In this document: positions 1-64,000 of the stretch, piece by piece
How the letters are laid out: every line of letters begins with the position of its first letter
Numbering within the stretch: position 1 is the stretch's first letter
NCBI GenBank assembly: GCA_963666515.2
Contig: OY762897.2
Span: forward strand, 2,816,001 to 2,880,000
Length of the DNA stretch: 64,000 bases
Direction: 5' to 3'
Origin: Candidatus Binatia bacterium
GTDB lineage: Bacteria > Desulfobacterota > Binatia > UBA9968 > JAJDTQ01
Made by a program: the position numbers and the translations under genes
The notes under the pieces: generated by a model
What the model saw: only the letters and a program-made list of their open reading frames with translations
What the model was told of the DNA's origin: nothing
The model's database searches: none

Positions 1-1650
1 GTGCCCTCCACCGCGGTTCCGTCCGTGAAATCCGGCGTCACCGTCAGACCGCCCTGCACCGCCGCGGACAGCGTCACCGTGAACGTCATGCTCGCGCCTT
101 CGGTGGCGCCGGCGTCGTTCACCGTCACGGTCGCGCCGTCGTCGTTGTTGATCGTGCCCGTGCCCGTGTCGGTGGCCGTGATCCCGCTCGGCGCGTTCGA
201 CACACTCAGGCTCACCGTGAAGGTCTCGTTGGCTTCAATCACATCGTCTTCGGTGGTCGAGACCGTAAAGCTCTGGGTCTCGTTGGCCGTGCCGGTGAAC
301 GTCAGCGCGGCCGTGTTCTCGTCGTAGTCCGTGCCCTCGACGGCGGTTCCGTCCGTGAAACCCGGCGTCACCGTCAGCCCGCCCTGCACCGCCGCGGACA
401 GCGTCACCGTGAACGTCATGCTCGCGCCTTCGGTGGCACTGGCGTCGTTCACCGTCACGGTCGCGCCGTCGTCGTTGTTGATCGTGCCCGTGCCCGTGTC
501 GGTGGCCGTGATCCCGTTCGGCGCGTTCGACACACTCAGGCTCACCGTGAAGGTCTCGTTGGCTTCAATCACCGCGTCTTCGGTAGTCGAGACCGTAAAG
601 CTCTGGGTCTCGTTGGCCGTGCCGGTGAACGTCAGCGCGGCCGTGTTCTCGTCGTAGTCCGTGCCCTCGACGGCGGTTCCGTCCGTGAAACCCGGCGTCA
701 CCGTCAGCCCGCCCTGCACCGCCGTGTCCAGCGTGACGGTGAAGGAGATGTTGTCGCCCTCGTCGGCGTTGGCATCGGCGATGGTCACCGTCGCGCTGTC
801 GTCGTTGTTGATCGTGCCCGTGCCCGTGTCGGTGGATGTCACGCCGGAGGGCGCGTCGGAGACCGTCAGGCCCACCGTGAAGGTCTCGTTGGCTTCAGTC
901 ACATCGTCTTCGGTGGTCGAGACCGTGAAGCTCCGGGTCTCGTTGGCCGTGCCGGTGAACGTCAGCGTGGCCGTGTTCGTCGTGTAATCGGCGTCCGCGG
1001 TGGTCACGTTGGTATAGCTCGGCGTCACCTTCAGGCCGCCTTGCACCGCCTTGCCCAGCGTCACCGTGAAGGTCATGCTGCTGCCTTCGGACGCGCTGGC
1101 GTCGTTCACCGTCACCGTCGCGCCGTCGTCGTTGTTGATCGTGCCCGTGCCCGTGTCGGTGGCCGTGACCCCGCTCGGCGCGTTCGACACACTCAGGCCC
1201 ACCGTGAAGGTCTCGTTGGCTTCAATCACCGCGTCTTCGGTGGTCGAGACCGTGAAGCTCTGGGTCTCGTTGGCCGTGCCGGTGAACGTCAGCGCGGCCG
1301 TGTTCTCGTCGTAGTCCGTGCCCTCGACGGCGGTTCCGTCCGTGAAATCCGGCGTCACCGTCAGCCCGCCCTGCACCGCCGTGTCCAGCGTGACGGTGAA
1401 GGAGATGCCGTCGCCCTCGTCGGCGTTGGCATCGGCGATGGTCACCGTCGCGCTGTCGTCGTTGTTGATCGTGCCCGTGCCCGTGTCGGTGGATGTCACG
1501 CCGGAGGGCGCGTCGGAGACGCTCAACCCCACGGTGAAGGTCTCGGTGGCTTCAACCACTTCGTCGTCAACGGTCGATACCGTGAAGGTATGGGTCTCGT
1601 TGGCCGTGCCGGTGAAGGTCAGCGCCGCCGTGTTCGCCGTGTAATCGGCG
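1..1650 (-). repeat. ~330-bp near-identical Calx-beta coding repeats
   Basis: Units start near 1, 331, 661, 991 and 1318; more divergent units continue to ~5100. Confidence 0.85.
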
Positions 1651-4600
1651 TCCGCGGCGGTCACGTTGGTATAGCTCGGTGTCACCTTCAGCCCGCCCTG
1701 CACCGCCTTGGAGAGCGTCACCGTGAAGGTCATGCTGCCGCCCTCGGCCGCGCTGGCGTCGTTGACCGTCACCGTGGCGCTGTCGTCGTCGGTCAGCGTC
1801 AGCGTCGTCCCGGTCACCGTCAGGTCCGTCGCCGTGCCGGCCACGCCGACCGTCTCGCCGCCCTCGACTACCGTGTCCGAGGTCGGCGTCAGGGTGAACG
1901 TCGCCGTGCCGCTCTTCTGGCCCTTGGCGATGGTCACGTCGAAGCCCGTCACCGCCGCGTAGTCCGTGCCGGAGGTGGCCGTGCCGCTGCCGCCCACCGA
2001 GACCGTCACCGTCGTGTCCGACGCATAGGTGCTGCTGTTGGAGAACTCCGCCGTCACCGTCACCGATGTCCCCGACGCGCCCTCGCCGACGCTCGACGGG
2101 TTCAGCGACAGGCTCACGGACGGCACGCTGTCGTCGTCCGTAATCGTCACGGTCGCCGCCGTCACCGTCGAGTTCGAGATGGTCGCGTCCACGATGACCG
2201 TCTCGTCGCCCTCCACCAGGGTGTCCTGCGTGGGGGTGAGGGTGAACGTGCCCGTCCCGCTCGTCGCGTTCGCCGCGATCGTGATCGTGAAGTCAGACAC
2301 CGCCGCGTAGTCCACGCCGGAGGTGGCCGTGCCGCTGTCGCCCACCGAGACCGTCACCGTCCGCGCCGACGTAATCGACGACGCCGATGTCGCCGTCACC
2401 GTCACCGACGTCGCCCCCGCTCCCTCGCTCACGGTCACGTTGGACTGCGCCACCGTCAGTGCCACCGAGGGATGGTCGTCGTTCGTGATCGTCCCGGTCG
2501 CCGTATCGGTCGCCGTCACGGACGCCGCGGTATCGGAGACGGACAGGCTCACCGTAAAGGTTTCGTCCGCCTCCAGAGCCTTGTCCTCGGTGGTCGCCAC
2601 GGTGAAGGTCTGCGTCTCGTTCGCCGTGCCGGAGAAGGTGAGGCCGGTGGTGTTCTCGGTGTAGTCCGTGCCCTCGGTGGCCGTGCCGTCGGAGAAGCTC
2701 GGCGTCACCGTCAACCCGCCGGGCACCGACTTGTCCAGCGTCACCGTGAAGGAGATGGAGTCGCCCTCGGAGGCCGAGGCGTCGGCAATCGTCACCGCCG
2801 CGCTGCCGTCGTCGTTGGTGATCGTCCCGGTCGCCGTATCGCTCGCCGTGACGGACGCCGAGGTATCCGAGACGGTCAGGCTCACCGTGAAGGTCTCGTC
2901 CGGCTCGACGTGGGCGTCCTCGGTGGTCGCCACGGTGAAGGTCTGCGTCTCGTTCGCCGTGCCGGAGAAGGTGAGGCCGGTGGTGTTCTCGGTGTAGTCC
3001 GTGCCCTCGGTGGCCGTGCCGCCGGAGAAGCTCGGCGTCACCGTCAACCCGCCCGACACCGCCGTGTCCAGCGTCACGGTGAAGGAGATGGAATCGCCCT
3101 CGGAGGCCGAGGCGTCGGCAATCGTCACCTCCGCGCTGTCGTTGTCGGTCAGGGTCACGGTCGCCGCCGTCACCGTCGAGTTCGCGCTCGTCCCCGCCAC
3201 GCCGATCGTCTCGCTGCCCTCGGCCACGGAGTCGTCCGTCGGCGTCAGCGTGAACGTTCCGGTTCCGCTCGTCGCGTCGGCGGCGATGGTGATCGTGAAG
3301 TCAGTCACCGCCGCGTAGTCCGTTCCGGAGGCGGCCGTGCCGCTGCCGCCCACCGAGACCCTCACCGTCCGCGCCGCCGTATGCGCCGACGCTGCCGTCG
3401 CCGTGACCGTCACCGATGTCCCCGAGGCTCCCTCGCTCACGCTCGAAGGGGCCGCCGAGAGGGTCACCGCCGGAAGGTCGTCGTTCGTGATCGTCCCGGT
3501 CGCCGTATCGGTCGCCGTCAAAGCCGACGGGGAGTCGGAGACGGTGAGGCTCACCGTGAAGGTCTCGTCCGCCTCGCGATCCGTATCCTCGGTGGTCGTC
3601 ACGGTCAGGGTCTGCGTCTCGCCCGCCGTGCCGGTGAAGTTGATCTTCTCTTCGGTCTCGGTGTAGTCCGTGCCCCCGGTGGCCGTGACGTCGGTGAAGC
3701 TCGGCGTCAACGTCGCCCCGCCCGACACCGCCCTGTCCAGTGTCAGCGTGAAAGAGATGGAGTCACCCTCGGAGGCCGAGGCGTCGGCGATCGTCACCGT
3801 CCCGCTGTCGTTGTCGTCCAGCGTCACGTTCGCGTCCGTCACCGTCAGGCTGGTGCCCTGGCCCCACACGTTGATCGTCTCGTCGTGCTCCACGATCGCG
3901 TCGTCCGTCGGCGTGAGGGTGAACGTGCCGGTTCCGGTCGTCGCGTTCGCCGCGATCGTGATAGAAAAGTTCCCGACGGCGGCATAGTCCGTGTTCCACG
4001 TCGCGCTGCCGCCGCTCACCGAGACCTGCACCGTCCGCAACGACGAAATCGCCGTCGCCGTCGCCGTCACGGTAATCGAGGTCGCGCCGGCGTCTTCGTC
4101 CACCTCCGAAGGGTTCACCGACAGGGTCACCGAGTAGGTGTCGTCGTCGTCCAGCGTCACCGTGGTCCCGGTCACGGTCGCCAGCGAGGTGGTCCCGGCC
4201 ACGCCGATGGTCTCGTCGCCCTCCACCGTGGTATCGTCCGTTGGCGTCAGTGTGAACGTGCCGGTTCCGGTCGTCGCGTTGGCGGCGATGGTGATGTCGA
4301 AGTTCGACACCGCCGTGTAGTCGGTGCCCGAAGTCGCCGTGCCGCTGCCGCCCACCGATACCGTCACCGTCCGCGCCGCCGTATGCGCCGCCGCCGCCGT
4401 CGCCGTCACCGTCACCGACGTCGCGCCGTCGTCCTCGTCCACCTCCGAAGGGTTCACCGACAGGGTCACCGCCGGCAGGTCGTTGTCGGTCAGCGTCACG
4501 GTGGTTCCCGTCACCTGCGTGCTCGTGCTGGTCCCCGACACCCCGATGGTCTCGTCGCCTTCCACGGACGTGTCGTCCGTCGGCGTCAGCGTGAACGTGC

Positions 4601-5324
4601 CGGTTCCGGTCGTCGCGTTGGCGGCGATGGTGATGTCGAAGTCCGCCACGGCCGAGTAGTCCGTGCCCGAGGTCGCCGTGCCGCTGCCGCCCACCGAGAC
4701 CGTCACCGTCCGCGCCGCCGTGATGGACGACGCCGACGTCGCCGTGACCGTCACCGACGTTGCCGACGCGCCCTCGCTCACGCTCGAAGGGGCCGCCGAC
4801 AGCGTCACCGCCGGGTAGAAGTCGTTGTCGGTCAGCGTGATCGTCGCGGTTTCCGACCTGCCGCCCGACGCCGTGGCGGTCACGGTGATCGTCTCGTTGC
4901 CCTCGATCAGGCTGTCGTCCGTGGGCGTCAGCGTGAACGAGCCGGTGCCGTAGGCGGCGTGTTCCGCGATGCTGATGTCGAAGTTCGTCACCGCCGCGTA
5001 GTCGGTGCCGGAGGTTGCCGAGCCGCCGCCCACCGAAATCGTTGCGGTGATGGGGTAAGTCGTTATGTTGAACCGGTTGACGGTCACGTTAATGGTCTTC
5101 GCCCCGCCGTTCTCGGTCACGTTCGACGGGCTTACGCTGAGCGAGATGACTTGATTCTGCGCACCCGCCTCCGGGGGCGACAGCATCAGGAAGGCCGCCG
5201 CGAGCAGGCAAGCCATCGCCGTGCCGGCGCGCGCCCTGGCCCAGGCATGCAAAGCCCCCGGGAGCTTGCGGCGCGGTGACCGACCGGCAAGCCTTGCGAC
5301 GCCTGTCAAAAATCCAAGACGCAT
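1..5324 (-). CDS. Giant secreted Calx-beta repeat protein (>=1774 aa, 3' end outside window)
   Basis: Manual translation from ATG 5324 (AAGGAG upstream): MRLGFLTG...ACLLAAAFLMLSPPEAGA-QNQ signal peptide, then ~110-aa repeats such as TPDFTDGTAVEGTDYDENTAALTFTGTANETQSFTVSTTEDDVIEANETFTVSL. The start is in frame with the repeats at the window edge; the + strand ORFs here are its shadows. Confidence 0.9.
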   Translation of the reverse strand, partial: MRLGFLTGVARLAGRSPRRKLPGALHAWARARAGTAMACLLAAAFLMLSPPEAGAQNQVISLSVSPSNVTENGGAKTINVTVNRFNITTYPITATISVGGGSATSGTDYAAVTNFDISIAEHAAYGTGSFTLTPTDDSLIEGNETITVTATASGGRSETATITLTDNDFYPAVTLSAAPSSVSEGASATSVTVTATSASSITAARTVTVSVGGSGTATSGTDYSAVADFDITIAANATTGTGTFTLTPTDDTSVEGDETIGVSGTSTSTQVTGTTVTLTDNDLPAVTLSVNPSEVDEDDGATSVTVTATAAAAHTAARTVTVSVGGSGTATSGTDYTAVSNFDITIAANATTGTGTFTLTPTDDTTVEGDETIGVAGTTSLATVTGTTVTLDDDDTYSVTLSVNPSEVDEDAGATSITVTATATAISSLRTVQVSVSGGSATWNTDYAAVGNFSITIAANATTGTGTFTLTPTDDAIVEHDETINVWGQGTSLTVTDANVTLDDNDSGTVTIADASASEGDSISFTLTLDRAVSGGATLTPSFTDVTATGGTDYTETEEKINFTGTAGETQTLTVTTTEDTDREADETFTVSLTVSDSPSALTATDTATGTITNDDLPAVTLSAAPSSVSEGASGTSVTVTATAASAHTAARTVRVSVGGSGTAASGTDYAAVTDFTITIAADATSGTGTFTLTPTDDSVAEGSETIGVAGTSANSTVTAATVTLTDNDSAEVTIADASASEGDSISFTVTLDTAVSGGLTVTPSFSGGTATEGTDYTENTTGLTFSGTANETQTFTVATTEDAHVEPDETFTVSLTVSDTSASVTASDTATGTITNDDGSAAVTIADASASEGDSISFTVTLDKSVPGGLTVTPSFSDGTATEGTDYTENTTGLTFSGTANETQTFTVATTEDKALEADETFTVSLSVSDTAASVTATDTATGTITNDDHPSVALTVAQSNVTVSEGAGATSVTVTATSASSITSARTVTVSVGDSGTATSGVDYAAVSDFTITIAANATSGTGTFTLTPTQDTLVEGDETVIVDATISNSTVTAATVTITDDDSVPSVSLSLNPSSVGEGASGTSVTVTAEFSNSSTYASDTTVTVSVGGSGTATSGTDYAAVTGFDVTIAKGQKSGTATFTLTPTSDTVVEGGETVGVAGTATDLTVTGTTLTLTDDDSATVTVNDASAAEGGSMTFTVTLSKAVQGGLKVTPSYTNVTAADADYTANTAALTFTGTANETHTFTVSTVDDEVVEATETFTVGLSVSDAPSGVTSTDTGTGTINNDDSATVTIADANADEGDGISFTVTLDTAVQGGLTVTPDFTDGTAVEGTDYDENTAALTFTGTANETQSFTVSTTEDAVIEANETFTVGLSVSNAPSGVTATDTGTGTINNDDGATVTVNDASASEGSSMTFTVTLGKAVQGGLKVTPSYTNVTTADADYTTNTATLTFTGTANETRSFTVSTTEDDVTEANETFTVGLTVSDAPSGVTSTDTGTGTINNDDSATVTIADANADEGDNISFTVTLDTAVQGGLTVTPGFTDGTAVEGTDYDENTAALTFTGTANETQSFTVSTTEDAVIEANETFTVSLSVSNAPNGITATDTGTGTINNDDGATVTVNDASATEGASMTFTVTLSAAVQGGLTVTPGFTDGTAVEGTDYDENTAALTFTGTANETQSFTVSTTEDDVIEANETFTVSLSVSNAPSGITATDTGTGTINNDDGATVTVNDAGATEGASMTFTVTLSAAVQGGLTVTPDFTDGTAVEG

Positions 5325-5427
5325 TGCCTAACTCCTTGTTACGCAATCGGCTCCAGGTGAAGGAGTTGCTGCCCGACCGCCTGCCGGACTTGAGTGTAAT
5401 TAGCATGTACAATCGCATAACTAGTAA

Positions 5428-5443
5428 AGCAATTTCCGCGCCA
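5428..5443 (-). promoter_or_regulatory. Sigma54 -24/-12 promoter
   Basis: Minus strand reads TGGCGCGGAAATTGCT (GG-N10-GC), ~100 nt upstream of the Calx-beta gene start. Confidence 0.75.
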
Positions 5444-5460
5444 AAGTGCATCAAATCACA

Positions 5461-5473
5461 TAACCTATTGATA
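5461..5473 (-). promoter_or_regulatory. IHF binding site
   Basis: Minus strand TATCAATAGGTTA matches WATCAANNNNTTR exactly, in AT-rich DNA just upstream of the -24 element. Confidence 0.65.
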
Positions 5474-5520
5474 TTAAAAGACTTTTACCGATTGCGTGAA
5501 TCGAGCGCACCCACCCCTAT

Positions 5521-5649
5521 GTCGCAGAATGAGACGCACATACCCCCGTCCGACACCGGGGTCGGGACACATTTCTGCTTTAATTTCAGTTAGTTATCTG
5601 CTTTCAGGGAAGAGAGTCGCAATTTGCGACAAGATTCGCATTATGCGAC
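5521..5649. promoter_or_regulatory. Three GTCGCA-N3-TGCGAC palindromes, putative enhancer-binding-protein sites
   Basis: 5521-5535 gtcgcagaatgagac; 5616-5630 gtcgcaatttgcgac; 5635-5649 ttcgcattatgcgac. Confidence 0.6.
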
Positions 5650-5651
5650 AC

Positions 5652-6431
5652 TCAACGCGTGTTCCGGCAGCGCAGCAGCGCGGCCACCTCTTGCCACAGC
5701 TCCCGGTAGCGCTTCGTAGCAGTGGCCGCGGGCAGGAACGCGGGGAGCGGCGCCCTGGCCAGGCCCATGCTCTCCACGTCGGCGCTGTAGGGGACCGTGG
5801 CCTGCAGCCACCGCGGAAACTGCTCCTTCATGGCCGCCATGGTGGCCCGGTGCATCTTCTTGCGCGCCTCCACCATGGAGAAGAAGGCGCATATCCTGCC
5901 CTCGTCATAGCCTTCGCGCCTGATGAAGTGCCGGAGGTTGGCATAGGCGCGGGCCGCCAGCGTCGACGGGACCACCGGGACCAGGAGCAGGTCCGCGGCG
6001 ACGAAGATGCTCTCGGCCAGCAAGGCCGCGGTGGCCGGGCTGTCGAGCACGATCAGGTCGTACTCGTCGCGGAACGGACCGAGTATCTCCCGCAGCCGGC
6101 TCCTGGAACGCTTGAGGCGGCCCAGCGCGGACGCCAGGTGGCGGTGCGACCAGTCCGCCGGCAACAGGTCCAGCCCGTCGTAGTCGGTTCCCTTGATGTT
6201 GCGGGAAATCCGCGCCCGCCCCTTGAGGAAGACCTTTCGGGCCTTCCTGAGCCGGGGCTTCACGCGAAAGTAGTAGGTGGCCGAACTCTGCGGGTCGAGG
6301 TCACAGACGAGCGTCCTGAGTCCGGACGCCGCGCTGAGGTAGGCGAGGTTGACGGCGGTGGCGGTCTTGCCGACGCCGCCTTTCAGGTGATAGACGGCCA
6401 TCACCCTTCCCCGTTCGGACTTGTCCCCCAT
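5652..6431 (-). CDS. ParA/MinD-family ATPase (orphan)
   Basis: Deviant Walker A KGGVGKT, DLDPQ and D-S-P motifs; no parB adjacent. Confidence 0.85.
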   Translation of the reverse strand: MGDKSERGRVMAVYHLKGGVGKTATAVNLAYLSAASGLRTLVCDLDPQSSATYYFRVKPRLRKARKVFLKGRARISRNIKGTDYDGLDLLPADWSHRHLASALGRLKRSRSRLREILGPFRDEYDLIVLDSPATAALLAESIFVAADLLLVPVVPSTLAARAYANLRHFIRREGYDEGRICAFFSMVEARKKMHRATMAAMKEQFPRWLQATVPYSADVESMGLARAPLPAFLPAATATKRYRELWQEVAALLRCRNTR

Positions 6432-6511
6432 CGTTCAGACGTCTGCCAAGTCCGACGGGCTGCGGTAGAGGCCGGAGGCCGCTTCTCTCACGGCCTCCGA
6501 CCCTGCGCGCT

Positions 6512-6820
6512 TCAAGCCTTGGGTTTTCTGGGAGGGACGATGGCGTCTTTGCAGGCCTTGGCGATACGGAACTTGACGACCCTCTTCGCGGGAATCTTGA
6601 TCGCCTGCCCCGTAGCCGGGTTGCGCCCCATGCGGGCCTTGCGGTTGGTTTTCACGAGCCGGCCGATGCCCGGTACGATGAAGACCCCGGTCTTCTTCAC
6701 CTCCTTCACGGCAAGAGCGGCCAGGTTGTCCAGAAAGTCTTTCGCGACAGTTTTGTGGAGGTCGCACTTGGCTGCCAGATCGGCCACGATCTGGGCCTGG
6801 GTCATTTTTGTTGCTGCCAT
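6512..6820 (-). CDS. HU-family DNA-binding protein
   Basis: ARMGRNPATGQAIKIPAKRVVKF arm motif; ATG 6820 with GGGAGAGG upstream. Confidence 0.9.
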   Translation of the reverse strand: MAATKMTQAQIVADLAAKCDLHKTVAKDFLDNLAALAVKEVKKTGVFIVPGIGRLVKTNRKARMGRNPATGQAIKIPAKRVVKFRIAKACKDAIVPPRKPKA

Positions 6821-6963
6821 GCCTCTCCCTTCCACGCCCTGCGTTCCGGCGGGCGCAAATTCAAGAACTCCCTAGTTCAATACGCGTGTTTCACGAAATT
6901 GTAAAGAACAAAGGCGGCGAACACGGCTCCTTTACGCCGGCAAGCCGCCCGGCCGCGCCCTCC

Positions 6964-8433
6964 CTACGGGCCGCCGGCGCCCCCACGCCAGTCGGGCAAC
7001 TGCGGATGCGGCCGGCGAAAAGCGTGAATGATGTCGCTGTGCGTCAGGTTGTCGTACCGGAACGACGGCAGATCGGAACTGATTCTGGAGTGGTATCTCA
7101 TCAGGATCAGGTACCGTTTGACCAGCTCCGGCAGCAGGAAGTTCCGGCGGACGTGCTCCCGCCCCTGGCGGCCGAGGACCGCGGCGGCCTCGCCGTCGTC
7201 CAGGATGGCCGCCATGCGCGAGGCGATAGCGTCGGTGTCCAGCGGGTCCACCAGGTAACCGGTCACGCCGTCGATGACCTGGCGCTTGATGCCGCCCACC
7301 CGCGAGCCGATCACCGGCGCGCCCTGCCAGAGGGCTTCGGTCACCACCAGCCCGAACCCTTCCCGGGTCGACACGTGCACGAACCCCCGGGCGATGCGCA
7401 TCAACGCGCCCACCACCCGGTCGTTGTCCTCCACGTTGACCCAGAACCGGACGTCCGGGTCGTCGCCGGCCTGCCGTCTCAGTCCGTTCAGCACTTCCTC
7501 CCCCTCGGGGTCGTCGGAAGCCGTGTTGCCGATGAACAGCAGGCAGGGCTTGGGGTCCCAGCGCCGCGCCTCGCACAGCCGCTGGAAAGCCTTCAGTATC
7601 GTGCCCTGGTTCTTGTGAAGGTCGTAGCGGGAGATGGCGGCGAACAGGGGCCGTTCGGGGTCCACGTCGTGGGCCTTGAACAACGGCTGCAGGATGTCCA
7701 GCGCCTCGGTCCGGGTGTACTGGCGGTTCTTCTCCGCCAGCGGGTCGATGCACGGCATGATCTCGTAGACCGGAATCTTGAGCCCCGGGCCGACGAACTC
7801 GCGCATGGTGAAGACCGCGCCGTCGCAATGGTTGACGTACGGCAGGAGGAAACGCCAGACGGTCTTGTCGGGCACCGACGTATCGATGTGACAGCGCCAG
7901 ATCACGTTGCCGAGAATCGGCGCGTTCATGATCATGGCCGCCGGCTGCGGATCGTGGATGACGGTCAGGTCGGAGGCGATGAAGGTGTTGCTGGCGTTCT
8001 CGTCGATGGTGTCGAGGTAGGCGCCGAAGATCTCTTCAAGGGAAACGGGGGACCCCGCTCCCTGGAGCAGGTTGTGGAACTTCTTGGTGACCTGGAAGAA
8101 CTCGCGGTTGCCGCGGATGGTGCACCACCGGGCATCGATGCCCAACAGCCGGGCGAAGGGAACGGCGCTGCGGAGCATCTCGGCCACCCCGCCGCCCACG
8201 GCCGTGGAATTGACGTTCACCCAGCCGTGGCCCGTCAGCGGCTCGGCCAGACGCCTCAACTCGTCCATCTGCGGCCTGCCCGTTACCGCCTCGTAGTCGG
8301 CGAGGTCGAAAGAGCCCTCGGGCCGGTGTTCCTCCAGGCCGACGACGGTCTCGTCCCGGCCGTTCCCGTTGCCGGCTTCGGGCGGGAGCGAGGTAGATTC
8401 CAGAGCTTCGGCGGCATCGTTCAACAAGGTCAA
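6964..8433 (-). CDS. GT4 glycosyltransferase, TreT (trehalose glycosyl-transferring synthase)-like
   Basis: NSTAVGGGVAE, HDPQP, WRCHID and EGFGLVVTEA motifs; TTG start with AGGAGG. Confidence 0.8.
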   Translation of the reverse strand: MTLLNDAAEALESTSLPPEAGNGNGRDETVVGLEEHRPEGSFDLADYEAVTGRPQMDELRRLAEPLTGHGWVNVNSTAVGGGVAEMLRSAVPFARLLGIDARWCTIRGNREFFQVTKKFHNLLQGAGSPVSLEEIFGAYLDTIDENASNTFIASDLTVIHDPQPAAMIMNAPILGNVIWRCHIDTSVPDKTVWRFLLPYVNHCDGAVFTMREFVGPGLKIPVYEIMPCIDPLAEKNRQYTRTEALDILQPLFKAHDVDPERPLFAAISRYDLHKNQGTILKAFQRLCEARRWDPKPCLLFIGNTASDDPEGEEVLNGLRRQAGDDPDVRFWVNVEDNDRVVGALMRIARGFVHVSTREGFGLVVTEALWQGAPVIGSRVGGIKRQVIDGVTGYLVDPLDTDAIASRMAAILDDGEAAAVLGRQGREHVRRNFLLPELVKRYLILMRYHSRISSDLPSFRYDNLTHSDIIHAFRRPHPQLPDWRGGAGGP

Positions 8434-8597
8434 GGCATCCCCTCCTGTGCTGTGGAAATGGGCAGCAATTCGCGAGACTTTAGAATGAGTTACCGGCGAA
8501 AGTCAACCACGGCGCCGGGACCGGTGAGAGACCCCTTGCGAGAGGGAAGGGGTTCACGTATTCTCTGACCACACGCTCACGCAACCGACCCTCGACC

Positions 8598-9275
8598 ATG
8601 CAAGCCAGGAAGCCTCATTTTCTGCGAAACACGATGATCACGGGGCTTCTGATCCTGATCCCGCTGTTCGTCACCTACATCCTCATCGCGTTCCTGTTCA
8701 ACCTGCTGGGCAACGCGGGCACGCCGATCATCCGCGGCCTGCTGTCCTTCCTCGACCTGGACGAGATCCGCTGGTTGATGCCGCTGGTTCCGGTCATCAA
8801 CCTGCTCATCGTCCTGTCGCTGATCTTCTCGATAGGGCTGTTCGGCACCAACATCGTCGGCCGGCGTATCCTGGCGGCGCTCAACCAACTGGTCATGCGC
8901 TTGCCGCTGGTGAGCACCGTCTACGGCGCCGTCAAGCAGGTGGTGGAGACGCTCCAGGGCCCTCAGGGAAGCTTCCAGCGCGTAGTGCTGCTGGAATACC
9001 CCAAGAACGGCGTGTGGATGATGGGGCTGGTTGCAACCCGCAGGGCCGATACCTTCAACCTCTCCCCGTCCGACACGCTGCTGTCCGTCTTCGTGCCCAC
9101 CACGCCGAACCCCACCTCCGGCTTTCTCGTCCTGGTGCCGGAGGAAGCGGTCATCGAAACCGACTACACCGTCGAGGAAGCCTTCAAGTTCATCGTCTCG
9201 TCCGGCATCGTCGGCAGGGAATTCACCACCCCCAGCAGTTCTGTACCAAGCCTTCCGACCGAAAAGGCCGGCTAG
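8598..9275 (+). CDS. DUF502 membrane protein
   Basis: Two TM segments plus RVVLLEYP and FVPTTPNPTSGF motifs. Confidence 0.85.
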   Translation: MQARKPHFLRNTMITGLLILIPLFVTYILIAFLFNLLGNAGTPIIRGLLSFLDLDEIRWLMPLVPVINLLIVLSLIFSIGLFGTNIVGRRILAALNQLVMRLPLVSTVYGAVKQVVETLQGPQGSFQRVVLLEYPKNGVWMMGLVATRRADTFNLSPSDTLLSVFVPTTPNPTSGFLVLVPEEAVIETDYTVEEAFKFIVSSGIVGREFTTPSSSVPSLPTEKAG

Positions 9276-9401
9276 CGTCCCGTCCTGCGTCACATCAGCT
9301 CCGACTCGTGGAACTATGCCCGGCTCCCGGGTGAGGTGGTCCACATCCACACCTTCACGCCCAGGTTCGAGTTCTGCATGACCGTCCCGGGTAGATTTTT
9401 A

Positions 9402-9431
9402 TTGATAATGATTTTACCTTATCATTATACT
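9402..9431 (+). promoter_or_regulatory. Putative sigma70 promoter overlapped by a Fur-like inverted repeat
   Basis: TTGATA-N18-TATACT; ATAATGAT-N8-ATCATTAT at 9405-9428; AT-rich island in GC-rich DNA. Confidence 0.5.
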
Positions 9432-9450
9432 CACCCAGGTTGTTTGATCG

Positions 9451-12400
9451 TTGAGCTCGATGAGGCTACGGGTGCCAACCAACACGCATCAACCATACGA
9501 TCACCTCTCGGGCCGTGGGCCGGCGGGAGTCCGTGCGGAGCATGCAGCGTCCGCTTTTCGCCGGAGCCGCGGACTGAGTACGGCGGCGCTCCTCGTCCTC
9601 GTCCTGCTGCTGGCCGCAGGGGCCGCTTCGGCCCGGGAGCCGACCGAGCCGGCGGCCGAGACGCTCACCGCCGGCAGCATCGAGGCGACCACCGCGACCC
9701 TGACAATCTCCAACCACAGCGGCGACTGGTACTACCAATACGCCGCGCCCACCGGCGGCACGTGCTCGTCCGCGGTGACCACGACCTCGACCACGGTGTC
9801 GGACCTGAGCGCCAACACCAGCTACACCTTCAAGGCCTACAGTGACAGTTCGTGCAAAACCGAACTGGCGGCCGCGGCGGCGTTCCCGACCCTGCCGCCC
9901 AAGCCGTCGACGCCCGCGACCACAGCGGGCACGGACGACGGCACGCTGATTCTGTCCTCCTCGGTGACCGGCAGCGCACCGCTGACCAAGTGGCAGTACC
10001 GGCAGAAGGCGGGCGCCGGCAAGTACGGCGCCTGGACGGACGTCTCCAGCACCTCGACGAGCCTCAGCCACCTGCTCACCGGCCTGACCGACGGCGCCGA
10101 CTACCGGTTCAAGGTGCGCGCGGTGAACGCCTCGGGCGCCGGCGCGGCGTCGGACGCCTCTGTGGTGACGCCCGAATCGGACGAGGTGACGGTGGCCGCG
10201 GCGCCGGGCACGCCGACGAAGCCGGGCGCATATTCGTACAACGCCGCAGTGGGTCTGTCCAGCCAGACCAGCGACGGCGGCGCGTGGATCACCAGGTGGC
10301 AGTACCGGTACAAGTCCAAGCCTGCCGGCGGGAGCTACGGCAATTACAGCGGCTGGATCAACGTGCAGCTAACGGGTAGTCGGTTTGGCCTATACTTGAC
10401 AGGCCTGACCAACGGCACGGAGTACACGTTCAAGGTGCGCGCGGTGAACGCGGACGGCGCCGGCCCGGAATCGCCGGAGTCGTACCCGGTGAAGCCAGGC
10501 TACCCGGTGGCGCCGCCCAAGCCAACCGCCGCCGCCGCCAACGCCAGCGTCTCGCTGGGCACTTTCGTTCGCTACGACGGCGGCTTTTCGATCATCAGGT
10601 GGCAATACCAATACAAGTCCAAGCCTGCGGGCGGGAACTACGGCAATTACGGCAACTGGGTCAACGTGCAGCAAGCGGGGAGGCGTATGCAGACGACCGT
10701 GTCGAGCCTGACCAACGGCACGGAGTACACGTTCAAGGTGCGCGCGGTGAACGCGAACGGCAACGGTTACGAATCTCCGGAGTCGGATGCGGTGACGCCC
10801 ACCGCAGTGGTAACGCTGGTCTGCAACCGCACCGCGCAGGTGCGCACCGCGATCATCGCAGCGGTTTCGGGCAGATCGACCTGCGGGGCCATCACGGCCA
10901 CGGACCTGGCGGGGATTACCGGCGAGTTGAACTTGGAAAGCAAGGGCATCGCCTCCTTGAAGGCTGGTGACTTCGAGGGCCTGACCAGCGTGACGACGCT
11001 GGATCTGAGTGATAACGATCTACCCAGCCTGCCTGCAGGCATATTCGACCAGCTGACCAGCCTGACGCGACTGGAGCTGAAGCGTACCGGTCTGAACCAG
11101 CTGCGCGCGGGCGTATTCGACCAGCTGAGCAACCTGACGCGCCTTGAGCTGGGTGCATACGGTGGGGACTCCGACAACGGAAACCCTCTGACCAGCCTGC
11201 CTGCAGGCGTGTTCGACCGGCTGAGCAACCTGACGCGCCTGGGTCTGCAGGGGAACGATCTGACCAGCCTGCCTGTGGGCGTGTTCGACCAGTTGACCAA
11301 CCTGACGAATCTGCTCCTGAGCTTCAACGATCTGACCAGTCTGCCTGTGGGCGTGTTCGACCGGCTGACCAACCTGACGAATCTGTTTCTGAGCAACAAC
11401 GATCTGACCAGTCTGCCTGTGGGCGTGTTCGACCAGTTGACCAGCCTGACGTATCTGAATCTGAGCAACAACGATCTGACCAGTCTGCCTGTGGGCGTGT
11501 TCGACCAGCTGACCAACCTGACGAGTCTGGGTCTGCGCAACAACGATCTGACCAGCCTGCCTGCAGGCGTGTTCGACAAGCTGACCAGCCTGACGTATCT
11601 GAGTCTGTATGCCAACGATCTGACCAGCCTGCCTGCAGGCGTGTTCGACAAGCTGACCAACCTGCCGCTTCTGTATCTGGGCAACAACGATCTGACCAGC
11701 CTGCCTGCAGGCGTGTTCGACAAGCTGACCAGCCTGACGACCCTAGACCTAGGGCACAACGATCTGACCAGCCTGCCTGCGGGCGTGTTCGACAAGCTGA
11801 CCAACCTGACGAATCTGTTTCTGAGTGGCACCAGCCTGACCTGCTTGCCCGGCATTCCCACCTCAGTGACGACGCTGTTCTTGCAAAAGGCCGAGAGCAC
11901 CTACGCCGCCTGCGGCGGCGCGGTGACGGTGAGCAAGTCCAGCCTGACGGTGTTGCCGACTGCCACGGCGACCTACACCGTCGTGCTGGACGCGGAGCCG
12001 AACCGTTACGCCAACAGCGGCACCGTCACCGTGACGCCCGCGAGCAGCGACACGAGCAAGGCCACGGTGTCGGGCGCGCTCACCTTCACCTCCGGCAACT
12101 GGAGCACGCCGCAGACGGTCACCGTCACCGGCAAGGCCGTGGGCTCGGCGACGATTTCGCACACCGTCAGCGACACCGGCGGCTACGACGACGCCACCGC
12201 CCCCAACGTGGCGGCGACGGTGGCCGGCAAGGTGCTGACGGCGTCGTCCATCACCACGAGCGGGGCGACGCTGACCATCGCCGGCCACACGGGCAACTGG
12301 TACTACCAGTACACCGCGCCCACCGGCGGCACCTGCTCGTCGACGGCGGTCACCGGGAACTCCACCACGGTGTCGGACCTCACCGCGAACACCTCCTACA

Positions 12401-15400
12401 CCTTCAAGGCGTACTCGGACGCCGGCTGCGCCACGGAACTCGTCGCCGCGGACGCGTTCCCGACGCTGCCGCCCAAGCCGGCGAAGCCCACGGCCACGGC
12501 GGGCGCGGGCAGCGGCACCCTGACCCTGGCCTCATCGGTGACCGGCACGGCGGCGCTGACCCAGTGGCAGTACAAGCAGAAGGAAGGCACCGGCAACTAC
12601 GATGCGGACTGGACCGACATCGACAGCACCTCGACGAGCCTGAGTTACACCCTGACCGGGCTGACCAACGGCACCAATTACCAGTACAAGGTGCGCGCGA
12701 AGAACGCGTCCGGCAACAGCGCGGACTCGGACGCCTCCACCGCGGCCCAGCCGGGGGCCGTGACCCTGACCGCCGGCTCGGTGGAGGCGGCCACCGCGAC
12801 GCTGACCCTCGGCAACTGGACCGGCAACTGGTGGCTGAAGCGCACGACGCCGGCGGACACCACCTGCAAGTCCAAGGGCACGACCGCGACCGAGGACCTG
12901 ACGACCCTGTCGTCCAACACCAGCTACACCTACACGGCCTACAGCGACAGTACCTGCGCGACCGAACTGGCGAGCGAAACCTTCCTCACCAAGCCGGGCA
13001 AGCCGACCACGCCGCAGGCCGCGTCGGGCGCCGGCAGCGGCACGCTGGTCGTCTCCGCGTCGGTAACCGGCAGCGGCACGATCGCCAAGTGGCAGTACAA
13101 GCAGAAGGAAGGCGCCGGCAACTTCGATGCGGACTGGACCGACATTGACAGCACCGCGACCGTGCTGAGCCACACCCTCACCGGGCTGACCAACGGCACC
13201 GACTACCAGTACAAGGTGCGCGCGGAGAACGCCTCGGGTGCCGGCGCGGACTCGGACGCCTCCACCGCGGCCCAGCCGGGGGCCGTGACCCTGACCGCCG
13301 GCTCGGTGGAGGCGGCCACCGCGACGCTGACCCTCGGCAACTGGACCGGCAACTGGTGGCTGAAGCGCACGACGCCCGCGGACACCACCTGCAAGTCCAA
13401 GGGCACGACCGCGACCGAAGACCTGACGACCCTGTCGACCAACACCAGCTACACCTACACCGCCTACGGCGACAGTACCTGCGCTACCCAACTGACGAGC
13501 GAGACCTTCCTGACCAAGCCGGGCAAGCCGACCAAGCCCACGGCCACGGCCGGCGCGGGCAGCGGCAAGCTGACCCTGTCGGCCTCGGTGAGCGGCGACG
13601 GCGCGCTCACCAAGTGGCAGTACAAGCAGAAGGAGGGCGCCGGCAACTACGACGCCGACTGGACCGACGTCTCCGGCACCTCGACGAGCCTGACCCACGT
13701 GATCAGCGGGCTGACCGACGGCACCAACTACCAGTACAAGGTGCGCGCGGAGAACGCCTCGGGCGCCGGCGCGGACTCGGACGCCTCCACCGCGGCCCAG
13801 CCGGGGGACAAGACGCTGAAGGCGAGCGCGGTGGAGGCGACCACCGCGACCCTGACCCTCGGCAACCACGCCGGCAACTGGTGGCTGAAGCGCACGACGC
13901 CGGCGGACACCACCTGCAAGTCCAAGGGCACGACCGCGACCGAGTCCCTGACGACCCTGTCGTCCAACACCAGCTACACCTACAAGGCCTACAGCAACAG
14001 CACCTGCGCGACCGAACTGGCGACCGCGATCTTCCTGACCAAGCCGGGCAAGCCCACCAAGCCCACCGCCGCGGCGGGCGCGGGCAGCGGCGCCCTGACC
14101 CTGTCGGCCTCGGTGACCGGCAACGGCACGCCGACCAAGTGGCAGTACCAGCAGAAGGAGGGCATCGGCGGCTACGGCGCCTGGAAGGACATCGTGTCCA
14201 CCTCGACCTCGCTGAGCCACGTGGTCAGGGAGCTGACCGACGGCACCAACTACCAGTTCAAGGTGCGCGCGGAGAACGCCACCGGCGCCGGCGCCGAGTC
14301 GGACGCCTCGGATGCGGCGACGCCGACGGACGAGACCCTGACCGCGTCGTCCATCACCGCCACCGGGGCGACCCTGACCATCGGCAGCTACACGGGGAGT
14401 TGGTACTACCAGTACACCGCGCCCACCGGCGGCACGTGCTCCTCGGAAATCACCGGGACCTCCGCCACGGTGTCGGACCTCACCGCGAACACCTCCTACA
14501 CCTTCAAGGCCTATAGCGACTACACGTGCACGACCGAACTGGCCGCGGCGTCGGCGTTCACGACGCTGCCGCCCAAACCCGCCAAGCCCACGGTCACCGC
14601 GGGCACGGTTGCCGACACGCTGGTCCTGGCATCCTCGGTGACCGGCACCGCGGCGCTGGTCAAGTGGCAGTACAAGCAGAAGGCAGGCACCGGCAACTTC
14701 GATACGGACTGGACCGACATCTCGTCCACCTCGAAGAGCCTGAGCCACACGGTGACCGGCCTGACCAGCGGCACCAACTACCAGTACAAGGTGCGCGCGG
14801 AGAACGCCTCGGGCTCCGGCGCCGAGTCGGACGCCTCCACCGCGGTGCAGCCGCCGGACGAGACCCTGACCGCCAGCTCGGTGGCGGCGACCACCGCGAC
14901 CCTGACCCTCGGCAAGCACAGCGGCAACTGGTGGCTGAAGCGCACGACGCCCGCGGACACCAACTGCAAGTCCAAGGGCACGACCGCGACCGAGGACCTG
15001 ACCAGCCTGTCGACCAACACCAGCTACACCTACAAGGCCTACGGCAACAATACCTGCACGACCGAACTGGCGAGCGAGACGTTCCTGACCAAGCCGGGCA
15101 AGCCCACCACGCCCACGGCCACCGCGGGCGCGGGCAGCGGGAAGCTGACCCTGGCGGCCTCGGTGACCGGCGGCGGCACGCTCACCAAGTGGCAGTACAA
15201 GCAGAAGGAAGGCACCAACAACTACGACGACGACTGGACCGACATCAACAGCACCTCGACGAGCCTGAGCTACACGGTGACCGGGCTGACCGACGGCACC
15301 AACTACCAGTACAAGGTGCGCGCGGAGAACGCCACGGGCACCGGCGCGACGTCGGACGCCTCGGTGGCGGCGCAGCCCCTGGACGAGACCCTGACCGCGA

Positions 15401-18400
15401 GTTCGGTGGAGGCGACCACCGCGACCCTGACCATCGGCAACTATACGGGGAACTGGTACTACCAGTACACGTCCCCGAGCGGCGGCACCTGCTCCACCAG
15501 CGCGGTGACCACCCCGGCGGTAGACCTGGATGACCTGTCGTCCAACACCAGCTACACCTACAAGGCCTACGGCAACGATACCTGCGCGACCGAACTGGCG
15601 AGCGAGACGTTCCTGACCAAGCCGGGCAAGCCCACCAAGCCCACGGCCACGGCCGGCGCCGGCAGCGGCAAGCTGACCCTCACCGCGTCGGTGACGGGCA
15701 GCGGCACGCTGACGAAGTGGCAGTACAAGCAGAAGGAAGGCACCGGCAACTTCGACGACGACTGGACGGATATCGACAGCACCTCGACGAACCTGAGTTA
15801 CACCCTGACCGGGCTTACCGACGACACCGACTACCAGTACAAGGTGCGCGCGAGGAACGCCACCGGCGCCGGCGCCGAGTCGGACGCCTCCACCGCGGCG
15901 CAACCGACCGACGAGACCCTGACCGCGAGCAACGTGGAGGCGACCACCGCCACCCTGACCCTCGGCAACTACGCCGGCAACTGGTGGCTGAAGCGCACGA
16001 CGCCGGCGGACACCAACTGCAAGTCCAAGGGCACGACCGCAACCGAGGACCTGTCGGACCTGTCGTCCAACACCAGCTACACCTACAAGGCCTACAGCGA
16101 CAGTTCGTGCGCGAACGAACTGGTGCCGGCGACGCTGTTGACCAAGCCGGGCAAGCCCACCAAGCCCACGGCCACGGCCGGCAGCGGCAGCGGCAGGCTG
16201 ACCCTCGCCGCGTCGGTGACCGGCAGCGGCACGCTCATCAAGTGGCAGTACAAGCAGAAGAAAGGCGCCGGCAACTTCGACGCCGACTGGACCGACATCG
16301 ACAGCACCTCGACGAACCTGAGTTACACCCTGACCGGGCTGACCGACGGCGCCGACTACCAGTACAAGGTGCGCGCGGAGAACGCCACCGGGGCCGGCGC
16401 CGAGTCGGATGCCTCCACCGCGGCCCAGCCCCTGGACGAGACCCTGACCGCGTCGTCCATCACGACGAGCGGGGCGACCCTGACCATCGGCAACCATCCG
16501 GGGAGTTGGTACTACAAGCAGACCGCGCCGACGACCGGGGACTGCTCCACGGAAATCACCGGGACCTCCACCACGGTGTCGGACCTGACCGCGAACACCT
16601 CGTACACCTTCAAGGCGTATAGCGACACCGGTTGCGAGACGGAACTGGCCGCGGCGTCGGCGTTCCCGACCCTGCCGCCCAAGCCGTCCAAACCCACCGC
16701 GACGGCCGGGGTGGGCAGCGGCAAGCTGACCCTGACCGCCTCGGTGACCGGCACCGCGACGCTGACCAGGTGGCAGTACAAGCAGAAGAAAGACAATGGC
16801 AACTACGGGTCCTGGCAGGATATCTCCGGCACCTCGACGAGCCTGAGCCACGTGCTCAGCGGCCTGACCAACAGCAGCGCCTACCAGTACAAGGTGCGCG
16901 CGGAGAACGCCTCGGGCGCCGGCGCCGAGTCGGACGCCTCGGTGGCGGCGAAGCCGGGCACGGTGCCGAAGATGGGGACGCCGACGCTGACCGGCGGCAA
17001 CAAGCGGATTTCGGTGAGCTGGACCCACCCGACCGGGGTGACCGGGCTGCAGGCCTACCGCATCCGCTATCGCAAGAAGGGGACCAGCACGTGGACCTAC
17101 GCCGACGCCAGGTCCGACAACGGCCACCAGAATTACTACGCGAACCAGACCAGCGCCACGCTTCCCGCCCATGAAGACTTCACGATGCAGGACGGCACGA
17201 CCTACCAGGTCGAAATACGGGCCGGCAAGTGGAACGACGGCTATTCGGGCTGGGGCGCGTGGTCCGACACGGCCGAGGCGCTGACGACGAAGCTGACCGC
17301 GAGCGACGTGGAGGCGACCACCGCGACCCTGACCCTCACCGGCCATTCGGGGAACTGGTACTACAAGTACACGTCCCCGAGCGGCGGCACCTGCTCCACC
17401 AGCGCGGTGACCACCCCGGCGAAGGACCTGGCGGATCTGTCGTCCAACACCAGCTACACCTACAAGGCCTACAGTGACTCCGGCTGTAGCAGCAACAAGG
17501 AACTGGCGACCGCGCCGGCGTTCCTGACCAAGCCGGGCAAGCCCACCAAGCCCACGGCCACGGCCGGAGCGGGCAGCGGCAAGCTGACCCTGGCGGCCTC
17601 AGTGACCGGCAGCGGCACGCTCGCCAAGTGGCAGTACAAGCAGAAGAAAGGCAGCGGCAACTACGACGACGACTGGACCGACATCGACAGCACCTCGACG
17701 AACCTGAGTTACACCCTGACCGGCCTGACCGACGGCACCAACTACCAGTACAAGGTGCGCGCCAGGAACGCCACCGGCGCCGGCGCGACGTCGGACGCCT
17801 CCACCGCGGCACAGCCGACCGACGAGACCCTGACCGCCAGCTCGGTGGAGGCGGCCACCGCCACCCTGACCCTCGGCAACTACACGGGCAACTGGTGGCT
17901 GAAGCGCACCACGCCGGCGGACACCACCTGCAAGTCCAAGGGCACGACCGCGACCGAGGACCTGACGACCCTGTCGTCCAACACCAGCTACACCTACAAG
18001 GCCTACAGCGACGATACCTGCGCGACCGAACTGAAAAGCGCGACTTTCCTGACCAAGCCGGGCAAGCCCACCAAGCCCACGGCCACGGCCGGGGCCGGCA
18101 GCGGCAAGCTGACCCTGGCCGCCTCGGTGACCGGCAGCGGCACGCTCGCCAAGTGGCAGTACAAGCAGAAGAAAGGCGGCGGCAACTACGACGACGACTG
18201 GACCGACATCAACAGCACTTCGACGAGCCTGAGTTACACCCTGACCGGCCTGACCGACGGCACCAACTACCAGTACAAGGTGCGCGCCAGGAACGCCACC
18301 GGCGCCGGCGCCGAGTCGGACACCTCCACCGCGGCCCAGCCCCTGGACGAGACCCTGACCGCCAGCTCGGTGGAGGCGGCCACCGCGACCCTGACCCTCG

Positions 18401-21400
18401 GCAACTACACGGGCAACTGGTGGCTGAAGCGCACCACGCCGGCGGACACCACCTGCAAGTCCAAGGGCACGACCGCGACCGAGGACCTGACGACCCTGTC
18501 GTCCAACACCAGCTACACCTACAAGGCCTACAGCAACGATACCTGCGCGACCGAACTGAAAAGCGCGACGTTCCTGACCAAGCCGGGCAAGCCCACCAAG
18601 CCCACGGCGACGGCCGGCGCGGGCAGCGGCAAGCTGACCCTGGCCGCCTCGGTGACCGGCAGCGGCACGCTCGCCAAGTGGCAGTACAAGCAGAAGAAAG
18701 GCAGCGGCAACTACGATGACGACTGGACCGACATCAACAGCACTTCGACGAGCCTGAGCCACGTGGTCACCGGCCTGACCGACGGCACCAACTACCAGTA
18801 CAAGGTGCGCGCGAGGAACGCCACCGGCGCCGGCGCAACGTCGGACGCCTCCACCGCGGCCCAGCCCCTGGACGAGACCCTGACCGCCAGCTCGGTGGAG
18901 GCGGCCACCGCCACCCTGACCCTCGGCAACTACACGGGCAACTGGTGGCTGAAGCGCACGACGCCGGCGGACACCACCTGCAAGTCCAAGGGCACGACCG
19001 CGACCGAGGACCTGACGACCCTGTCCTCCAACACCAGCTACACCTTCAAGGCCTACAGCGACGATACCTGCGCGACCGAACTGAAAAGCGCGACGTTCCT
19101 GACCAAGCCGGGCAAGCCCACCAAGCCCACGGCCACGGCCGGCGCGGGCAGCGGCAAGCTGACCCTCGCCGCCTCGGTGACCGGCAGCGGCACGCTCGCC
19201 AAGTGGCAGTACAAGCAGAAGAAAGGCGGCGGCAACTACGATGACGACTGGACCGACATCAACAGCACCTCGACGAACCTGAGTTACACCCTGACCGGCC
19301 TGACCGACGGCACCAACTACCAGTACAAGGTGCGCGCGAGGAACGCCACCGGCGCCGGCGCAACGTCGGACGCCTCCACCGCGGCCCAGCCCCTGGACGA
19401 GACCCTGACCGCCAGCTCGGTGGAGGCGGCCACCGCCACCCTGACCCTCGGCAACTACACGGGCAACTGGTGGCTGAAGCGCACGACGCCGGCGGACACC
19501 ACCTGCAAGTCCAAGGGCACGACCGCGACCGAGGACCTGACGACCCTGTCGTCCAACACCAGCTACACCTTCAAGGCCTACAGCGACGATACCTGCGCGA
19601 CCGAACTGAAAAGCGCGACGTTCCTGACCAAGCCGGGCAAGCCCACCAAGCCCACGGCCACGGCCGGCGCGGGCAGCGGCAAGCTGACCCTCGCCGCCTC
19701 GGTGACCGGCAGCGGCACGCTCGCCAAGTGGCAGTACAAGCAGAAGAAAGGCGGCGGCAACTACGATGACGACTGGACCGACATCAACAGCACCTCGACG
19801 AACCTGAGTTACACCCTGACCGGCCTGACCGACGGCACCAACTACCAGTACAAGGTGCGCGCCAGGAACGCCACCGGCGCCGGCGCCGAGTCGGACGCCT
19901 CCACCGCGGCCCAGCCCCTGGACGAGACCCTGACCGCCAGCTCGGTGGAGGCGGCCACCGCCACCCTGACCCTCGGCAACTACACGGGCAACTGGTGGCT
20001 GAAGCGCACGACGCCGGCGGACACCACCTGCAAGTCCAAGGGCACGACCGCGACCGAGGACCTGACGACCCTGTCCTCCAACACCAGCTACACCTTCAAG
20101 GCCTACAGCGACAGTAACTGCGCGACCGAGCTGCTGGCGAGCGAGACGTTCCTGACCAAGCCGGGCAAGCCCACCAAGCCCACGGCGACCAGCGGCGCGG
20201 GCAGCGGCAAGCTGACCCTCGCCGCCTCGGTGACCGGCAGCGGCACGCTGAAGAAGTGGCAGTACAAGCAGAAGGAAGGCGGCGGCAACTTCGACGACGA
20301 CTGGACCGACATCGACAGCACCTCGACGAGCCTGAGTTACACCCTCACCGGCCTGACCGACGGCACTGACTACCAGTACAAGGTGCGCGCGGAGAACGCC
20401 ACGGGCGCCGGCGCGACGTCGGACGCCTCAGTGGCGGCGCAGCCGGCGAACGAGACCCTGACCGCCAGCTCGGTGGCGGCGACCACCGCGACCTTGACCA
20501 TCGGCAACTACACGGGGAACTGGTGGCTGAAGCGCACGACGCCGGCGGACACCAACTGCAAGTCCAAGGGCACGACCGCCACCGAGGACCTGACGACCCT
20601 GTCGTCCAACACCAGCTACACCTACAAGGCCTACAGCAACAGTACCTGCGCGACCGAACTGGCGAGCGAGACCTTCCTGACCAAGCCGGGCAAGCCCACC
20701 AAGCCCACGGCGACCAGCGGCGCCGGCAGCGGCAAGCTGACCCTCGCCGCCTCGGTGACCGGCAGCGGCACGCTCGCGAAGTGGCAGTACAAGCAGAAGA
20801 AAGGCGGCGGCAACTTCGACGACGACTGGACCGACATCAACAGCACCTCGACCTCGCTGAGCCACACGATCACCGGACTGACCGACGGCGCCGACTACCA
20901 GTACAAGGTGCGCGCGGAGAACACCACCGGCGCCGGCGCCGAGTCGGACGCCTCCACCGCGGCCCAGCCCCTGGACGAGACCCTGACCGCGAGTTCGGTG
21001 GCGGCGACCACCGCGACCCTGACCATCGGTAACTACGGCGGCGAGTGGTACTACAAGCACACGTCCCCGAGCAGCGGGTCCTGCTCCAGCAGCGCGGTGA
21101 CCACCTCGGCGGTGGACCTGGAGGACTTGTCGTCCAACACCAGCTACACCTACAAGGCCTACAGCAACAATACCTGCACGACCGAACTGGCGGCGGCGCC
21201 GGCGTTCCTGACCAAGCCGGGCAAGCCCACCAAGCCCACGGCCACGGCCGGCGCCGGCAGCGGCAAGCTGACCCTGGCCGCCTCGGTGACCGGCAGCGGC
21301 ACGCTCGCCAAGTGGCAGTACAAGCAGAAGAAAGGCAGCGGCAACTTCGACGACGACTGGACCGACATCTCGTCCACCTCGACCTCGTTGAGCCACACGA

Positions 21401-24400
21401 TCACCGGCCTGACCGACGGCGCCGACTACCAGTACAAGGTGCGCGCGAGGAACGCCACCGGCGCCGGCGCGGACTCGGACGCCTCCACCGCGGCGCAGCC
21501 ACTGGACGAGACCCTGACCGCCAGTTCGGTGGAGGCGGCCACCGCGACCCTGACCCTCGGCAACTACACGGGGAACTGGTGGCTGAAGCGCACGACGCCG
21601 GCGGACACCACCTGCAAGTCCAAGGGCACGACCGCCACCGAGGACCTGACGACCCTGTCGTCCAACACCAGCTACACCTACAAGGCCTACAGCGACGATA
21701 CCTGCGCGACCGAACTGGCGGCCGAGACCTTCCTGACCAAGCCGGGCAAGCCCACCAAGCCCACGGCCACGGCCGGCGCCGGCAGCGGCAAGCTGACCCT
21801 GGCGGCCTCGGTGACCGGCAGCGGCACGCTCGCGAAGTGGCAGTACAAGCAGAAGAAAGGCGGCGGCAACTTCGACGACGACTGGACCGACATCAACAGC
21901 ACTTCGACGAGCCTGAGTTACACCCTCACCGGGCTGACCGGCGGCGCCAACTACCAGTACAAAGTGCGCGCGGAGAACGCCACCGGCGCCGGCGCCGAGT
22001 CGGACGCCTCCGTGGCGGCGCAGCCGGCGAACGAAACCTTGACGGCGAGTTCGGTGGAGGCGGCCACCGCGACCCTGACCCTCGGCAACTACACGGGCAA
22101 CTGGTGGCTGAAGCGCACGACGCCGGCGGACACCAACTGCAAGTCCAAGGGCACGACCGCCACCGAGTCCCTGACGACCCTGTCATCCAACACCAGCTAC
22201 ACCTACAAGGCCTACAGCGACAATACCTGCGCGACCGAACTGGCGAGCGAGACCTTCCTGACCAAGCCGGGCAAGCCCACCAAGCCCACGGCGACCAGCG
22301 GCGCCGGCAGCGGCAAGCTGACCCTCGCCGCCTCGGTGACCGGCAACGGCACGCTCGCGAAGTGGCAGTACAAGCAGAAGAAAGGCGGCGGCAACTTCGA
22401 CGACGACTGGACCGACATCGACAGCACCTCGACGAACCTGAGCCACACCCTCACCGGGCTGACCGGCGGCACCAACTACCAGTACAAAGTGCGCGCGGAG
22501 AACGCCACCGGCGCCGGCGCCGAGTCGGACGCCTCCGTGGCGGCGCAGCCGGCGAACGAGACCCTGACGGCGAGCTCGGTGGAGGCGGCCACCGCGACCC
22601 TGACCCTCGGCAACTACACGGGCAACTGGTGGCTGAAGCGCACGACGCCGGCGGACACCAACTGCAAGTCCAAGGGCACGACCGCCACCGAGTCCCTGTC
22701 GGACCTGTCGTCCAACACCAGCTACACCTACAAGGCCTACAGCAACAATACCTGCGCGACCGAACTGGCGGCCGAGACCTTCCTGACCAAGCCGGGCAAG
22801 CCCACCAAGCCCACGGCGACCAGCGGCGCCGGCAGCGGCAAGCTGACCCTCGCCGCCTCGGTGACCGGCAGCGGCACGCTCGCGAAGTGGCAGTACAAGC
22901 AGAAGAAAGGCGGCGGCAACTTCGACGACGACTGGACCGACATCGACAGCACCTCGACGAACCTGAGCCACACCCTGACCGGGCTGACCGACGGCACCAA
23001 CTACCAGTACAAAGTGCGCGCGGAGAACGCCACCGGCGCCGGCGCCGAGTCGGACGCCTCCGTGGCGGCGCAGCCGGCGAACGAGACCCTGACCGCCAGC
23101 TCGGTGACGGCGACCACCGCGACCCTGACCCTCGGCAACTACACGGGCAACTGGTGGCTGAAGCGCACGACGCCGGCGGACACCAACTGCAAGTCCAAGG
23201 GCACGACCGCCACCGAGTCCCTGACGACCCTGTCGTCCAACACCAGCTACACCTACAAGGCCTACGGCAACAGTACCTGCGCGACCGAACTGGCGGCCGA
23301 GACCTTCCTGACCAAGCCGGGCAAGCCCACCAAGCCCACGGCCACGGCCGGGGCCGGCAGCGGCAAGCTGACCCTCGCCGCCTCGGTGACCGGCAGCAGC
23401 ACGCTGAAGAAGTGGCAGTACAAGCAGAAGAAAGGCGGCGGCAACTTCGACGACGACTGGACCGACATCAACAGCACCTCGACCTCGCTGAGCCACACGA
23501 TCACCGGACTGACCGACGGCGCCGACTACCAGTACAAGGTGCGCACGGAGAACGCCACCGGCGCCGGCGCCGAGTCGGACGCCTCCACCGCGGCCCAGCC
23601 AGGGGCCGTGACGCTGACGGCAAGTTCGGTGGAGGCGGCCATCGCGACCCTGACCATCGGCAAACACAGCGGCAACTGGTGGCTGAAGCGCACCACGCCG
23701 GCAGACACCAACTGCAAGTCCAAAGGCACGACCGCGACCGAGGACCTGACGACCCTGTCGTCCAACACCAACTACACCTACAAGGCCTACAGCAACAGTA
23801 CCTGCGCGACCGAACTGGCGGCCGAGACCTTCCTGACCAAGCCGGGCAAGCCCGCCAAGCCCACGGCGACCAGCGGCGCCGGCAGCGGCAAGCTGACCCT
23901 CGCCGCCTCGGTGACCGGCAGCGGCACGCTCGCGAAGTGGCAGTACAAGCAGAAGAAAGACGGCGGCAACTTCGACGACGACTGGACCGACATCAACAGC
24001 ACCTCGACCTCGTTGAGCCACACGATCACCGGCCTGACCGACGGCGCCGACTACCAGTACAAGGTGCGTGCGGAGAACGCCACCGGCAACGGCGCCGAGT
24101 CGGACGCCTCGGTGGCGGCGCAGCCGGCGAACGAGACCCTGACGGCGAGCTCGGTGGAGGCGGCCACCGCGACCCTGACCCTCGGCAACTACACGGGCAA
24201 CTGGTGGCTGAAGCGCACGACGCCGGCGGACACCAACTGCAAGTCCAAGGGCACGACCGCCACCGAGGACCTGTCGGACCTGTCGTCCAACACCAGCTAC
24301 ACCTACAAGGCCTACAGCAACAATACCTGCGCGACCGAACTGGCGGCCGAGACCTTCCTGACCAAGCCGGGCAAGCCCACCAAGCCCACGGCGACCAGCG

Positions 24401-27400
24401 GCGCCGGCAGCGGCAAGCTGACCCTCGCCGCCTCGGTGACCGGCAGCGGCACGCTCGCGAAGTGGCAGTACAAGCAGAAGAAAGGCGGCGGCAACTTCGA
24501 CGACGACTGGACCGACATCAACAGCACTTCGACGAACCTGAGTTACACCCTCACCGGGCTGACCGGCGGCACCAACTACCAGTACAAAGTGCGCGCGGAG
24601 AACGCCACCGGCGCCGGCGCCGAGTCGGACGCCTCAGTGGCGGCGCAGCCGGCAAACGAGACCCTGACGGCGAGCTCGGTGGAGGCGGCCACCGCGACCC
24701 TGACCCTCGGCAACTACACGGGCAACTGGTGGCTGAAGCGCACGACGCCGGCGGACACCAACTGCAAGTCCAAGGGCACGACCGCCACCGAGTCCCTGTC
24801 GGACCTGTCGTCCAACACCAGCTACACCTACAAGGCCTACAGCAACAATACCTGCGCGACCGAACTGGCGGCCGAGACCTTCCTGACCAAGCCGGGCAAG
24901 CCCACCAAGCCCACGGCGACCAGCGGCGCCGGCAGCGGCAAGCTGACCCTCGCCGCCTCGGTGACCGGCAGCGGCACGCTCGCGAAGTGGCAGTACAAGC
25001 AGAAGAAAGGCGGCGGCAACTTCGACGACGACTGGACCGACATCAACAGCACTTCGACGAACCTGAGTTACACCCTCACCGGGCTGACCGGCGGCGCCAA
25101 CTACCAGTACAAAGTGCGCGCGGAGAACGCCACCGGCGCCGGCGCCGAGTCGGACGCCTCGGTGGCGGCGCAGCCGGCAAACGAGACCCTGACGGCGAGC
25201 TCGGTGGAGGCGGCCACCGCGACCCTGACCCTCGGCAACTACACGGGCAACTGGTGGCTGAAGCGCACGACGCCGGCGGACACCAACTGCAAGTCCAAGG
25301 GCACGACCGCCACCGAGTCCCTGTCGGACCTGTCGTCCAACACCAGCTACACCTACAAGGCCTACAGCAACAATACCTGCGCGACCGAACTGGCGGCCGA
25401 GACCTTCCTGACCAAGCCGGGCAAGCCCACCAAGCCCACGGCGACCAGCGGCGCCGGCAGCGGCAAGCTGACCCTCGCCGCCTCGGTGACCGGCAGCGGC
25501 ACGCTCGCGAAGTGGCAGTACAAGCAGAAGAAAGGCGGCGGCAACTTCGACGACGACTGGACCGACATCTCGTCCACCTCGACCTCGTTGAGCCATACGA
25601 TCACCGGCCTGACCGACGGCGCCGACTACCAGTACAAGGTGCGCGCGGAGAACGCCACCGGCGCCGGCGCCGAGTCGGACGCCTCGGATGCAGAGCAGCC
25701 GTCCTCCGTCCTCAGGGGCTTCACGTTCTCGTCCACGGCCGTGACGGTGCCGGAGAAGTCGACGGCCACCTACACGGTGAAGCTGGCGACCAAGCCGACC
25801 GCGGACGTGACCGTCACCGTCGCGCGCAAGACCGGCAGCGGGCACGACACCGACCTGACGGTGGACACCGACATCGACACCCCCGGCAACCAGAGCACGC
25901 TGACCTTCACCACCACCAACTGGAACACGGCCCAGACCGTCACCCTGGCTGCGGCCGAGGACGCCGACATCGTGCACGGCACTGCGACCATCGGGCACAC
26001 CGCCACCGGCGGCGGCTATGCCAACGTGACCGGTGAGGTCGTGGCCACCGAGTTGGATGCTTCTGGGAACAGAGAGGAGACGCAGCAGCCGGTGACGCGG
26101 GAGCCGGAAGCGCCGTCGATGCCGACAGTGACGGCGAAGCACGAGAGCCTGGCGGTGTCCTGGACCGCGCCCCCAACGAACGGCTTCGCGATCACGGGCT
26201 ACGCCGTGCAGTACCGTGCATGCACGGCGACCGACAGGACCTGCGCGTCGAACCCGACCTGGGGCGACTGGACTTCGCTTACCCATACCGGGACCGCTAC
26301 GACGGCAACCATCGGCTCGCTGACCAACGGCACGGCCTACCAGGTGCATGTGAGGGCGAAGAGCGCAGCCGGTGACTCCGGCTGGTCCGCACCCGGGCAG
26401 GCGGTGCCGGAAGTGCAGGAGCCGGAGGCGCCGTCGATGCCGACGGTGACGGCGAAGCACGAGAGCTTGGCGGTGTCGTGGACCGCGCCCCCGACCAACG
26501 GCTCGGCGATCACCGGCTACGCCGTGCAGTACCGGGCATACACGGCGACCGGCAGAATCCGCGCGTCGAACTCGACCTGGGGCGACTGGACTTCGCTTAC
26601 CCATACCGGGACCGCTACGACGGCAACCATCGACTCGCTGACCAACGGCACGGCCTACCAGGTGCGGGTGAGGGCGGAGAGCGCGGCCGGCGACTCCCGC
26701 TGGTCCGCCTCCGGACAAGCGGTGCCGGAAGTGCAGGAGCCGGAGGCGCCGTCGATGCCGACGGTGACGGCGAAGCACGAGAGCCTGGCGGTGTCGTGGA
26801 CGGCGCCCCCGACCAACGGCTCGGCGATCACCGGCTACGCCGTGCAGTACCGGGCATACACGGCGACCGGCAGAATCCGCGCGTCGAACCCGACCTGGGG
26901 CGACTGGACGTCACTCACCCATACCGGGACCGCTACGACGGCAACCATCGGCTCGCTGACCAACGGCACGGCCTACCAGGTGCGGGTAAGGGCAGAGAGC
27001 GCGGCCGGCAACTCCCGCTGGTCCGCACCCGTACATGCGGTGCCGGAGGCGCAGGAGCCGGAGGCGCCGTCGATGCCGACGGTGACGGCGAAGCACGAGA
27101 GCCTGGCGGTGTCGTGGACGGCGCCCCCGACCAACGGCTCGGCGATCACCGGCTACGCCGTGCAGTACCGGGCATGCACGGCGACCGGCAGGATCTGCGC
27201 GTCGAACCCGACCTGGGGCGACTGGACGTCACTCACCCATACCGGGACCGCTACGACGGCAACCATCGGCTCGCTGACCAACGGCACGGCCTACCAGGTG
27301 CGGGTAAGGGCGGAGAGCGCGGCTGGCGACTCCGGCTGGTCCGCACCCAGACAGGCGGTACCGGAGGCGGTGAAGCTGACCGTAAGCGCGGTGGAGGCCA

Positions 27401-29295
27401 CGACGGCGACCCTGACCATCATCGCCAACCCCGGCGGCGCCTGGTACTACAAGGCGAACAAATCCCCGGACGACACCTGCAAGCTGGGCGGCGAGGAAAC
27501 GTCGGACACGAAGAACCTGACCGGCCTCACGCCGGCTACCAACTACACCTACAAGACGTACAGCGACAGCAACTGTTCCGCGGAGTTGCCCACGACGGCT
27601 GTGTTCCTGACCAAACCGGGTCAGGTGACGGGGGTGACGGTGACGGCTGCGCACCAGAGCCTGGGCGTGTCCTGGACGGCACTGTCAGGGACGGTGACGG
27701 GCTACAAGGTGCAGTGGAAGTCGGGCAACCACGACTACGACACGACAGAACAGAACACGGTGACGACGGGGACGACGACATCGATCACCGGGCTGTCCAA
27801 CGACGTGCAGTACACGGTGCGGGTGACGGCGTACAACGCCAGTGGCGACGGCGCACCCTCGGCCGAGGCCACCGGGGCGCCGTCGCCACTGGCGATCGCG
27901 GCGCCGGCGTGGATGGCGCGCTTCGGACGCACGGTGGCGGAGCAGGTGCTGGATGCGGTGGAGAGCCGGATGCGGACGCCGCCAGCGCTCCGGGGGGAAC
28001 TGATTCTGGCCGGCCATGGGGTCGGCGGGGACCCGGTTGCGGACGAGGAGGCCGCCCGGCTGGCGGCGTCGGTGCGGCGCCTGGCGGACCCGACGCGCCA
28101 CGAGAACGATCCGGCGGGGCGGGAGCCGGTCTCGCTGACGGAGCGGGATCTCCTGACCAGGAGCTCGTTCACGCTGGCGGGCGGCGCAGAGGGTGGACCC
28201 GCCTACGGTCTGTGGGGCCGCGCTGCGGTGTCGCGCTTCGACGGTTGGGACGGCGACCTGTCGGTCGAGGGCGACGTGACGAGCGCCCTGCTGGGGGCGG
28301 ACTGGAGGCATGGAGCGCTGACCGCCGGGCTGGTGGCGGCCCACAGCGAGGGCGACGGCGCCTACCGTGCGTCCTCGAGCAACGGCGAGGTGTCGGCGTC
28401 GCTGACGGGGTTCTATCCCTGGGGCCGGTATGCGCCGAGCGAGCGGCTGTCGCTGTGGGGGGTGGCGGGCTATGGCAGGGGCACGCAGAGGCTCAAGCCG
28501 GAAGAACGGCCCGCGGTGCGGACCGACCTCGACCTGCTGATGGCGGCCGCGGGCCTGCGCGGGACGCTGGCCGCGGCACCACGGACCGGCGGCTTCGGAC
28601 TCGCGCTGAAGACGGACGCTTTCCTGGTTCGAACGACCTCGGACAAGGCCGAAGGCGTGGCCGCGGTCAGAGCCGACGCGAACCGTCTGCGGCTGCTCCT
28701 CGAAGCATCCCGGCCGTTCAGCCTGGACCGTGTCGTGCTGATCCCGAGAGTGGAGTTGGGTCTGCGTCTCGACGGTGGAGACGCCGAGAGCGGGACGGGC
28801 GTCGAGGTCGGCGCCGGCATGGGCTACTCGGGAGAACGGGTCACCGTCGAGGGCTCGGTGCGCGGCACCGTGGCGCACGAGGACTCCGGTTACGAGAAAT
28901 GGGGCGCCAGCCTGTCCGTGCGCGTCGATCCAGGTCCGGGCGGCCGGGGGCTCTCCCTCACCCTCACCCCCTCCATGGGCGACGCCGCCAGCGGCACGGA
29001 TCGGCTGTGGTCGCAGACCGACCGCGGGACGCTCGCGCCGGACGGAGCGTTGGACGCAGGCGTTGGACGCAGGGGGCGGCTGGAGGCCGAGGTCGGCTAC
29101 GGGTTCGGCGCGCCGCGCGGTCTCGGGGTGGTGACGCCGTATGCGGGACTCGGACTCGCCGGCCAGCGGTCCTGGAAGGCCGGCGCGCGCTGGAAGGTGA
29201 GCCCGAACACGAGCCTGAGCTTCGAAGGCACGCTCCGAGAGGCGGCGGACGCGCCGGAACACGGACTGGCGCTACGGGCACAGCTACGCTGGTAG
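9451..29295 (+). CDS. Giant (~6600 aa) FN3/LRR repeat surface protein with C-terminal autotransporter-like beta-barrel
   Basis: Long signal peptide ending AASA; FN3 motifs (GLTNGTxYxFKVRAVN); ~13 LRRs; ~26 two-domain units; C-terminal amphipathic strands ending LRAQLRW. Start uncertain (TTG 9451 or ATG 9460). Confidence 0.9.
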   Translation: MSSMRLRVPTNTHQPYDHLSGRGPAGVRAEHAASAFRRSRGLSTAALLVLVLLLAAGAASAREPTEPAAETLTAGSIEATTATLTISNHSGDWYYQYAAPTGGTCSSAVTTTSTTVSDLSANTSYTFKAYSDSSCKTELAAAAAFPTLPPKPSTPATTAGTDDGTLILSSSVTGSAPLTKWQYRQKAGAGKYGAWTDVSSTSTSLSHLLTGLTDGADYRFKVRAVNASGAGAASDASVVTPESDEVTVAAAPGTPTKPGAYSYNAAVGLSSQTSDGGAWITRWQYRYKSKPAGGSYGNYSGWINVQLTGSRFGLYLTGLTNGTEYTFKVRAVNADGAGPESPESYPVKPGYPVAPPKPTAAAANASVSLGTFVRYDGGFSIIRWQYQYKSKPAGGNYGNYGNWVNVQQAGRRMQTTVSSLTNGTEYTFKVRAVNANGNGYESPESDAVTPTAVVTLVCNRTAQVRTAIIAAVSGRSTCGAITATDLAGITGELNLESKGIASLKAGDFEGLTSVTTLDLSDNDLPSLPAGIFDQLTSLTRLELKRTGLNQLRAGVFDQLSNLTRLELGAYGGDSDNGNPLTSLPAGVFDRLSNLTRLGLQGNDLTSLPVGVFDQLTNLTNLLLSFNDLTSLPVGVFDRLTNLTNLFLSNNDLTSLPVGVFDQLTSLTYLNLSNNDLTSLPVGVFDQLTNLTSLGLRNNDLTSLPAGVFDKLTSLTYLSLYANDLTSLPAGVFDKLTNLPLLYLGNNDLTSLPAGVFDKLTSLTTLDLGHNDLTSLPAGVFDKLTNLTNLFLSGTSLTCLPGIPTSVTTLFLQKAESTYAACGGAVTVSKSSLTVLPTATATYTVVLDAEPNRYANSGTVTVTPASSDTSKATVSGALTFTSGNWSTPQTVTVTGKAVGSATISHTVSDTGGYDDATAPNVAATVAGKVLTASSITTSGATLTIAGHTGNWYYQYTAPTGGTCSSTAVTGNSTTVSDLTANTSYTFKAYSDAGCATELVAADAFPTLPPKPAKPTATAGAGSGTLTLASSVTGTAALTQWQYKQKEGTGNYDADWTDIDSTSTSLSYTLTGLTNGTNYQYKVRAKNASGNSADSDASTAAQPGAVTLTAGSVEAATATLTLGNWTGNWWLKRTTPADTTCKSKGTTATEDLTTLSSNTSYTYTAYSDSTCATELASETFLTKPGKPTTPQAASGAGSGTLVVSASVTGSGTIAKWQYKQKEGAGNFDADWTDIDSTATVLSHTLTGLTNGTDYQYKVRAENASGAGADSDASTAAQPGAVTLTAGSVEAATATLTLGNWTGNWWLKRTTPADTTCKSKGTTATEDLTTLSTNTSYTYTAYGDSTCATQLTSETFLTKPGKPTKPTATAGAGSGKLTLSASVSGDGALTKWQYKQKEGAGNYDADWTDVSGTSTSLTHVISGLTDGTNYQYKVRAENASGAGADSDASTAAQPGDKTLKASAVEATTATLTLGNHAGNWWLKRTTPADTTCKSKGTTATESLTTLSSNTSYTYKAYSNSTCATELATAIFLTKPGKPTKPTAAAGAGSGALTLSASVTGNGTPTKWQYQQKEGIGGYGAWKDIVSTSTSLSHVVRELTDGTNYQFKVRAENATGAGAESDASDAATPTDETLTASSITATGATLTIGSYTGSWYYQYTAPTGGTCSSEITGTSATVSDLTANTSYTFKAYSDYTCTTELAAASAFTTLPPKPAKPTVTAGTVADTLVLASSVTGTAALVKWQYKQKAGTGNFDTDWTDISSTSKSLSHTVTGLTSGTNYQYKVRAENASGSGAESDASTAVQPPDETLTASSVAATTATLTLGKHSGNWWLKRTTPADTNCKSKGTTATEDLTSLSTNTSYTYKAYGNNTCTTELASETFLTKPGKPTTPTATAGAGSGKLTLAASVTGGGTLTKWQYKQKEGTNNYDDDWTDINSTSTSLSYTVTGLTDGTNYQYKVRAENATGTGATSDASVAAQPLDETLTASSVEATTATLTIGNYTGNWYYQYTSPSGGTCSTSAVTTPAVDLDDLSSNTSYTYKAYGNDTCATELASETFLTKPGKPTKPTATAGAGSGKLTLTASVTGSGTLTKWQYKQKEGTGNFDDDWTDIDSTSTNLSYTLTGLTDDTDYQYKVRARNATGAGAESDASTAAQPTDETLTASNVEATTATLTLGNYAGNWWLKRTTPADTNCKSKGTTATEDLSDLSSNTSYTYKAYSDSSCANELVPATLLTKPGKPTKPTATAGSGSGRLTLAASVTGSGTLIKWQYKQKKGAGNFDADWTDIDSTSTNLSYTLTGLTDGADYQYKVRAENATGAGAESDASTAAQPLDETLTASSITTSGATLTIGNHPGSWYYKQTAPTTGDCSTEITGTSTTVSDLTANTSYTFKAYSDTGCETELAAASAFPTLPPKPSKPTATAGVGSGKLTLTASVTGTATLTRWQYKQKKDNGNYGSWQDISGTSTSLSHVLSGLTNSSAYQYKVRAENASGAGAESDASVAAKPGTVPKMGTPTLTGGNKRISVSWTHPTGVTGLQAYRIRYRKKGTSTWTYADARSDNGHQNYYANQTSATLPAHEDFTMQDGTTYQVEIRAGKWNDGYSGWGAWSDTAEALTTKLTASDVEATTATLTLTGHSGNWYYKYTSPSGGTCSTSAVTTPAKDLADLSSNTSYTYKAYSDSGCSSNKELATAPAFLTKPGKPTKPTATAGAGSGKLTLAASVTGSGTLAKWQYKQKKGSGNYDDDWTDIDSTSTNLSYTLTGLTDGTNYQYKVRARNATGAGATSDASTAAQPTDETLTASSVEAATATLTLGNYTGNWWLKRTTPADTTCKSKGTTATEDLTTLSSNTSYTYKAYSDDTCATELKSATFLTKPGKPTKPTATAGAGSGKLTLAASVTGSGTLAKWQYKQKKGGGNYDDDWTDINSTSTSLSYTLTGLTDGTNYQYKVRARNATGAGAESDTSTAAQPLDETLTASSVEAATATLTLGNYTGNWWLKRTTPADTTCKSKGTTATEDLTTLSSNTSYTYKAYSNDTCATELKSATFLTKPGKPTKPTATAGAGSGKLTLAASVTGSGTLAKWQYKQKKGSGNYDDDWTDINSTSTSLSHVVTGLTDGTNYQYKVRARNATGAGATSDASTAAQPLDETLTASSVEAATATLTLGNYTGNWWLKRTTPADTTCKSKGTTATEDLTTLSSNTSYTFKAYSDDTCATELKSATFLTKPGKPTKPTATAGAGSGKLTLAASVTGSGTLAKWQYKQKKGGGNYDDDWTDINSTSTNLSYTLTGLTDGTNYQYKVRARNATGAGATSDASTAAQPLDETLTASSVEAATATLTLGNYTGNWWLKRTTPADTTCKSKGTTATEDLTTLSSNTSYTFKAYSDDTCATELKSATFLTKPGKPTKPTATAGAGSGKLTLAASVTGSGTLAKWQYKQKKGGGNYDDDWTDINSTSTNLSYTLTGLTDGTNYQYKVRARNATGAGAESDASTAAQPLDETLTASSVEAATATLTLGNYTGNWWLKRTTPADTTCKSKGTTATEDLTTLSSNTSYTFKAYSDSNCATELLASETFLTKPGKPTKPTATSGAGSGKLTLAASVTGSGTLKKWQYKQKEGGGNFDDDWTDIDSTSTSLSYTLTGLTDGTDYQYKVRAENATGAGATSDASVAAQPANETLTASSVAATTATLTIGNYTGNWWLKRTTPADTNCKSKGTTATEDLTTLSSNTSYTYKAYSNSTCATELASETFLTKPGKPTKPTATSGAGSGKLTLAASVTGSGTLAKWQYKQKKGGGNFDDDWTDINSTSTSLSHTITGLTDGADYQYKVRAENTTGAGAESDASTAAQPLDETLTASSVAATTATLTIGNYGGEWYYKHTSPSSGSCSSSAVTTSAVDLEDLSSNTSYTYKAYSNNTCTTELAAAPAFLTKPGKPTKPTATAGAGSGKLTLAASVTGSGTLAKWQYKQKKGSGNFDDDWTDISSTSTSLSHTITGLTDGADYQYKVRARNATGAGADSDASTAAQPLDETLTASSVEAATATLTLGNYTGNWWLKRTTPADTTCKSKGTTATEDLTTLSSNTSYTYKAYSDDTCATELAAETFLTKPGKPTKPTATAGAGSGKLTLAASVTGSGTLAKWQYKQKKGGGNFDDDWTDINSTSTSLSYTLTGLTGGANYQYKVRAENATGAGAESDASVAAQPANETLTASSVEAATATLTLGNYTGNWWLKRTTPADTNCKSKGTTATESLTTLSSNTSYTYKAYSDNTCATELASETFLTKPGKPTKPTATSGAGSGKLTLAASVTGNGTLAKWQYKQKKGGGNFDDDWTDIDSTSTNLSHTLTGLTGGTNYQYKVRAENATGAGAESDASVAAQPANETLTASSVEAATATLTLGNYTGNWWLKRTTPADTNCKSKGTTATESLSDLSSNTSYTYKAYSNNTCATELAAETFLTKPGKPTKPTATSGAGSGKLTLAASVTGSGTLAKWQYKQKKGGGNFDDDWTDIDSTSTNLSHTLTGLTDGTNYQYKVRAENATGAGAESDASVAAQPANETLTASSVTATTATLTLGNYTGNWWLKRTTPADTNCKSKGTTATESLTTLSSNTSYTYKAYGNSTCATELAAETFLTKPGKPTKPTATAGAGSGKLTLAASVTGSSTLKKWQYKQKKGGGNFDDDWTDINSTSTSLSHTITGLTDGADYQYKVRTENATGAGAESDASTAAQPGAVTLTASSVEAAIATLTIGKHSGNWWLKRTTPADTNCKSKGTTATEDLTTLSSNTNYTYKAYSNSTCATELAAETFLTKPGKPAKPTATSGAGSGKLTLAASVTGSGTLAKWQYKQKKDGGNFDDDWTDINSTSTSLSHTITGLTDGADYQYKVRAENATGNGAESDASVAAQPANETLTASSVEAATATLTLGNYTGNWWLKRTTPADTNCKSKGTTATEDLSDLSSNTSYTYKAYSNNTCATELAAETFLTKPGKPTKPTATSGAGSGKLTLAASVTGSGTLAKWQYKQKKGGGNFDDDWTDINSTSTNLSYTLTGLTGGTNYQYKVRAENATGAGAESDASVAAQPANETLTASSVEAATATLTLGNYTGNWWLKRTTPADTNCKSKGTTATESLSDLSSNTSYTYKAYSNNTCATELAAETFLTKPGKPTKPTATSGAGSGKLTLAASVTGSGTLAKWQYKQKKGGGNFDDDWTDINSTSTNLSYTLTGLTGGANYQYKVRAENATGAGAESDASVAAQPANETLTASSVEAATATLTLGNYTGNWWLKRTTPADTNCKSKGTTATESLSDLSSNTSYTYKAYSNNTCATELAAETFLTKPGKPTKPTATSGAGSGKLTLAASVTGSGTLAKWQYKQKKGGGNFDDDWTDISSTSTSLSHTITGLTDGADYQYKVRAENATGAGAESDASDAEQPSSVLRGFTFSSTAVTVPEKSTATYTVKLATKPTADVTVTVARKTGSGHDTDLTVDTDIDTPGNQSTLTFTTTNWNTAQTVTLAAAEDADIVHGTATIGHTATGGGYANVTGEVVATELDASGNREETQQPVTREPEAPSMPTVTAKHESLAVSWTAPPTNGFAITGYAVQYRACTATDRTCASNPTWGDWTSLTHTGTATTATIGSLTNGTAYQVHVRAKSAAGDSGWSAPGQAVPEVQEPEAPSMPTVTAKHESLAVSWTAPPTNGSAITGYAVQYRAYTATGRIRASNSTWGDWTSLTHTGTATTATIDSLTNGTAYQVRVRAESAAGDSRWSASGQAVPEVQEPEAPSMPTVTAKHESLAVSWTAPPTNGSAITGYAVQYRAYTATGRIRASNPTWGDWTSLTHTGTATTATIGSLTNGTAYQVRVRAESAAGNSRWSAPVHAVPEAQEPEAPSMPTVTAKHESLAVSWTAPPTNGSAITGYAVQYRACTATGRICASNPTWGDWTSLTHTGTATTATIGSLTNGTAYQVRVRAESAAGDSGWSAPRQAVPEAVKLTVSAVEATTATLTIIANPGGAWYYKANKSPDDTCKLGGEETSDTKNLTGLTPATNYTYKTYSDSNCSAELPTTAVFLTKPGQVTGVTVTAAHQSLGVSWTALSGTVTGYKVQWKSGNHDYDTTEQNTVTTGTTTSITGLSNDVQYTVRVTAYNASGDGAPSAEATGAPSPLAIAAPAWMARFGRTVAEQVLDAVESRMRTPPALRGELILAGHGVGGDPVADEEAARLAASVRRLADPTRHENDPAGREPVSLTERDLLTRSSFTLAGGAEGGPAYGLWGRAAVSRFDGWDGDLSVEGDVTSALLGADWRHGALTAGLVAAHSEGDGAYRASSSNGEVSASLTGFYPWGRYAPSERLSLWGVAGYGRGTQRLKPEERPAVRTDLDLLMAAAGLRGTLAAAPRTGGFGLALKTDAFLVRTTSDKAEGVAAVRADANRLRLLLEASRPFSLDRVVLIPRVELGLRLDGGDAESGTGVEVGAGMGYSGERVTVEGSVRGTVAHEDSGYEKWGASLSVRVDPGPGGRGLSLTLTPSMGDAASGTDRLWSQTDRGTLAPDGALDAGVGRRGRLEAEVGYGFGAPRGLGVVTPYAGLGLAGQRSWKAGARWKVSPNTSLSFEGTLREAADAPEHGLALRAQLRW
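10900..11850 (+). repeat. Leucine-rich repeat block (24-aa, 72-bp units)
   Basis: LTSLPxGVFDxLTxLxxLxLxxND repeats preceded by a Cys-containing cap (CNRT...C). Confidence 0.9.
12235..25700 (+). repeat. Tandem array of ~25 units of ~525 bp (175 aa)
   Basis: Units recur every 522-533 bp (e.g. 17823, 18348, 18873, 19398, 19923), interrupted once by a different FN3 domain at ~16960-17285. Confidence 0.9.
26101..27372 (+). repeat. Four 318-bp FN3 repeats
   Basis: EPEAPSMPTVT starts at 26101, 26419, 26737 and 27055. Confidence 0.9.
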
Positions 29296-30777
29296 CCGAG
29301 CGGGCGGGTCGCCGTCCGGCGGCGAGGTTGCCGGGCTCCCGCCGGGGCTGGCGAAGCGGTCGTTCAAGGCCTGGACGTAGCCGTTGGCCTCGGTGATCAC
29401 CTGGGAGAGCTGCCGGCGCGTGCTCTGGTTCCAGCCGGCAGGATGGCCCGCGAACACGTTCCGCCACGGGCTCGTGTTCCTGCGGAACCCGGCCGTGAGA
29501 GCGGCCAGCACCTCGGTGTCGCGGGCCTCTCCCAGTTCCCGTCCGAGCCGTCTCACCACCCGGTTGGCGACGAGCCGGCGGAAGGAGTGATGGAGGTAGC
29601 CCGCGGCCAGCGCGGCCACCGCCAGCGCGGCGTACCGCCATACCGGCTCCGTCCACAGCCCGGACCAGAAGGGATGGGTGAGCCGCAGGCCGTTCCATTC
29701 GCCGGTCCACAGGGTCCATGCCGCCAGGGCGGCCAGGACCGCGCCGAAGGCGATGCCGTCCAGCCGCCGGACCCGGCGGCGCCACTCCGTGATCATCGCC
29801 TGCAGGCGGGGGACCAGCCGCAGCTCGATGTCGCGGGCGCCGTGCTCCAGCACTCCCATGACGCGGTAGGCGCGGTCCACTTCCACCTGGCGGATGCGGC
29901 CGTGTATCTCGGCCAGGTCGAAGTCGCGCTTCTGCTCGAAGCGCGCGCGCACGCCCTCGTCCTCGATGGCGATGGCCGCTCCCGGACTGTAGATGCAGTA
30001 GAACCGTCCGGCGGTGAGTCCCTTCTGCGCCAGCGCCCGCTGCCACGAACCCACGATGTCTTCCGGGTTGTTCTCCCGCGAGGTGTGGTCCATCTGGTTC
30101 AGCACGTAGAGGAACTTGCTGGAGTCGGTCCGGTGAATGGTCTCCGCCACCAGGTGCTGCAGGGTGTCCTGCATGGTGCCGGGCTCGGGGTGCCTGGCGT
30201 CGAAGAACACCAGCACCAGATCCGACAGGTCGATGATGCGGTCGGTGACCCGCAACGTCGCCGTGCGCTGCTGATCGGCGTCGAAGCCGGGCGAGTCGAT
30301 GAAGATCCTGCCCCGCAGGGCCTCGCTGGAGCAGGTCTTGAGCTGGAGGTAGGCGTCGATGCGGCTTCCCTCGCCGGCGCTGATCTCCTCGATGGCCCGG
30401 CTCATCTTGTAGAACGGAAAGCGCGGGTCGGCGTCCAGGGCCACCCCGGGAAGCACGCGCACGTCGTCCTCCTTGCCGAAGCAGAGGACCGTGAACCGGT
30501 CGTCCACGGCCTGGTTGCCGGTGGGCTGCAACGCCTGCCCCAGGAAATCGTTGATGAAGGTGGACTTGCCCGACGAGTAGGTCCCCAGCACCGCCACCAG
30601 CGGCCACCACGGGATGCGCGTGGCGTGGGATTCGTCAGCGCCCAGGAACCCCAGCCGGCGCGAGATGGCGTCGAGCTTGCGGAAGCTGCCGACCGCGCTC
30701 AGGAGAACGGGGTTCTCCGTGCGGAGGTGGTCCTCCAGGCTCCTGAGCCTCGCTTCCAGTTCAGCGGGTACCGCCAT
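29284..30777 (-). CDS. Dynamin/EHD-like P-loop NTPase with C-terminal membrane hairpin
   Basis: GTYSSGKST, DSPG and NQMD motifs; two hydrophobic segments near the C-terminus. Confidence 0.8.
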   Translation of the reverse strand: MAVPAELEARLRSLEDHLRTENPVLLSAVGSFRKLDAISRRLGFLGADESHATRIPWWPLVAVLGTYSSGKSTFINDFLGQALQPTGNQAVDDRFTVLCFGKEDDVRVLPGVALDADPRFPFYKMSRAIEEISAGEGSRIDAYLQLKTCSSEALRGRIFIDSPGFDADQQRTATLRVTDRIIDLSDLVLVFFDARHPEPGTMQDTLQHLVAETIHRTDSSKFLYVLNQMDHTSRENNPEDIVGSWQRALAQKGLTAGRFYCIYSPGAAIAIEDEGVRARFEQKRDFDLAEIHGRIRQVEVDRAYRVMGVLEHGARDIELRLVPRLQAMITEWRRRVRRLDGIAFGAVLAALAAWTLWTGEWNGLRLTHPFWSGLWTEPVWRYAALAVAALAAGYLHHSFRRLVANRVVRRLGRELGEARDTEVLAALTAGFRRNTSPWRNVFAGHPAGWNQSTRRQLSQVITEANGYVQALNDRFASPGGSPATSPPDGDPPARLPA

Positions 30778-30798
30778 GGCTTCCCCTTCCGGCCTCGC

Positions 30799-31809
30799 CT
30801 ACGCGCCGGGCGCGTCCGCGCCGGCGGCGGCCAGCCGCTGCAACGCGCGCGTGACGTAGACGCGGGTCATGCGTTTCCGATACCAGTAGTCCATGTCGGC
30901 GTTGTCCAGCGGATGGGACACGCGCATGGCCAGTTCCGCGGCCTCCTCAATGGAAGGGGCGTCCACGGGCTTGCCGCACAGCACCCCGGGCGCGTCCTCC
31001 ACCACCTTGGGCGCCGACGCCACCGCGGTGAGGACGACCTTGGCGCCCTCGCAGGCCCCGGACGCGCCGATCCGCAGCGCCGCGGCCACCCCCAGCACGG
31101 GGAAGTCGAAGGAGCCCCGGCGGCGCAGCTTGAGGTAGACGTTGCGCCAGCCGAAGGAGGCCTCCGGGATCCATACGCCCTGGAGCAACTCCGCGGGCCG
31201 TTTGGTGAGGTAGTCGATGCCGTCGTCGCGGTACAGGGTGTCCAGCGGGACCCGGCGGCTGCCCTCCGCGCTCACCAGGACGGCCTCGGCCCCCAGGCTG
31301 CTGAGCACCGGCGCGGTGTCCGACGAGCAGATGGCCAGGCAGACCCGGCTCTTGGGCGCCACCAGGCAGATGTCGCCGTCCTTCTTGAGGCAGAAGCCCA
31401 CGGCTTGGCGCCAGAAGAACGACTGGTCGTAGTAGTTGCAGCGGGTGTCCACGAACAGGTTGCCGCCGATGGTGCCGGCGTTGCGGAGCTGGAGCGTCGA
31501 GACCAGTCCGGCCGCGTCGGACAGCGCGGGGAAGGCCCGGCGCACCGTCTCGTGGCCGGCCACCGCGCTCAGGGTCTCGCCGGCGCCGATCCACAGCCCG
31601 CGGCCCTGCTCCCGGCGGATGCCCCGGTGCTCCTCGACACGGCCCAGCGACACCAGGTAGCGCGGCGTGAACTGCCCCCGCTTCATCTTGGGATAGACGT
31701 CGGTGCCGCCGGCCACGGCCATGGCCTCCGGACCCAATTCCCCCAGCACCCTCGACGCCTCCGCCAGGGTGCGGGGCCTGACATAGGTGAAATCCGGCAG
31801 TCGCAGCAT
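30799..31809 (-). CDS. hcrB: 4-hydroxybenzoyl-CoA reductase beta-like FAD/[4Fe-4S] subunit
   Basis: AGGTD and RNAGTIGGN FAD motifs; C-x15-C-x7-C-x8-C insert typical of HcrB. Confidence 0.8.
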   Translation of the reverse strand: MLRLPDFTYVRPRTLAEASRVLGELGPEAMAVAGGTDVYPKMKRGQFTPRYLVSLGRVEEHRGIRREQGRGLWIGAGETLSAVAGHETVRRAFPALSDAAGLVSTLQLRNAGTIGGNLFVDTRCNYYDQSFFWRQAVGFCLKKDGDICLVAPKSRVCLAICSSDTAPVLSSLGAEAVLVSAEGSRRVPLDTLYRDDGIDYLTKRPAELLQGVWIPEASFGWRNVYLKLRRRGSFDFPVLGVAAALRIGASGACEGAKVVLTAVASAPKVVEDAPGVLCGKPVDAPSIEEAAELAMRVSHPLDNADMDYWYRKRMTRVYVTRALQRLAAAGADAPGA

Positions 31810-31837
31810 CAATTCGTCTCGTAACGAGGAATCGAAC

Positions 31838-31941
31838 CGTCCTTCGACTTCGCGACGCTTCGCGTCGCTACGCTCAGGACGAACGGAGAAAGACTATCAC
31901 AACCGTTCGTCCTGAGCGTAGCGTAGCGAAGTCGAAGGACG
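31838..31941. repeat. Branched palindromic REP/RPE-like element
   Basis: Outer IR cgtccttcgacttcgc / gcgaagtcgaaggacg; inner IR gctacgctcaggacgaacgg / ccgttcgtcctgagcgtagc; side hairpin gcgacgc-ttc-gcgtcgc. Confidence 0.8.
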
Positions 31942-31945
31942 CCGC

Positions 31946-34327
31946 CTAGCTCTTCTGCGGCACCTCGACCCCTTCGCCGGGAGCCCAGCGGATGGGCGTG
32001 GGGAACTCGAAGTCCGGCACCGTGGGCTCCTTGAGCCGCTGGTCCAGCGCCCGCAGGATCTTGTCCGGGGTGACCGGTATCTCGTGGATGCGCACGCCCA
32101 CGGCGTCGTACACCGCGTTGGACACCGCGGGGATGACCGGCAGCAACGGGCCCTGGCCGGCCTCCTTGGCGCCGAAGGGACCCTCGGGGTCATCGGTCTC
32201 CACCAGGATGGTCTCGATGGGCGGCGTCTCCAGCGTGGTGGGGCTCTTGTATTCGAGGATGGAGGGTATCTTGTGCACGCCCGACTTGCGGAACACCTGT
32301 TCCTCCATCAGCACCTCGCCCAGGGCCATGTACACGCTCCCCTCCACCTGCCCCTGGACCCACAACGGGTTGAAGGCGCGGCCGCAGTCGTGGGCGATCC
32401 ACACCTTGTCGATGCGGATTTCGCCGGTGTCGGGGTCGCAGTGCAACTCCACCACCGCGGCGGAGTAGCTGTAGGCCGGGGTGGGTCCGACGCCGGCGCC
32501 CTTGTAGTCTCCCGGATGGCGGGGCGGCCGGTAGCTGCCGGTGGCTCCCAGCGTGCCGAAGCGGGTCTCCGCCCGCTCGACGCACTCGGCGAAGGCCAGG
32601 CCCCGGTCCGGCAGGCTGCGGCTGCGCACCTGCCCTTCCTCCATCTCCAGGTCGTCGTCGGGCACCTCCAGGACTTCCGAGGCCACCTCGAACAGCCGCT
32701 CCTTGAGGTTGCCGCAGGCCTGGATGGCGGCGTTGCCGGTCATGACCGTGACCCGGCTCGAATAGCTGCCCAGGTCCACCGGCGTGAGGTCGGTGTCCGC
32801 GGTCACCACCCGCACGTCCTCGGGCCGGAGCCCCAGTTCCTCCGCCACCGCGAAGGCCAGGATGGAATCGGAGCCCTGGCCGATCTCGGTGGAGCCGCAG
32901 AAGACGGTGACGCCGCCGCCCCGGTCGGCGCGGAGCTGGACCCCCGAGTGGGGCATGTCGTTCCAGTAGATGGGCAGGCCGGCGCCGCTGATGTAGGAGC
33001 TGGCGGCGAAGCCGACGCCGTGCCCCGGCGGCAACCGGCGATGCTTCTCCTTCCAGCCGGAGGCCGCGGCCACCTTCTCGATGCATTCCCGGAGCCCGAT
33101 GGTGCTGACCCGGAGGCCGTTGACCGTGACCGTGTCGGGCTCCACCACCTGCCTGAGCCGCATGTCCACCGGGTCGAGGCCGAGCTTGTCGGCGATCTCG
33201 TCGAGCTGCACCTCCATGGCGAACCGGGGCTGGGGGGTGCCGTGGCCGCGCTTGGGGCCGCAGGGAGGCTTGTTGGTGAACACCCGCACGCCCTCGAACT
33301 TGTAGGCGGGCAGGTCGTAGGTCACGGTCTGCAGCGCGCCGGTGTAGTAGACGGTGGCCAGGCCGTAGCTGCTGTAGCCGCCGCCGTCGAGGAAGGAACG
33401 GAACCACATGGCCTTGAGGGTGCCGTCGCGCTTGACCCCGGTGCGCATCCACATCTTTACCGGGTGCCGCCCCCGGTGCACGTAGAACGACTCCTCCCGG
33501 TTGAGGGTGATCTTCACCGGCCGGCCGGTGATCATGGCCAGCTTGGCCACCGCGATCTCGTGGGAGAACGGGTCGCTCTTGCCGCCGAAGCCGCCCCCCA
33601 CCGGGGTGGCGACGACCCGGATGTGCCCCATGGGCAGGTCCAGGACCCTGGACAGGGCGCGGTGCACGTAGTGGGGCGTCTGGGTGGACGACCACAGCGT
33701 GAGCTTGCCGTCCGGCGTATAGGTCGCCAGCGCGCAGTACTGCTCCATGGGCAGGTGTGTGTTGCCCTGGAAGAAGTACGTCCCCTCGAATACCTCGTCC
33801 GCCTCCTCGAAGCCGGCGTCCACCTCGCCGAACTCGAAGGAGACCGCCTTCTGGATGTTGGCCCTGCGGTTCCAGGTGTGGATGCGGTGGTCCTCTGCTT
33901 CCAGGGCGCCCTCGATGGACAGGATGGGGTCGAGCACCTGGTAGTCGACGTCGATGAGCCGCAACGCCTCCTCGGCCGCGTCCTCGCTGACCGCCGCCAC
34001 CGCGGCCACCGGGTCGCCGACGTAGCGCACCTTGTCCACCGCCAGCGCCTCCTCGTCCTGGGTGGAGGGCATGATGCCGAACTTGGTGGGAACGTCCGCG
34101 CCGGTGATGACGGCGAGGACGCCCGGAAGCTCCAGCGCCCTCCGCATCGAGACGTCGTGAATCAGCGCGTGGGGATGCGGGCTCCGCAGCAGCCGGCAGA
34201 ACAGCATGCGCGGCAGCACCATGTCGTCCGCGTAGCGCGTGTCGCCGGCACACTTGGCCGGACCGTCGATGCGCGGCAGAGGCTTGCCGATGACCGAGAA
34301 CCCGTTCTTCTTCCCGTTCTTGCTCAT
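31946..34327 (-). CDS. hcrA: Xanthine-oxidase-family molybdopterin subunit, HcrA-like
   Basis: Start at MSKNG (ATG 34327); GGGFGGK, EIGQG, GSYSSRVT, GQVEG and GPFGAKEAGQG motifs. Confidence 0.75.
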   Translation of the reverse strand: MSKNGKKNGFSVIGKPLPRIDGPAKCAGDTRYADDMVLPRMLFCRLLRSPHPHALIHDVSMRRALELPGVLAVITGADVPTKFGIMPSTQDEEALAVDKVRYVGDPVAAVAAVSEDAAEEALRLIDVDYQVLDPILSIEGALEAEDHRIHTWNRRANIQKAVSFEFGEVDAGFEEADEVFEGTYFFQGNTHLPMEQYCALATYTPDGKLTLWSSTQTPHYVHRALSRVLDLPMGHIRVVATPVGGGFGGKSDPFSHEIAVAKLAMITGRPVKITLNREESFYVHRGRHPVKMWMRTGVKRDGTLKAMWFRSFLDGGGYSSYGLATVYYTGALQTVTYDLPAYKFEGVRVFTNKPPCGPKRGHGTPQPRFAMEVQLDEIADKLGLDPVDMRLRQVVEPDTVTVNGLRVSTIGLRECIEKVAAASGWKEKHRRLPPGHGVGFAASSYISGAGLPIYWNDMPHSGVQLRADRGGGVTVFCGSTEIGQGSDSILAFAVAEELGLRPEDVRVVTADTDLTPVDLGSYSSRVTVMTGNAAIQACGNLKERLFEVASEVLEVPDDDLEMEEGQVRSRSLPDRGLAFAECVERAETRFGTLGATGSYRPPRHPGDYKGAGVGPTPAYSYSAAVVELHCDPDTGEIRIDKVWIAHDCGRAFNPLWVQGQVEGSVYMALGEVLMEEQVFRKSGVHKIPSILEYKSPTTLETPPIETILVETDDPEGPFGAKEAGQGPLLPVIPAVSNAVYDAVGVRIHEIPVTPDKILRALDQRLKEPTVPDFEFPTPIRWAPGEGVEVPQKS

Positions 34328-34830
34328 GTCGGCTGCGACCCATTCATTTCGGTAACGGCTTGCTCCACCGCCTCGATGATCTTGGTATAGCCGGTGCAGC
34401 GGCACAGGTTCCCCGACAGCGCCTCCTCGATGTCCGCCCGGGCCGGGTCCGGCTGCTTGTCCAGCAGCGCCTTGGCCGCCAGCAGGATGCCGGGGATGCA
34501 GTAGCCGCACTGGGCGGCGCTCAGGTCCGAGAACGCCCGCTGCAAGGGATGCGGCCGGCCTCCTTGCGCCAACCCCTCGACGGTGGTGATCTCCGGGCCC
34601 TCGGCCTCCACGGCCAGCATCAGGCACGAGTAGACGGGCTCGCCGTCCACCAGCACCGTGCAGGTGCCGCACTCGCCCAGCTCGCAGCCGTGCTTGGTGC
34701 CGGTGAGGCCCATCTCTTCCCGAAGCACCTCCAGCAGGCTGTGGGTGACGTGGCCCGCCACCTCGTGCTCCTCGCCGTTGACCCGCAGGCGCAGCAGCCG
34801 CTTGCCGGTGATGGTCTCGCTTTGGGACAT
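34324..34830 (-). CDS. hcrC: 2x[2Fe-2S] subunit, HcrC/CoxS-like
   Basis: GCELGECGTC, QCGYC and NLCRCTGY motifs; ATG 34830 chosen. Confidence 0.8.
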   Translation of the reverse strand: MSQSETITGKRLLRLRVNGEEHEVAGHVTHSLLEVLREEMGLTGTKHGCELGECGTCTVLVDGEPVYSCLMLAVEAEGPEITTVEGLAQGGRPHPLQRAFSDLSAAQCGYCIPGILLAAKALLDKQPDPARADIEEALSGNLCRCTGYTKIIEAVEQAVTEMNGSQPT

Positions 34831-34838
34831 CGCGTCGC

Positions 34839-36155
34839 TCAATTCCGAAAGAACCTCCTGGCCTTCAGCTCGAAACGGGGCAGGGTCTCCGGCGCCGCCA
34901 CCTCCACCACCGGGCGGATGTGCAGGTTGTCCCGGACGGCCTCGGTCACGGCCTCCCGGAGCCCCGCCGGCGCCCCGGCCGCGACCGGCTCCACCGTGAT
35001 CTTCAACTCGGCCATCCCATCGGTCTGCACCACGTCCACGCGGAATTCCTCCACCTCGGGGAACCGCCGGACGATGCCTTCCACCGCGCTCGGGAAGACG
35101 TTCACTCCCCGTACCACCACCATATCATCCACGCGGCCCAGGACGCCCCCCTGCAATACCAGCGAGTCGCGCCCGCAAGCGCAGGGGCCGCGCCGGGGCT
35201 CCACCAGGTCGCCGGTGCGGTAGCGGATGACCGGGCTCCCGACCCGGCCCAGGTTCGTCAGCACCAGCTCCCCCCGTGCGCCCTCCGGCAGCGGTCCGCC
35301 GCTACCCACGTCCGCCTGCTCCTCAGGGCCGGTGACCTCGCCCCGGACACCACGGTCCGGCAGCGGGCGCCCGCTCTCCACGTCCACCACCTCGGCGATG
35401 AACTCGTCCTCGTTGACGTGGACTCCTTCCGCCAGGGCGTCGCAGGCGAAGCCGAAGGCGCCCACCTCGGTGGCGCCGGTGTGGTCGAAGCAGCGGGCGC
35501 CCCACGCCTCCTCGATGCGCTGCTTCGTCGACGCGATGCTGGCGCCGGGCTCACCCGCGTGGACCGTTGTCCGCACGGCCGAATCCCGCGCCAGGTCCAT
35601 GCCCGCGCGGCGCGCCTCCGCCGCCATGTGCAACGCGTACGTGGGGGTGCACACCAGCACGGTGGCGCCGTACTCCACGAGGCTCTTGAGCCGCTGCTGC
35701 GTGGACTGCCCGCCGCCGGAGACGGCCAAGGCGCCCACCTTGCGGGCGCCTTCCCAGCCGCTCCAGAACCCTATGAACGGCCCGAAGGAGAACGCGAAGA
35801 AGATCCGGTCCGCGGGCCCCACCCCGGCCGCTTCCAGCACCGCTTTCCAGCACTCGCCCCACCAGTCCCAAGACGCCTCGGTATCGAGCCAGTACATGGG
35901 CCGCCCGGTGGTCCCCGAGGTCTGGTGCACGCGCACGTAGCGCTCCGGCGGATAGGTCAGGTCGCTGCCGAACGGCGGGCGCCCGAGCTGGTCGTCCACC
36001 AGCTCCTGCTTGGTGGTGAACGGCAGCTCCGAGAACCGTTGCAGCCCCTCCAGGGGCCGTTCGACGCACCCTTCGAGCTTGCGGCGATAGAACGCGTTGG
36101 TGCGGAGCACCTCGTCGAGCATGCCGTTGAGCCTGTCCAACCGGGCGCGTTCCAT
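34839..36155 (-). CDS. Phenylacetate-CoA ligase (PaaK)-family acyl-CoA ligase
   Basis: LPFTTKQEL, TSGTTG, GATE, RYRTGD and GRVDDM motifs; start ATG 36155 avoids overlap with the upstream gene. Confidence 0.85.
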   Translation of the reverse strand: MERARLDRLNGMLDEVLRTNAFYRRKLEGCVERPLEGLQRFSELPFTTKQELVDDQLGRPPFGSDLTYPPERYVRVHQTSGTTGRPMYWLDTEASWDWWGECWKAVLEAAGVGPADRIFFAFSFGPFIGFWSGWEGARKVGALAVSGGGQSTQQRLKSLVEYGATVLVCTPTYALHMAAEARRAGMDLARDSAVRTTVHAGEPGASIASTKQRIEEAWGARCFDHTGATEVGAFGFACDALAEGVHVNEDEFIAEVVDVESGRPLPDRGVRGEVTGPEEQADVGSGGPLPEGARGELVLTNLGRVGSPVIRYRTGDLVEPRRGPCACGRDSLVLQGGVLGRVDDMVVVRGVNVFPSAVEGIVRRFPEVEEFRVDVVQTDGMAELKITVEPVAAGAPAGLREAVTEAVRDNLHIRPVVEVAAPETLPRFELKARRFFRN

Positions 36156-36186
36156 CGTCCCGTCAACTTTGACACGGAACGCGGAT

Positions 36187-37101
36187 TCAGCCAAGGCGCA
36201 GTCCGGGACGGAGACCCGCGGCGCCGGCGTATTCGGCGGCGGCGACCTTGACGCGGGAATCATGCGCCCTCACCCGCTGCACCCGCACGCTCGCCCCGCC
36301 CGCGGCCACCGCCATGCCGGCGTCCGAGAGGTCGAGGATCTCTCCGGGAGCGCCCTTGTCCGCGGCCAACCGGCTGCCGTAGAGCTTGAGCCGGTTGCCG
36401 CCGACGGTGGTCCAGGCGCCGGGCTGCGGGTCGGTGCCGCAGATGAGGCGGTGCACCTCCTCGGCCGGCCTGGACCAGTCCACCTCGGCGTCCGCCTCGC
36501 CGCACCAGCTCTCGTAGGTTGCCCGGCCGTGGTCCTGCGCGATGCGCGGCGCGGCGCCGGCGCGCACCAGTTCCACCGCCTCGGCCATCGCATCGACGCC
36601 CATGGGGAACAGCTTGCCGAAGTAGAGGCTGCCCACGGTATCGTCCTCGGCGATTTCCACCTCCTTCTGCAGCAGGATCGGACCCTCGTCCAGGCCCTCG
36701 TCCGGCCAGAAGATGGTGAGCCCGGTCTTCTCGTCTCCCATGATGCGCGCCCAGTTGATGGAGCTGGGGCCGCGGTGCAGCGGCAACAGCGAGGGATGGT
36801 ACTGGATCGTGCCCAGCGCGGGCGCGTCCAGCACCCGCCGCGGCACCAGCAGCGTCACGTAGGCCATGACGCACAGGTCGGGTTGGAACGACTCTATCAG
36901 GGCCAGCGCTTCGTCCGTCTTCCAGGTCGCCGGCTGGCGCACCGGCAGCCCGCGCTCCAGCGCCGCTTCCTTGAGCGGGTCCACGGGCCGGCCCTCGTGG
37001 TCCTGCGGACAGAAGACGCCCACCACCTCGTCCGGACCCGACTCCAGCCGTTCCAACACGGCCTTGCCGAACGCCTGTTGCCCGTGGATCAGAATACGCA
37101 T
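36187..37101 (-). CDS. Formyltransferase/10-formyl-THF hydrolase-like protein
   Basis: YHPSLLPLHRGPSSINW and DEGLDEG motifs; ATG 37101 with AGGAG. Confidence 0.85.
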   Translation of the reverse strand: MRILIHGQQAFGKAVLERLESGPDEVVGVFCPQDHEGRPVDPLKEAALERGLPVRQPATWKTDEALALIESFQPDLCVMAYVTLLVPRRVLDAPALGTIQYHPSLLPLHRGPSSINWARIMGDEKTGLTIFWPDEGLDEGPILLQKEVEIAEDDTVGSLYFGKLFPMGVDAMAEAVELVRAGAAPRIAQDHGRATYESWCGEADAEVDWSRPAEEVHRLICGTDPQPGAWTTVGGNRLKLYGSRLAADKGAPGEILDLSDAGMAVAAGGASVRVQRVRAHDSRVKVAAAEYAGAAGLRPGLRLG

Positions 37102-37379
37102 CGGTTCTCCTGTAATACTTGCTTGACACACAGGCCGTCCTTTCCTAGTCTCAATCCTGAACACTCCCGCAGAAGGTCCGTGCGTCGGGCCTTCCGCCAA
37201 ATACAACAGCCCGATCTGGCAATGGGTAGCTCCCGGCGCTTGGGTGAATAAGCGGAAACATCAAACACCTTCTGTGGGATGTGTTCAATGGCCCGGCAAT
37301 CCCGCCGCGCCGAAACACAACGCCGGACCACAAGCCGGCCGCCCCTTCACGTGTCCCTGACCGAGAAAGGAGACGCTGA

Positions 37380-37661
37380 ATGGCTCAGGGAGACGACATG
37401 GCTCAGGAGACGATCAGCCCGGAGCAAGAATCGCGGCAATTCCCCGTAATCGTTCATCTCGCAGGTTGGGAGGTGGTGGCAAGGGAAGAAAACCCGGGAC
37501 GATCCACCGACCATCTCCTCGTACTGGAGTATGATCCCGACCGGATTGTCCGGCATCCGATCGTACGCATTGGAAACCGGACGGCTTTCGCCGCCGATCG
37601 TGAGACTCTCCTGGAAATGGCCCGCCACATCTTGCGCACGCTGGATCCCGGGGCTCGTTGA
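37380..37661 (+). CDS. Small hypothetical protein
   Basis: AAGGAG RBS; alternative start at 37398; no family recognised. Confidence 0.5.
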   Translation: MAQGDDMAQETISPEQESRQFPVIVHLAGWEVVAREENPGRSTDHLLVLEYDPDRIVRHPIVRIGNRTAFAADRETLLEMARHILRTLDPGAR

Positions 37662-37686
37662 CACCATCGAACCGCTCTGGTATCGG
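37658..37686 (+). promoter_or_regulatory. Possible sigma70 promoter for the VOC-IspH-like-UbiD operon
   Basis: TTGACA-N17-TATCGG with an extended-10 TG; the -10 hexamer is imperfect. Confidence 0.3.
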
Positions 37687-37753
37687 CGTATCATGGACCG
37701 CCAAGGGTCCGTTCCGCAGGATTCCAGGCCTGACGACTTGCAGGAGGTGACCG

Positions 37754-38794
37754 ATGGACAGACATGAACCGCGCGGGGTCGTGCATTGGATCGATCATTT
37801 CATCGTGGGCACCAACGACATGGTGACCTGGGTGGACTGGGCGGTGAACGCCACCGGCATCACCCGGCGGCCGATCCGCGGCATCACCACCAAGGCGCGC
37901 AAGAAGGACGTGCCGATCATGTGCTTCCTGTGGTGGGACGGCGAGTCGTGCCGCATCGGCGCGTTCCTCCAGCCGGAGGTCTATCCGACCGCCAAGCCGC
38001 TGGGCGAGGAGCTGCCGCGGTGCGGCTTCTACATCCGGCCCGAGGACGTGGACCGACACCTCAAGCGGCTCGAACGCCACGACATCCCCCACACCGACCC
38101 GGTACGGACCGCGGACGGCGGCGACGAGGGCACGGTGATCTACTTCGCCGACCCCGACGGCAACCAGTTCGAGTTCTGGGCGCCGGAGCACATGCCCGAA
38201 GGCGCCATGGAGATATGCACCTCGGAAGGCGTCGGCCGCATCAGCCACGCGGTGTACGGCTCCCGGGACCTCGGCCGCACCGCCGACTTCTTCGGCAGGT
38301 ATTGCGCCCTGGAACCCGAGGTGAACCCCAACGTCGCCGAGGGCAACCTGGTGCTGCGGCTTCAAGCCGGCGGCCGGCTCATCTACAAGCTCACGGAGCA
38401 GGTGGACGAACGCGTGGCCGGGCACGGCCCCTGGTGGGACATGCACACGGCGCTGACGGTGCGGGCGGAGGAGTTCATGCCCAACTACCGGCGCATGTGG
38501 GAGACCCTGCCCGAGGAAGCCATGGCCAAGGAAGAGGACACCCTGACCCTGGAGGAAGAGGACGCGCTGCCGGCGCGCACCGGCCTGCACCGGAGCCCGG
38601 TGGGCTACCGCTGGAAGGCCATGTTCGAGCGCGGCGACGAGTTCTACGACTGGGACGGCCACGCCTTCCACTTCTTCGGCGGCAAGCCCGTGAAGGACGA
38701 CGGCTCGCTGGCCCTCTACACCATCGTAGAGCAGGAAGACTACCTCACCGACGTCGCCGTCGAGGCCGAGAAGGCCCAGGCCGCCCAAGGCTGA
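37754..38794 (+). CDS. Two-module VOC (glyoxalase/extradiol dioxygenase fold) protein
   Basis: IDHF, YFADPDGNQFEF, ISHAV, HTAL and YDWDGHAFHF motifs; AGGAGG RBS. Confidence 0.75.
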   Translation: MDRHEPRGVVHWIDHFIVGTNDMVTWVDWAVNATGITRRPIRGITTKARKKDVPIMCFLWWDGESCRIGAFLQPEVYPTAKPLGEELPRCGFYIRPEDVDRHLKRLERHDIPHTDPVRTADGGDEGTVIYFADPDGNQFEFWAPEHMPEGAMEICTSEGVGRISHAVYGSRDLGRTADFFGRYCALEPEVNPNVAEGNLVLRLQAGGRLIYKLTEQVDERVAGHGPWWDMHTALTVRAEEFMPNYRRMWETLPEEAMAKEEDTLTLEEEDALPARTGLHRSPVGYRWKAMFERGDEFYDWDGHAFHFFGGKPVKDDGSLALYTIVEQEDYLTDVAVEAEKAQAAQG

Positions 38795-38819
38795 CGGCTG
38801 TTTCAGCGAGGAGGTTTTC

Positions 38820-39704
38820 ATGGAAGTGGTCAAGGTCGACTTCAACAACACCAAGGGGATCCCGCCGTCGGGTCTGTGCGTGGGCGTGCACCGCGCCGGG
38901 GCCATGCACCAGAAGATGGTGCAGAAATACGGCAACGGCATCGCCGTCTGGTCCCTGCGGCCCGAGAACGACTTCATCGCCTTCAAGTCGCTGGAAGACG
39001 AGGAGGGCATCCGCTCCACCAACGACATGGACTCCATCAAGGACGAGAAGCTCATCTACGGCGTGCGCGGCGCGCCGCCGGAGATCCGCAGGCAGGCGAA
39101 GGAGCAGGGCCTGGAGCTTCTGGCCGACGCCACCTGCCCGTTCGTGGTGCAGCAGGAGGAAGCCGAGTTGGAGCTGCTGGACCAGGGCTGCCACCTGGTG
39201 ATCCTGAGCAGCCGCACGCACCACGGCATCCCGCGCCTCATGGGCATCGCCAGGGAGAAGGAGCGGGAGGTGTTCATCGTCGAGACCGAAGAGGACGTGG
39301 CCGACATCCGCCTCACCCGCTTCGAGCCCGTGGGCGTCATCGTCCAGACCACCTTCTGGATGGAGAGCTACACCAAGATCATGACCCGCATCCTGGAGCG
39401 CTTCGCCAACGTGCGCATCCGCAACACCGCCTGCATCGACTCGTTGCAGCGGCTGCCCAAGGTGGAAGAGCTGGCGCGTGACGTGGAGGCGGTGGTCATC
39501 TTCGGCTGGACCGAGGGCATGACCAACCGCATGGAGGAAGTGGCGAAGGCCTTCAACGACAACGTCCACCGCATCGAGAAGATCGAGGACCTGGACCGCT
39601 CCTGGTTCACGGGCAAGTCCCGTGTCGGCATCGTCGGCGCCAACGAGACCACCGACGAGCTGGTGGACGAGGCGGTGGAGCGCATCAAGTCCATGGCGGC
39701 GTGA
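38820..39704 (+). CDS. IspH/LytB-fold Fe-S protein with non-canonical active site
   Basis: GLCVGVHRA, DATCPFV, QTT, NTAC...QR and VGIVGA motifs; His/Glu/SSN motifs replaced. Confidence 0.8.
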   Translation: MEVVKVDFNNTKGIPPSGLCVGVHRAGAMHQKMVQKYGNGIAVWSLRPENDFIAFKSLEDEEGIRSTNDMDSIKDEKLIYGVRGAPPEIRRQAKEQGLELLADATCPFVVQQEEAELELLDQGCHLVILSSRTHHGIPRLMGIAREKEREVFIVETEEDVADIRLTRFEPVGVIVQTTFWMESYTKIMTRILERFANVRIRNTACIDSLQRLPKVEELARDVEAVVIFGWTEGMTNRMEEVAKAFNDNVHRIEKIEDLDRSWFTGKSRVGIVGANETTDELVDEAVERIKSMAA

Positions 39705-39719
39705 GAGGATCGAACCCAC

Positions 39720-41186
39720 ATGTCCGAAACCGCTACGATGGAAGCCAGGCTGCCTTATCACGACCTCCGCGAATGGATGGCCCGGGCCGAGGCCCTGGGC
39801 GAGTTGCGCACCGTCACGGGCGCGAGCTGGGAGGAAGACATCGGGCTGGCCGCGGACGCGGTGATCCGGGAAGACGACGGGCCGGCGGTGCTCTTCGACG
39901 AGGTGCCCGGCTGTCCCAAGGGGTTCCGTGTCCTGATCAACACGTTCGCCGGCAAGCGCCGCAACATGACGCTGGGGTTTCCCGAACACCTCACCAAGCA
40001 GGAGCTGAGCCAGGCCTTCTTCGACCACTACATCAAGGTGCAGCGGCGGCTGCCGCACGTGGTGGTGGACGACGGGCCGGTGTTCGAGAACGTCCTCACC
40101 GGCGACGACATCGACGTCATGAAGTTTCCCACCCCCAAGTGGCACGCGGACGACGGCGGACGCTACATCGGCACCGGCTGCTTCTGCGTGACCATCGACC
40201 CGGAGGAGCGCTGGATCAACGTCGGCACCTACCGGGCCATGGTGCAGGACCGGAAGTCGGTGAGCCTGCTGTTCGTGCCCGGCAAGCACGCCTACATGCA
40301 CCGCAAGAAGTACTTCGACAAGGGCCAGCCCATGCCGGTGGCCCTGGTGGTGGGCAGCGACCCCATGTCGTTCTTCGTGGGGGGCACGGAGTTCCCCTAC
40401 GGCGTGTGCGAGTTCGACGTCGTCGGCGGGCTGCGCGGCGCCCCGGTGGAGGTGGTGCAGGGCAAGGTCACGGGGCTGCCTTTTCCCGCCAACGCCGAGA
40501 TCGTGCTGGAAGGCTTCCTGACACAGGACAAGCGCGCGGTGGAGGGGCCGTTCGGGGAGTGGACCGGCTACTATGCCGGCGGCGCCAGCGAGCAGCCCAC
40601 CCTGGACATCCGCGCCATCTACCACCGCAACGACCCCGTCATCCTGGGGGTGCCGCCGCTGGGGGCCGGACCCGACGAGATGGCCCGCTACCGCGCCATC
40701 ATGCGCTCGGCCATGCTCAAGCAGGAGCTGGCCAACGCCGGGGTTCCGGACGTGACCCAGGTGTGGTGCCACGAGGTCGGCGCCTCGCGCCTGCTGCACG
40801 GCATCGGCATCAGGCAGCGCTATCCCGGCCACGCCCGGCAGGCGGGCACGCTGGCCTCCACCTGCGGATCGGTGGTGTACGGCTGCAAGTTCGTCATCGT
40901 GGTGGACGACGACATCGACGTCTCCAACCTCGACCAGTTGATCTGGGCCATGCTCACCCGGTGCGACCCGGAAACCTCCATCGAGATCCTGCGCAAGATG
41001 CGCACCTCCCCCGCCGACCCGCGGGTCACGCCCGAGCAGCGCAGGACCCACGACATCACCAACTCCCGCGTCATCGTCGACGCCTGCCGTCCCTTCGAGT
41101 GGTTCGACAAGTATCCCAAGGTCAACGCGCCCAGCCCCGAGGTGGTCCGCAAGGCCCATGAGAAATTCGGCTACCTGCTGGAGTGA
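39720..41186 (+). CDS. UbiD-family prFMN-dependent (de)carboxylase
   Basis: DLREW, DGGRYI, NVGTYR, EGPFGEWTGYY, VDDDID and WAMLTR motifs. Confidence 0.92.
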   Translation: MSETATMEARLPYHDLREWMARAEALGELRTVTGASWEEDIGLAADAVIREDDGPAVLFDEVPGCPKGFRVLINTFAGKRRNMTLGFPEHLTKQELSQAFFDHYIKVQRRLPHVVVDDGPVFENVLTGDDIDVMKFPTPKWHADDGGRYIGTGCFCVTIDPEERWINVGTYRAMVQDRKSVSLLFVPGKHAYMHRKKYFDKGQPMPVALVVGSDPMSFFVGGTEFPYGVCEFDVVGGLRGAPVEVVQGKVTGLPFPANAEIVLEGFLTQDKRAVEGPFGEWTGYYAGGASEQPTLDIRAIYHRNDPVILGVPPLGAGPDEMARYRAIMRSAMLKQELANAGVPDVTQVWCHEVGASRLLHGIGIRQRYPGHARQAGTLASTCGSVVYGCKFVIVVDDDIDVSNLDQLIWAMLTRCDPETSIEILRKMRTSPADPRVTPEQRRTHDITNSRVIVDACRPFEWFDKYPKVNAPSPEVVRKAHEKFGYLLE

Positions 41187-41231
41187 GCGCGGCCGCCAGC
41201 GCCCCGTCCGGTTCATTGGGACACTGGACGA

Positions 41232-41780
41232 GTGACTCCCGGCGCCACACGTTTTGCCCAGGCCGCGCTGCTGGGGGACTCCGACGCCTCCTACGACAAC
41301 TTGGCGCTGGCCGAGGACGCCGGCGAGATGCTCGCGCGGCGCGGCGTCACCCTGATCACCGGCGGCCGGGGCGGAGTCATGGAAGCGGCCTGCCGGGGCG
41401 CCGCGCGGGCCGGCGGCCTCACCGTGGGGATCACCCCCGGCACCGACACGAGAGCGGCCAACCCCTGGTGCGACATCGTCCTGCCGACCGGCCTGGGCCA
41501 TGCGCGGAACGCCCTGACGGCTCTGGCCGGCGACTTCGTCGTGGCGGTGGGCGGCGGCGCCGGCACCCTCTCCGAGCTGTGCTTCGCGTGGATGCACGGA
41601 CGGCCCATCTACGTGTTGCAGGGATCGGGCGGTTGGTCCGGCCGCCTCGCCGGCGGCGCGCTGGACCACCGCGCCTCATCGGTGATCGTCGACTGTGACG
41701 GCGTCGACGCGCTGGAGCGCGAAGTGGTGCGCTTCTGCGCCGAGCGGGACCTGAGGATACGGGAGGCGGACACGGAATGA
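41232..41780 (+). CDS. SLOG/LOG-family (TIGR00725-like) nucleotide-binding protein
   Basis: ITGGRGGVMEAA, GLGHARN and GGGAGTLSE motifs. Confidence 0.85.
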   Translation: MTPGATRFAQAALLGDSDASYDNLALAEDAGEMLARRGVTLITGGRGGVMEAACRGAARAGGLTVGITPGTDTRAANPWCDIVLPTGLGHARNALTALAGDFVVAVGGGAGTLSELCFAWMHGRPIYVLQGSGGWSGRLAGGALDHRASSVIVDCDGVDALEREVVRFCAERDLRIREADTE

Positions 41781-41835
41781 CTTTGCCCCGCCCGTGCGTG
41801 TCCTCGCCAGAATTGGCCGGACACGACGCTGGTTC

Positions 41836-42909
41836 ATGAACGCGCGCTCACAGGCATGGTTCTGGCTCCTGGTGCTGGCCGCGGCGCTGCTGCTGGTCTG
41901 GCTGCTGAGCGCCATCCTGTTCCCCTTCGCGCTGGGCATCGCCCTTGCCTACGCCCTGGACCCGGCCGCCACGTGGCTGGAACGGCGCGGCTGCTCGCGC
42001 ACGGCCGCCACCGTGCTCATCGGCGCCGGCTTCTTCGGCGCCGGCCTGTCGGCGCTGCTGCTGCTCATCCCGCCGGTGGCGGAGCAGGCCGCGGACCTGC
42101 TCCAGCGGCTCCCGGCGCTGGTCTCCCGCCTCGTCCAGGCCATCGGGCCGCTGCTCGCCCGGGCGCTGAACGCCATCGGCGCCGACCAGCCGGAGGGACT
42201 GCACCAGACCATGGCCGGGAACCTTCAGCGGCTGACGAAGCTCGGACTGGGGCTGCTCCAGGGCCTGGTGAGCGGCGGCGCCGCGGTCGTCAACGTCGCC
42301 TCCCTTCTCACCATCACGCCCCTCACCACATTCTACATGCTCCGGCAGTGGCCCGGCATCGTGTCCACCGTCGACGGCTGGCTGCCGCGGGACCACGCCG
42401 GCACGGTGCGCGGCATCATGCGCGACATCGACGTGGTGCTCAAGGGTTTCCTCCACGGCTCGGTCATCATCTGCGCCGCGCTGGGGGCCTTCTACGGCGT
42501 GGCCCTCTCGCTGGCGGGACTGGACTACGGCCTCACCATCGGCCTCGTCACCGGCGCCCTCTCCTTCATCCCTTACGTGGGGACGATCTTCGGGCTGGTA
42601 TCGTCCGTCGGCGTCGCCTGCCTCCAGTTCTGGCCGGAATGGGTCCGCATCGCCCTGGTCCTGGGGATCTTCCTGGTGGGGCAGTTGCTGGCCGACTACG
42701 TGCTGACGCCGCGGGTCATGGGCAGCCGCATCGCCGTCCATCCCTTGTGGCTGATCTTCGGCCTGTTCGCCGGCGGCGCTCTCTTCGGCTTCGTCGGCAT
42801 GCTGCTCTCCGTCCCCGCCACCGCCGCCGCCGGCGTCCTCGCCCGCTTCTTCATCGGGCGCTACAAGGAATCGTCGCTGTACCGCGGCGCCGGCGGTGGA
42901 ACCCCGTAG
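41836..42909 (+). CDS. AI-2E/PerM-family transporter
   Basis: Multi-TM protein; FIPYVG, LTPRVMG, VHPLW and GFVGMLLSVP motifs. Confidence 0.85.
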   Translation: MNARSQAWFWLLVLAAALLLVWLLSAILFPFALGIALAYALDPAATWLERRGCSRTAATVLIGAGFFGAGLSALLLLIPPVAEQAADLLQRLPALVSRLVQAIGPLLARALNAIGADQPEGLHQTMAGNLQRLTKLGLGLLQGLVSGGAAVVNVASLLTITPLTTFYMLRQWPGIVSTVDGWLPRDHAGTVRGIMRDIDVVLKGFLHGSVIICAALGAFYGVALSLAGLDYGLTIGLVTGALSFIPYVGTIFGLVSSVGVACLQFWPEWVRIALVLGIFLVGQLLADYVLTPRVMGSRIAVHPLWLIFGLFAGGALFGFVGMLLSVPATAAAGVLARFFIGRYKESSLYRGAGGGTP

Positions 42910-42932
42910 GGGCGACCGCCGGTCGCCCCTGC
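42906..42932. repeat. GTAG-type REP palindrome
   Basis: gtaggggcgacc-gcc-ggtcgcccctgc; a related copy lies at 49575. Confidence 0.7.
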
Positions 42933-42996
42933 ACAGACAGGCCGCAAACCCGGTTTCGGCCGGCTCTGCGTCATCGATGTCTCAGCACGCCGCGCC

Positions 42997-43764
42997 TCAC
43001 AGGGTCAGCTTGCGCCGCATGAGGCGCGCCGAATAGGCCACCAGCACGGTGGAGACGCCCAGGATGTAGGCCACGTCCCAGAGCAGCGCGGGTGAGGCCG
43101 GGCCGAAGAACGCGGCGCGCGCGAGCCGCACGGGATGGAGCAGGGGCAGGCACTCGGCCACCCAGAGCCAGGACGCCGACAGGCGCTCCTCCAGTGGGAA
43201 GAACACCGACGAGAAGAGGAACAGCGGCGTGAGGAACAGGGTGAAGTAGAAGCTGTACAGCTCGATGGTGCCGATGCGCAGGGTGAAGGCCAGTCCGATG
43301 GCGGAGAAGAGGAGGCCCGTCAGGGGTATCACGGGCACCACCCAGAGCGCCTGCGGCAGCGGCGCCAGCCCGGCCGCGGCCACCACCAGCGCGAAGCACA
43401 GGCCGTAGACGCACGACCGGGTCATGGACCACAGCAGCTCACCGGCCACCACGTCCACCGGTTGTATGGGCGTGGTCAGCATGGCGTCGTAGGCCTTCTC
43501 GATGTTCATACGCACGAAGATGTTGTAGGTGACCTCGAAGCTCGCGCCGTTCATGGCGGCGACGCACACGAGCCCCGGTGCCAGGAACTGGATGTAGGAG
43601 GTGCCGCCCATGGTGGTGATGTAGGCGCCGAGGCCCACGCCGAGGGACACCAGGTAGAGCACCGGCTCGAAGAAGTTGGGCAGGATGTTCCATCTCCAGG
43701 TCCGGCGGTACATGGAAGCGTTGCGGCGCCACACCGACAGGGCGTACCGCCAGGAGAGGGTCAC
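42997..43764 (-). CDS. ABC-2 exporter permease (NodJ-like)
   Basis: GTG 43764 overlaps the ATPase stop; EPVLYL, FLAPGL and TPLFLFSSVFFP motifs. Confidence 0.85.
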   Translation of the reverse strand: MTLSWRYALSVWRRNASMYRRTWRWNILPNFFEPVLYLVSLGVGLGAYITTMGGTSYIQFLAPGLVCVAAMNGASFEVTYNIFVRMNIEKAYDAMLTTPIQPVDVVAGELLWSMTRSCVYGLCFALVVAAAGLAPLPQALWVVPVIPLTGLLFSAIGLAFTLRIGTIELYSFYFTLFLTPLFLFSSVFFPLEERLSASWLWVAECLPLLHPVRLARAAFFGPASPALLWDVAYILGVSTVLVAYSARLMRRKLTL

Positions 43765-44684
43765 CGGTTGTCCTCGAGGCTGGTGCCGGTGAGAGTCAGG
43801 AACACGTCCTCCAGGTCGGTGGGCCGCACCGCCATGACGCTGGCGCCGATGCCGGGCAGGCGCCTGATCCGGTCCAGCAGCACGGCGGGGTCGTCCAGGT
43901 AGACCATGGTGCGGTTCCCCAGCCGGCACCGGGGCGGGCTCTCGCCCAGACCTCGCAGCAGCGCGTACTCCTGCGCCGGGGTCGCCTCGACCTCCACCGC
44001 CTGCCGGGCCAAGTAGCGCCCGATCAACTCCTCGGGCGCGCCCTGGGCGATGACGTCGCCGGCGGACATGATGGCGACGGTGTCGCACAGCCGCTGGGCC
44101 TCGTCCATGTAGTGGGTGGTCAGGAGCACGGTGGCGCCGGCGCGCCGCAACTCCCGCACCCGCGCCCACAAGCCGAGCCGCACCGCGGGGTCGAGCCCGG
44201 TGGTGGGCTCGTCCAGGATCAGCAGCTCCGGGCGGTTCATCAGCGACAGGGCCACCGCCAGCCGGCGCTGGTAGCCGCCGGACAGCTTGTCCACCGGCAC
44301 GTCCGCGTGGGAGCGCAGCTCCATGAAGTCGATGAGCTCTTCCACCCGTTGCGCCAGCCCGGCGCCGTCCATGAGGTGATACCGTCCGAAGATGGTGAGG
44401 TTGGCCCGGGGCGACAGGGTCTCGATGAGGACGTTCTGCTGGAGCGTGACGCCCAACCGCCGGCGCACCGCGCGCACGTTGCGCGACACGTCCATGCCGA
44501 ACACGCGGACGTGGCCGCTGGTGGGCAGGGTGACGCCGTAGACCATGCGCAGGGTCGTGGTCTTGCCGGCGCCGTTGGGACCCAGGAGGCCGAAGCAGAC
44601 GCCTTCGGGAACGTTCAGGGTGAGGCCGTCCACGGCCACCCGCTCGCCGAAGCGCTTGGTGACGCCCGAGACTTCAACGATCAC
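43761..44684 (-). CDS. ABC exporter ATPase (NodI-like)
   Basis: GPNGAGKTT, LSGG, LDEPT and TTHYMDEA motifs. Confidence 0.9.
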   Translation of the reverse strand: MIVEVSGVTKRFGERVAVDGLTLNVPEGVCFGLLGPNGAGKTTTLRMVYGVTLPTSGHVRVFGMDVSRNVRAVRRRLGVTLQQNVLIETLSPRANLTIFGRYHLMDGAGLAQRVEELIDFMELRSHADVPVDKLSGGYQRRLAVALSLMNRPELLILDEPTTGLDPAVRLGLWARVRELRRAGATVLLTTHYMDEAQRLCDTVAIMSAGDVIAQGAPEELIGRYLARQAVEVEATPAQEYALLRGLGESPPRCRLGNRTMVYLDDPAVLLDRIRRLPGIGASVMAVRPTDLEDVFLTLTGTSLEDNR

Positions 44685-44729
44685 GTGCGCTGGCCGTGGC
44701 TGGAGGGCGGAGCATGCGCGGAAACGGCG

Positions 44730-45794
44730 TCAGTTGAGGCCGTAGAAGCGCCGCGCGTTGTCGCCCAGCACGGCCGCCTTGTGCGCTTCCGAAAGCTCGG
44801 TGTGGCTGCGCGTCTCCTCGATCATCTTCCGCGCCGCGGGCAGGTCCACCTCGTGGGGATAATCCGAGGAGTAAGCGAACGGCTCGATGCCCACGCGCCC
44901 GGCCAGGTACGGCAGGCTCACGTCGTTGCCCTCGCAGCCGATGAGGACTTGGCCGCTGGCGATGTACTCGGGCAGCGGCTTGCAGGAGAGCCCCTCCAGC
45001 TCGGCGTCCCGTTCCATGCGGTCGGCGATGCAGGTGAGCCAGGCGCATCCCCCTTCCAGGAACGCCACCTTGAGGGTCGGGTAGCGGTCGAACCAGCCGT
45101 GGTAGATGAACGACACCAGCGCGATCATCAGCGGAATCGGGTGGTGCAGCAGGCGGGAGCCCAGGCGGCTGGTGAACGAGTCCATGCCCACGCCGCGGTT
45201 GGAGCCGCCGTGAATGCCCAGCACGCAGCCGAGGTCCGCGGCCTCCTCGTAGACCGGCGCGAAGAACTCGTGGCCCAGGTTCAGCTCCAGGCCGGTGGAG
45301 GGGAGCGTGCCGCCCAGGAGCCCCAGCTCCTTCACGCACCGGCGCAGCTCCGCGGCCGCGGCCTTGGGGTCCTGCATGGGCAGCAGCGCGATGGGGTGCA
45401 GCCGCTTGCTGATGCCGCGGTAGCGCTCGGTGACGTAGTCGTTGTAGGCGCGGCACACCTTGACCGCGTAGCTCGGCTGCTGGATGAAGCCCATGGACAG
45501 CCCCTCGGTGGCGTACAGGACCGAGTCGGTGATCTCGGCCTTCTTGACGAACTCGAAGATGTCCTCGCCCGACCCCGTGCGCTCGTCGCTGGCCCTGACC
45601 GGATGGACGCGGCTCTCCGCGGTCATCTCCTCGGTCTCCGGGTAGTGCATGCCGTCGATGGACGGGAACACGCCGGCCCGGTTCCGGGGCGGATTCAACG
45701 CGTAGTCCCTGGCATCCGGGACCATGTACTCGGCCATCTCGGGTATGGACTCGATCAGGTGGCCGTCGGCGTCGACAACGGAAATCTCGCTCAT
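44730..45794 (-). CDS. Amidohydrolase_2 family metalloenzyme
   Basis: DADGH, YNDY, IHG, FLEGG, SSDYPH and NARRFY motifs. Confidence 0.85.
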   Translation of the reverse strand: MSEISVVDADGHLIESIPEMAEYMVPDARDYALNPPRNRAGVFPSIDGMHYPETEEMTAESRVHPVRASDERTGSGEDIFEFVKKAEITDSVLYATEGLSMGFIQQPSYAVKVCRAYNDYVTERYRGISKRLHPIALLPMQDPKAAAAELRRCVKELGLLGGTLPSTGLELNLGHEFFAPVYEEAADLGCVLGIHGGSNRGVGMDSFTSRLGSRLLHHPIPLMIALVSFIYHGWFDRYPTLKVAFLEGGCAWLTCIADRMERDAELEGLSCKPLPEYIASGQVLIGCEGNDVSLPYLAGRVGIEPFAYSSDYPHEVDLPAARKMIEETRSHTELSEAHKAAVLGDNARRFYGLN

Positions 45795-45854
45795 GTCAAA
45801 CCTCCCGTGTGGTCAGGGTTCGGAGATTGGCCTAACACCCGCGCGCCGTTCAGG

Positions 45855-47069
45855 TCAACCGTCCCGCCGGAACCTGAGCGGGAACACGATGCACGCGCCC
45901 GCCAGCAGGCAGACACCGGGGAAGAAGAAGGCCGCCATGATGCCGAAGCGTCCGATAAGATATCCCGCCAGCGTGGGCGCGGGCACCACCAGGATGTGGG
46001 TGCCCAGGGAAACCAGCCCGAAGGAGGACGCCTGGCTGCCCTTTCCCGCCACGTCGAGGGCCGCGGCCGTCGTCACGTTGGCCACCGTGTAGAAGAGAAA
46101 CCCGATGGCGACGACCACAACTGCCAGCGCCACTCCCGCCGCCGCCCATTGCAGGAGGAAGTACACCAGCCCGAGGAGGAGCAACGAAGGGGCCAGCACC
46201 GCCTTGCGCCCCAGCCGGTCCGACAGGACGCCCATCACCGGCTGGGCCACGAGACCGGACACGCTCATGATCATGAGATAGACGCCCATTCCGAAATCGG
46301 CGTAACCCAGGTACTCGACGAGGTAGATGGGCAGGAACGTCATGGTGACCTGGCGCGCGATCTGGTTGAAGCTTCGGACCAGCATCAGCACCAGCACGAC
46401 CGGATTCCGCGCCAGCTCCTTGATCTCCTGAAACGGTTTCGGTTTCTTCGCCGGGACCTCGTCCCCTTCGAACATGCGCGCGGCATAGATCCACACCAGC
46501 CCCGCAGCAGCGAGCCCCACCAGGAACTGGCTCTCCATCACCCGTTGCCATGCGAAGTTCTCCAGCAGGAGGCCCATGGCCGGCGGGGTCAGGGTGTTGC
46601 CCAAGGTGGCGCCCATGCCGTAGACCCCGATGACCGTGGCCCGGTTCTCCGGGAACTGGTTCGACAGCGAGGCCACCGACGCCGGATGGAACAGCGTGGT
46701 TCCCGCGGCCAGGAGCGCGACGGCCAGCATCCACCACCAGTAGCCGGACAGCGCCCCGAACACCCAGTAGCAGAGCCCCATGCACACCAGCGATGAGGTC
46801 ACGATGAGAGCGCGCTGGCGCACCCAGGTGTCCGCGAGCATTCCCGACGGCACGTCCAGCGCGGCCTGCGCGAACATCCGCATGGAGGCGAGACCGCCCA
46901 ACTGCACGTCGGTGAGACCCACGTTCGACTTGAGGGTCGGCCCGAGCACGGGCAGTATCTGCATGAACCAGTGGATAGCGACGTGGGCCAGAGTGATGAA
47001 ACCCAGGAGCCTGAGGCGCTGACGGCCTACCTGGGCCGCCAGAGAGCGAAGTGGTTCAAGCGTCTTCAT
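45855..47069 (-). CDS. MFS transporter
   Basis: ~12 TM segments; GVLSDRLGRK motif A. Confidence 0.85.
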   Translation of the reverse strand: MKTLEPLRSLAAQVGRQRLRLLGFITLAHVAIHWFMQILPVLGPTLKSNVGLTDVQLGGLASMRMFAQAALDVPSGMLADTWVRQRALIVTSSLVCMGLCYWVFGALSGYWWWMLAVALLAAGTTLFHPASVASLSNQFPENRATVIGVYGMGATLGNTLTPPAMGLLLENFAWQRVMESQFLVGLAAAGLVWIYAARMFEGDEVPAKKPKPFQEIKELARNPVVLVLMLVRSFNQIARQVTMTFLPIYLVEYLGYADFGMGVYLMIMSVSGLVAQPVMGVLSDRLGRKAVLAPSLLLLGLVYFLLQWAAAGVALAVVVVAIGFLFYTVANVTTAAALDVAGKGSQASSFGLVSLGTHILVVPAPTLAGYLIGRFGIMAAFFFPGVCLLAGACIVFPLRFRRDG

Positions 47070-47077
47070 GGAGGAGG

Positions 47078-48556
47078 CTACCCCGCTCCGTTGACCCCGC
47101 GGGCCTGGAGCACGAGCCGGGTCTTCATGTCGTGCAGCCGGGCTTCGAGGCCCACCGGATATTCATGCGGGTTCACCCTGCGCTTGATGCTGTTGTGGAA
47201 GCCCGCCAGCTCGGCCTGGGCGCGCTCCCGGGCCGCGTGCACCGACGGCACTTCGTAGACCAGCTCGCCTGCGCGGAACACCGGCACCAGCAGGTCCTCG
47301 AACCCGGTGCCGCCGGAGACGTGCTTCCTGCGAGTCATGTTCATGGGATCGACGATGGTGCAGCCGTCGCCGATGCCCAGGGTCTCGTCGTAGACGGCGT
47401 CCGCCACGAAGCGGTCGCCCTGGCGGAAACGCCGCGCCTGGAGGATGCCCGGCGTCGACACCTTGATGGCCTGCTCCGAGAGCTTCACCTTGTTGATCCA
47501 CCCATCTCCTTCGGAGCGGACGCACGACAGCTTGTAGACGCCGCCCAGGGCGGGCTGGTCGTAGCCGGTGGCGAGCTTGGTGCCGACGCCCCAGACGTTG
47601 ATGCGGGCGCCCTCCTCCTTGAGCGAGGCGATCACGTGCTCGTCGAGGTCGTTGCTGCCGACGATGACCGCGTCCGGGAAGCCGCCCTGGTCCAGGATCT
47701 GGCGCGCCTCGATGCTGAGGAACGCCAGGTCGCCGGAGTCCAGCCGGATGCCCACCATCTCGTGGCCCCGCTCCCGCAGCTTGCGGCCGATCTCCACGGC
47801 CCTGCGGACGCCGTTGAGGCTGTCGAACGTGTCCACCAGCAGGAGACAGTTGTTGGGCATGGCGTCGGCGTAGGTCTCGAACGCCTCCATCTCGTCGTCG
47901 AACGACAGCACCCAACTGTGGGCGTGGGTGCCCTTCACCGGGATGTCGAAGAGCTTGCCGGCGAGGGCGTTGGAGGTCCCGGCGCAGCCGCCCACGTAGG
48001 CCGCCCGGCTGGCCGCGAGCGCGCCGTCGAACCCCTGCGCCCTTCTCAGCCCGAACTCCAGCACCGGCTCGCCGCGGGCGGACTGGCACACCCGCGCCGC
48101 CTTGGTGGCGATGAGCGTCTGGAAGCAGATGATGTTGAGCAGCACCGTCTCCAGGATCTGGCCCTGCAGGATGGGACCCCGGATCCGCACCAGCGGCTCG
48201 TGGGGGAACACCACCGTCCCCTCGGGAATGGCGTCCACGTCGCAGGCGAAGCGGCAGTCCCGCAGGTAGTCCAGGAAGCCGTCCTCGAACAGCGGCTTGC
48301 CGTCGTTGCCGCGGAGCTGCGCCAGGTAGTCGAGGTCGCTTGCGTCGAAGCCGAACCGCGTCAGCACCCCGACCACGTGCCCGAGGCCGCAACCCACGGC
48401 GAACCCGCCGTGGTAGGGGTTCTCGCGGAAGGAGAGGTGGAACACGGCCTCCTTCTGCGCGGTCCCGGACTTCCAGTAGGCGTAGGCCATGGTGAGCTGG
48501 TAGAGGTCCGTCAGCAGCGCCAGGGAGTTGTTGTAGAGCTGTTCGAGGGTATGCAT
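47078..48556 (-). CDS. pncB: Nicotinate phosphoribosyltransferase
   Basis: LLTDLYQLTM, EFGLRRAQG, GTHAHS, IRLDSGD and GVYKL motifs. Confidence 0.93.
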   Translation of the reverse strand: MHTLEQLYNNSLALLTDLYQLTMAYAYWKSGTAQKEAVFHLSFRENPYHGGFAVGCGLGHVVGVLTRFGFDASDLDYLAQLRGNDGKPLFEDGFLDYLRDCRFACDVDAIPEGTVVFPHEPLVRIRGPILQGQILETVLLNIICFQTLIATKAARVCQSARGEPVLEFGLRRAQGFDGALAASRAAYVGGCAGTSNALAGKLFDIPVKGTHAHSWVLSFDDEMEAFETYADAMPNNCLLLVDTFDSLNGVRRAVEIGRKLRERGHEMVGIRLDSGDLAFLSIEARQILDQGGFPDAVIVGSNDLDEHVIASLKEEGARINVWGVGTKLATGYDQPALGGVYKLSCVRSEGDGWINKVKLSEQAIKVSTPGILQARRFRQGDRFVADAVYDETLGIGDGCTIVDPMNMTRRKHVSGGTGFEDLLVPVFRAGELVYEVPSVHAARERAQAELAGFHNSIKRRVNPHEYPVGLEARLHDMKTRLVLQARGVNGAG

Positions 48557-48733
48557 GCCGGAGCGCTTGAAAGTGTCGAGGGGAGATCAACGGCAAGTCT
48601 AGGTGCTGGCGCGCCGGTAATCAAGCGGCCCCGGGACATCGGTTGCGCCCACCGCCCGATTGTTACACAATCGGCTGCACGCTTCCGCATACATGCGGTC
48701 CGGGCGCATCGGACGAGACCGGGGAGTTCCATC

Positions 48734-49498
48734 GTGGCGAAGAGAAGTGAACAGATCCTGCACGACGGCGAAGCGGCCAGGCAGGCGCGCCTGGACCTCG
48801 CCGCCGCCTACCGGCTGGCAGTCCGGTTCGGTTTTCACGAGGCCATCGACAACCACTTCAGCCTGCTGCTGCCCGGACGGGACGACCTGATGCTGCTGAA
48901 CCCCTATCCGCTCCACTGGTCGGAGATAACGGCCGGCAACCTCCTTCTCACGGACTTCCAGGGCAACCGGCTGGAGGGCTCGCACGAGGTGGAGCCCACC
49001 GCGCTCCACATCCACGCACCCCTTCACCAGGCCAACCCCAGGGGCTTCCGCTGTCTCCTGCACACCCACATGCCATACGCCAGCGCCATCGCCTGCCGCC
49101 AGGGCGGACGCCTGGAGATGGTGCACCAGGTGAGCAGCCGGTTCGACGGCGACGTCGCCTACCTCGAAGACTACAACGGACTCGTGCTCGACCGCACGGA
49201 AGGCAACCGCATCGCGCGGGTGATGGGCGACAAGAACGTGCTCTTCATGGCCAATCACGGCGTCATCACCGCCGGCAGGACCGTCGCGGAAGCCTTCGAC
49301 CGGCTCTACTTCCTGGAACGCGCCTGCAAGGTGCAGGTGCTGGCGGAGATGGGCGGACATCCGCTCCAGCGCATCACGCACGAGACCGCCGACCTGCTCA
49401 GGCGCCAAAGGGGCCAGGGCGAGAACCTGGCCGCCGAGCGCCACTTCGCCGCCCTGAAGCGCATCCTGGACCGCGAAGAGCCCGACTACGCGAGTTAG
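48734..49498 (+). CDS. Class II aldolase/adducin-family protein
   Basis: GTG 48734; NHFS, IH, HTH and NHG Zn motifs. The upstream part of ORF 47051 is a shadow of pncB. Confidence 0.85.
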   Translation: MAKRSEQILHDGEAARQARLDLAAAYRLAVRFGFHEAIDNHFSLLLPGRDDLMLLNPYPLHWSEITAGNLLLTDFQGNRLEGSHEVEPTALHIHAPLHQANPRGFRCLLHTHMPYASAIACRQGGRLEMVHQVSSRFDGDVAYLEDYNGLVLDRTEGNRIARVMGDKNVLFMANHGVITAGRTVAEAFDRLYFLERACKVQVLAEMGGHPLQRITHETADLLRRQRGQGENLAAERHFAALKRILDREEPDYAS

Positions 49499-49534
49499 CC
49501 TCCTGGGACCCGTGTCCAAGTAGTCGAACTGCAG

Positions 49535-49598
49535 GGGCGACTGCGGGGGCGACCCGCGGTCTACATGGGCGACTGTAGGGGCGACCCGCGGTCGCCCT
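49535..49598. repeat. Tandem GTAG-REP-derived repeats
   Basis: 27-nt direct repeats at 49535 and 49567; complete palindrome gtaggggcgacccgcggtcgccct at 49575-49598, between convergent genes. Confidence 0.7.
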
Positions 49599-49615
49599 GG
49601 GTTCGAGCGGGCAGT

Positions 49616-50347
49616 TCATTCCGGCGGTCTGCGCCCGAAAAGGTACGCGATGCCGATGCTGAGCAGGTAGAGCCCGATGAGGGGTCCGGCCAGCAGGATC
49701 TGCGAGACCACGTCCGGCGGGGTCAGAACCGCGGCCAGCACGAACATCACCAGCAGGGCGTAGCGGAAATGGCGCCATAGGAAACGGTGGTTCCAGACAC
49801 CCATGCGAGCCAGGAAGAAGGTGAACACGGGCAGTTGGAACGTGATGCCGAACGCCATGACGATGCGGAAAAAAAAGGAGAAATACTCCGCCACGCGTAT
49901 CTCGGGGTTCACCCCGATGGCGCCGTACTGGTCGAGGAAATACAGGAACGCCAGCGGCAGCACGGTGCGATAGCAGAAGAACGCGCCGGACAGGAAGAAC
50001 AGCGAAGCGGTCGCGACGAAGCCCACCAGGTAGCCCGTCTTGCCGTCCGCGCCGAACAACGGCGCCACGAGGCGCCACACCTGGTAGAAGATGACCGGGC
50101 TCCCCGCCAGCACCGCGGCAAGGAACGCGACCTTGATCTCCACGAAGAAGACTTCCGCCACCCCTGTGCCGATGAGGCTCTGCCCCGGCTGCAACCGGCT
50201 CCTGAGGGGTTCTACAAGGACCTCGAAGAGCTGCGGGGCGAGCAGGAAGCCCACGACGAACAGGACCAGCACCGCCCCCAGCGACCGGATCAGGCACGAA
50301 CGCGCCCTTTCCAGTTCATCGGTGAGTCTCGGTAGAATCGGGGTCAT
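49616..50347 (-). CDS. tatC: TatC-family protein (divergent)
   Basis: SPVIFYQVW, FGITFQLPV, RYA and AAVLTPPD motifs. Confidence 0.8.
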   Translation of the reverse strand: MTPILPRLTDELERARSCLIRSLGAVLVLFVVGFLLAPQLFEVLVEPLRSRLQPGQSLIGTGVAEVFFVEIKVAFLAAVLAGSPVIFYQVWRLVAPLFGADGKTGYLVGFVATASLFFLSGAFFCYRTVLPLAFLYFLDQYGAIGVNPEIRVAEYFSFFFRIVMAFGITFQLPVFTFFLARMGVWNHRFLWRHFRYALLVMFVLAAVLTPPDVVSQILLAGPLIGLYLLSIGIAYLFGRRPPE

Positions 50348-50582
50348 GGATCGGGGTCACGGCGCCGCTGATCCGGCAGGGACGGTCCGCGGAAAACGTC
50401 GGGTCGGCGCCTCCATCTGTACCAGATCGCACCGCCGCGCGCGACGGAAGGGGCACGACGGGCCGATTTATGGGGATTAAATGTCGCCGAGGGCGGATGT
50501 CTGTTGAACTGGCGGATGAATCACGGTAAGAGTCTGGATTGTCGACGTAAACTCCACCCGGAACCCATGGAAGGAGGCAGCA

Positions 50583-50918
50583 GTGAACTTTTCTACCAAT
50601 TACGCGAAGGTACTCGGCAGGTTCGCCATCTCACTGGGGGTCCTCACGCTGCTGGGCAGCGGTTGTCTGCCCGTGGACCACGAACACGCCCAGTACAAGG
50701 TTAACATTCAGGCGGTCGAGGAGGCGACGAAGAAGTCGCAGGCCGCGGCCGGCGGGGCGAATTCAGCCGCCAAGAACGCCGACGCCGCAGCCAAGCGGGC
50801 GGAAGCCGCGGCCGCCAAGGCGGGGGACGCCGCGGCACGGGCCGAAGCCGCGGCGGAGCGAGCGGAACGCGCAGCCGCCAAGGCGGAAGCGATGTTCGAA
50901 AAATCCATGAAGAAATAG
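50583..50918 (+). CDS. Alanine-zipper (Lpp/OprI-like) lipoprotein
   Basis: GGAGG RBS, lipobox LGSG-C, Ala-rich heptads, ends FEKSMKK. Confidence 0.8.
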   Translation: MNFSTNYAKVLGRFAISLGVLTLLGSGCLPVDHEHAQYKVNIQAVEEATKKSQAAAGGANSAAKNADAAAKRAEAAAAKAGDAAARAEAAAERAERAAAKAEAMFEKSMKK

Positions 50919-50950
50919 CCTTCCGGCGACCTTCGAGGCGTGACGCAAGG

Positions 50951-52633
50951 TCACGCCTTCTTGCGGACGGGGAACCGCTCCATGAGGGCGGTTCCCACGT
51001 TCCGCGCCAGCGGCCAGTCCGGGCTTCGCAAAAGCCTTGCGGCCGCGGCGTAGAGAGCGACGCCGCCCGCCAGCAGCACCAGGAAGCCGAGTATCCGCAC
51101 CGGCAGGGTTCCGGCGTCCGGGCTCCACTGCATACGTCCCGCAACCAGGAACAGCGGACCCGCCATGACCGCGGCCGCGGTCAGATTGCGCCACAGTGAC
51201 GACAGGTACTCTCCCCACGCGAACCCGCGGAGACGGCGGGTCGCGAGCCACATGAGCGCCGCGAACTGGAAGGTCGCCGACAACGAGTTGGCCAGCGCCA
51301 GGCCGGCGTAGGACAGGCTCAGCGCGCCGATGCCCTGGCTCAGCGCCGCGACCGCCAGCACGAACGGGTTGGCGCTTTCCGCGGCATCCACCCGCCCCAT
51401 CAGCGCTAGGCTCAGGAACAGGTTGAGCACGAAGGTGCAGAATGCCACCCTCACCGGCGTTGTCGTGTCCTGCATGGCGTGAAACAGGGGAACGAGAACG
51501 CGGGTGGCGGAAACCGCCCACAGACCGAGGGCAAGGAACACCAGCGCTTGGGCGCTGGCCGACACGTCCGCGGCCGTGAACGCCCCGCGCTGGAACAGCA
51601 GGGAAATGGCCGGCGCGGCGATGACCATCAACCCCAGGGCGGCCGGGAGCGAGACGAAGTTCACCATGCGCAACGAGTAGCCCAGCGCCGTCTTCAAGCC
51701 GGACACGTCGTCACGCGCGGCCAGCGACGAGAAGCTCGGCAGCGCGGCCGTGCCCAGGGCAACGGCGAACACGCCGAGGGGGAACTGGAGCAGCCGGTCG
51801 GCGTAATAGAGGTAGGAAACGCTGCCCGGCTCCAGCAACGAAGCCAGGATGGTGCTGACCAGGACGTTCAACTGGTAGACCGCGGCGCCGATGACCGCGG
51901 GCCCCATGAGCCGCAGGAACCTGCGCAGCGCGGTGCTGCGGAAGTCCAGGCTCGGCCGCCACGAGAACCCGTGCCGGTGGAGGAACGGGAGCTGCAGCAG
52001 GAGCTGCGCCGCGCTGCCCAGCAGGACGCCGCAGGCGAGGCCCACCACCGGCCGGGACAGCAGCGGCGCCAGCAGGACCGCGGCCGCGATGATCGACAGG
52101 TTCAGCAGCACCGGCGCCGCGGCCGGGGCCATGAAGTGGCGGAAGGTATTGAGATATCCCATGGCCAGGGCCAGCAGGCTGACGAAGAAGATGCTCGGGA
52201 ACATGATCCGTACCAACTGCACGGTGAGCGAGAACTTCTCCGGCGCGGCGGCGAAGCCGGGCGCGAACAGGCGGGTCAGAGGCGCCGGGAACAGCAGGCC
52301 CGCGACGGTGAGCAGGCCCACGAACAGGACCGCGAAGGTCAGGATCGCGCGGCTCGCTCTGACGGCCTCCCGGCGGCCCCGGGTGGCCAGGGACACGGAA
52401 AGGACCGGCACGAAACCCGCGGAGAGGGCGCCCTCAGCAGTGAGGCGTCGCAACAGGTTGGGAATGCGGAAGGCGACGAAGAACGCGTCGGCGGCACTTT
52501 GCGCTCCCAGCAGATAGCCGATGACCATGTCCCGGGCGAGGCCCGTGACGCGGCTCAACAGGGTCATGGCGCCGACGACGCCCGTCGCCCTGGCGACCCT
52601 GCCGAACTCGCTGACCGTTGACTCTGAACGCAT
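50951..52633 (-). CDS. murJ: Lipid II flippase
   Basis: SRVTGLARD, FRIPNLLRRLTAEG and YYADRLLQFPLG motifs. Confidence 0.95.
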   Translation of the reverse strand: MRSESTVSEFGRVARATGVVGAMTLLSRVTGLARDMVIGYLLGAQSAADAFFVAFRIPNLLRRLTAEGALSAGFVPVLSVSLATRGRREAVRASRAILTFAVLFVGLLTVAGLLFPAPLTRLFAPGFAAAPEKFSLTVQLVRIMFPSIFFVSLLALAMGYLNTFRHFMAPAAAPVLLNLSIIAAAVLLAPLLSRPVVGLACGVLLGSAAQLLLQLPFLHRHGFSWRPSLDFRSTALRRFLRLMGPAVIGAAVYQLNVLVSTILASLLEPGSVSYLYYADRLLQFPLGVFAVALGTAALPSFSSLAARDDVSGLKTALGYSLRMVNFVSLPAALGLMVIAAPAISLLFQRGAFTAADVSASAQALVFLALGLWAVSATRVLVPLFHAMQDTTTPVRVAFCTFVLNLFLSLALMGRVDAAESANPFVLAVAALSQGIGALSLSYAGLALANSLSATFQFAALMWLATRRLRGFAWGEYLSSLWRNLTAAAVMAGPLFLVAGRMQWSPDAGTLPVRILGFLVLLAGGVALYAAAARLLRSPDWPLARNVGTALMERFPVRKKA

Positions 52634-52670
52634 GCGGTGTTAGAACTCAGGACTTTCAGGAGGTTGAACT

Positions 52671-52994
52671 TTGGCGAACCACAGATCGGCCGTCAAGCGG
52701 CACCAGCAAAGCCTGCGGCGCCGGCGGCGTAACCAAGCGGTCCAGTCGAGCGTCAAGACCTTGATCAAGAAGGTCAGGGCGGCCATCGACAGCAAGGACC
52801 CGGAAGCCATCGCGGAGAAGATCCGGGAGGTCAACGGCTCCCTCGACAAGGCCGTGGTGAAGGGAGTCATCAAGCGCAACACCGCGTCGAGAAAGCTCTC
52901 CCGCCTGGCTCGCGCCGCGCATCAAACCCTCGCCCTGGAAGCCGCCAGGCAGGCGGAGGCCGCCGAACCAACGGCCCCGTCAACCGCAAGCTAG
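52671..52994 (+). CDS. rpsT: 30S ribosomal protein S20
   Basis: ANHRSAVKR and KGVIKRNTASRKLSRL; TTG start with AGGAGG. Confidence 0.95.
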   Translation: MANHRSAVKRHQQSLRRRRRNQAVQSSVKTLIKKVRAAIDSKDPEAIAEKIREVNGSLDKAVVKGVIKRNTASRKLSRLARAAHQTLALEAARQAEAAEPTAPSTAS

Positions 52995-53016
52995 CCGGGC
53001 GCCCTCGCCCCGACCC

Positions 53017-53622
53017 TCAGAACCCCTCGGCCATCCGCTCCCGTATCGAACCGGCGAACCTTTCGAGCAGGCGCTTCCTCGCCGACTCGCGGGAGTCTTC
53101 CGCCAGTCTGGCGTCGGCCAGCCGGCTCACGTCCTCGAGGCTCAGGGCATCGTGGAGAAACCCCGCGGAACCGGGCACGACCGCCCCTCTCGCGGCGTCA
53201 TACACCTCCCGCAGACGCATGAGGCGGCGCTGCCACAGCACCTCGCCGGAACCCCTGCGCCGCAGGGTGGCCTCCACGTCGAGCCGGGCTTCCACCTGCA
53301 GCACCTCGTCGAACCGGTTGACCGAGACGCCCCGTAGCCCGTAGTGACGGATGACCCCCGAAAGGATCGCGTCCGCGTCCTCGAACCGCTCCGCCACCCG
53401 TGGCCGCCGCTGGCGCGCCAACTCCCGACGTAGCGCCAGAGCCAGGCCGTCCTCCAGGCCCACGTCGCGGGTCCGGTTGGTGAAGGGCTCCACGTAGACC
53501 GTGCGGACGTCGCCGGGCAGCCCCGCGTCCGGGTCCACGAACCGGTAGCCGCACGCCGACGCCAGCAGCGCCGCGCTCAGCACGGCCGCCGCCAGCCGGA
53601 CGCTTCCGCGGGTCAGCTTCAT
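53017..53622 (-). CDS. lptE: LptE-family lipoprotein
   Basis: ATG 53622 overlaps the leuS stop; lipobox ASA-CGY; FTNRT motif; lies downstream of leuS. Confidence 0.8.
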
Positions 53623-56105
53623 TCGATCACGATGTTGACCAGCCGGCCGGGGACCTGCACGACCCGCCGGACGTCGCGGCCGTCGATGAAGGCCGCCACC
53701 CGCGCGTCGGCCAGGGCCGCGGTCTCGATGCGTTCCGCGTCGGCGTCCGCGGGAACGGATATCTTTCCGCGCAGCTTGCCGTTGACCTGCACGACGATGA
53801 GGCGGCTTTCCTCCACCAGCGCGGCCTCGGAGTACTCGGGCCAGCCGACGTCCGCCAGGGCTTCGGTGTGTCCCAGGCGCTGCCACAACTCGCTGGCGAT
53901 ATGCGGCACGAACGGCGCCAGCAGGACGATCTCGGTCTCCAGCGCGGCCTTCGCCAGCGCGGCTCCGTCCTCCTGCCGGAGGTCTTCGGGGCTCATCGAA
54001 CCGAGGGTGTTGTGCAGCTCCATGATGGCGGCGATGGCGGTGTTGAAGTGGAACCGCTGTTCGATGTCGTCGGTGACCTTCTTGATGGTCCAGTGGAGCC
54101 GGCGGCGCAGCTCCTTGAGGGCGCCGGAGGACGGGATGCGGCCGGAGTCCGCGGCCACCTCCGCCAACCGCTCGCGGTGGCGCATGGCGAAGCGCCACAC
54201 CCGGTTCAGGAACCGGTGGGCTCCCTCCACCCCCTGGTCGCTCCAATCCAGGTCCTTCTCCGGCGGGGCCGCGAACAGCGTGAACAGACGCGCCGTGTCC
54301 GCGCCGTAGCGGCGGATGAGGTCGTCCGGGTCCACGACGTTCATCTTGGACTTGGACATCTTGGCCCCGTCCTTGATGACCATGCCCTGGGTCAGGAGGT
54401 TGGTGAACGGCTCCGCCACCGACAGCCAGCCCATGTCGCGCAGAACGCGGGTGTAGAAGCGGGCGTACAGCAGGTGCAGCACCGCGTGCTCGACGCCGCC
54501 CACGTACTGGTCCACGGCCATCCAGTAGTCGGTGCGCTTGCGGTCGAGGGGCTGGCGGTCCTCGTCCGGGCAGGCGTAGCGCGCGAAGTACCACGACGAC
54601 TCCACGAACGTGTCCATGGTGTCGGTCTCCCGGCGCGCCGGGCCCCGGCAGGTGGGGCATTCGGTCTCGTAGAACTCGGGAAGGTTGGCCAGCGGCGAGC
54701 CGCCCGCGCCCGTGAACTCGACGTTGGTGGGGAGCCGCACCGGCAACTCGTCCACCGGAACCGGCACCATGCCGCAGCGGTCGCAGTAGACCACCGGGAT
54801 GGGTGCGCCCCAGTAGCGCTGGCGGGAGATGCCCCAGTCCCGCAGCCGGTACCGGACCGTTCCCTTGCCCCAGTCCCGCTCCTCGAGGAACGCGGCGATG
54901 CGGCTGCGGCCTTCCTCGCTGCTCAGGCCGCTGAAGTCGCCGCTGTCGGCCATCACGCCGTCGGCGACGTACGCTTCGGTCATGTCCTCCGCGGCCAGGG
55001 TGGCCCCGCGCGGGTGGATCACCGGACGCACCGGAAGGCCGTACTTCCTGGCGAACTCGAAATCCCTCTGGTCGTGGGCCGGCACCGCCATGACCGCGCC
55101 GGTGCCGTATTCCATGAGGACGAAGTTGGCCAGGTAGATGGGGATATTCTCCCCAGTGAACGGGTTGAGGCAGAACGAGCCGGTGAAGATGCCCTCCTTC
55201 TCGGTCTCGACGTCGCCGCGCCGGGAGTGACTGATCCGCTTCACCCGCTGGGCGAACTCCCGAACCGCGCCGTGCTGCGGCGTGCCTTCCGAAAGCTCCA
55301 GCGCCAGCGGATGCTCCGCGGCCAGGGAAACGAAGGTCGCGCCGTAGACGGTGTCCTGGCGGGTCGTGAAGACGGCGAGGTCGCCCTCCCGGCCCACCAG
55401 CGGGAAGCGTATCTCGGCGCCGATGGACTTGCCGATCCAGTTGCGCTGCATGGTGAGCACCTTGTCGGGCCATCCATGCAGGTCGTCGCAGCCCGCCAGC
55501 AGGTCCTCGGCGTAGGCGGTGATGCGGAAGAACCATTGCGGCAGCTCGCGCATCAACACTTCCTGCTCGCAGCGCCAGCAGCGGCCGTCCACCACCTGCT
55601 CGTTGGCGAGGACGGTCTCGCAACCGGTGCACCAGTTGACCGCCGAGTTCCGCTTGTAGGCCAGGCCGCGCTTCAGCATCTCCAGGAAGAACACCTGCTC
55701 CCAGCGGTAGTAGCTCGCGTCGGAAGTGGCCAGCTCGCGCGCCCAGTCGTAGCTGAAGCCCATCTGCTTGAGCTGCGCGCGCATGTAGTCGATGTTCTCC
55801 ACGGTCCAGCGGGCGGGGTGGACCTTGTTGGCGATGGCGGCGTTCTCCGCCGGCAGGCCGAAGGCGTCCCAGCCCATGGGATGGAGCACGTTGAACCCGC
55901 GCATGCGCTTGTAGCGCGCGATCACGTCTCCGATGGAGTAGTTGCGCACGTGCCCCATGTGGATCCGGCCCGAGGGATAGGGGAACATCTCCAGCAGGTA
56001 GTACTTGGGCAGGTCCGACGCCTCGTCCACCCGGAAGCTCTCGAGCCGCTCCCACTCCCCCTGCCAGCGCTCCTCGATATTCCAGAACTCGTACTTCTCG
56101 GTCAT
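53619..56105 (-). CDS. leuS: Leucine--tRNA ligase
   Basis: MFPYPSG.HMGH, KMSKS and QVNGKLR motifs; ATG 56105. Confidence 0.97.
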
Positions 56106-56530
56106 GGCTCCGGCCGCTCGCTCTCCTTGAGTCCATGCGCCACGTGGTCGAGCACTCCGTTGATGAACGCGGAGGAATCGTCCGACCCGTAGCGGTCGCC
56201 GATCTCGATGGCTTCGTCGATGCTGACGTTCAACGGAACGTCCGGGCAAAAGAGCAGCTCGTAGGTGGCGAGCCGAAGGATCACCAGGTCCACCTTCGAC
56301 ATGCGCCCGAGCTTCCAGTTCTCGACCGCCTCCTCGAGGAGCCCGTCGATTTCCGCGCGGTGCTCCACCGCGCCGGCCACCAGGCGCTGGGCGTAGTCCC
56401 GCGCCCCGGCACACGACGGGAAATGACCCCAGAAGCTTTCCGGCCCGGTGGGCGAAGGGTCTCCGGTGATCTCCATCTGATAGAGCACCTGCAGCGCCAG
56501 CTCTCTAGCCTTGCGGCGAGTACCAGCCAC
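56102..56530 (-). CDS. nusB: Transcription antitermination factor
   Basis: [10 protein letters not shown] and FINGVLD motifs. Confidence 0.95.
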
Positions 56531-56534
56531 GGGG

Positions 56535-57002
56535 TCAGGAAAGCTCTTTGTTCAGGCTCGCCATCTCGATGGCGGTGACCGCGGCCTCGGATCCCTTGTT
56601 GCCCATCTTCACGCCGGCGCGGTCCACCGCCTGCTCCACCGTGTTGGTGCTCAGCAGGCCGAAGCCGATGGGGACGCCGTGCTGGTTCATGGCGCTGCCC
56701 ACGCCGCGCGCGGCTTCGGCGCAGATGAGGTCGAAGTGGGGCGTCTCCCCGCGGATGACCGCACCCACGCAGATCAGCGCGTCGTACTTGCCGCTCCCGG
56801 CCATCCTGTGAGCGCAGAAGGAGATCTCGAAGGCGCCGGGGACCCACACCACGTCCACGTTCCCGTCCGTGTCCGCGCCGTGCCGCTTGAGGGCGCTCAC
56901 CGCGCCGTCGAGAAGCCGCTCGGTAATGAAGCCGTTGAACCGGCTGGCGATGATGCCGAACCGCATTCCCGTGGCGTCCAGTTTTCCTTCGATCACTCGC
57001 AT
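56535..57002 (-). CDS. ribH: 6,7-dimethyl-8-ribityllumazine synthase
   Basis: SRFN, VPGAFE, IRGETPHF and NKG motifs. Confidence 0.95.
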   Translation of the reverse strand: MRVIEGKLDATGMRFGIIASRFNGFITERLLDGAVSALKRHGADTDGNVDVVWVPGAFEISFCAHRMAGSGKYDALICVGAVIRGETPHFDLICAEAARGVGSAMNQHGVPIGFGLLSTNTVEQAVDRAGVKMGNKGSEAAVTAIEMASLNKELS

Positions 57003-57013
57003 GGCCGGCACCT

Positions 57014-58237
57014 TCAGCGGGCTGGCTCGTCCTCGACGTTGGTCAGGAGATGCCCAAGTTTGTCGCGCTTCGTCTGCAGGTAGCCGGCGTTGCCGCCGGT
57101 AGGGGTGATCTCCAGAGGAATCCTCCGGCTCACCGACAGGCCGTAACCCTCCAGGCTGACGATCTTGCGCGGATTGTTGGTCAACAGGCTGAGCCGCCGG
57201 ATGCCGAGATGGCGCAGTATCTCGGCCGCTACCCCGTAGTCCCTCAGGTCCACGTCGAACCCCAGTTCCAGGTTCGCCTCCACCGTGTCGCGCCCCTGGT
57301 CCTGCAGCGCGTACGCCTTGATCTTGTTGGTCAGGCCGATGCCGCGGCCCTCCTGGTGCATGTACACGATGACGCCGCGCTCTTGCTGGTCGATGATGCG
57401 GATGGCCGCCCGCAACTGGTCGCCGCAGTCACACCGTTCCGACGAGAACACGTCCCCGGTCAGGCACTCCGAATGCACCCGCACCACCACGTCGTCCCGG
57501 CCGCTCACGTCGCCCTTCACGAGGGCCATGTGCTCGAACGGGTCGAGGTTGGTCCGGTAGAGGATCGCCTTGAACGACTTGCCGTGGATGCTCGGGAAGT
57601 CCTCCTCCCAGACCTTCCGTATCGTCGCTTCGTTGCGCAGGCGGTGGGCGATGATATCCACGATGGACACCATCTTGAGGCCGTGCTCGCCGGCGAAGGC
57701 CCTGAGGCCGTCTCCCGTTGCGATGGAGCCGTCATCGCTCAGCACCTGGCAGATGACCGCGACCGCGGGCAATCCGCTGAGCGCCGCGAGATCCACCGCG
57801 GCCTCGGGCGCGCCGGCTTTGACCAGCACGCCTCCCTGTCCCGCCTGCACCGGCAGGACGTTGCCCGGGGTCACGAAGTCGCGCGGCTCCGCGTCCTCCC
57901 GGGCCGCCGTCCGCATGGTGTGGGCCCGGCCCGCGGCCGAAACCTCCAGTCCCAAGGCGGAGTTGGCGCCGACCGGGACTCCCACCGGAGCCTGCCCCGG
58001 AAGGAAATTCGCCCCGGACTCCACGTGGAAACCGAGCTGCTGCATGCGCGCAGCTTCCAGCGCGAGATACGGAACGCCCCCGGCATGGCGCAGCATGAAG
58101 TTGACCTGCTCCGGCGTCGCCTTCTCCGCCGGCATGCAGACATGGCCCGCTCCGTCGTCGCCCGCGTCTTCCAGGAGCAGGACCGGGCGACCCTGGAGGA
58201 ACTCTTCGCGAATGGTATCGATGGGAGTCGGTGGCAT
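57014..58237 (-). CDS. ribA: RibBA-type fusion: degenerate DHBP-synthase domain plus intact GTP cyclohydrolase II
   Basis: C-terminal RVHSECLTGD..S.RCDCG, EGRGIGL and LLTNNP intact; N-terminal RibB motifs substituted. Confidence 0.9.
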   Translation of the reverse strand: MPPTPIDTIREEFLQGRPVLLLEDAGDDGAGHVCMPAEKATPEQVNFMLRHAGGVPYLALEAARMQQLGFHVESGANFLPGQAPVGVPVGANSALGLEVSAAGRAHTMRTAAREDAEPRDFVTPGNVLPVQAGQGGVLVKAGAPEAAVDLAALSGLPAVAVICQVLSDDGSIATGDGLRAFAGEHGLKMVSIVDIIAHRLRNEATIRKVWEEDFPSIHGKSFKAILYRTNLDPFEHMALVKGDVSGRDDVVVRVHSECLTGDVFSSERCDCGDQLRAAIRIIDQQERGVIVYMHQEGRGIGLTNKIKAYALQDQGRDTVEANLELGFDVDLRDYGVAAEILRHLGIRRLSLLTNNPRKIVSLEGYGLSVSRRIPLEITPTGGNAGYLQTKRDKLGHLLTNVEDEPAR

Positions 58238-58263
58238 AGCGCGTGTCCAGCGTCCTGTCCACG

Positions 58264-58890
58264 TCACCGGGACTTCGGCGTGCGCGTGATATAGGGCTTC
58301 AGATAGGGCTTCACGAACCGGAGGATGTACTTTCCGATGATGTCCGCTTCAAGGTTGACTCTATCACCAACCCCACGGGTCTGCAAATTCGTGTGCGCCA
58401 GCGTGAACGGTATGATGGCCACCGAGAAGGAGCGCGAGGTGCATTCGTTGACGGTCAGGCTGATGCCGTCCACCGCGATGGAGCCCTTTGGGACCAGGAG
58501 CCCGCCCACGGGCGCGGGCGCGCGAAAACGGAAGACGGTGAAGTCGCCACTTTTGTGGATGCGCGTGATCTGTCCCACGGCATCGACGTGGCCGGTGACC
58601 ATGTGGCCGCCCAGCCGGTCGCTCACCCTGAGGGGCCGCTCCAGGTTGACGCCGTCGCCTTCGCGCAGGTGCTCGAAGTTGGTGCGCCGCAGGGTCTCGG
58701 GCGAAACGTCCACGGTGAGCCGCCGGCCGGCCTTCCTGACCACCGTCAGGCAGCAGCCGTTCACCGCGATGCTGTCACCCAGCGAGATCTCCCGCGCCGG
58801 CAGCGCGGTCTCGAAAACCAGCTCCCCTCCCTCCGCGCCGGTGCGCCAGCGACGCACACGGCCGATGTCTTCGATGAGTCCGGTAAACAT
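58264..58890 (-). CDS. ribE: Riboflavin synthase
   Basis: MFTGL N-terminus; GDSIAVNGCCLT and GGHMVTGHVD motifs. Confidence 0.95.
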   Translation of the reverse strand: MFTGLIEDIGRVRRWRTGAEGGELVFETALPAREISLGDSIAVNGCCLTVVRKAGRRLTVDVSPETLRRTNFEHLREGDGVNLERPLRVSDRLGGHMVTGHVDAVGQITRIHKSGDFTVFRFRAPAPVGGLLVPKGSIAVDGISLTVNECTSRSFSVAIIPFTLAHTNLQTRGVGDRVNLEADIIGKYILRFVKPYLKPYITRTPKSR

Positions 58891-58916
58891 GGGATGGTTC
58901 CTCGACGCAGTGAGGA

Positions 58917-60011
58917 TCACAGATAGGCGGACACCAGGATGTCCTCTCCCATTCGCGTGACCGCCGGCGGTCCCGAGAGGCGCGGGCACTGGCGCATCCG
59001 CGTCAGGCCGAGGTCCCCCACCATGGGCAGTCCCTCGGCGCCGATGAGCTTCGGCGCGTAGAAGCACAGCACCTTGTCCACCGCCTTCTCGGCGACGGCG
59101 CGGCCCGCGGTGACCGCGCCCCCCTCGACCATCACGCTCATCACGCCCGCGCGAGCCAGCTTTCGGAGCACGCGTTTGAGGGAGATGCGGCCGCGGCTCA
59201 CCGGAAAGGTCCAGACCTGGACGCCCAGGTCTTCCAGCCGCTTCCGGCGGGCCGTCGAAACGCCGCTGCCGGCGACCAGCACGGTCTTCTCCGGCTGCGG
59301 ACCGCGGACCAGCTTGGCGGTGACCGGGGTCCGCAGCCTGCGGTCCAGCACCACCCGCCAGGGGTCCCGTCCTCCCGGGATCCGGCAGGTGAGTTGCGGG
59401 TCGTCCGCCAGTACCGTTCCAGAGCCCACCAGCACGGCATCCACCTCGTTGCGCAGCCGGTGGACGTATTTCCGCGCGGTCGGCCCGGTCACCCACCGGG
59501 AATCTCCGGTGGCGGTGGCGATCCTGCCGTCCAGCGATGCCGCCAGCTTGAGGATGACGAACGGAAGCCCCTGCGTGACGTGCTTGACGAAGGCCTCATT
59601 CAGCCGGCGGCAGGCCTCCTCCCGTACCGGCGCCTCGACCCGGATGCCGGCGTCCCGGAGGGCGCTCAGGCCGCGGCCCGACACCGCGGGATTGGGGTCC
59701 ACCATGCCCGCCACCACCCGTGCCACGCCCGCCTCGATGACAGCTCGGAGGCACGGCGGCGTGCGGCCGAAGTGGCTGCAGGGTTCCAGGTTGACGTAGA
59801 GCGTGGCGCCGCGGGCCGCTCCGCCCGCCTGGCGGAGCGCCACGACTTCCGCGTGGTCGGCTCCGGCCCGGACATGGTGACCGCGTCCCACGATCCGGCC
59901 GCCTTGCACCACCAGGGCACCCACCATCGGGTTCGGGCTGGTGCGGCCGGCGGCCCTGCGCGCCAGCCTGAGGGCCGCGGTCATGTAACGCTCATCCGTT
60001 TCCTGGGGCAT
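58917..60011 (-). CDS. ribD: Bifunctional pyrimidine deaminase/reductase
   Basis: PNPMVG, HAE, LEPC..PPC, SLDG and EGG motifs; ATG 60011. Confidence 0.95.
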   Translation of the reverse strand: MPQETDERYMTAALRLARRAAGRTSPNPMVGALVVQGGRIVGRGHHVRAGADHAEVVALRQAGGAARGATLYVNLEPCSHFGRTPPCLRAVIEAGVARVVAGMVDPNPAVSGRGLSALRDAGIRVEAPVREEACRRLNEAFVKHVTQGLPFVILKLAASLDGRIATATGDSRWVTGPTARKYVHRLRNEVDAVLVGSGTVLADDPQLTCRIPGGRDPWRVVLDRRLRTPVTAKLVRGPQPEKTVLVAGSGVSTARRKRLEDLGVQVWTFPVSRGRISLKRVLRKLARAGVMSVMVEGGAVTAGRAVAEKAVDKVLCFYAPKLIGAEGLPMVGDLGLTRMRQCPRLSGPPAVTRMGEDILVSAYL

Positions 60012-60040
60012 GGCGCGTCGCGGGAGGACGGTCTGCGGGA

Positions 60041-60580
60041 TCAGGCGCCGCCGGCGGGCAAGCGCTTCCGGCGCGTCTTGCGGGGACTGCCCGAGTTGCG
60101 GGGACGTTCGGCCGCGGTCCGGTGCTTGCGCTCGTTGAGCAGATCCTCCAGTTCCACCATGAACTCGTCGATGTCCTTGAAGGAACGATAGACCGAGGCG
60201 AAGCGCACATAGGCCACCGGGTCGGTATCGTGAAGCTCGCGCATCGCCGCCTCGCCGATGATCGAGCCCGCGATCTCCTTCTCTCCCCTCTCCTGGATGC
60301 CCCGCTCGATGCGGTCGGCGATGGCCTCGATGGCGTCCATGCTGACGGGGCGTTTCTGGCAGGCGCGCTTGAGGCCGTTGGTGATCTTGAGCCGGTCGAA
60401 GGCCTCCCGGCGTCCGTCCTTCTTCACCACCATGGGCATGGCTTCCTCCACGCGCTCGTAGGTGGTGAAGCGGCGCGAGCACGCGATGCATTCCCGCCTC
60501 CGCCGGATCATCTCCTCGTCCTTGCCGAGACGGGAATCGATGACGTGGTTATTGGACTGCCGGCAAAACGGGCATTTCAT
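60041..60580 (-). CDS. nrdR: Transcriptional repressor NrdR
   Basis: CPFC, RRRREC..C, RFTTYE, ATP cone and YVRFASVY. Confidence 0.96.
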
Positions 60581-60628
60581 GGCATGCCTGAGGGTTCCGG
60601 GAGTCGACGGCCCGGCAGCGCCCGGCGG

Positions 60629-61899
60629 TCAGGGCGAAGCAGCCGGCGCAGCGGCGTCTTTCCGGTACACGGGAAAGCGTTCGCACAGCGTCCGAACCTC
60701 GGCGGCGATGGCGGCCAGGCCGTCGTCGTCCCCGACATGCGCGAGGCCCCGCTCGATCAACCCGGCGACCACCTCCATCTCCGGCTCTTTCATGCCGCGG
60801 GTGGTGACGGCCGGAGTGCCGATGCGGACCCCGCTGGTGACGAACGGCGAGCGGGTCTCGAACGGCACGGTGTTGCGGTTGGCGGTGATCCCCGCCCGTT
60901 CCAGGGTCTCCTGGGCCAGCTTCCCGGTCAGCTCGGAGTCCCGCAAGTCCATGAGCATGAGGTGGTTGTCGGTGCCGCCCGACACCAGCCGGAACCCTCG
61001 TTCCGCCAACCCCCCGGCCAGGGCCTTGGCGTTGGCGACGATCTGCCGTTGATAGCTCGCGAACTCCGGCGTCAGCGCTTCCTTCAAGGCCACCGCCTTG
61101 GCGGCGATGACGTGCATGAGCGGACCTCCCTGCATGCCCGGAAAGACCCGGCTGTTGAGGGTCTTGGCGTGCTCTTCGCGGCAGAGGATCATTCCGCCGC
61201 GGGGCCCGCGCAACGTCTTGTGCGTCGTCGTGGTGACGTAGTCCGCGTAGGGGACCGGGCTCGGGTGGCAGCCGGCGGCCACCAGCCCGGCGATGTGGGC
61301 CATGTCCACCATCAGCAGCGCGCCCACCTCGTCGGCGATGGCGCGGAACCGCCCGTAGTCCACGGTGCCGGGTAGGCGCTGGCGCCCGCCACGATGAGCC
61401 GCGGGCGATGCTCGCGGGCCAGCTCGGCCAGGGCGTCGTAGTCGATGGTCTCCGTTTCCGCGGACACGCCGTAAGGCACCACGTTGTAGAGCCGCCCGGA
61501 GAAGTTCACCGGACTTCCCATGGACAGGTGGCCGCCGTGGGAGAGGTCCATCCCCAGGTAGGTGTCGCCGGGGTTCAGGACGGCGAAGTAGACCGCCATG
61601 TTGGCCTGGGTCCCGGAGTGCGGCTGGACGTTCACGTGCTCGGCCCCGAAGAGCTCCCTGGCCCGCTCCACGGCCAGACGCTCGACCACGTCCACGTACT
61701 CGCACCCGCCGTAGTAGCGCCGGCCCGGATAGCCTTCCGCGTACTTGTTGGTCATGAGGCAGCCCTGGGCTTCGAGAACCGCCTCGCTCACCACGTTCTC
61801 GGAGGCGATCAGCTCCAGGTTGCACTCCAGGCGCTCGCTCTCCTGATGGATCGCCTCGAAGACTTCCGGATCGACGTGCTCAAGGCTGGCGTGGATCAT
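60629..61899 (-). pseudogene. glyA: Serine hydroxymethyltransferase with a single-base frameshift at ~61368 (or sequencing error)
   Basis: [14 protein letters not shown] and SHGGHL lie in one frame; DMAH and [12 protein letters not shown] in another. One added base restores SAYPRTVDY and a 423-aa protein. Confidence 0.85.
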
Positions 61900-62132
61900 C
61901 GGTGACTTTCGATGTACTCGATGACGTCCTGCACCGTCTTGATCTTTTCGGCGTCTTCGTCGGAGATCTCCATCTCGTATTCTTCCTCCAACGCCATGAC
62001 CAGCTCGACGATGTCCAGCGAATCGGCTCCCAGGTCCTCGATGAACGAAGCTTCGGGGCTCACTTCACCGTCGCTCACTCCGAGTTGCTCGCATATGATT
62101 TCCTTGACCCTCGCCTCGACGTCCGTTGCCAT
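61896..62132 (-). CDS. acpP: Acyl carrier protein
   Basis: DLGADSLD motif; AGGAGG RBS; ATG 62132. Confidence 0.97.
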
Positions 62133-62174
62133 ACCGTACCTCCTGTCTCTTCTCACCCGTCGCCGCCGGCGGCG

Positions 62175-62927
62175 TCACATGTACAGGCCGCCGTTGACGG
62201 CGATGGTCTGTCCGGTGATGTATTGACCCCCGGGACCGGCCAGGAACGCCACCGTCCCGGCCACGTCGCCGCCGCTGCCGAACCGGCCCAGGGGAATCGC
62301 GTCAAGATACTTGCTTCGGGTGCCCTCGTCCAGACCGGCGGTCATTTCCGTTTCGATGAAGCCCGGCGCGACGGCATTGACGGTGATCCCGCGCGGCGCC
62401 AGCTCCCGGGCCATGGACTTGGTAAAACCCACGATGCCCGCCTTGGAAGCGGCATAGACGGACTGCCCGACGTTTCCCGTTTGTCCGACCACCGAGGTCA
62501 GATTGACGATCCGGCCGCGCCGCTGCCGGATCATCCTCCTGCTGGCGGCCTTGGTGCAGTGGAACACGCCCCGCAGGTTGACGTCGATGATCCGTTCCCA
62601 GTCGGGGGCCGATTGGCGCAACAGCAGACCATCGACGGTCAACCCCGCATTGTTCACTAAAATATCAAGTTTCCCATGCCGGTCAACGACCTTCTTGAAA
62701 GCCTCCTCGACCTGATCCTGCCGGGCGACGTCGAACGGCGCCAGCTCGGCGCGGCCGTTGCCGTCGAGGACCTGCGCCAGCACGTCCTGCGCGGCTTCCC
62801 GGTTGTCCCGGTAGTTGATGATCACCGTGGCGCCCAGACGCGCCAGGCACAGCACGATCTCCCGCCCGATGCCCCGGCTGCCGCCCGTGACCAGCGCCAC
62901 CTCGTCCGCCAGCGACCCCGCGGCCAT
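62175..62927 (-). CDS. fabG: 3-oxoacyl-ACP reductase
   Basis: TGGSRGIG, NNAG, YAASK and GGLYM motifs; ATG 62927. Confidence 0.95.
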   Translation of the reverse strand: MAAGSLADEVALVTGGSRGIGREIVLCLARLGATVIINYRDNREAAQDVLAQVLDGNGRAELAPFDVARQDQVEEAFKKVVDRHGKLDILVNNAGLTVDGLLLRQSAPDWERIIDVNLRGVFHCTKAASRRMIRQRRGRIVNLTSVVGQTGNVGQSVYAASKAGIVGFTKSMARELAPRGITVNAVAPGFIETEMTAGLDEGTRSKYLDAIPLGRFGSGGDVAGTVAFLAGPGGQYITGQTIAVNGGLYM

Positions 62928-62929
62928 GA

Positions 62930-63877
62930 TCAGCCTCGCGCCTCCGCCGGCAGCTTCTCCAGATCCTCGGGCTTCTCCAGGTTGAAAGTCTTCACCTGTC
63001 GATCGATGCGCCTGATGAGCCCGGACAGGACCTTTCCCGGCCCCACCTCGACGGCGCACTCGCAGCCGAGCTGCTTCAACGCCTCCACCGACTCCTCCCA
63101 CCGGACCGGCGCCACCACCTGCTCCACCAGCAGCGGCTTGACCCGCTCGGCGTCCGAGTTGAGGGCCGCCTCCACGTTGGTGACCACCCCCACCGAGAGC
63201 GGCCCCACCTCGACGCGCTCCAGCACGTCCCGCAGTCCCTCGGCCGCGGGCCGCATGAGCGCGCAGTGGAACGGAGCGCTCACCGCCAACTCCACCACCA
63301 TCCTCGCGTCCCGGTCCCGGGCCATTTGCGACGCCCGCTGCACCGCGGCGCGGGCGCCCGAAACCACCACCTGTCCGCCGCCGTTCAGGTTGGCCGGCGC
63401 CAGCACCTCGCCGTTTGCGGCCTCCTCGCAGATCTCCCGCACCGCGGCCGCATCCAGCCCGATGACCGCCGCCATCGCGCCCTCGCCCTGGGGCACGGCT
63501 TCCTGCATCAGGCGGCCCCGCTCGCGGACCACGGTGACGGCATCCGCCAACCCCAACGCCCCCGCACACACCAGCGCGCTGTACTCGCCGAGGCTGTGTC
63601 CGGCCGCCCACGCGGGCTTGAGCCCGCCGCGGTGTTCGAGGACCCGCAGGGCCGCCACCGACACGGTGACGATGGCAGGCTGGGTGTATTCCGTGCGGTT
63701 CAGGTCGGCTTCGGGACCGCGGAAGCACAACTCGCGCAGCCCCAGGCCCAGGGCGTCCTCGGCTTCCTCGAAAACGGCCCGGGCCTCGGCGAACTCGTCG
63801 CACAGGGCCTGCCCCATGCCCACCGCCTGTGAGCCCTGCCCCGGGAAAACGAAAGCGATGTTCTCTCCGCCCGGCAT
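62930..63877 (-). CDS. fabD: Malonyl-CoA:ACP transacylase
   Basis: FPGQGSQ, GHSLGE and SAPFH motifs. Confidence 0.96.
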   Translation of the reverse strand: MPGGENIAFVFPGQGSQAVGMGQALCDEFAEARAVFEEAEDALGLGLRELCFRGPEADLNRTEYTQPAIVTVSVAALRVLEHRGGLKPAWAAGHSLGEYSALVCAGALGLADAVTVVRERGRLMQEAVPQGEGAMAAVIGLDAAAVREICEEAANGEVLAPANLNGGGQVVVSGARAAVQRASQMARDRDARMVVELAVSAPFHCALMRPAAEGLRDVLERVEVGPLSVGVVTNVEAALNSDAERVKPLLVEQVVAPVRWEESVEALKQLGCECAVEVGPGKVLSGLIRRIDRQVKTFNLEKPEDLEKLPAEARG

Positions 63878-64000
63878 CAGGCCTCCCGGTTCAACGCGCC
63901 CACGATATAGCCGTTGATGTCCTGCGACACGGCTTCCGCGGCCACCCGCACGGCGTTCTTGATGGCCTTGGCGGAGGAGCCTCCGTGGGCGACGATGGCG
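63877..64000 (-). CDS. plsX: Phosphate acyltransferase, C-terminal end only
   Basis: Manual translation AIVAHGGSSAKAIKNAVRVAAEAV...REA*; its TGA overlaps the fabD ATG. Confidence 0.85.
   Translation of the reverse strand, partial: AIVAHGGSSAKAIKNAVRVAAEAVSQDINGYIVGALNREA

What the first reader, a model, noticed from the sequence alone, without database searches (positions are those of the whole stretch)
37754..41780. Candidate new enzyme system: rewired IspH-fold Fe-S protein in an operon with UbiD, VOC and SLOG proteins
Seen: four co-oriented genes with 25, 15 and 45-nt gaps. The IspH-like protein keeps all three cluster cysteines (GLCVG, DATCP, TAC) and QTT. It replaces the substrate motifs: IVHN to RPEN, SAHG to GVRG, HPE to HHG, SSN to EGM and GAS to GAN. 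Known: E. coli IspH uses C12/C96/C197 for a site-differentiated [4Fe-4S] cluster, H41/H74/H124/S225-N227/S269 for diphosphate binding and E126 for protonation. UbiD needs prenylated FMN, and an Fe-S dehydratase plus UbiD pair exists in the archaeal mevalonate pathway. Inference: not an HMBPP reductase. It may be an Fe-S (de)hydratase or reductase for a non-diphosphate (perhaps carboxylate) substrate feeding UbiD, or a prFMN supply or maturation factor. I know of no described IspH paralog in this context.
Basis: partly seen in the sequence, partly recalled or inferred. Interest (0 to 1): 0.85.

Follow-up and report, generated by a model that had tools for sequence, protein, structure and literature searches.

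The report
Rewired IspH paralogue beside a UbiD decarboxylase
This bacterium has, besides its normal IspH enzyme, a second iron-sulfur IspH-like enzyme with a rebuilt substrate pocket that probably reduces an unknown compound and here sits next to a decarboxylase.

Summary
The four genes and nearly all the motif changes are real. The 294-aa protein has the IspH fold and all three cluster cysteines. It fails every NCBIfam IspH cut-off and has lost E126 and five of eight diphosphate-pocket residues. The genome has an intact canonical ispH and ispG elsewhere, so this is a neofunctionalised paralogue, not the HMBPP reductase.

The replacement residues are invariant or nearly so in 139 sequences, and dN/dS is 0.05-0.13. 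The family was found in one order of Candidatus Binatia and in a few other MAGs.

Outside this genus, 94 of 100 loci have a small Fer2-type iron-sulfur protein immediately downstream. In this genome that protein is encoded 1.4 Mb away.

UbiD and SLOG follow the paralogue in 28 of 28 loci of this genus. The same UbiD orthogroup follows it in one distant lineage. It is not adjacent in 112 other loci, and presence/absence of the two genes is uncoupled. VOC linkage is loose (15 of 28).

Best reading: a ferredoxin-driven Fe-S reductase for a non-diphosphate substrate, coupled only facultatively to a PhdA-like UbiD. A prFMN-supply role is unlikely. The substrate is unknown.

The parts
38820..39704 (+). 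IspH-like paralogue ('IspHL', 294 aa). It has the IspH fold and keeps the three cluster cysteines plus Q176-T177-T178 and H134. It has lost E126 and five diphosphate-pocket residues.
   Evidence: ORF. PF02401 scores 145.2 bits. TIGR00216 scores 122 against a cut-off of 187.85. Residue mapping. Conservation in 139 sequences. AlphaFold2 model with pLDDT 92.1. The top 11 Foldseek PDB hits are all IspH. GGAGG lies 7 nt before the ATG.
39720..41186 (+). UbiD-family (prFMN-type) decarboxylase of 488 aa. Its nearest solved relative is PhdA, the phenazine-1-carboxylate decarboxylase.
   Evidence: Three UbiD domains. TIGR00148 is over its cut-off, while the phenylphosphate-carboxylase and VdcC models fall below theirs. 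PDB 7pda_A scores 372 bits, E 3e-110, and is identified as M. fortuitum PhdA in passages of PMC10850782. Orthogroup clade supported 100/100.
41232..41780 (+). TIGR00725 / SLOG cluster-4 protein of 182 aa. It follows UbiD in every locus of this genus. Its nearest solved relatives are Moco carrier proteins.
   Evidence: PF18306 scores 138.6 bits and TIGR00725 scores 122.3 against 106.9. PDB hits 6y01, 2iz5 and 1rcu. 6Y01 appears in the listing of the Rippkaea Moco-carrier paper. Present in 28 of 28 genus loci and in 0 of 114 others.
37754..38794 (+). VOC-superfamily protein of 346 aa. It is only loosely linked to the three genes downstream.
   Evidence: PF00903 scores 23.8 bits over residues 92-141 only. 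The nearest Atlas clusters are Glyoxalase-family, commonest in Binatota. Found within the 8-kb flank in 15 of 28 genus loci and at variable distance.
30799..37206 (-). Context only, not shown to belong to the finding. A divergent gene set: formyltransferase-like, PaaK-like acyl-CoA ligase, and a three-subunit molybdenum enzyme most like 4-hydroxybenzoyl-CoA reductase.
   Evidence: Pfam annotation. NCBIfam: TIGR03194 scores 871 against 994.55, TIGR03195 scores 257 against 404.55, and TIGR03193 scores 180 against 257.8. Present within the flank in only part of the genus loci.

Best explanation
The 294-aa gene encodes a neofunctionalised paralogue of IspH. It is a [4Fe-4S] enzyme that keeps the IspH fold, the three cysteines that leave one iron free for substrate, T167 and H124. 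Its diphosphate pocket and the E126 acid are replaced by an Arg/Glu/His set that is invariant or nearly so: R47, D/E49, R83, H135, G136, R139, E232, M234, N275 and E276.

It is not the organism's HMBPP reductase. Its evolutionarily constant partner is a small Fer2-type iron-sulfur protein with a C-x4-C-x2-D...C motif. I infer that this partner delivers electrons.

Most likely (inferred) it carries out an IspH-type two-electron reduction, namely reductive removal of an iron-bound hydroxyl or a related C-O cleavage. The substrate would be anchored by carboxylate and/or ammonium groups rather than by diphosphate.

In this genus the gene lies directly upstream of a PhdA-like UbiD decarboxylase and a SLOG protein. 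The same UbiD orthogroup lies beside the paralogue and its ferredoxin in one distant lineage. In those lineages the two enzymes therefore probably act in one pathway on an unsaturated or (hetero)aromatic carboxylic acid. This coupling is facultative, not a fixed system.

Shown here: fold, residue changes, conservation, paralogue status, partner and distribution. Inferred: electron flow, reaction type and pathway link. Unknown: the substrate.
For: - Paralogue status. A canonical ispH scores 319.4 bits and the window copy 121.5 bits. The canonical ORF carries all motifs. ispG is present. Five other genomes that carry the paralogue each also have a canonical ispH; four are over the cut-off and one is split into two pieces.
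- Fold. Model pLDDT is 92.1. The top 11 PDB matches are all IspH, with TMq 0.81-0.85 to the E. coli structures.
- Lost residues are catalytically important. Passages of PMC8837944 list H41, H74, H124, S225, S269, T168, N227 and Q166 as the diphosphate pocket. The same passages say E126Q, E126D and E126A are almost inactive.
- Conservation. C20, C106, C205, R47, P48, R83, H134, H135, G136, R139, Q176-T178 and N275 are invariant in 139 of 139 sequences. E232 and M234 are kept in 138 of 139. Median dN/dS is 0.125, 0.076 and 0.049.
- Separate clade. The paralogues split from canonical IspH with 100/99 support.
- Ferredoxin partner. It starts within 150 bp downstream in 94 of 100 non-genus loci that have enough flank, and in 2 of 2 distant loci. 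It is 65-78% identical across clades. An orthologue (67% identity) lies in this genome at C1:4253470. In locus L067 a ferredoxin-reductase gene lies divergently upstream.
- UbiD link. UbiD follows the paralogue in 28 of 28 genus loci. The UbiDs of L061 and L067, which also follow it, fall in the window UbiD's orthogroup with 100/100 support.
- RNA-library contigs from 3 studies bridge the IspH-like/UbiD junction.
Against: - No activity, cluster or substrate has been measured.
- The loss of E126 could mean loss of IspH-type chemistry rather than a new substrate.
- In 112 loci at 60-87% identity the orthologous UbiD is never adjacent. The one UbiD found within a flank is a 46% paralogue 6 kb away.
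- In two such genomes the UbiD orthologue sits elsewhere, with no paralogue or SLOG within 9 kb.
- Phylogenetic profiles are uncoupled. Family f100 has the paralogue in 4 of 4 genomes and the UbiD orthologue in 0 of 4. In family f2, 17 of 20 paralogue-positive genomes have the UbiD orthologue, but so do 26 of 44 paralogue-negative ones.
- The genome holds 39 UbiD genes, so a UbiD neighbour is less improbable here than in most genomes.
- In loci L006 and L016 a 383-aa minus-strand ORF separates the two genes.
- The genus loci represent one evolutionary event, not 28.
- RNA-library contigs can contain DNA and do not prove a single transcript.
Confidence: 0.5

Rival explanations
1. The adjacency carries no shared function. 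The IspH-like gene and its ferredoxin form a self-contained redox module. Its position beside UbiD, SLOG and VOC in this genus is inherited synteny in a genome crowded with UbiD genes.
For: - The orthologous UbiD is adjacent in 0 of 112 loci of the sister groups.
- Presence and absence are uncoupled in both directions.
- The genome has 39 UbiD genes, and relatives have 27-71.
- An inserted ORF separates the genes in L006 and L016.
- The region upstream of the paralogue varies within the genus.
Against: - The same UbiD orthogroup (100/100 support) lies beside the paralogue in a lineage only 56-57% identical.
- On the paralogue tree the genus clade is nested inside UbiD-less clades (95/91 support). 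The adjacency therefore arose twice or survived selectively.
- The intergenic gap is 15 nt and contains a Shine-Dalgarno-like site.
Confidence: 0.3
2. It is a prFMN supply or maturation factor. For example, it could make dimethylallyl monophosphate from a hydroxylated precursor for UbiX, or repair or mature prFMN for UbiD enzymes.
For: - The family is found in an order whose genomes carry dozens of UbiD genes.
- The dimethylallyl chemistry of IspH fits such a role in principle. This point is inference only.
Against: - No UbiX-like gene was found in any of 142 loci.
- The UbiX-sized flavoprotein of this genome lies about 630 kb away.
- Five genomes of the order without the paralogue have 61, 64, 63, 40 and 46 UbiD-family hits.
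- Three acidic residues (D/E49, E232, E276) now line the former phosphate pocket, which fits a phosphate ester poorly.
- Neighbours in other lineages are catabolic or detoxification genes.
Confidence: 0.07
3. It is a non-reductive or non-catalytic Fe-S protein. It could be a hydratase or dehydratase using the free iron as a Lewis acid, or a sensor or regulator.
For: - The proton donor E126 is lost.
- IspH is known to have side activities; the only evidence seen here is the title and abstract listing of PMC4864966.
Against: - A dedicated, highly conserved Fer2-type partner and a ferredoxin reductase in L067 point to electron supply.
- The pocket residues are under strict conservation.
Confidence: 0.1
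4. It is a second, divergent HMBPP reductase isozyme.
For: - The PF02401 match is full-length.
- The cluster cysteines, T167 and H124 are kept.
Against: - It falls below all 7 NCBIfam IspH cut-offs.
- E126 and five pocket residues are replaced, and E126 mutants are almost inactive.
- A canonical ispH is present in all 6 genomes checked.
Confidence: 0.03

Closest known systems
IspH / LytB, HMBPP reductase (PF02401, TIGR00216)
   Same: It has the same fold. It has three cysteines for a site-differentiated [4Fe-4S] cluster. The equivalents of Q166, T167, T168 and H124 are kept. It probably depends on ferredoxin.
   Different: It is below every equivalog cut-off. E126 becomes Gly, H41 becomes Asp/Glu, H74 becomes Arg, S225 becomes Glu, N227 becomes Met and S269 becomes Glu. 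It is an extra copy beside a canonical ispH. It is never found next to MEP-pathway genes in the loci examined.
PhdA, phenazine-1-carboxylic acid decarboxylase of Mycobacterium fortuitum (PDB 7PDA), for the UbiD gene
   Same: It is the best solved relative, at 372 bits over residues 13-470. The shared GGRYIGT and EGPFGEWTGY stretches are conserved. That these stretches are catalytic is my recollection, not a tool result.
   Different: No substrate has been tested. The gene belongs to one of 39 UbiD lineages in this genome. It falls below the cut-offs for the phenylphosphate-carboxylase and VdcC models.
Archaeal modified mevalonate pathway: Fe-S dehydratase followed by a UbiD-type decarboxylase
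   Same: An Fe-S enzyme and a UbiD-family enzyme could act on successive intermediates.
   Different: The archaeal dehydratase is aconitase-type, not IspH-fold (recalled). In the present case the pairing is facultative. Nothing isoprenoid-related was seen in the neighbourhoods.
Moco carrier proteins (PDB 6Y01, 2IZ5), for the SLOG gene
   Same: They are the two best solved relatives, at E 2e-22 and 6e-22. A molybdenum enzyme is encoded within 8 kb.
   Different: Cofactor binding has not been tested. The gene follows UbiD in 28 of 28 genus loci, whereas the Mo-enzyme genes are within the flank in only some.

Membership tests
IspH/LytB HMBPP reductase | LytB fold and full-length PF02401 match | tested here: met
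   PF02401 scores 145.2 bits over residues 16-290. Model pLDDT is 92.1. The top 11 Foldseek PDB hits are all IspH.
IspH/LytB HMBPP reductase | Three cysteines (C12, C96, C197) for the [4Fe-4S] cluster | tested here: met
   C20, C106 and C205 align with them. All three are invariant in 139 of 139 family sequences.
IspH/LytB HMBPP reductase | Score above the curated equivalog cut-off | tested here: not met
   All 7 NCBIfam IspH models fall below their cut-offs. TIGR00216 scores 122 against 187.85.
IspH/LytB HMBPP reductase | E126 proton donor | tested here: not met
   It aligns with G136, which is invariant in 139 of 139 sequences. E126 mutants are almost inactive according to passages of PMC8837944.
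IspH/LytB HMBPP reductase | Diphosphate pocket: H41, H74, H124, S225, N227, S269, Q166, T168 | tested here: not met
   Five of the eight residues are replaced: H41 to D/E49, H74 to R83, S225 to E232, N227 to M234 and S269 to E276. H124, Q166 and T168 are kept.
IspH/LytB HMBPP reductase | Serves as the genome's MEP-pathway terminal enzyme | tested here: not met
   An intact canonical ispH lies at C1:3467745-3468575. ispG is also present.
IspH/LytB HMBPP reductase | HMBPP reductase activity, or complementation of an ispH mutant | not testable with these tools
   This needs an experiment.
UbiD-family prFMN decarboxylase (gene 39720-41186) | UbiD N-terminal, core and C-terminal domains, and the subfamily cut-off | tested here: met
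   PF20695, PF01977 and PF20696 all match. TIGR00148 scores 266.5 against 244.85.
UbiD-family prFMN decarboxylase (gene 39720-41186) | A flavin prenyltransferase (UbiX) available in the genome | tested here: inconclusive
   A PF02441 flavoprotein hit of 129 bits lies in a 199-aa frame at C1:2221343. It was not scored against a UbiX-specific model.
TIGR00725 / SLOG cluster 4 (gene 41232-41780) | Score above the curated cut-off | tested here: met
   TIGR00725 scores 122.3 against 106.9, and PF18306 scores 138.6 bits. The family's function is unknown; the model type is 'hypoth_equivalog'.
VOC superfamily (gene 37754-38794) | Paired beta-alpha-beta-beta-beta modules with metal ligands | tested here: inconclusive
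   There is one partial PF00903 match of 23.8 bits over residues 92-141. Atlas neighbours are Glyoxalase-family clusters. The metal ligands were not examined.
Plant-type [2Fe-2S] ferredoxin (the partner protein, outside the window) | Four cysteine ligands in a C-x4-C-x2-C...C pattern (pattern recalled) | tested here: not met
   PF00111 scores 34-45 bits. Only C36, C41 and C79 are invariant, and the third ligand position is an invariant Asp (D44) in 6 of 6 sequences aligned.

The most novel reading that the evidence does not exclude
The IspH-like enzyme and its Cys3Asp ferredoxin form a new class of organometallic Fe-S reductase. It would perform IspH-type deoxygenation of an allylic or benzylic alcohol on a non-isoprenoid carboxylate or zwitterionic substrate. 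In this sponge-associated Binatia genus it would feed (or be fed by) a PhdA-type prFMN decarboxylase, giving a previously unknown 'deoxygenate then decarboxylate' route.
Probability: 0.2. Interest if true: 0.8.

Novelty: new variant of a known kind. Interest (0 to 1): 0.6.

Why it matters
IspH is regarded as a single-function enzyme with rare organometallic chemistry, and it is a drug target. A conserved paralogue family with a rebuilt pocket and its own ferredoxin would show that this chemistry has been recruited for another substrate. It would also give enzymologists a second natural example to compare.

There is a practical point for annotation. [quoted passage not shown]

The side observation that these Binatia carry 27-71 UbiD-family genes per genome points to a large, unexplored (de)carboxylation metabolism.

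Tried and rejected
- The genomic contexts of the most distant family members (P0124 at 43% identity, P0130 at 38%) could not be obtained. A metagenome scan with their alignment found no relative. The second scan kept only the best 80 of 147 loci, all at 71-95% identity.
- Complex prediction on UbiD plus the paralogue returned 'no answer' with scores 0.00 and 0.00. This is no evidence either way.
- The promoter/terminator scan found 0 promoter-like sites and 3 terminator-like sites against 2.2 expected. It was uninformative.
- Rfam found no match in 36900-42100.
- The plasmid search found only canonical IspH at 29% identity or less.
- The search for longer, fused forms found none at E <= 1e-40. 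The tool itself rates this as weak evidence.
- P0085 (370 aa) looked like a possible fusion but is an internal duplication.
- The Atlas searches gave only family names.
- The phylum-level sample found only the window's own genome (1 of 301 at E <= 1e-40). That sample was too sparse, and the class-level sample replaced it.
- In the IspH tree my row for the genome's own canonical IspH was a mis-cut 184-aa fragment. Its placement should be ignored. The correct ORF was read.
- My GC3 filter did not list the SLOG ORF, and I draw nothing from that.
- In the laid RNA-library contigs the stretch 37348-37521 had no cover in any of the four runs, and 37522-37695 had cover only in X13 (1.93). No listed contig bridges VOC and the paralogue, and 171 further pieces were not shown. 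I make no claim from these gaps.
- I considered specific substrates and dropped them as untestable here. These included carboxylate analogues of HMBPP, cinnamyl-type alcohols, hydroxyproline-derived imino acids and sulfonates.
- I considered reading the SLOG protein as a Moco carrier for the nearby Mo enzyme. I keep this only as a lead.
- Supplementary files of papers were not consulted. The supplements of the IspH similarity-network paper (PMC4746011) might list small clusters that include this family.

Full report
**What is there.** Four co-oriented ORFs lie at 37754-38794, 38820-39704, 39720-41186 and 41232-41780, separated by 25, 15 and 45 nt.
- The first is a VOC-superfamily protein with one weak partial Pfam match (PF00903, 23.8 bits, residues 92-141).
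- The second is a full-length LytB/IspH-domain protein (PF02401, 145.2 bits).
- The third is a three-domain UbiD-family protein.
- The fourth is a SLOG cluster-4 / TIGR00725 protein.
- Shine-Dalgarno-like sequences precede the IspH-like and UbiD starts.
- Promoter, terminator and Rfam scans gave nothing useful.

**The IspH-like protein is a paralogue, not the HMBPP reductase.**
- It falls below the curated cut-off of all seven NCBIfam IspH models; TIGR00216 scores 122 against 187.85.
- The same genome has a canonical ispH at C1:3467745-3468575 scoring 319.4 bits.
- The ORF of that canonical copy shows every classical motif, including IVHN, SAHG, GHAGHPEVEG, QTT, SSNSN and TAGAS.
- An ispG is also present.
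- Five other genomes that carry the paralogue were checked. Four have a canonical ispH over the cut-off, and the fifth has one split into two adjacent pieces.

**Residue mapping.**
- Kept: the three cluster cysteines (C20, C106, C205), Q176-T177-T178 and H134 (the H124 equivalent).
- Changed: H41 to E49, H74 to R83, E126 to G136, S225/S226/N227 to E232/G233/M234.
- S269 aligns with E276.
- Passages of the review PMC8837944 name H41, H74, H124, S225, S269, T168, N227 and Q166 as the diphosphate pocket. They also report that E126Q, E126D and E126A are almost inactive.
- So five of eight pocket residues and the proposed proton donor are gone.
- Three acidic residues and several arginines now occupy the pocket positions.
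- An AlphaFold2 model is confident (pLDDT 92.1, pTM 0.87). Its best 11 PDB matches are all IspH.

**It is a conserved family under purifying selection.**
- A search of 1.84 billion cluster representatives found only 24 with E <= 1e-30.
- The full-length paralogue-type representatives are 73%, 43% and 38% identical to the window protein. Canonical IspHs follow at about 30%.
- I collected 144 loci: 64 from species-representative genomes and 80 from metagenomes.
- In 139 family sequences the three cysteines, R47, P48, R83, H134, H135, G136, R139, Q176-T178, N275 and T277 are invariant. E232 and M234 are kept in 138 of 139.
- Median pairwise dN/dS is 0.125 in the window's genus (403 pairs). It is 0.076 and 0.049 in two sets from the sister groups.
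- The family separates from canonical IspH with 100/99 support.
- Record titles of the closest loci name Candidatus Binatia MAGs.

| Group in the 401-genome class sample | Genomes with the paralogue |
|---|---|
| Window's genus, besides the window's own genome | 26 of 26 |
| Family f2 | 20 of 64 |
| Family f100 | 4 of 4 |
| The other 17 families | 0 of 306 |

These tallies include two genomes flagged unpublished, G635 and G645.

**The constant partner is a small iron-sulfur protein, not UbiD.** Of the 144 loci, 142 held a match covering at least half of the paralogue. Outside the window's genus the gene is followed by a 93-100-aa Fer2-family protein (PF00111).
- This protein starts within 150 bp downstream in 94 of the 100 loci at 60-87% identity that have at least 400 bp of downstream sequence.
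- It does the same in 2 of 2 loci at 56-57% identity.
- It is 65-78% identical across these clades.
- It has invariant C36, C41, D44 and C79, so an aspartate sits where plant-type ferredoxins have their third cysteine. The four-cysteine pattern is my recollection.
- In the window's genome its orthologue (67% identity) lies 1.4 Mb away at C1:4253470-4253742, downstream of a metallo-beta-lactamase-fold gene and a small VOC gene.
- In locus L067 a ferredoxin-reductase-type flavoprotein is encoded divergently upstream.
- I infer an NAD(P)H to reductase to Fer2 protein to paralogue electron chain. That fits a reductase.

**How strong is the link to UbiD, SLOG and VOC?**
- The window's genus gives 28 loci. 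That is 27 at 88% identity or more, plus L026 at 87.8%. UbiD and SLOG follow the paralogue in 28 of 28.
- VOC is within the 8-kb flank in only 15 of 28, at distances from adjacent to 7.5 kb.
- In L006 and L016 a 383-aa minus-strand ORF lies between the paralogue and UbiD.
- In the remaining 112 loci at 60-87% identity no orthologous UbiD is nearby. One 46% paralogue lies 6 kb upstream in L041.
- The two loci at 56-57% identity (L061 and L067, which are near-identical to each other) have the order TauE-family permease, paralogue, Fer2, UbiD.
- A UbiD tree places the L061 and L067 UbiDs in one 100/100 clade. That clade also holds the window UbiD, its genus orthologues and two orthologues from sister-group genomes, apart from the other paralogues included.
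- On the paralogue tree the window's genus is nested inside UbiD-less clades (95/91 support), and L061/L067 lie outside.
- The same UbiD orthogroup is therefore adjacent in two separate parts of the tree. That argues for a functional link.

Evidence against an obligate link is also substantial.
- In two sister-group genomes the UbiD orthologue (75% and 71% identity) lies elsewhere, with no paralogue or SLOG within 9 kb.
- Three other paralogue-bearing genomes have no UbiD above 49% identity.
- The class-sample profiles are uncoupled, as the table shows.

| Group in the class sample | UbiD orthologue at E <= 1e-200 |
|---|---|
| Window's genus | 26 of 26 |
| Family f2, all genomes | 43 of 64 |
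| Family f2, paralogue-positive | 17 of 20 |
| Family f2, paralogue-negative | 26 of 44 |
| Family f100 (all four carry the paralogue) | 0 of 4 |

- UbiD genes are also extremely abundant in this group, which raises the chance of accidental adjacency.
  - The window's genome has 39 PF01977 hits.
  - Five paralogue-bearing relatives have 27-71 hits to the window UbiD.
  - Five paralogue-negative relatives have 40-64 PF01977 hits.

**What the neighbours are.**
- The UbiD's nearest solved relative is PDB 7PDA (372 bits). Passages of PMC10850782 identify it as phenazine-1-carboxylic acid decarboxylase of Mycobacterium fortuitum.
- The SLOG protein's best solved relatives are 6Y01 and 2IZ5. 2IZ5 is named Moco carrier protein by its depositors, and 6Y01 occurs in the paper on the Rippkaea orientalis Moco carrier protein (search listing).
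- Divergently upstream lie a formyltransferase-like gene and a PaaK-like ligase. With them is a three-subunit molybdenum enzyme closest to, but below the cut-offs of, 4-hydroxybenzoyl-CoA reductase.
- In the sister groups the paralogue-Fer2 pair sits among varying genes. These include SsuA/NMT1-type binding proteins, ornithine-cyclodeaminase-family enzymes and a reductive-dehalogenase-like Fe-S protein. Also seen are GSTs, cupins, a nitroreductase, CMD/OsmC-type proteins, a GntR regulator and VOC proteins.
- The common theme is catabolism or detoxification of small organic, often aromatic, compounds. It is not isoprenoid or cofactor synthesis.

**Expression.**
- Contigs from four metatranscriptome libraries, mostly 85-95% alike and so from relatives, cover the VOC, paralogue and UbiD genes.
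- One 2,416-nt contig (run X19) spans 38830-41227.
- Contigs of X20 and X13 also bridge the paralogue/UbiD junction. That makes three studies.
- The tool warns that DNA can be present in such libraries, and that a contig across two genes does not show a single transcript.
- The libraries laid are labelled sponge and marine metagenomes.

**Mechanism, with odds.**
- Reasonably secure (about 0.85): this is a functional Fe-S enzyme with a function other than HMBPP reduction.
- Likely (about 0.7): the Fer2 protein is its electron donor.
- My best mechanistic guess is an IspH-type two-electron reductive C-O cleavage at the free iron. T177 and H134 would keep their roles, and H135, E232 or E276 would replace E126 as the acid.
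- The arginines and glutamates would bind a carboxylate and/or ammonium group instead of diphosphate.
- A pathway link to the PhdA-like UbiD in this genus is about even odds (0.4-0.5).
- Involvement of SLOG and VOC is weaker (about 0.25).
- A general prFMN-supply or maturation role is unlikely (about 0.07), because no UbiX is nearby, UbiD-rich genomes do without the paralogue, and the pocket is now acidic.

**Novelty.**
- Four full-text searches returned no paper that, by title or abstract start, describes an IspH paralogue with a non-HMBPP role or a UbiD or ferredoxin context.
- In the IspH similarity-network paper PMC4746011 I read passages only. It sorts 15,660 IspHs by taxon and by fusions and does not use the word 'paralog'. 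Its supplements could not be seen.
- No paper in the library combines Binatia or Binatota with UbiD.
- I rate this a new variant of a known kind. It is of real interest to Fe-S enzymologists, but its substrate is unknown and its 'system' status is only partly supported.

Noticed in passing
whole genome G000; relatives G301-G305, G291, G317, G334, G500, G553: The UbiD family is massively expanded. The window's 4.67-Mb genome has 39 PF01977 hits. Five relatives have 27-71 hits to the window UbiD, and five more have 40-64 PF01977 hits. No paper in the library combines Binatia/Binatota with UbiD.
   Followed up: partly
L036:8895-9176 and its orthologues; G000 C1:4253470-4253742: The Fer2-type partner of the paralogue has an invariant C-x4-C-x2-D...C pattern, with an Asp where a third Cys ligand is expected. 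It is 65-78% identical across clades, which is more conserved than the enzyme it accompanies.
   Followed up: partly
window 9451-29295 (+): A single open frame of 6,614 aa. It holds a 72-bp tandem array at 11187-11825 and a 318-bp array at 26100-27365. The + strand shows a strong A-over-T skew across 12-26 kb. Not annotated.
   Followed up: no
window 1-5324: Tandem repeats with periods of 330-339 bp. Frames of more than 1,750 aa are open on both strands and run off the window edge. The coding strand was not determined.
   Followed up: no
window 30799-37206 (-): A divergent gene set: formyltransferase-like, PaaK-like ligase, and a Mo/FeS/FAD enzyme closest to 4-hydroxybenzoyl-CoA reductase but below its cut-offs.
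   Followed up: partly
L006:8900-10051 and L016:9100-10251 (-): In two genus relatives a 383-aa ORF on the opposite strand sits between the paralogue and UbiD. It may be a mobile element. Not annotated.
   Followed up: no
sister-group loci, e.g. L036:9209-10156: A reductive-dehalogenase-like Fe-S protein (TIGR02486 scores 112 against 160) lies near the paralogue-Fer2 pair in 21 of 112 loci.
   Followed up: partly
G305 C9:878905-879745: In this relative the canonical ispH matches as two adjacent pieces (169.6 and 133.8 bits). This could be a frameshift or an assembly error.
   Followed up: no
window 37380-37661 (+): A 93-aa ORF lies in the 547-bp divergent intergenic region upstream of the VOC gene. 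It has no annotation, and it is not clear that it is a gene.
   Followed up: no
protein P0085: A 370-aa database relative of the paralogue contains an internal duplication of about 75 residues. It is probably an assembly artefact rather than a fusion.
   Followed up: yes
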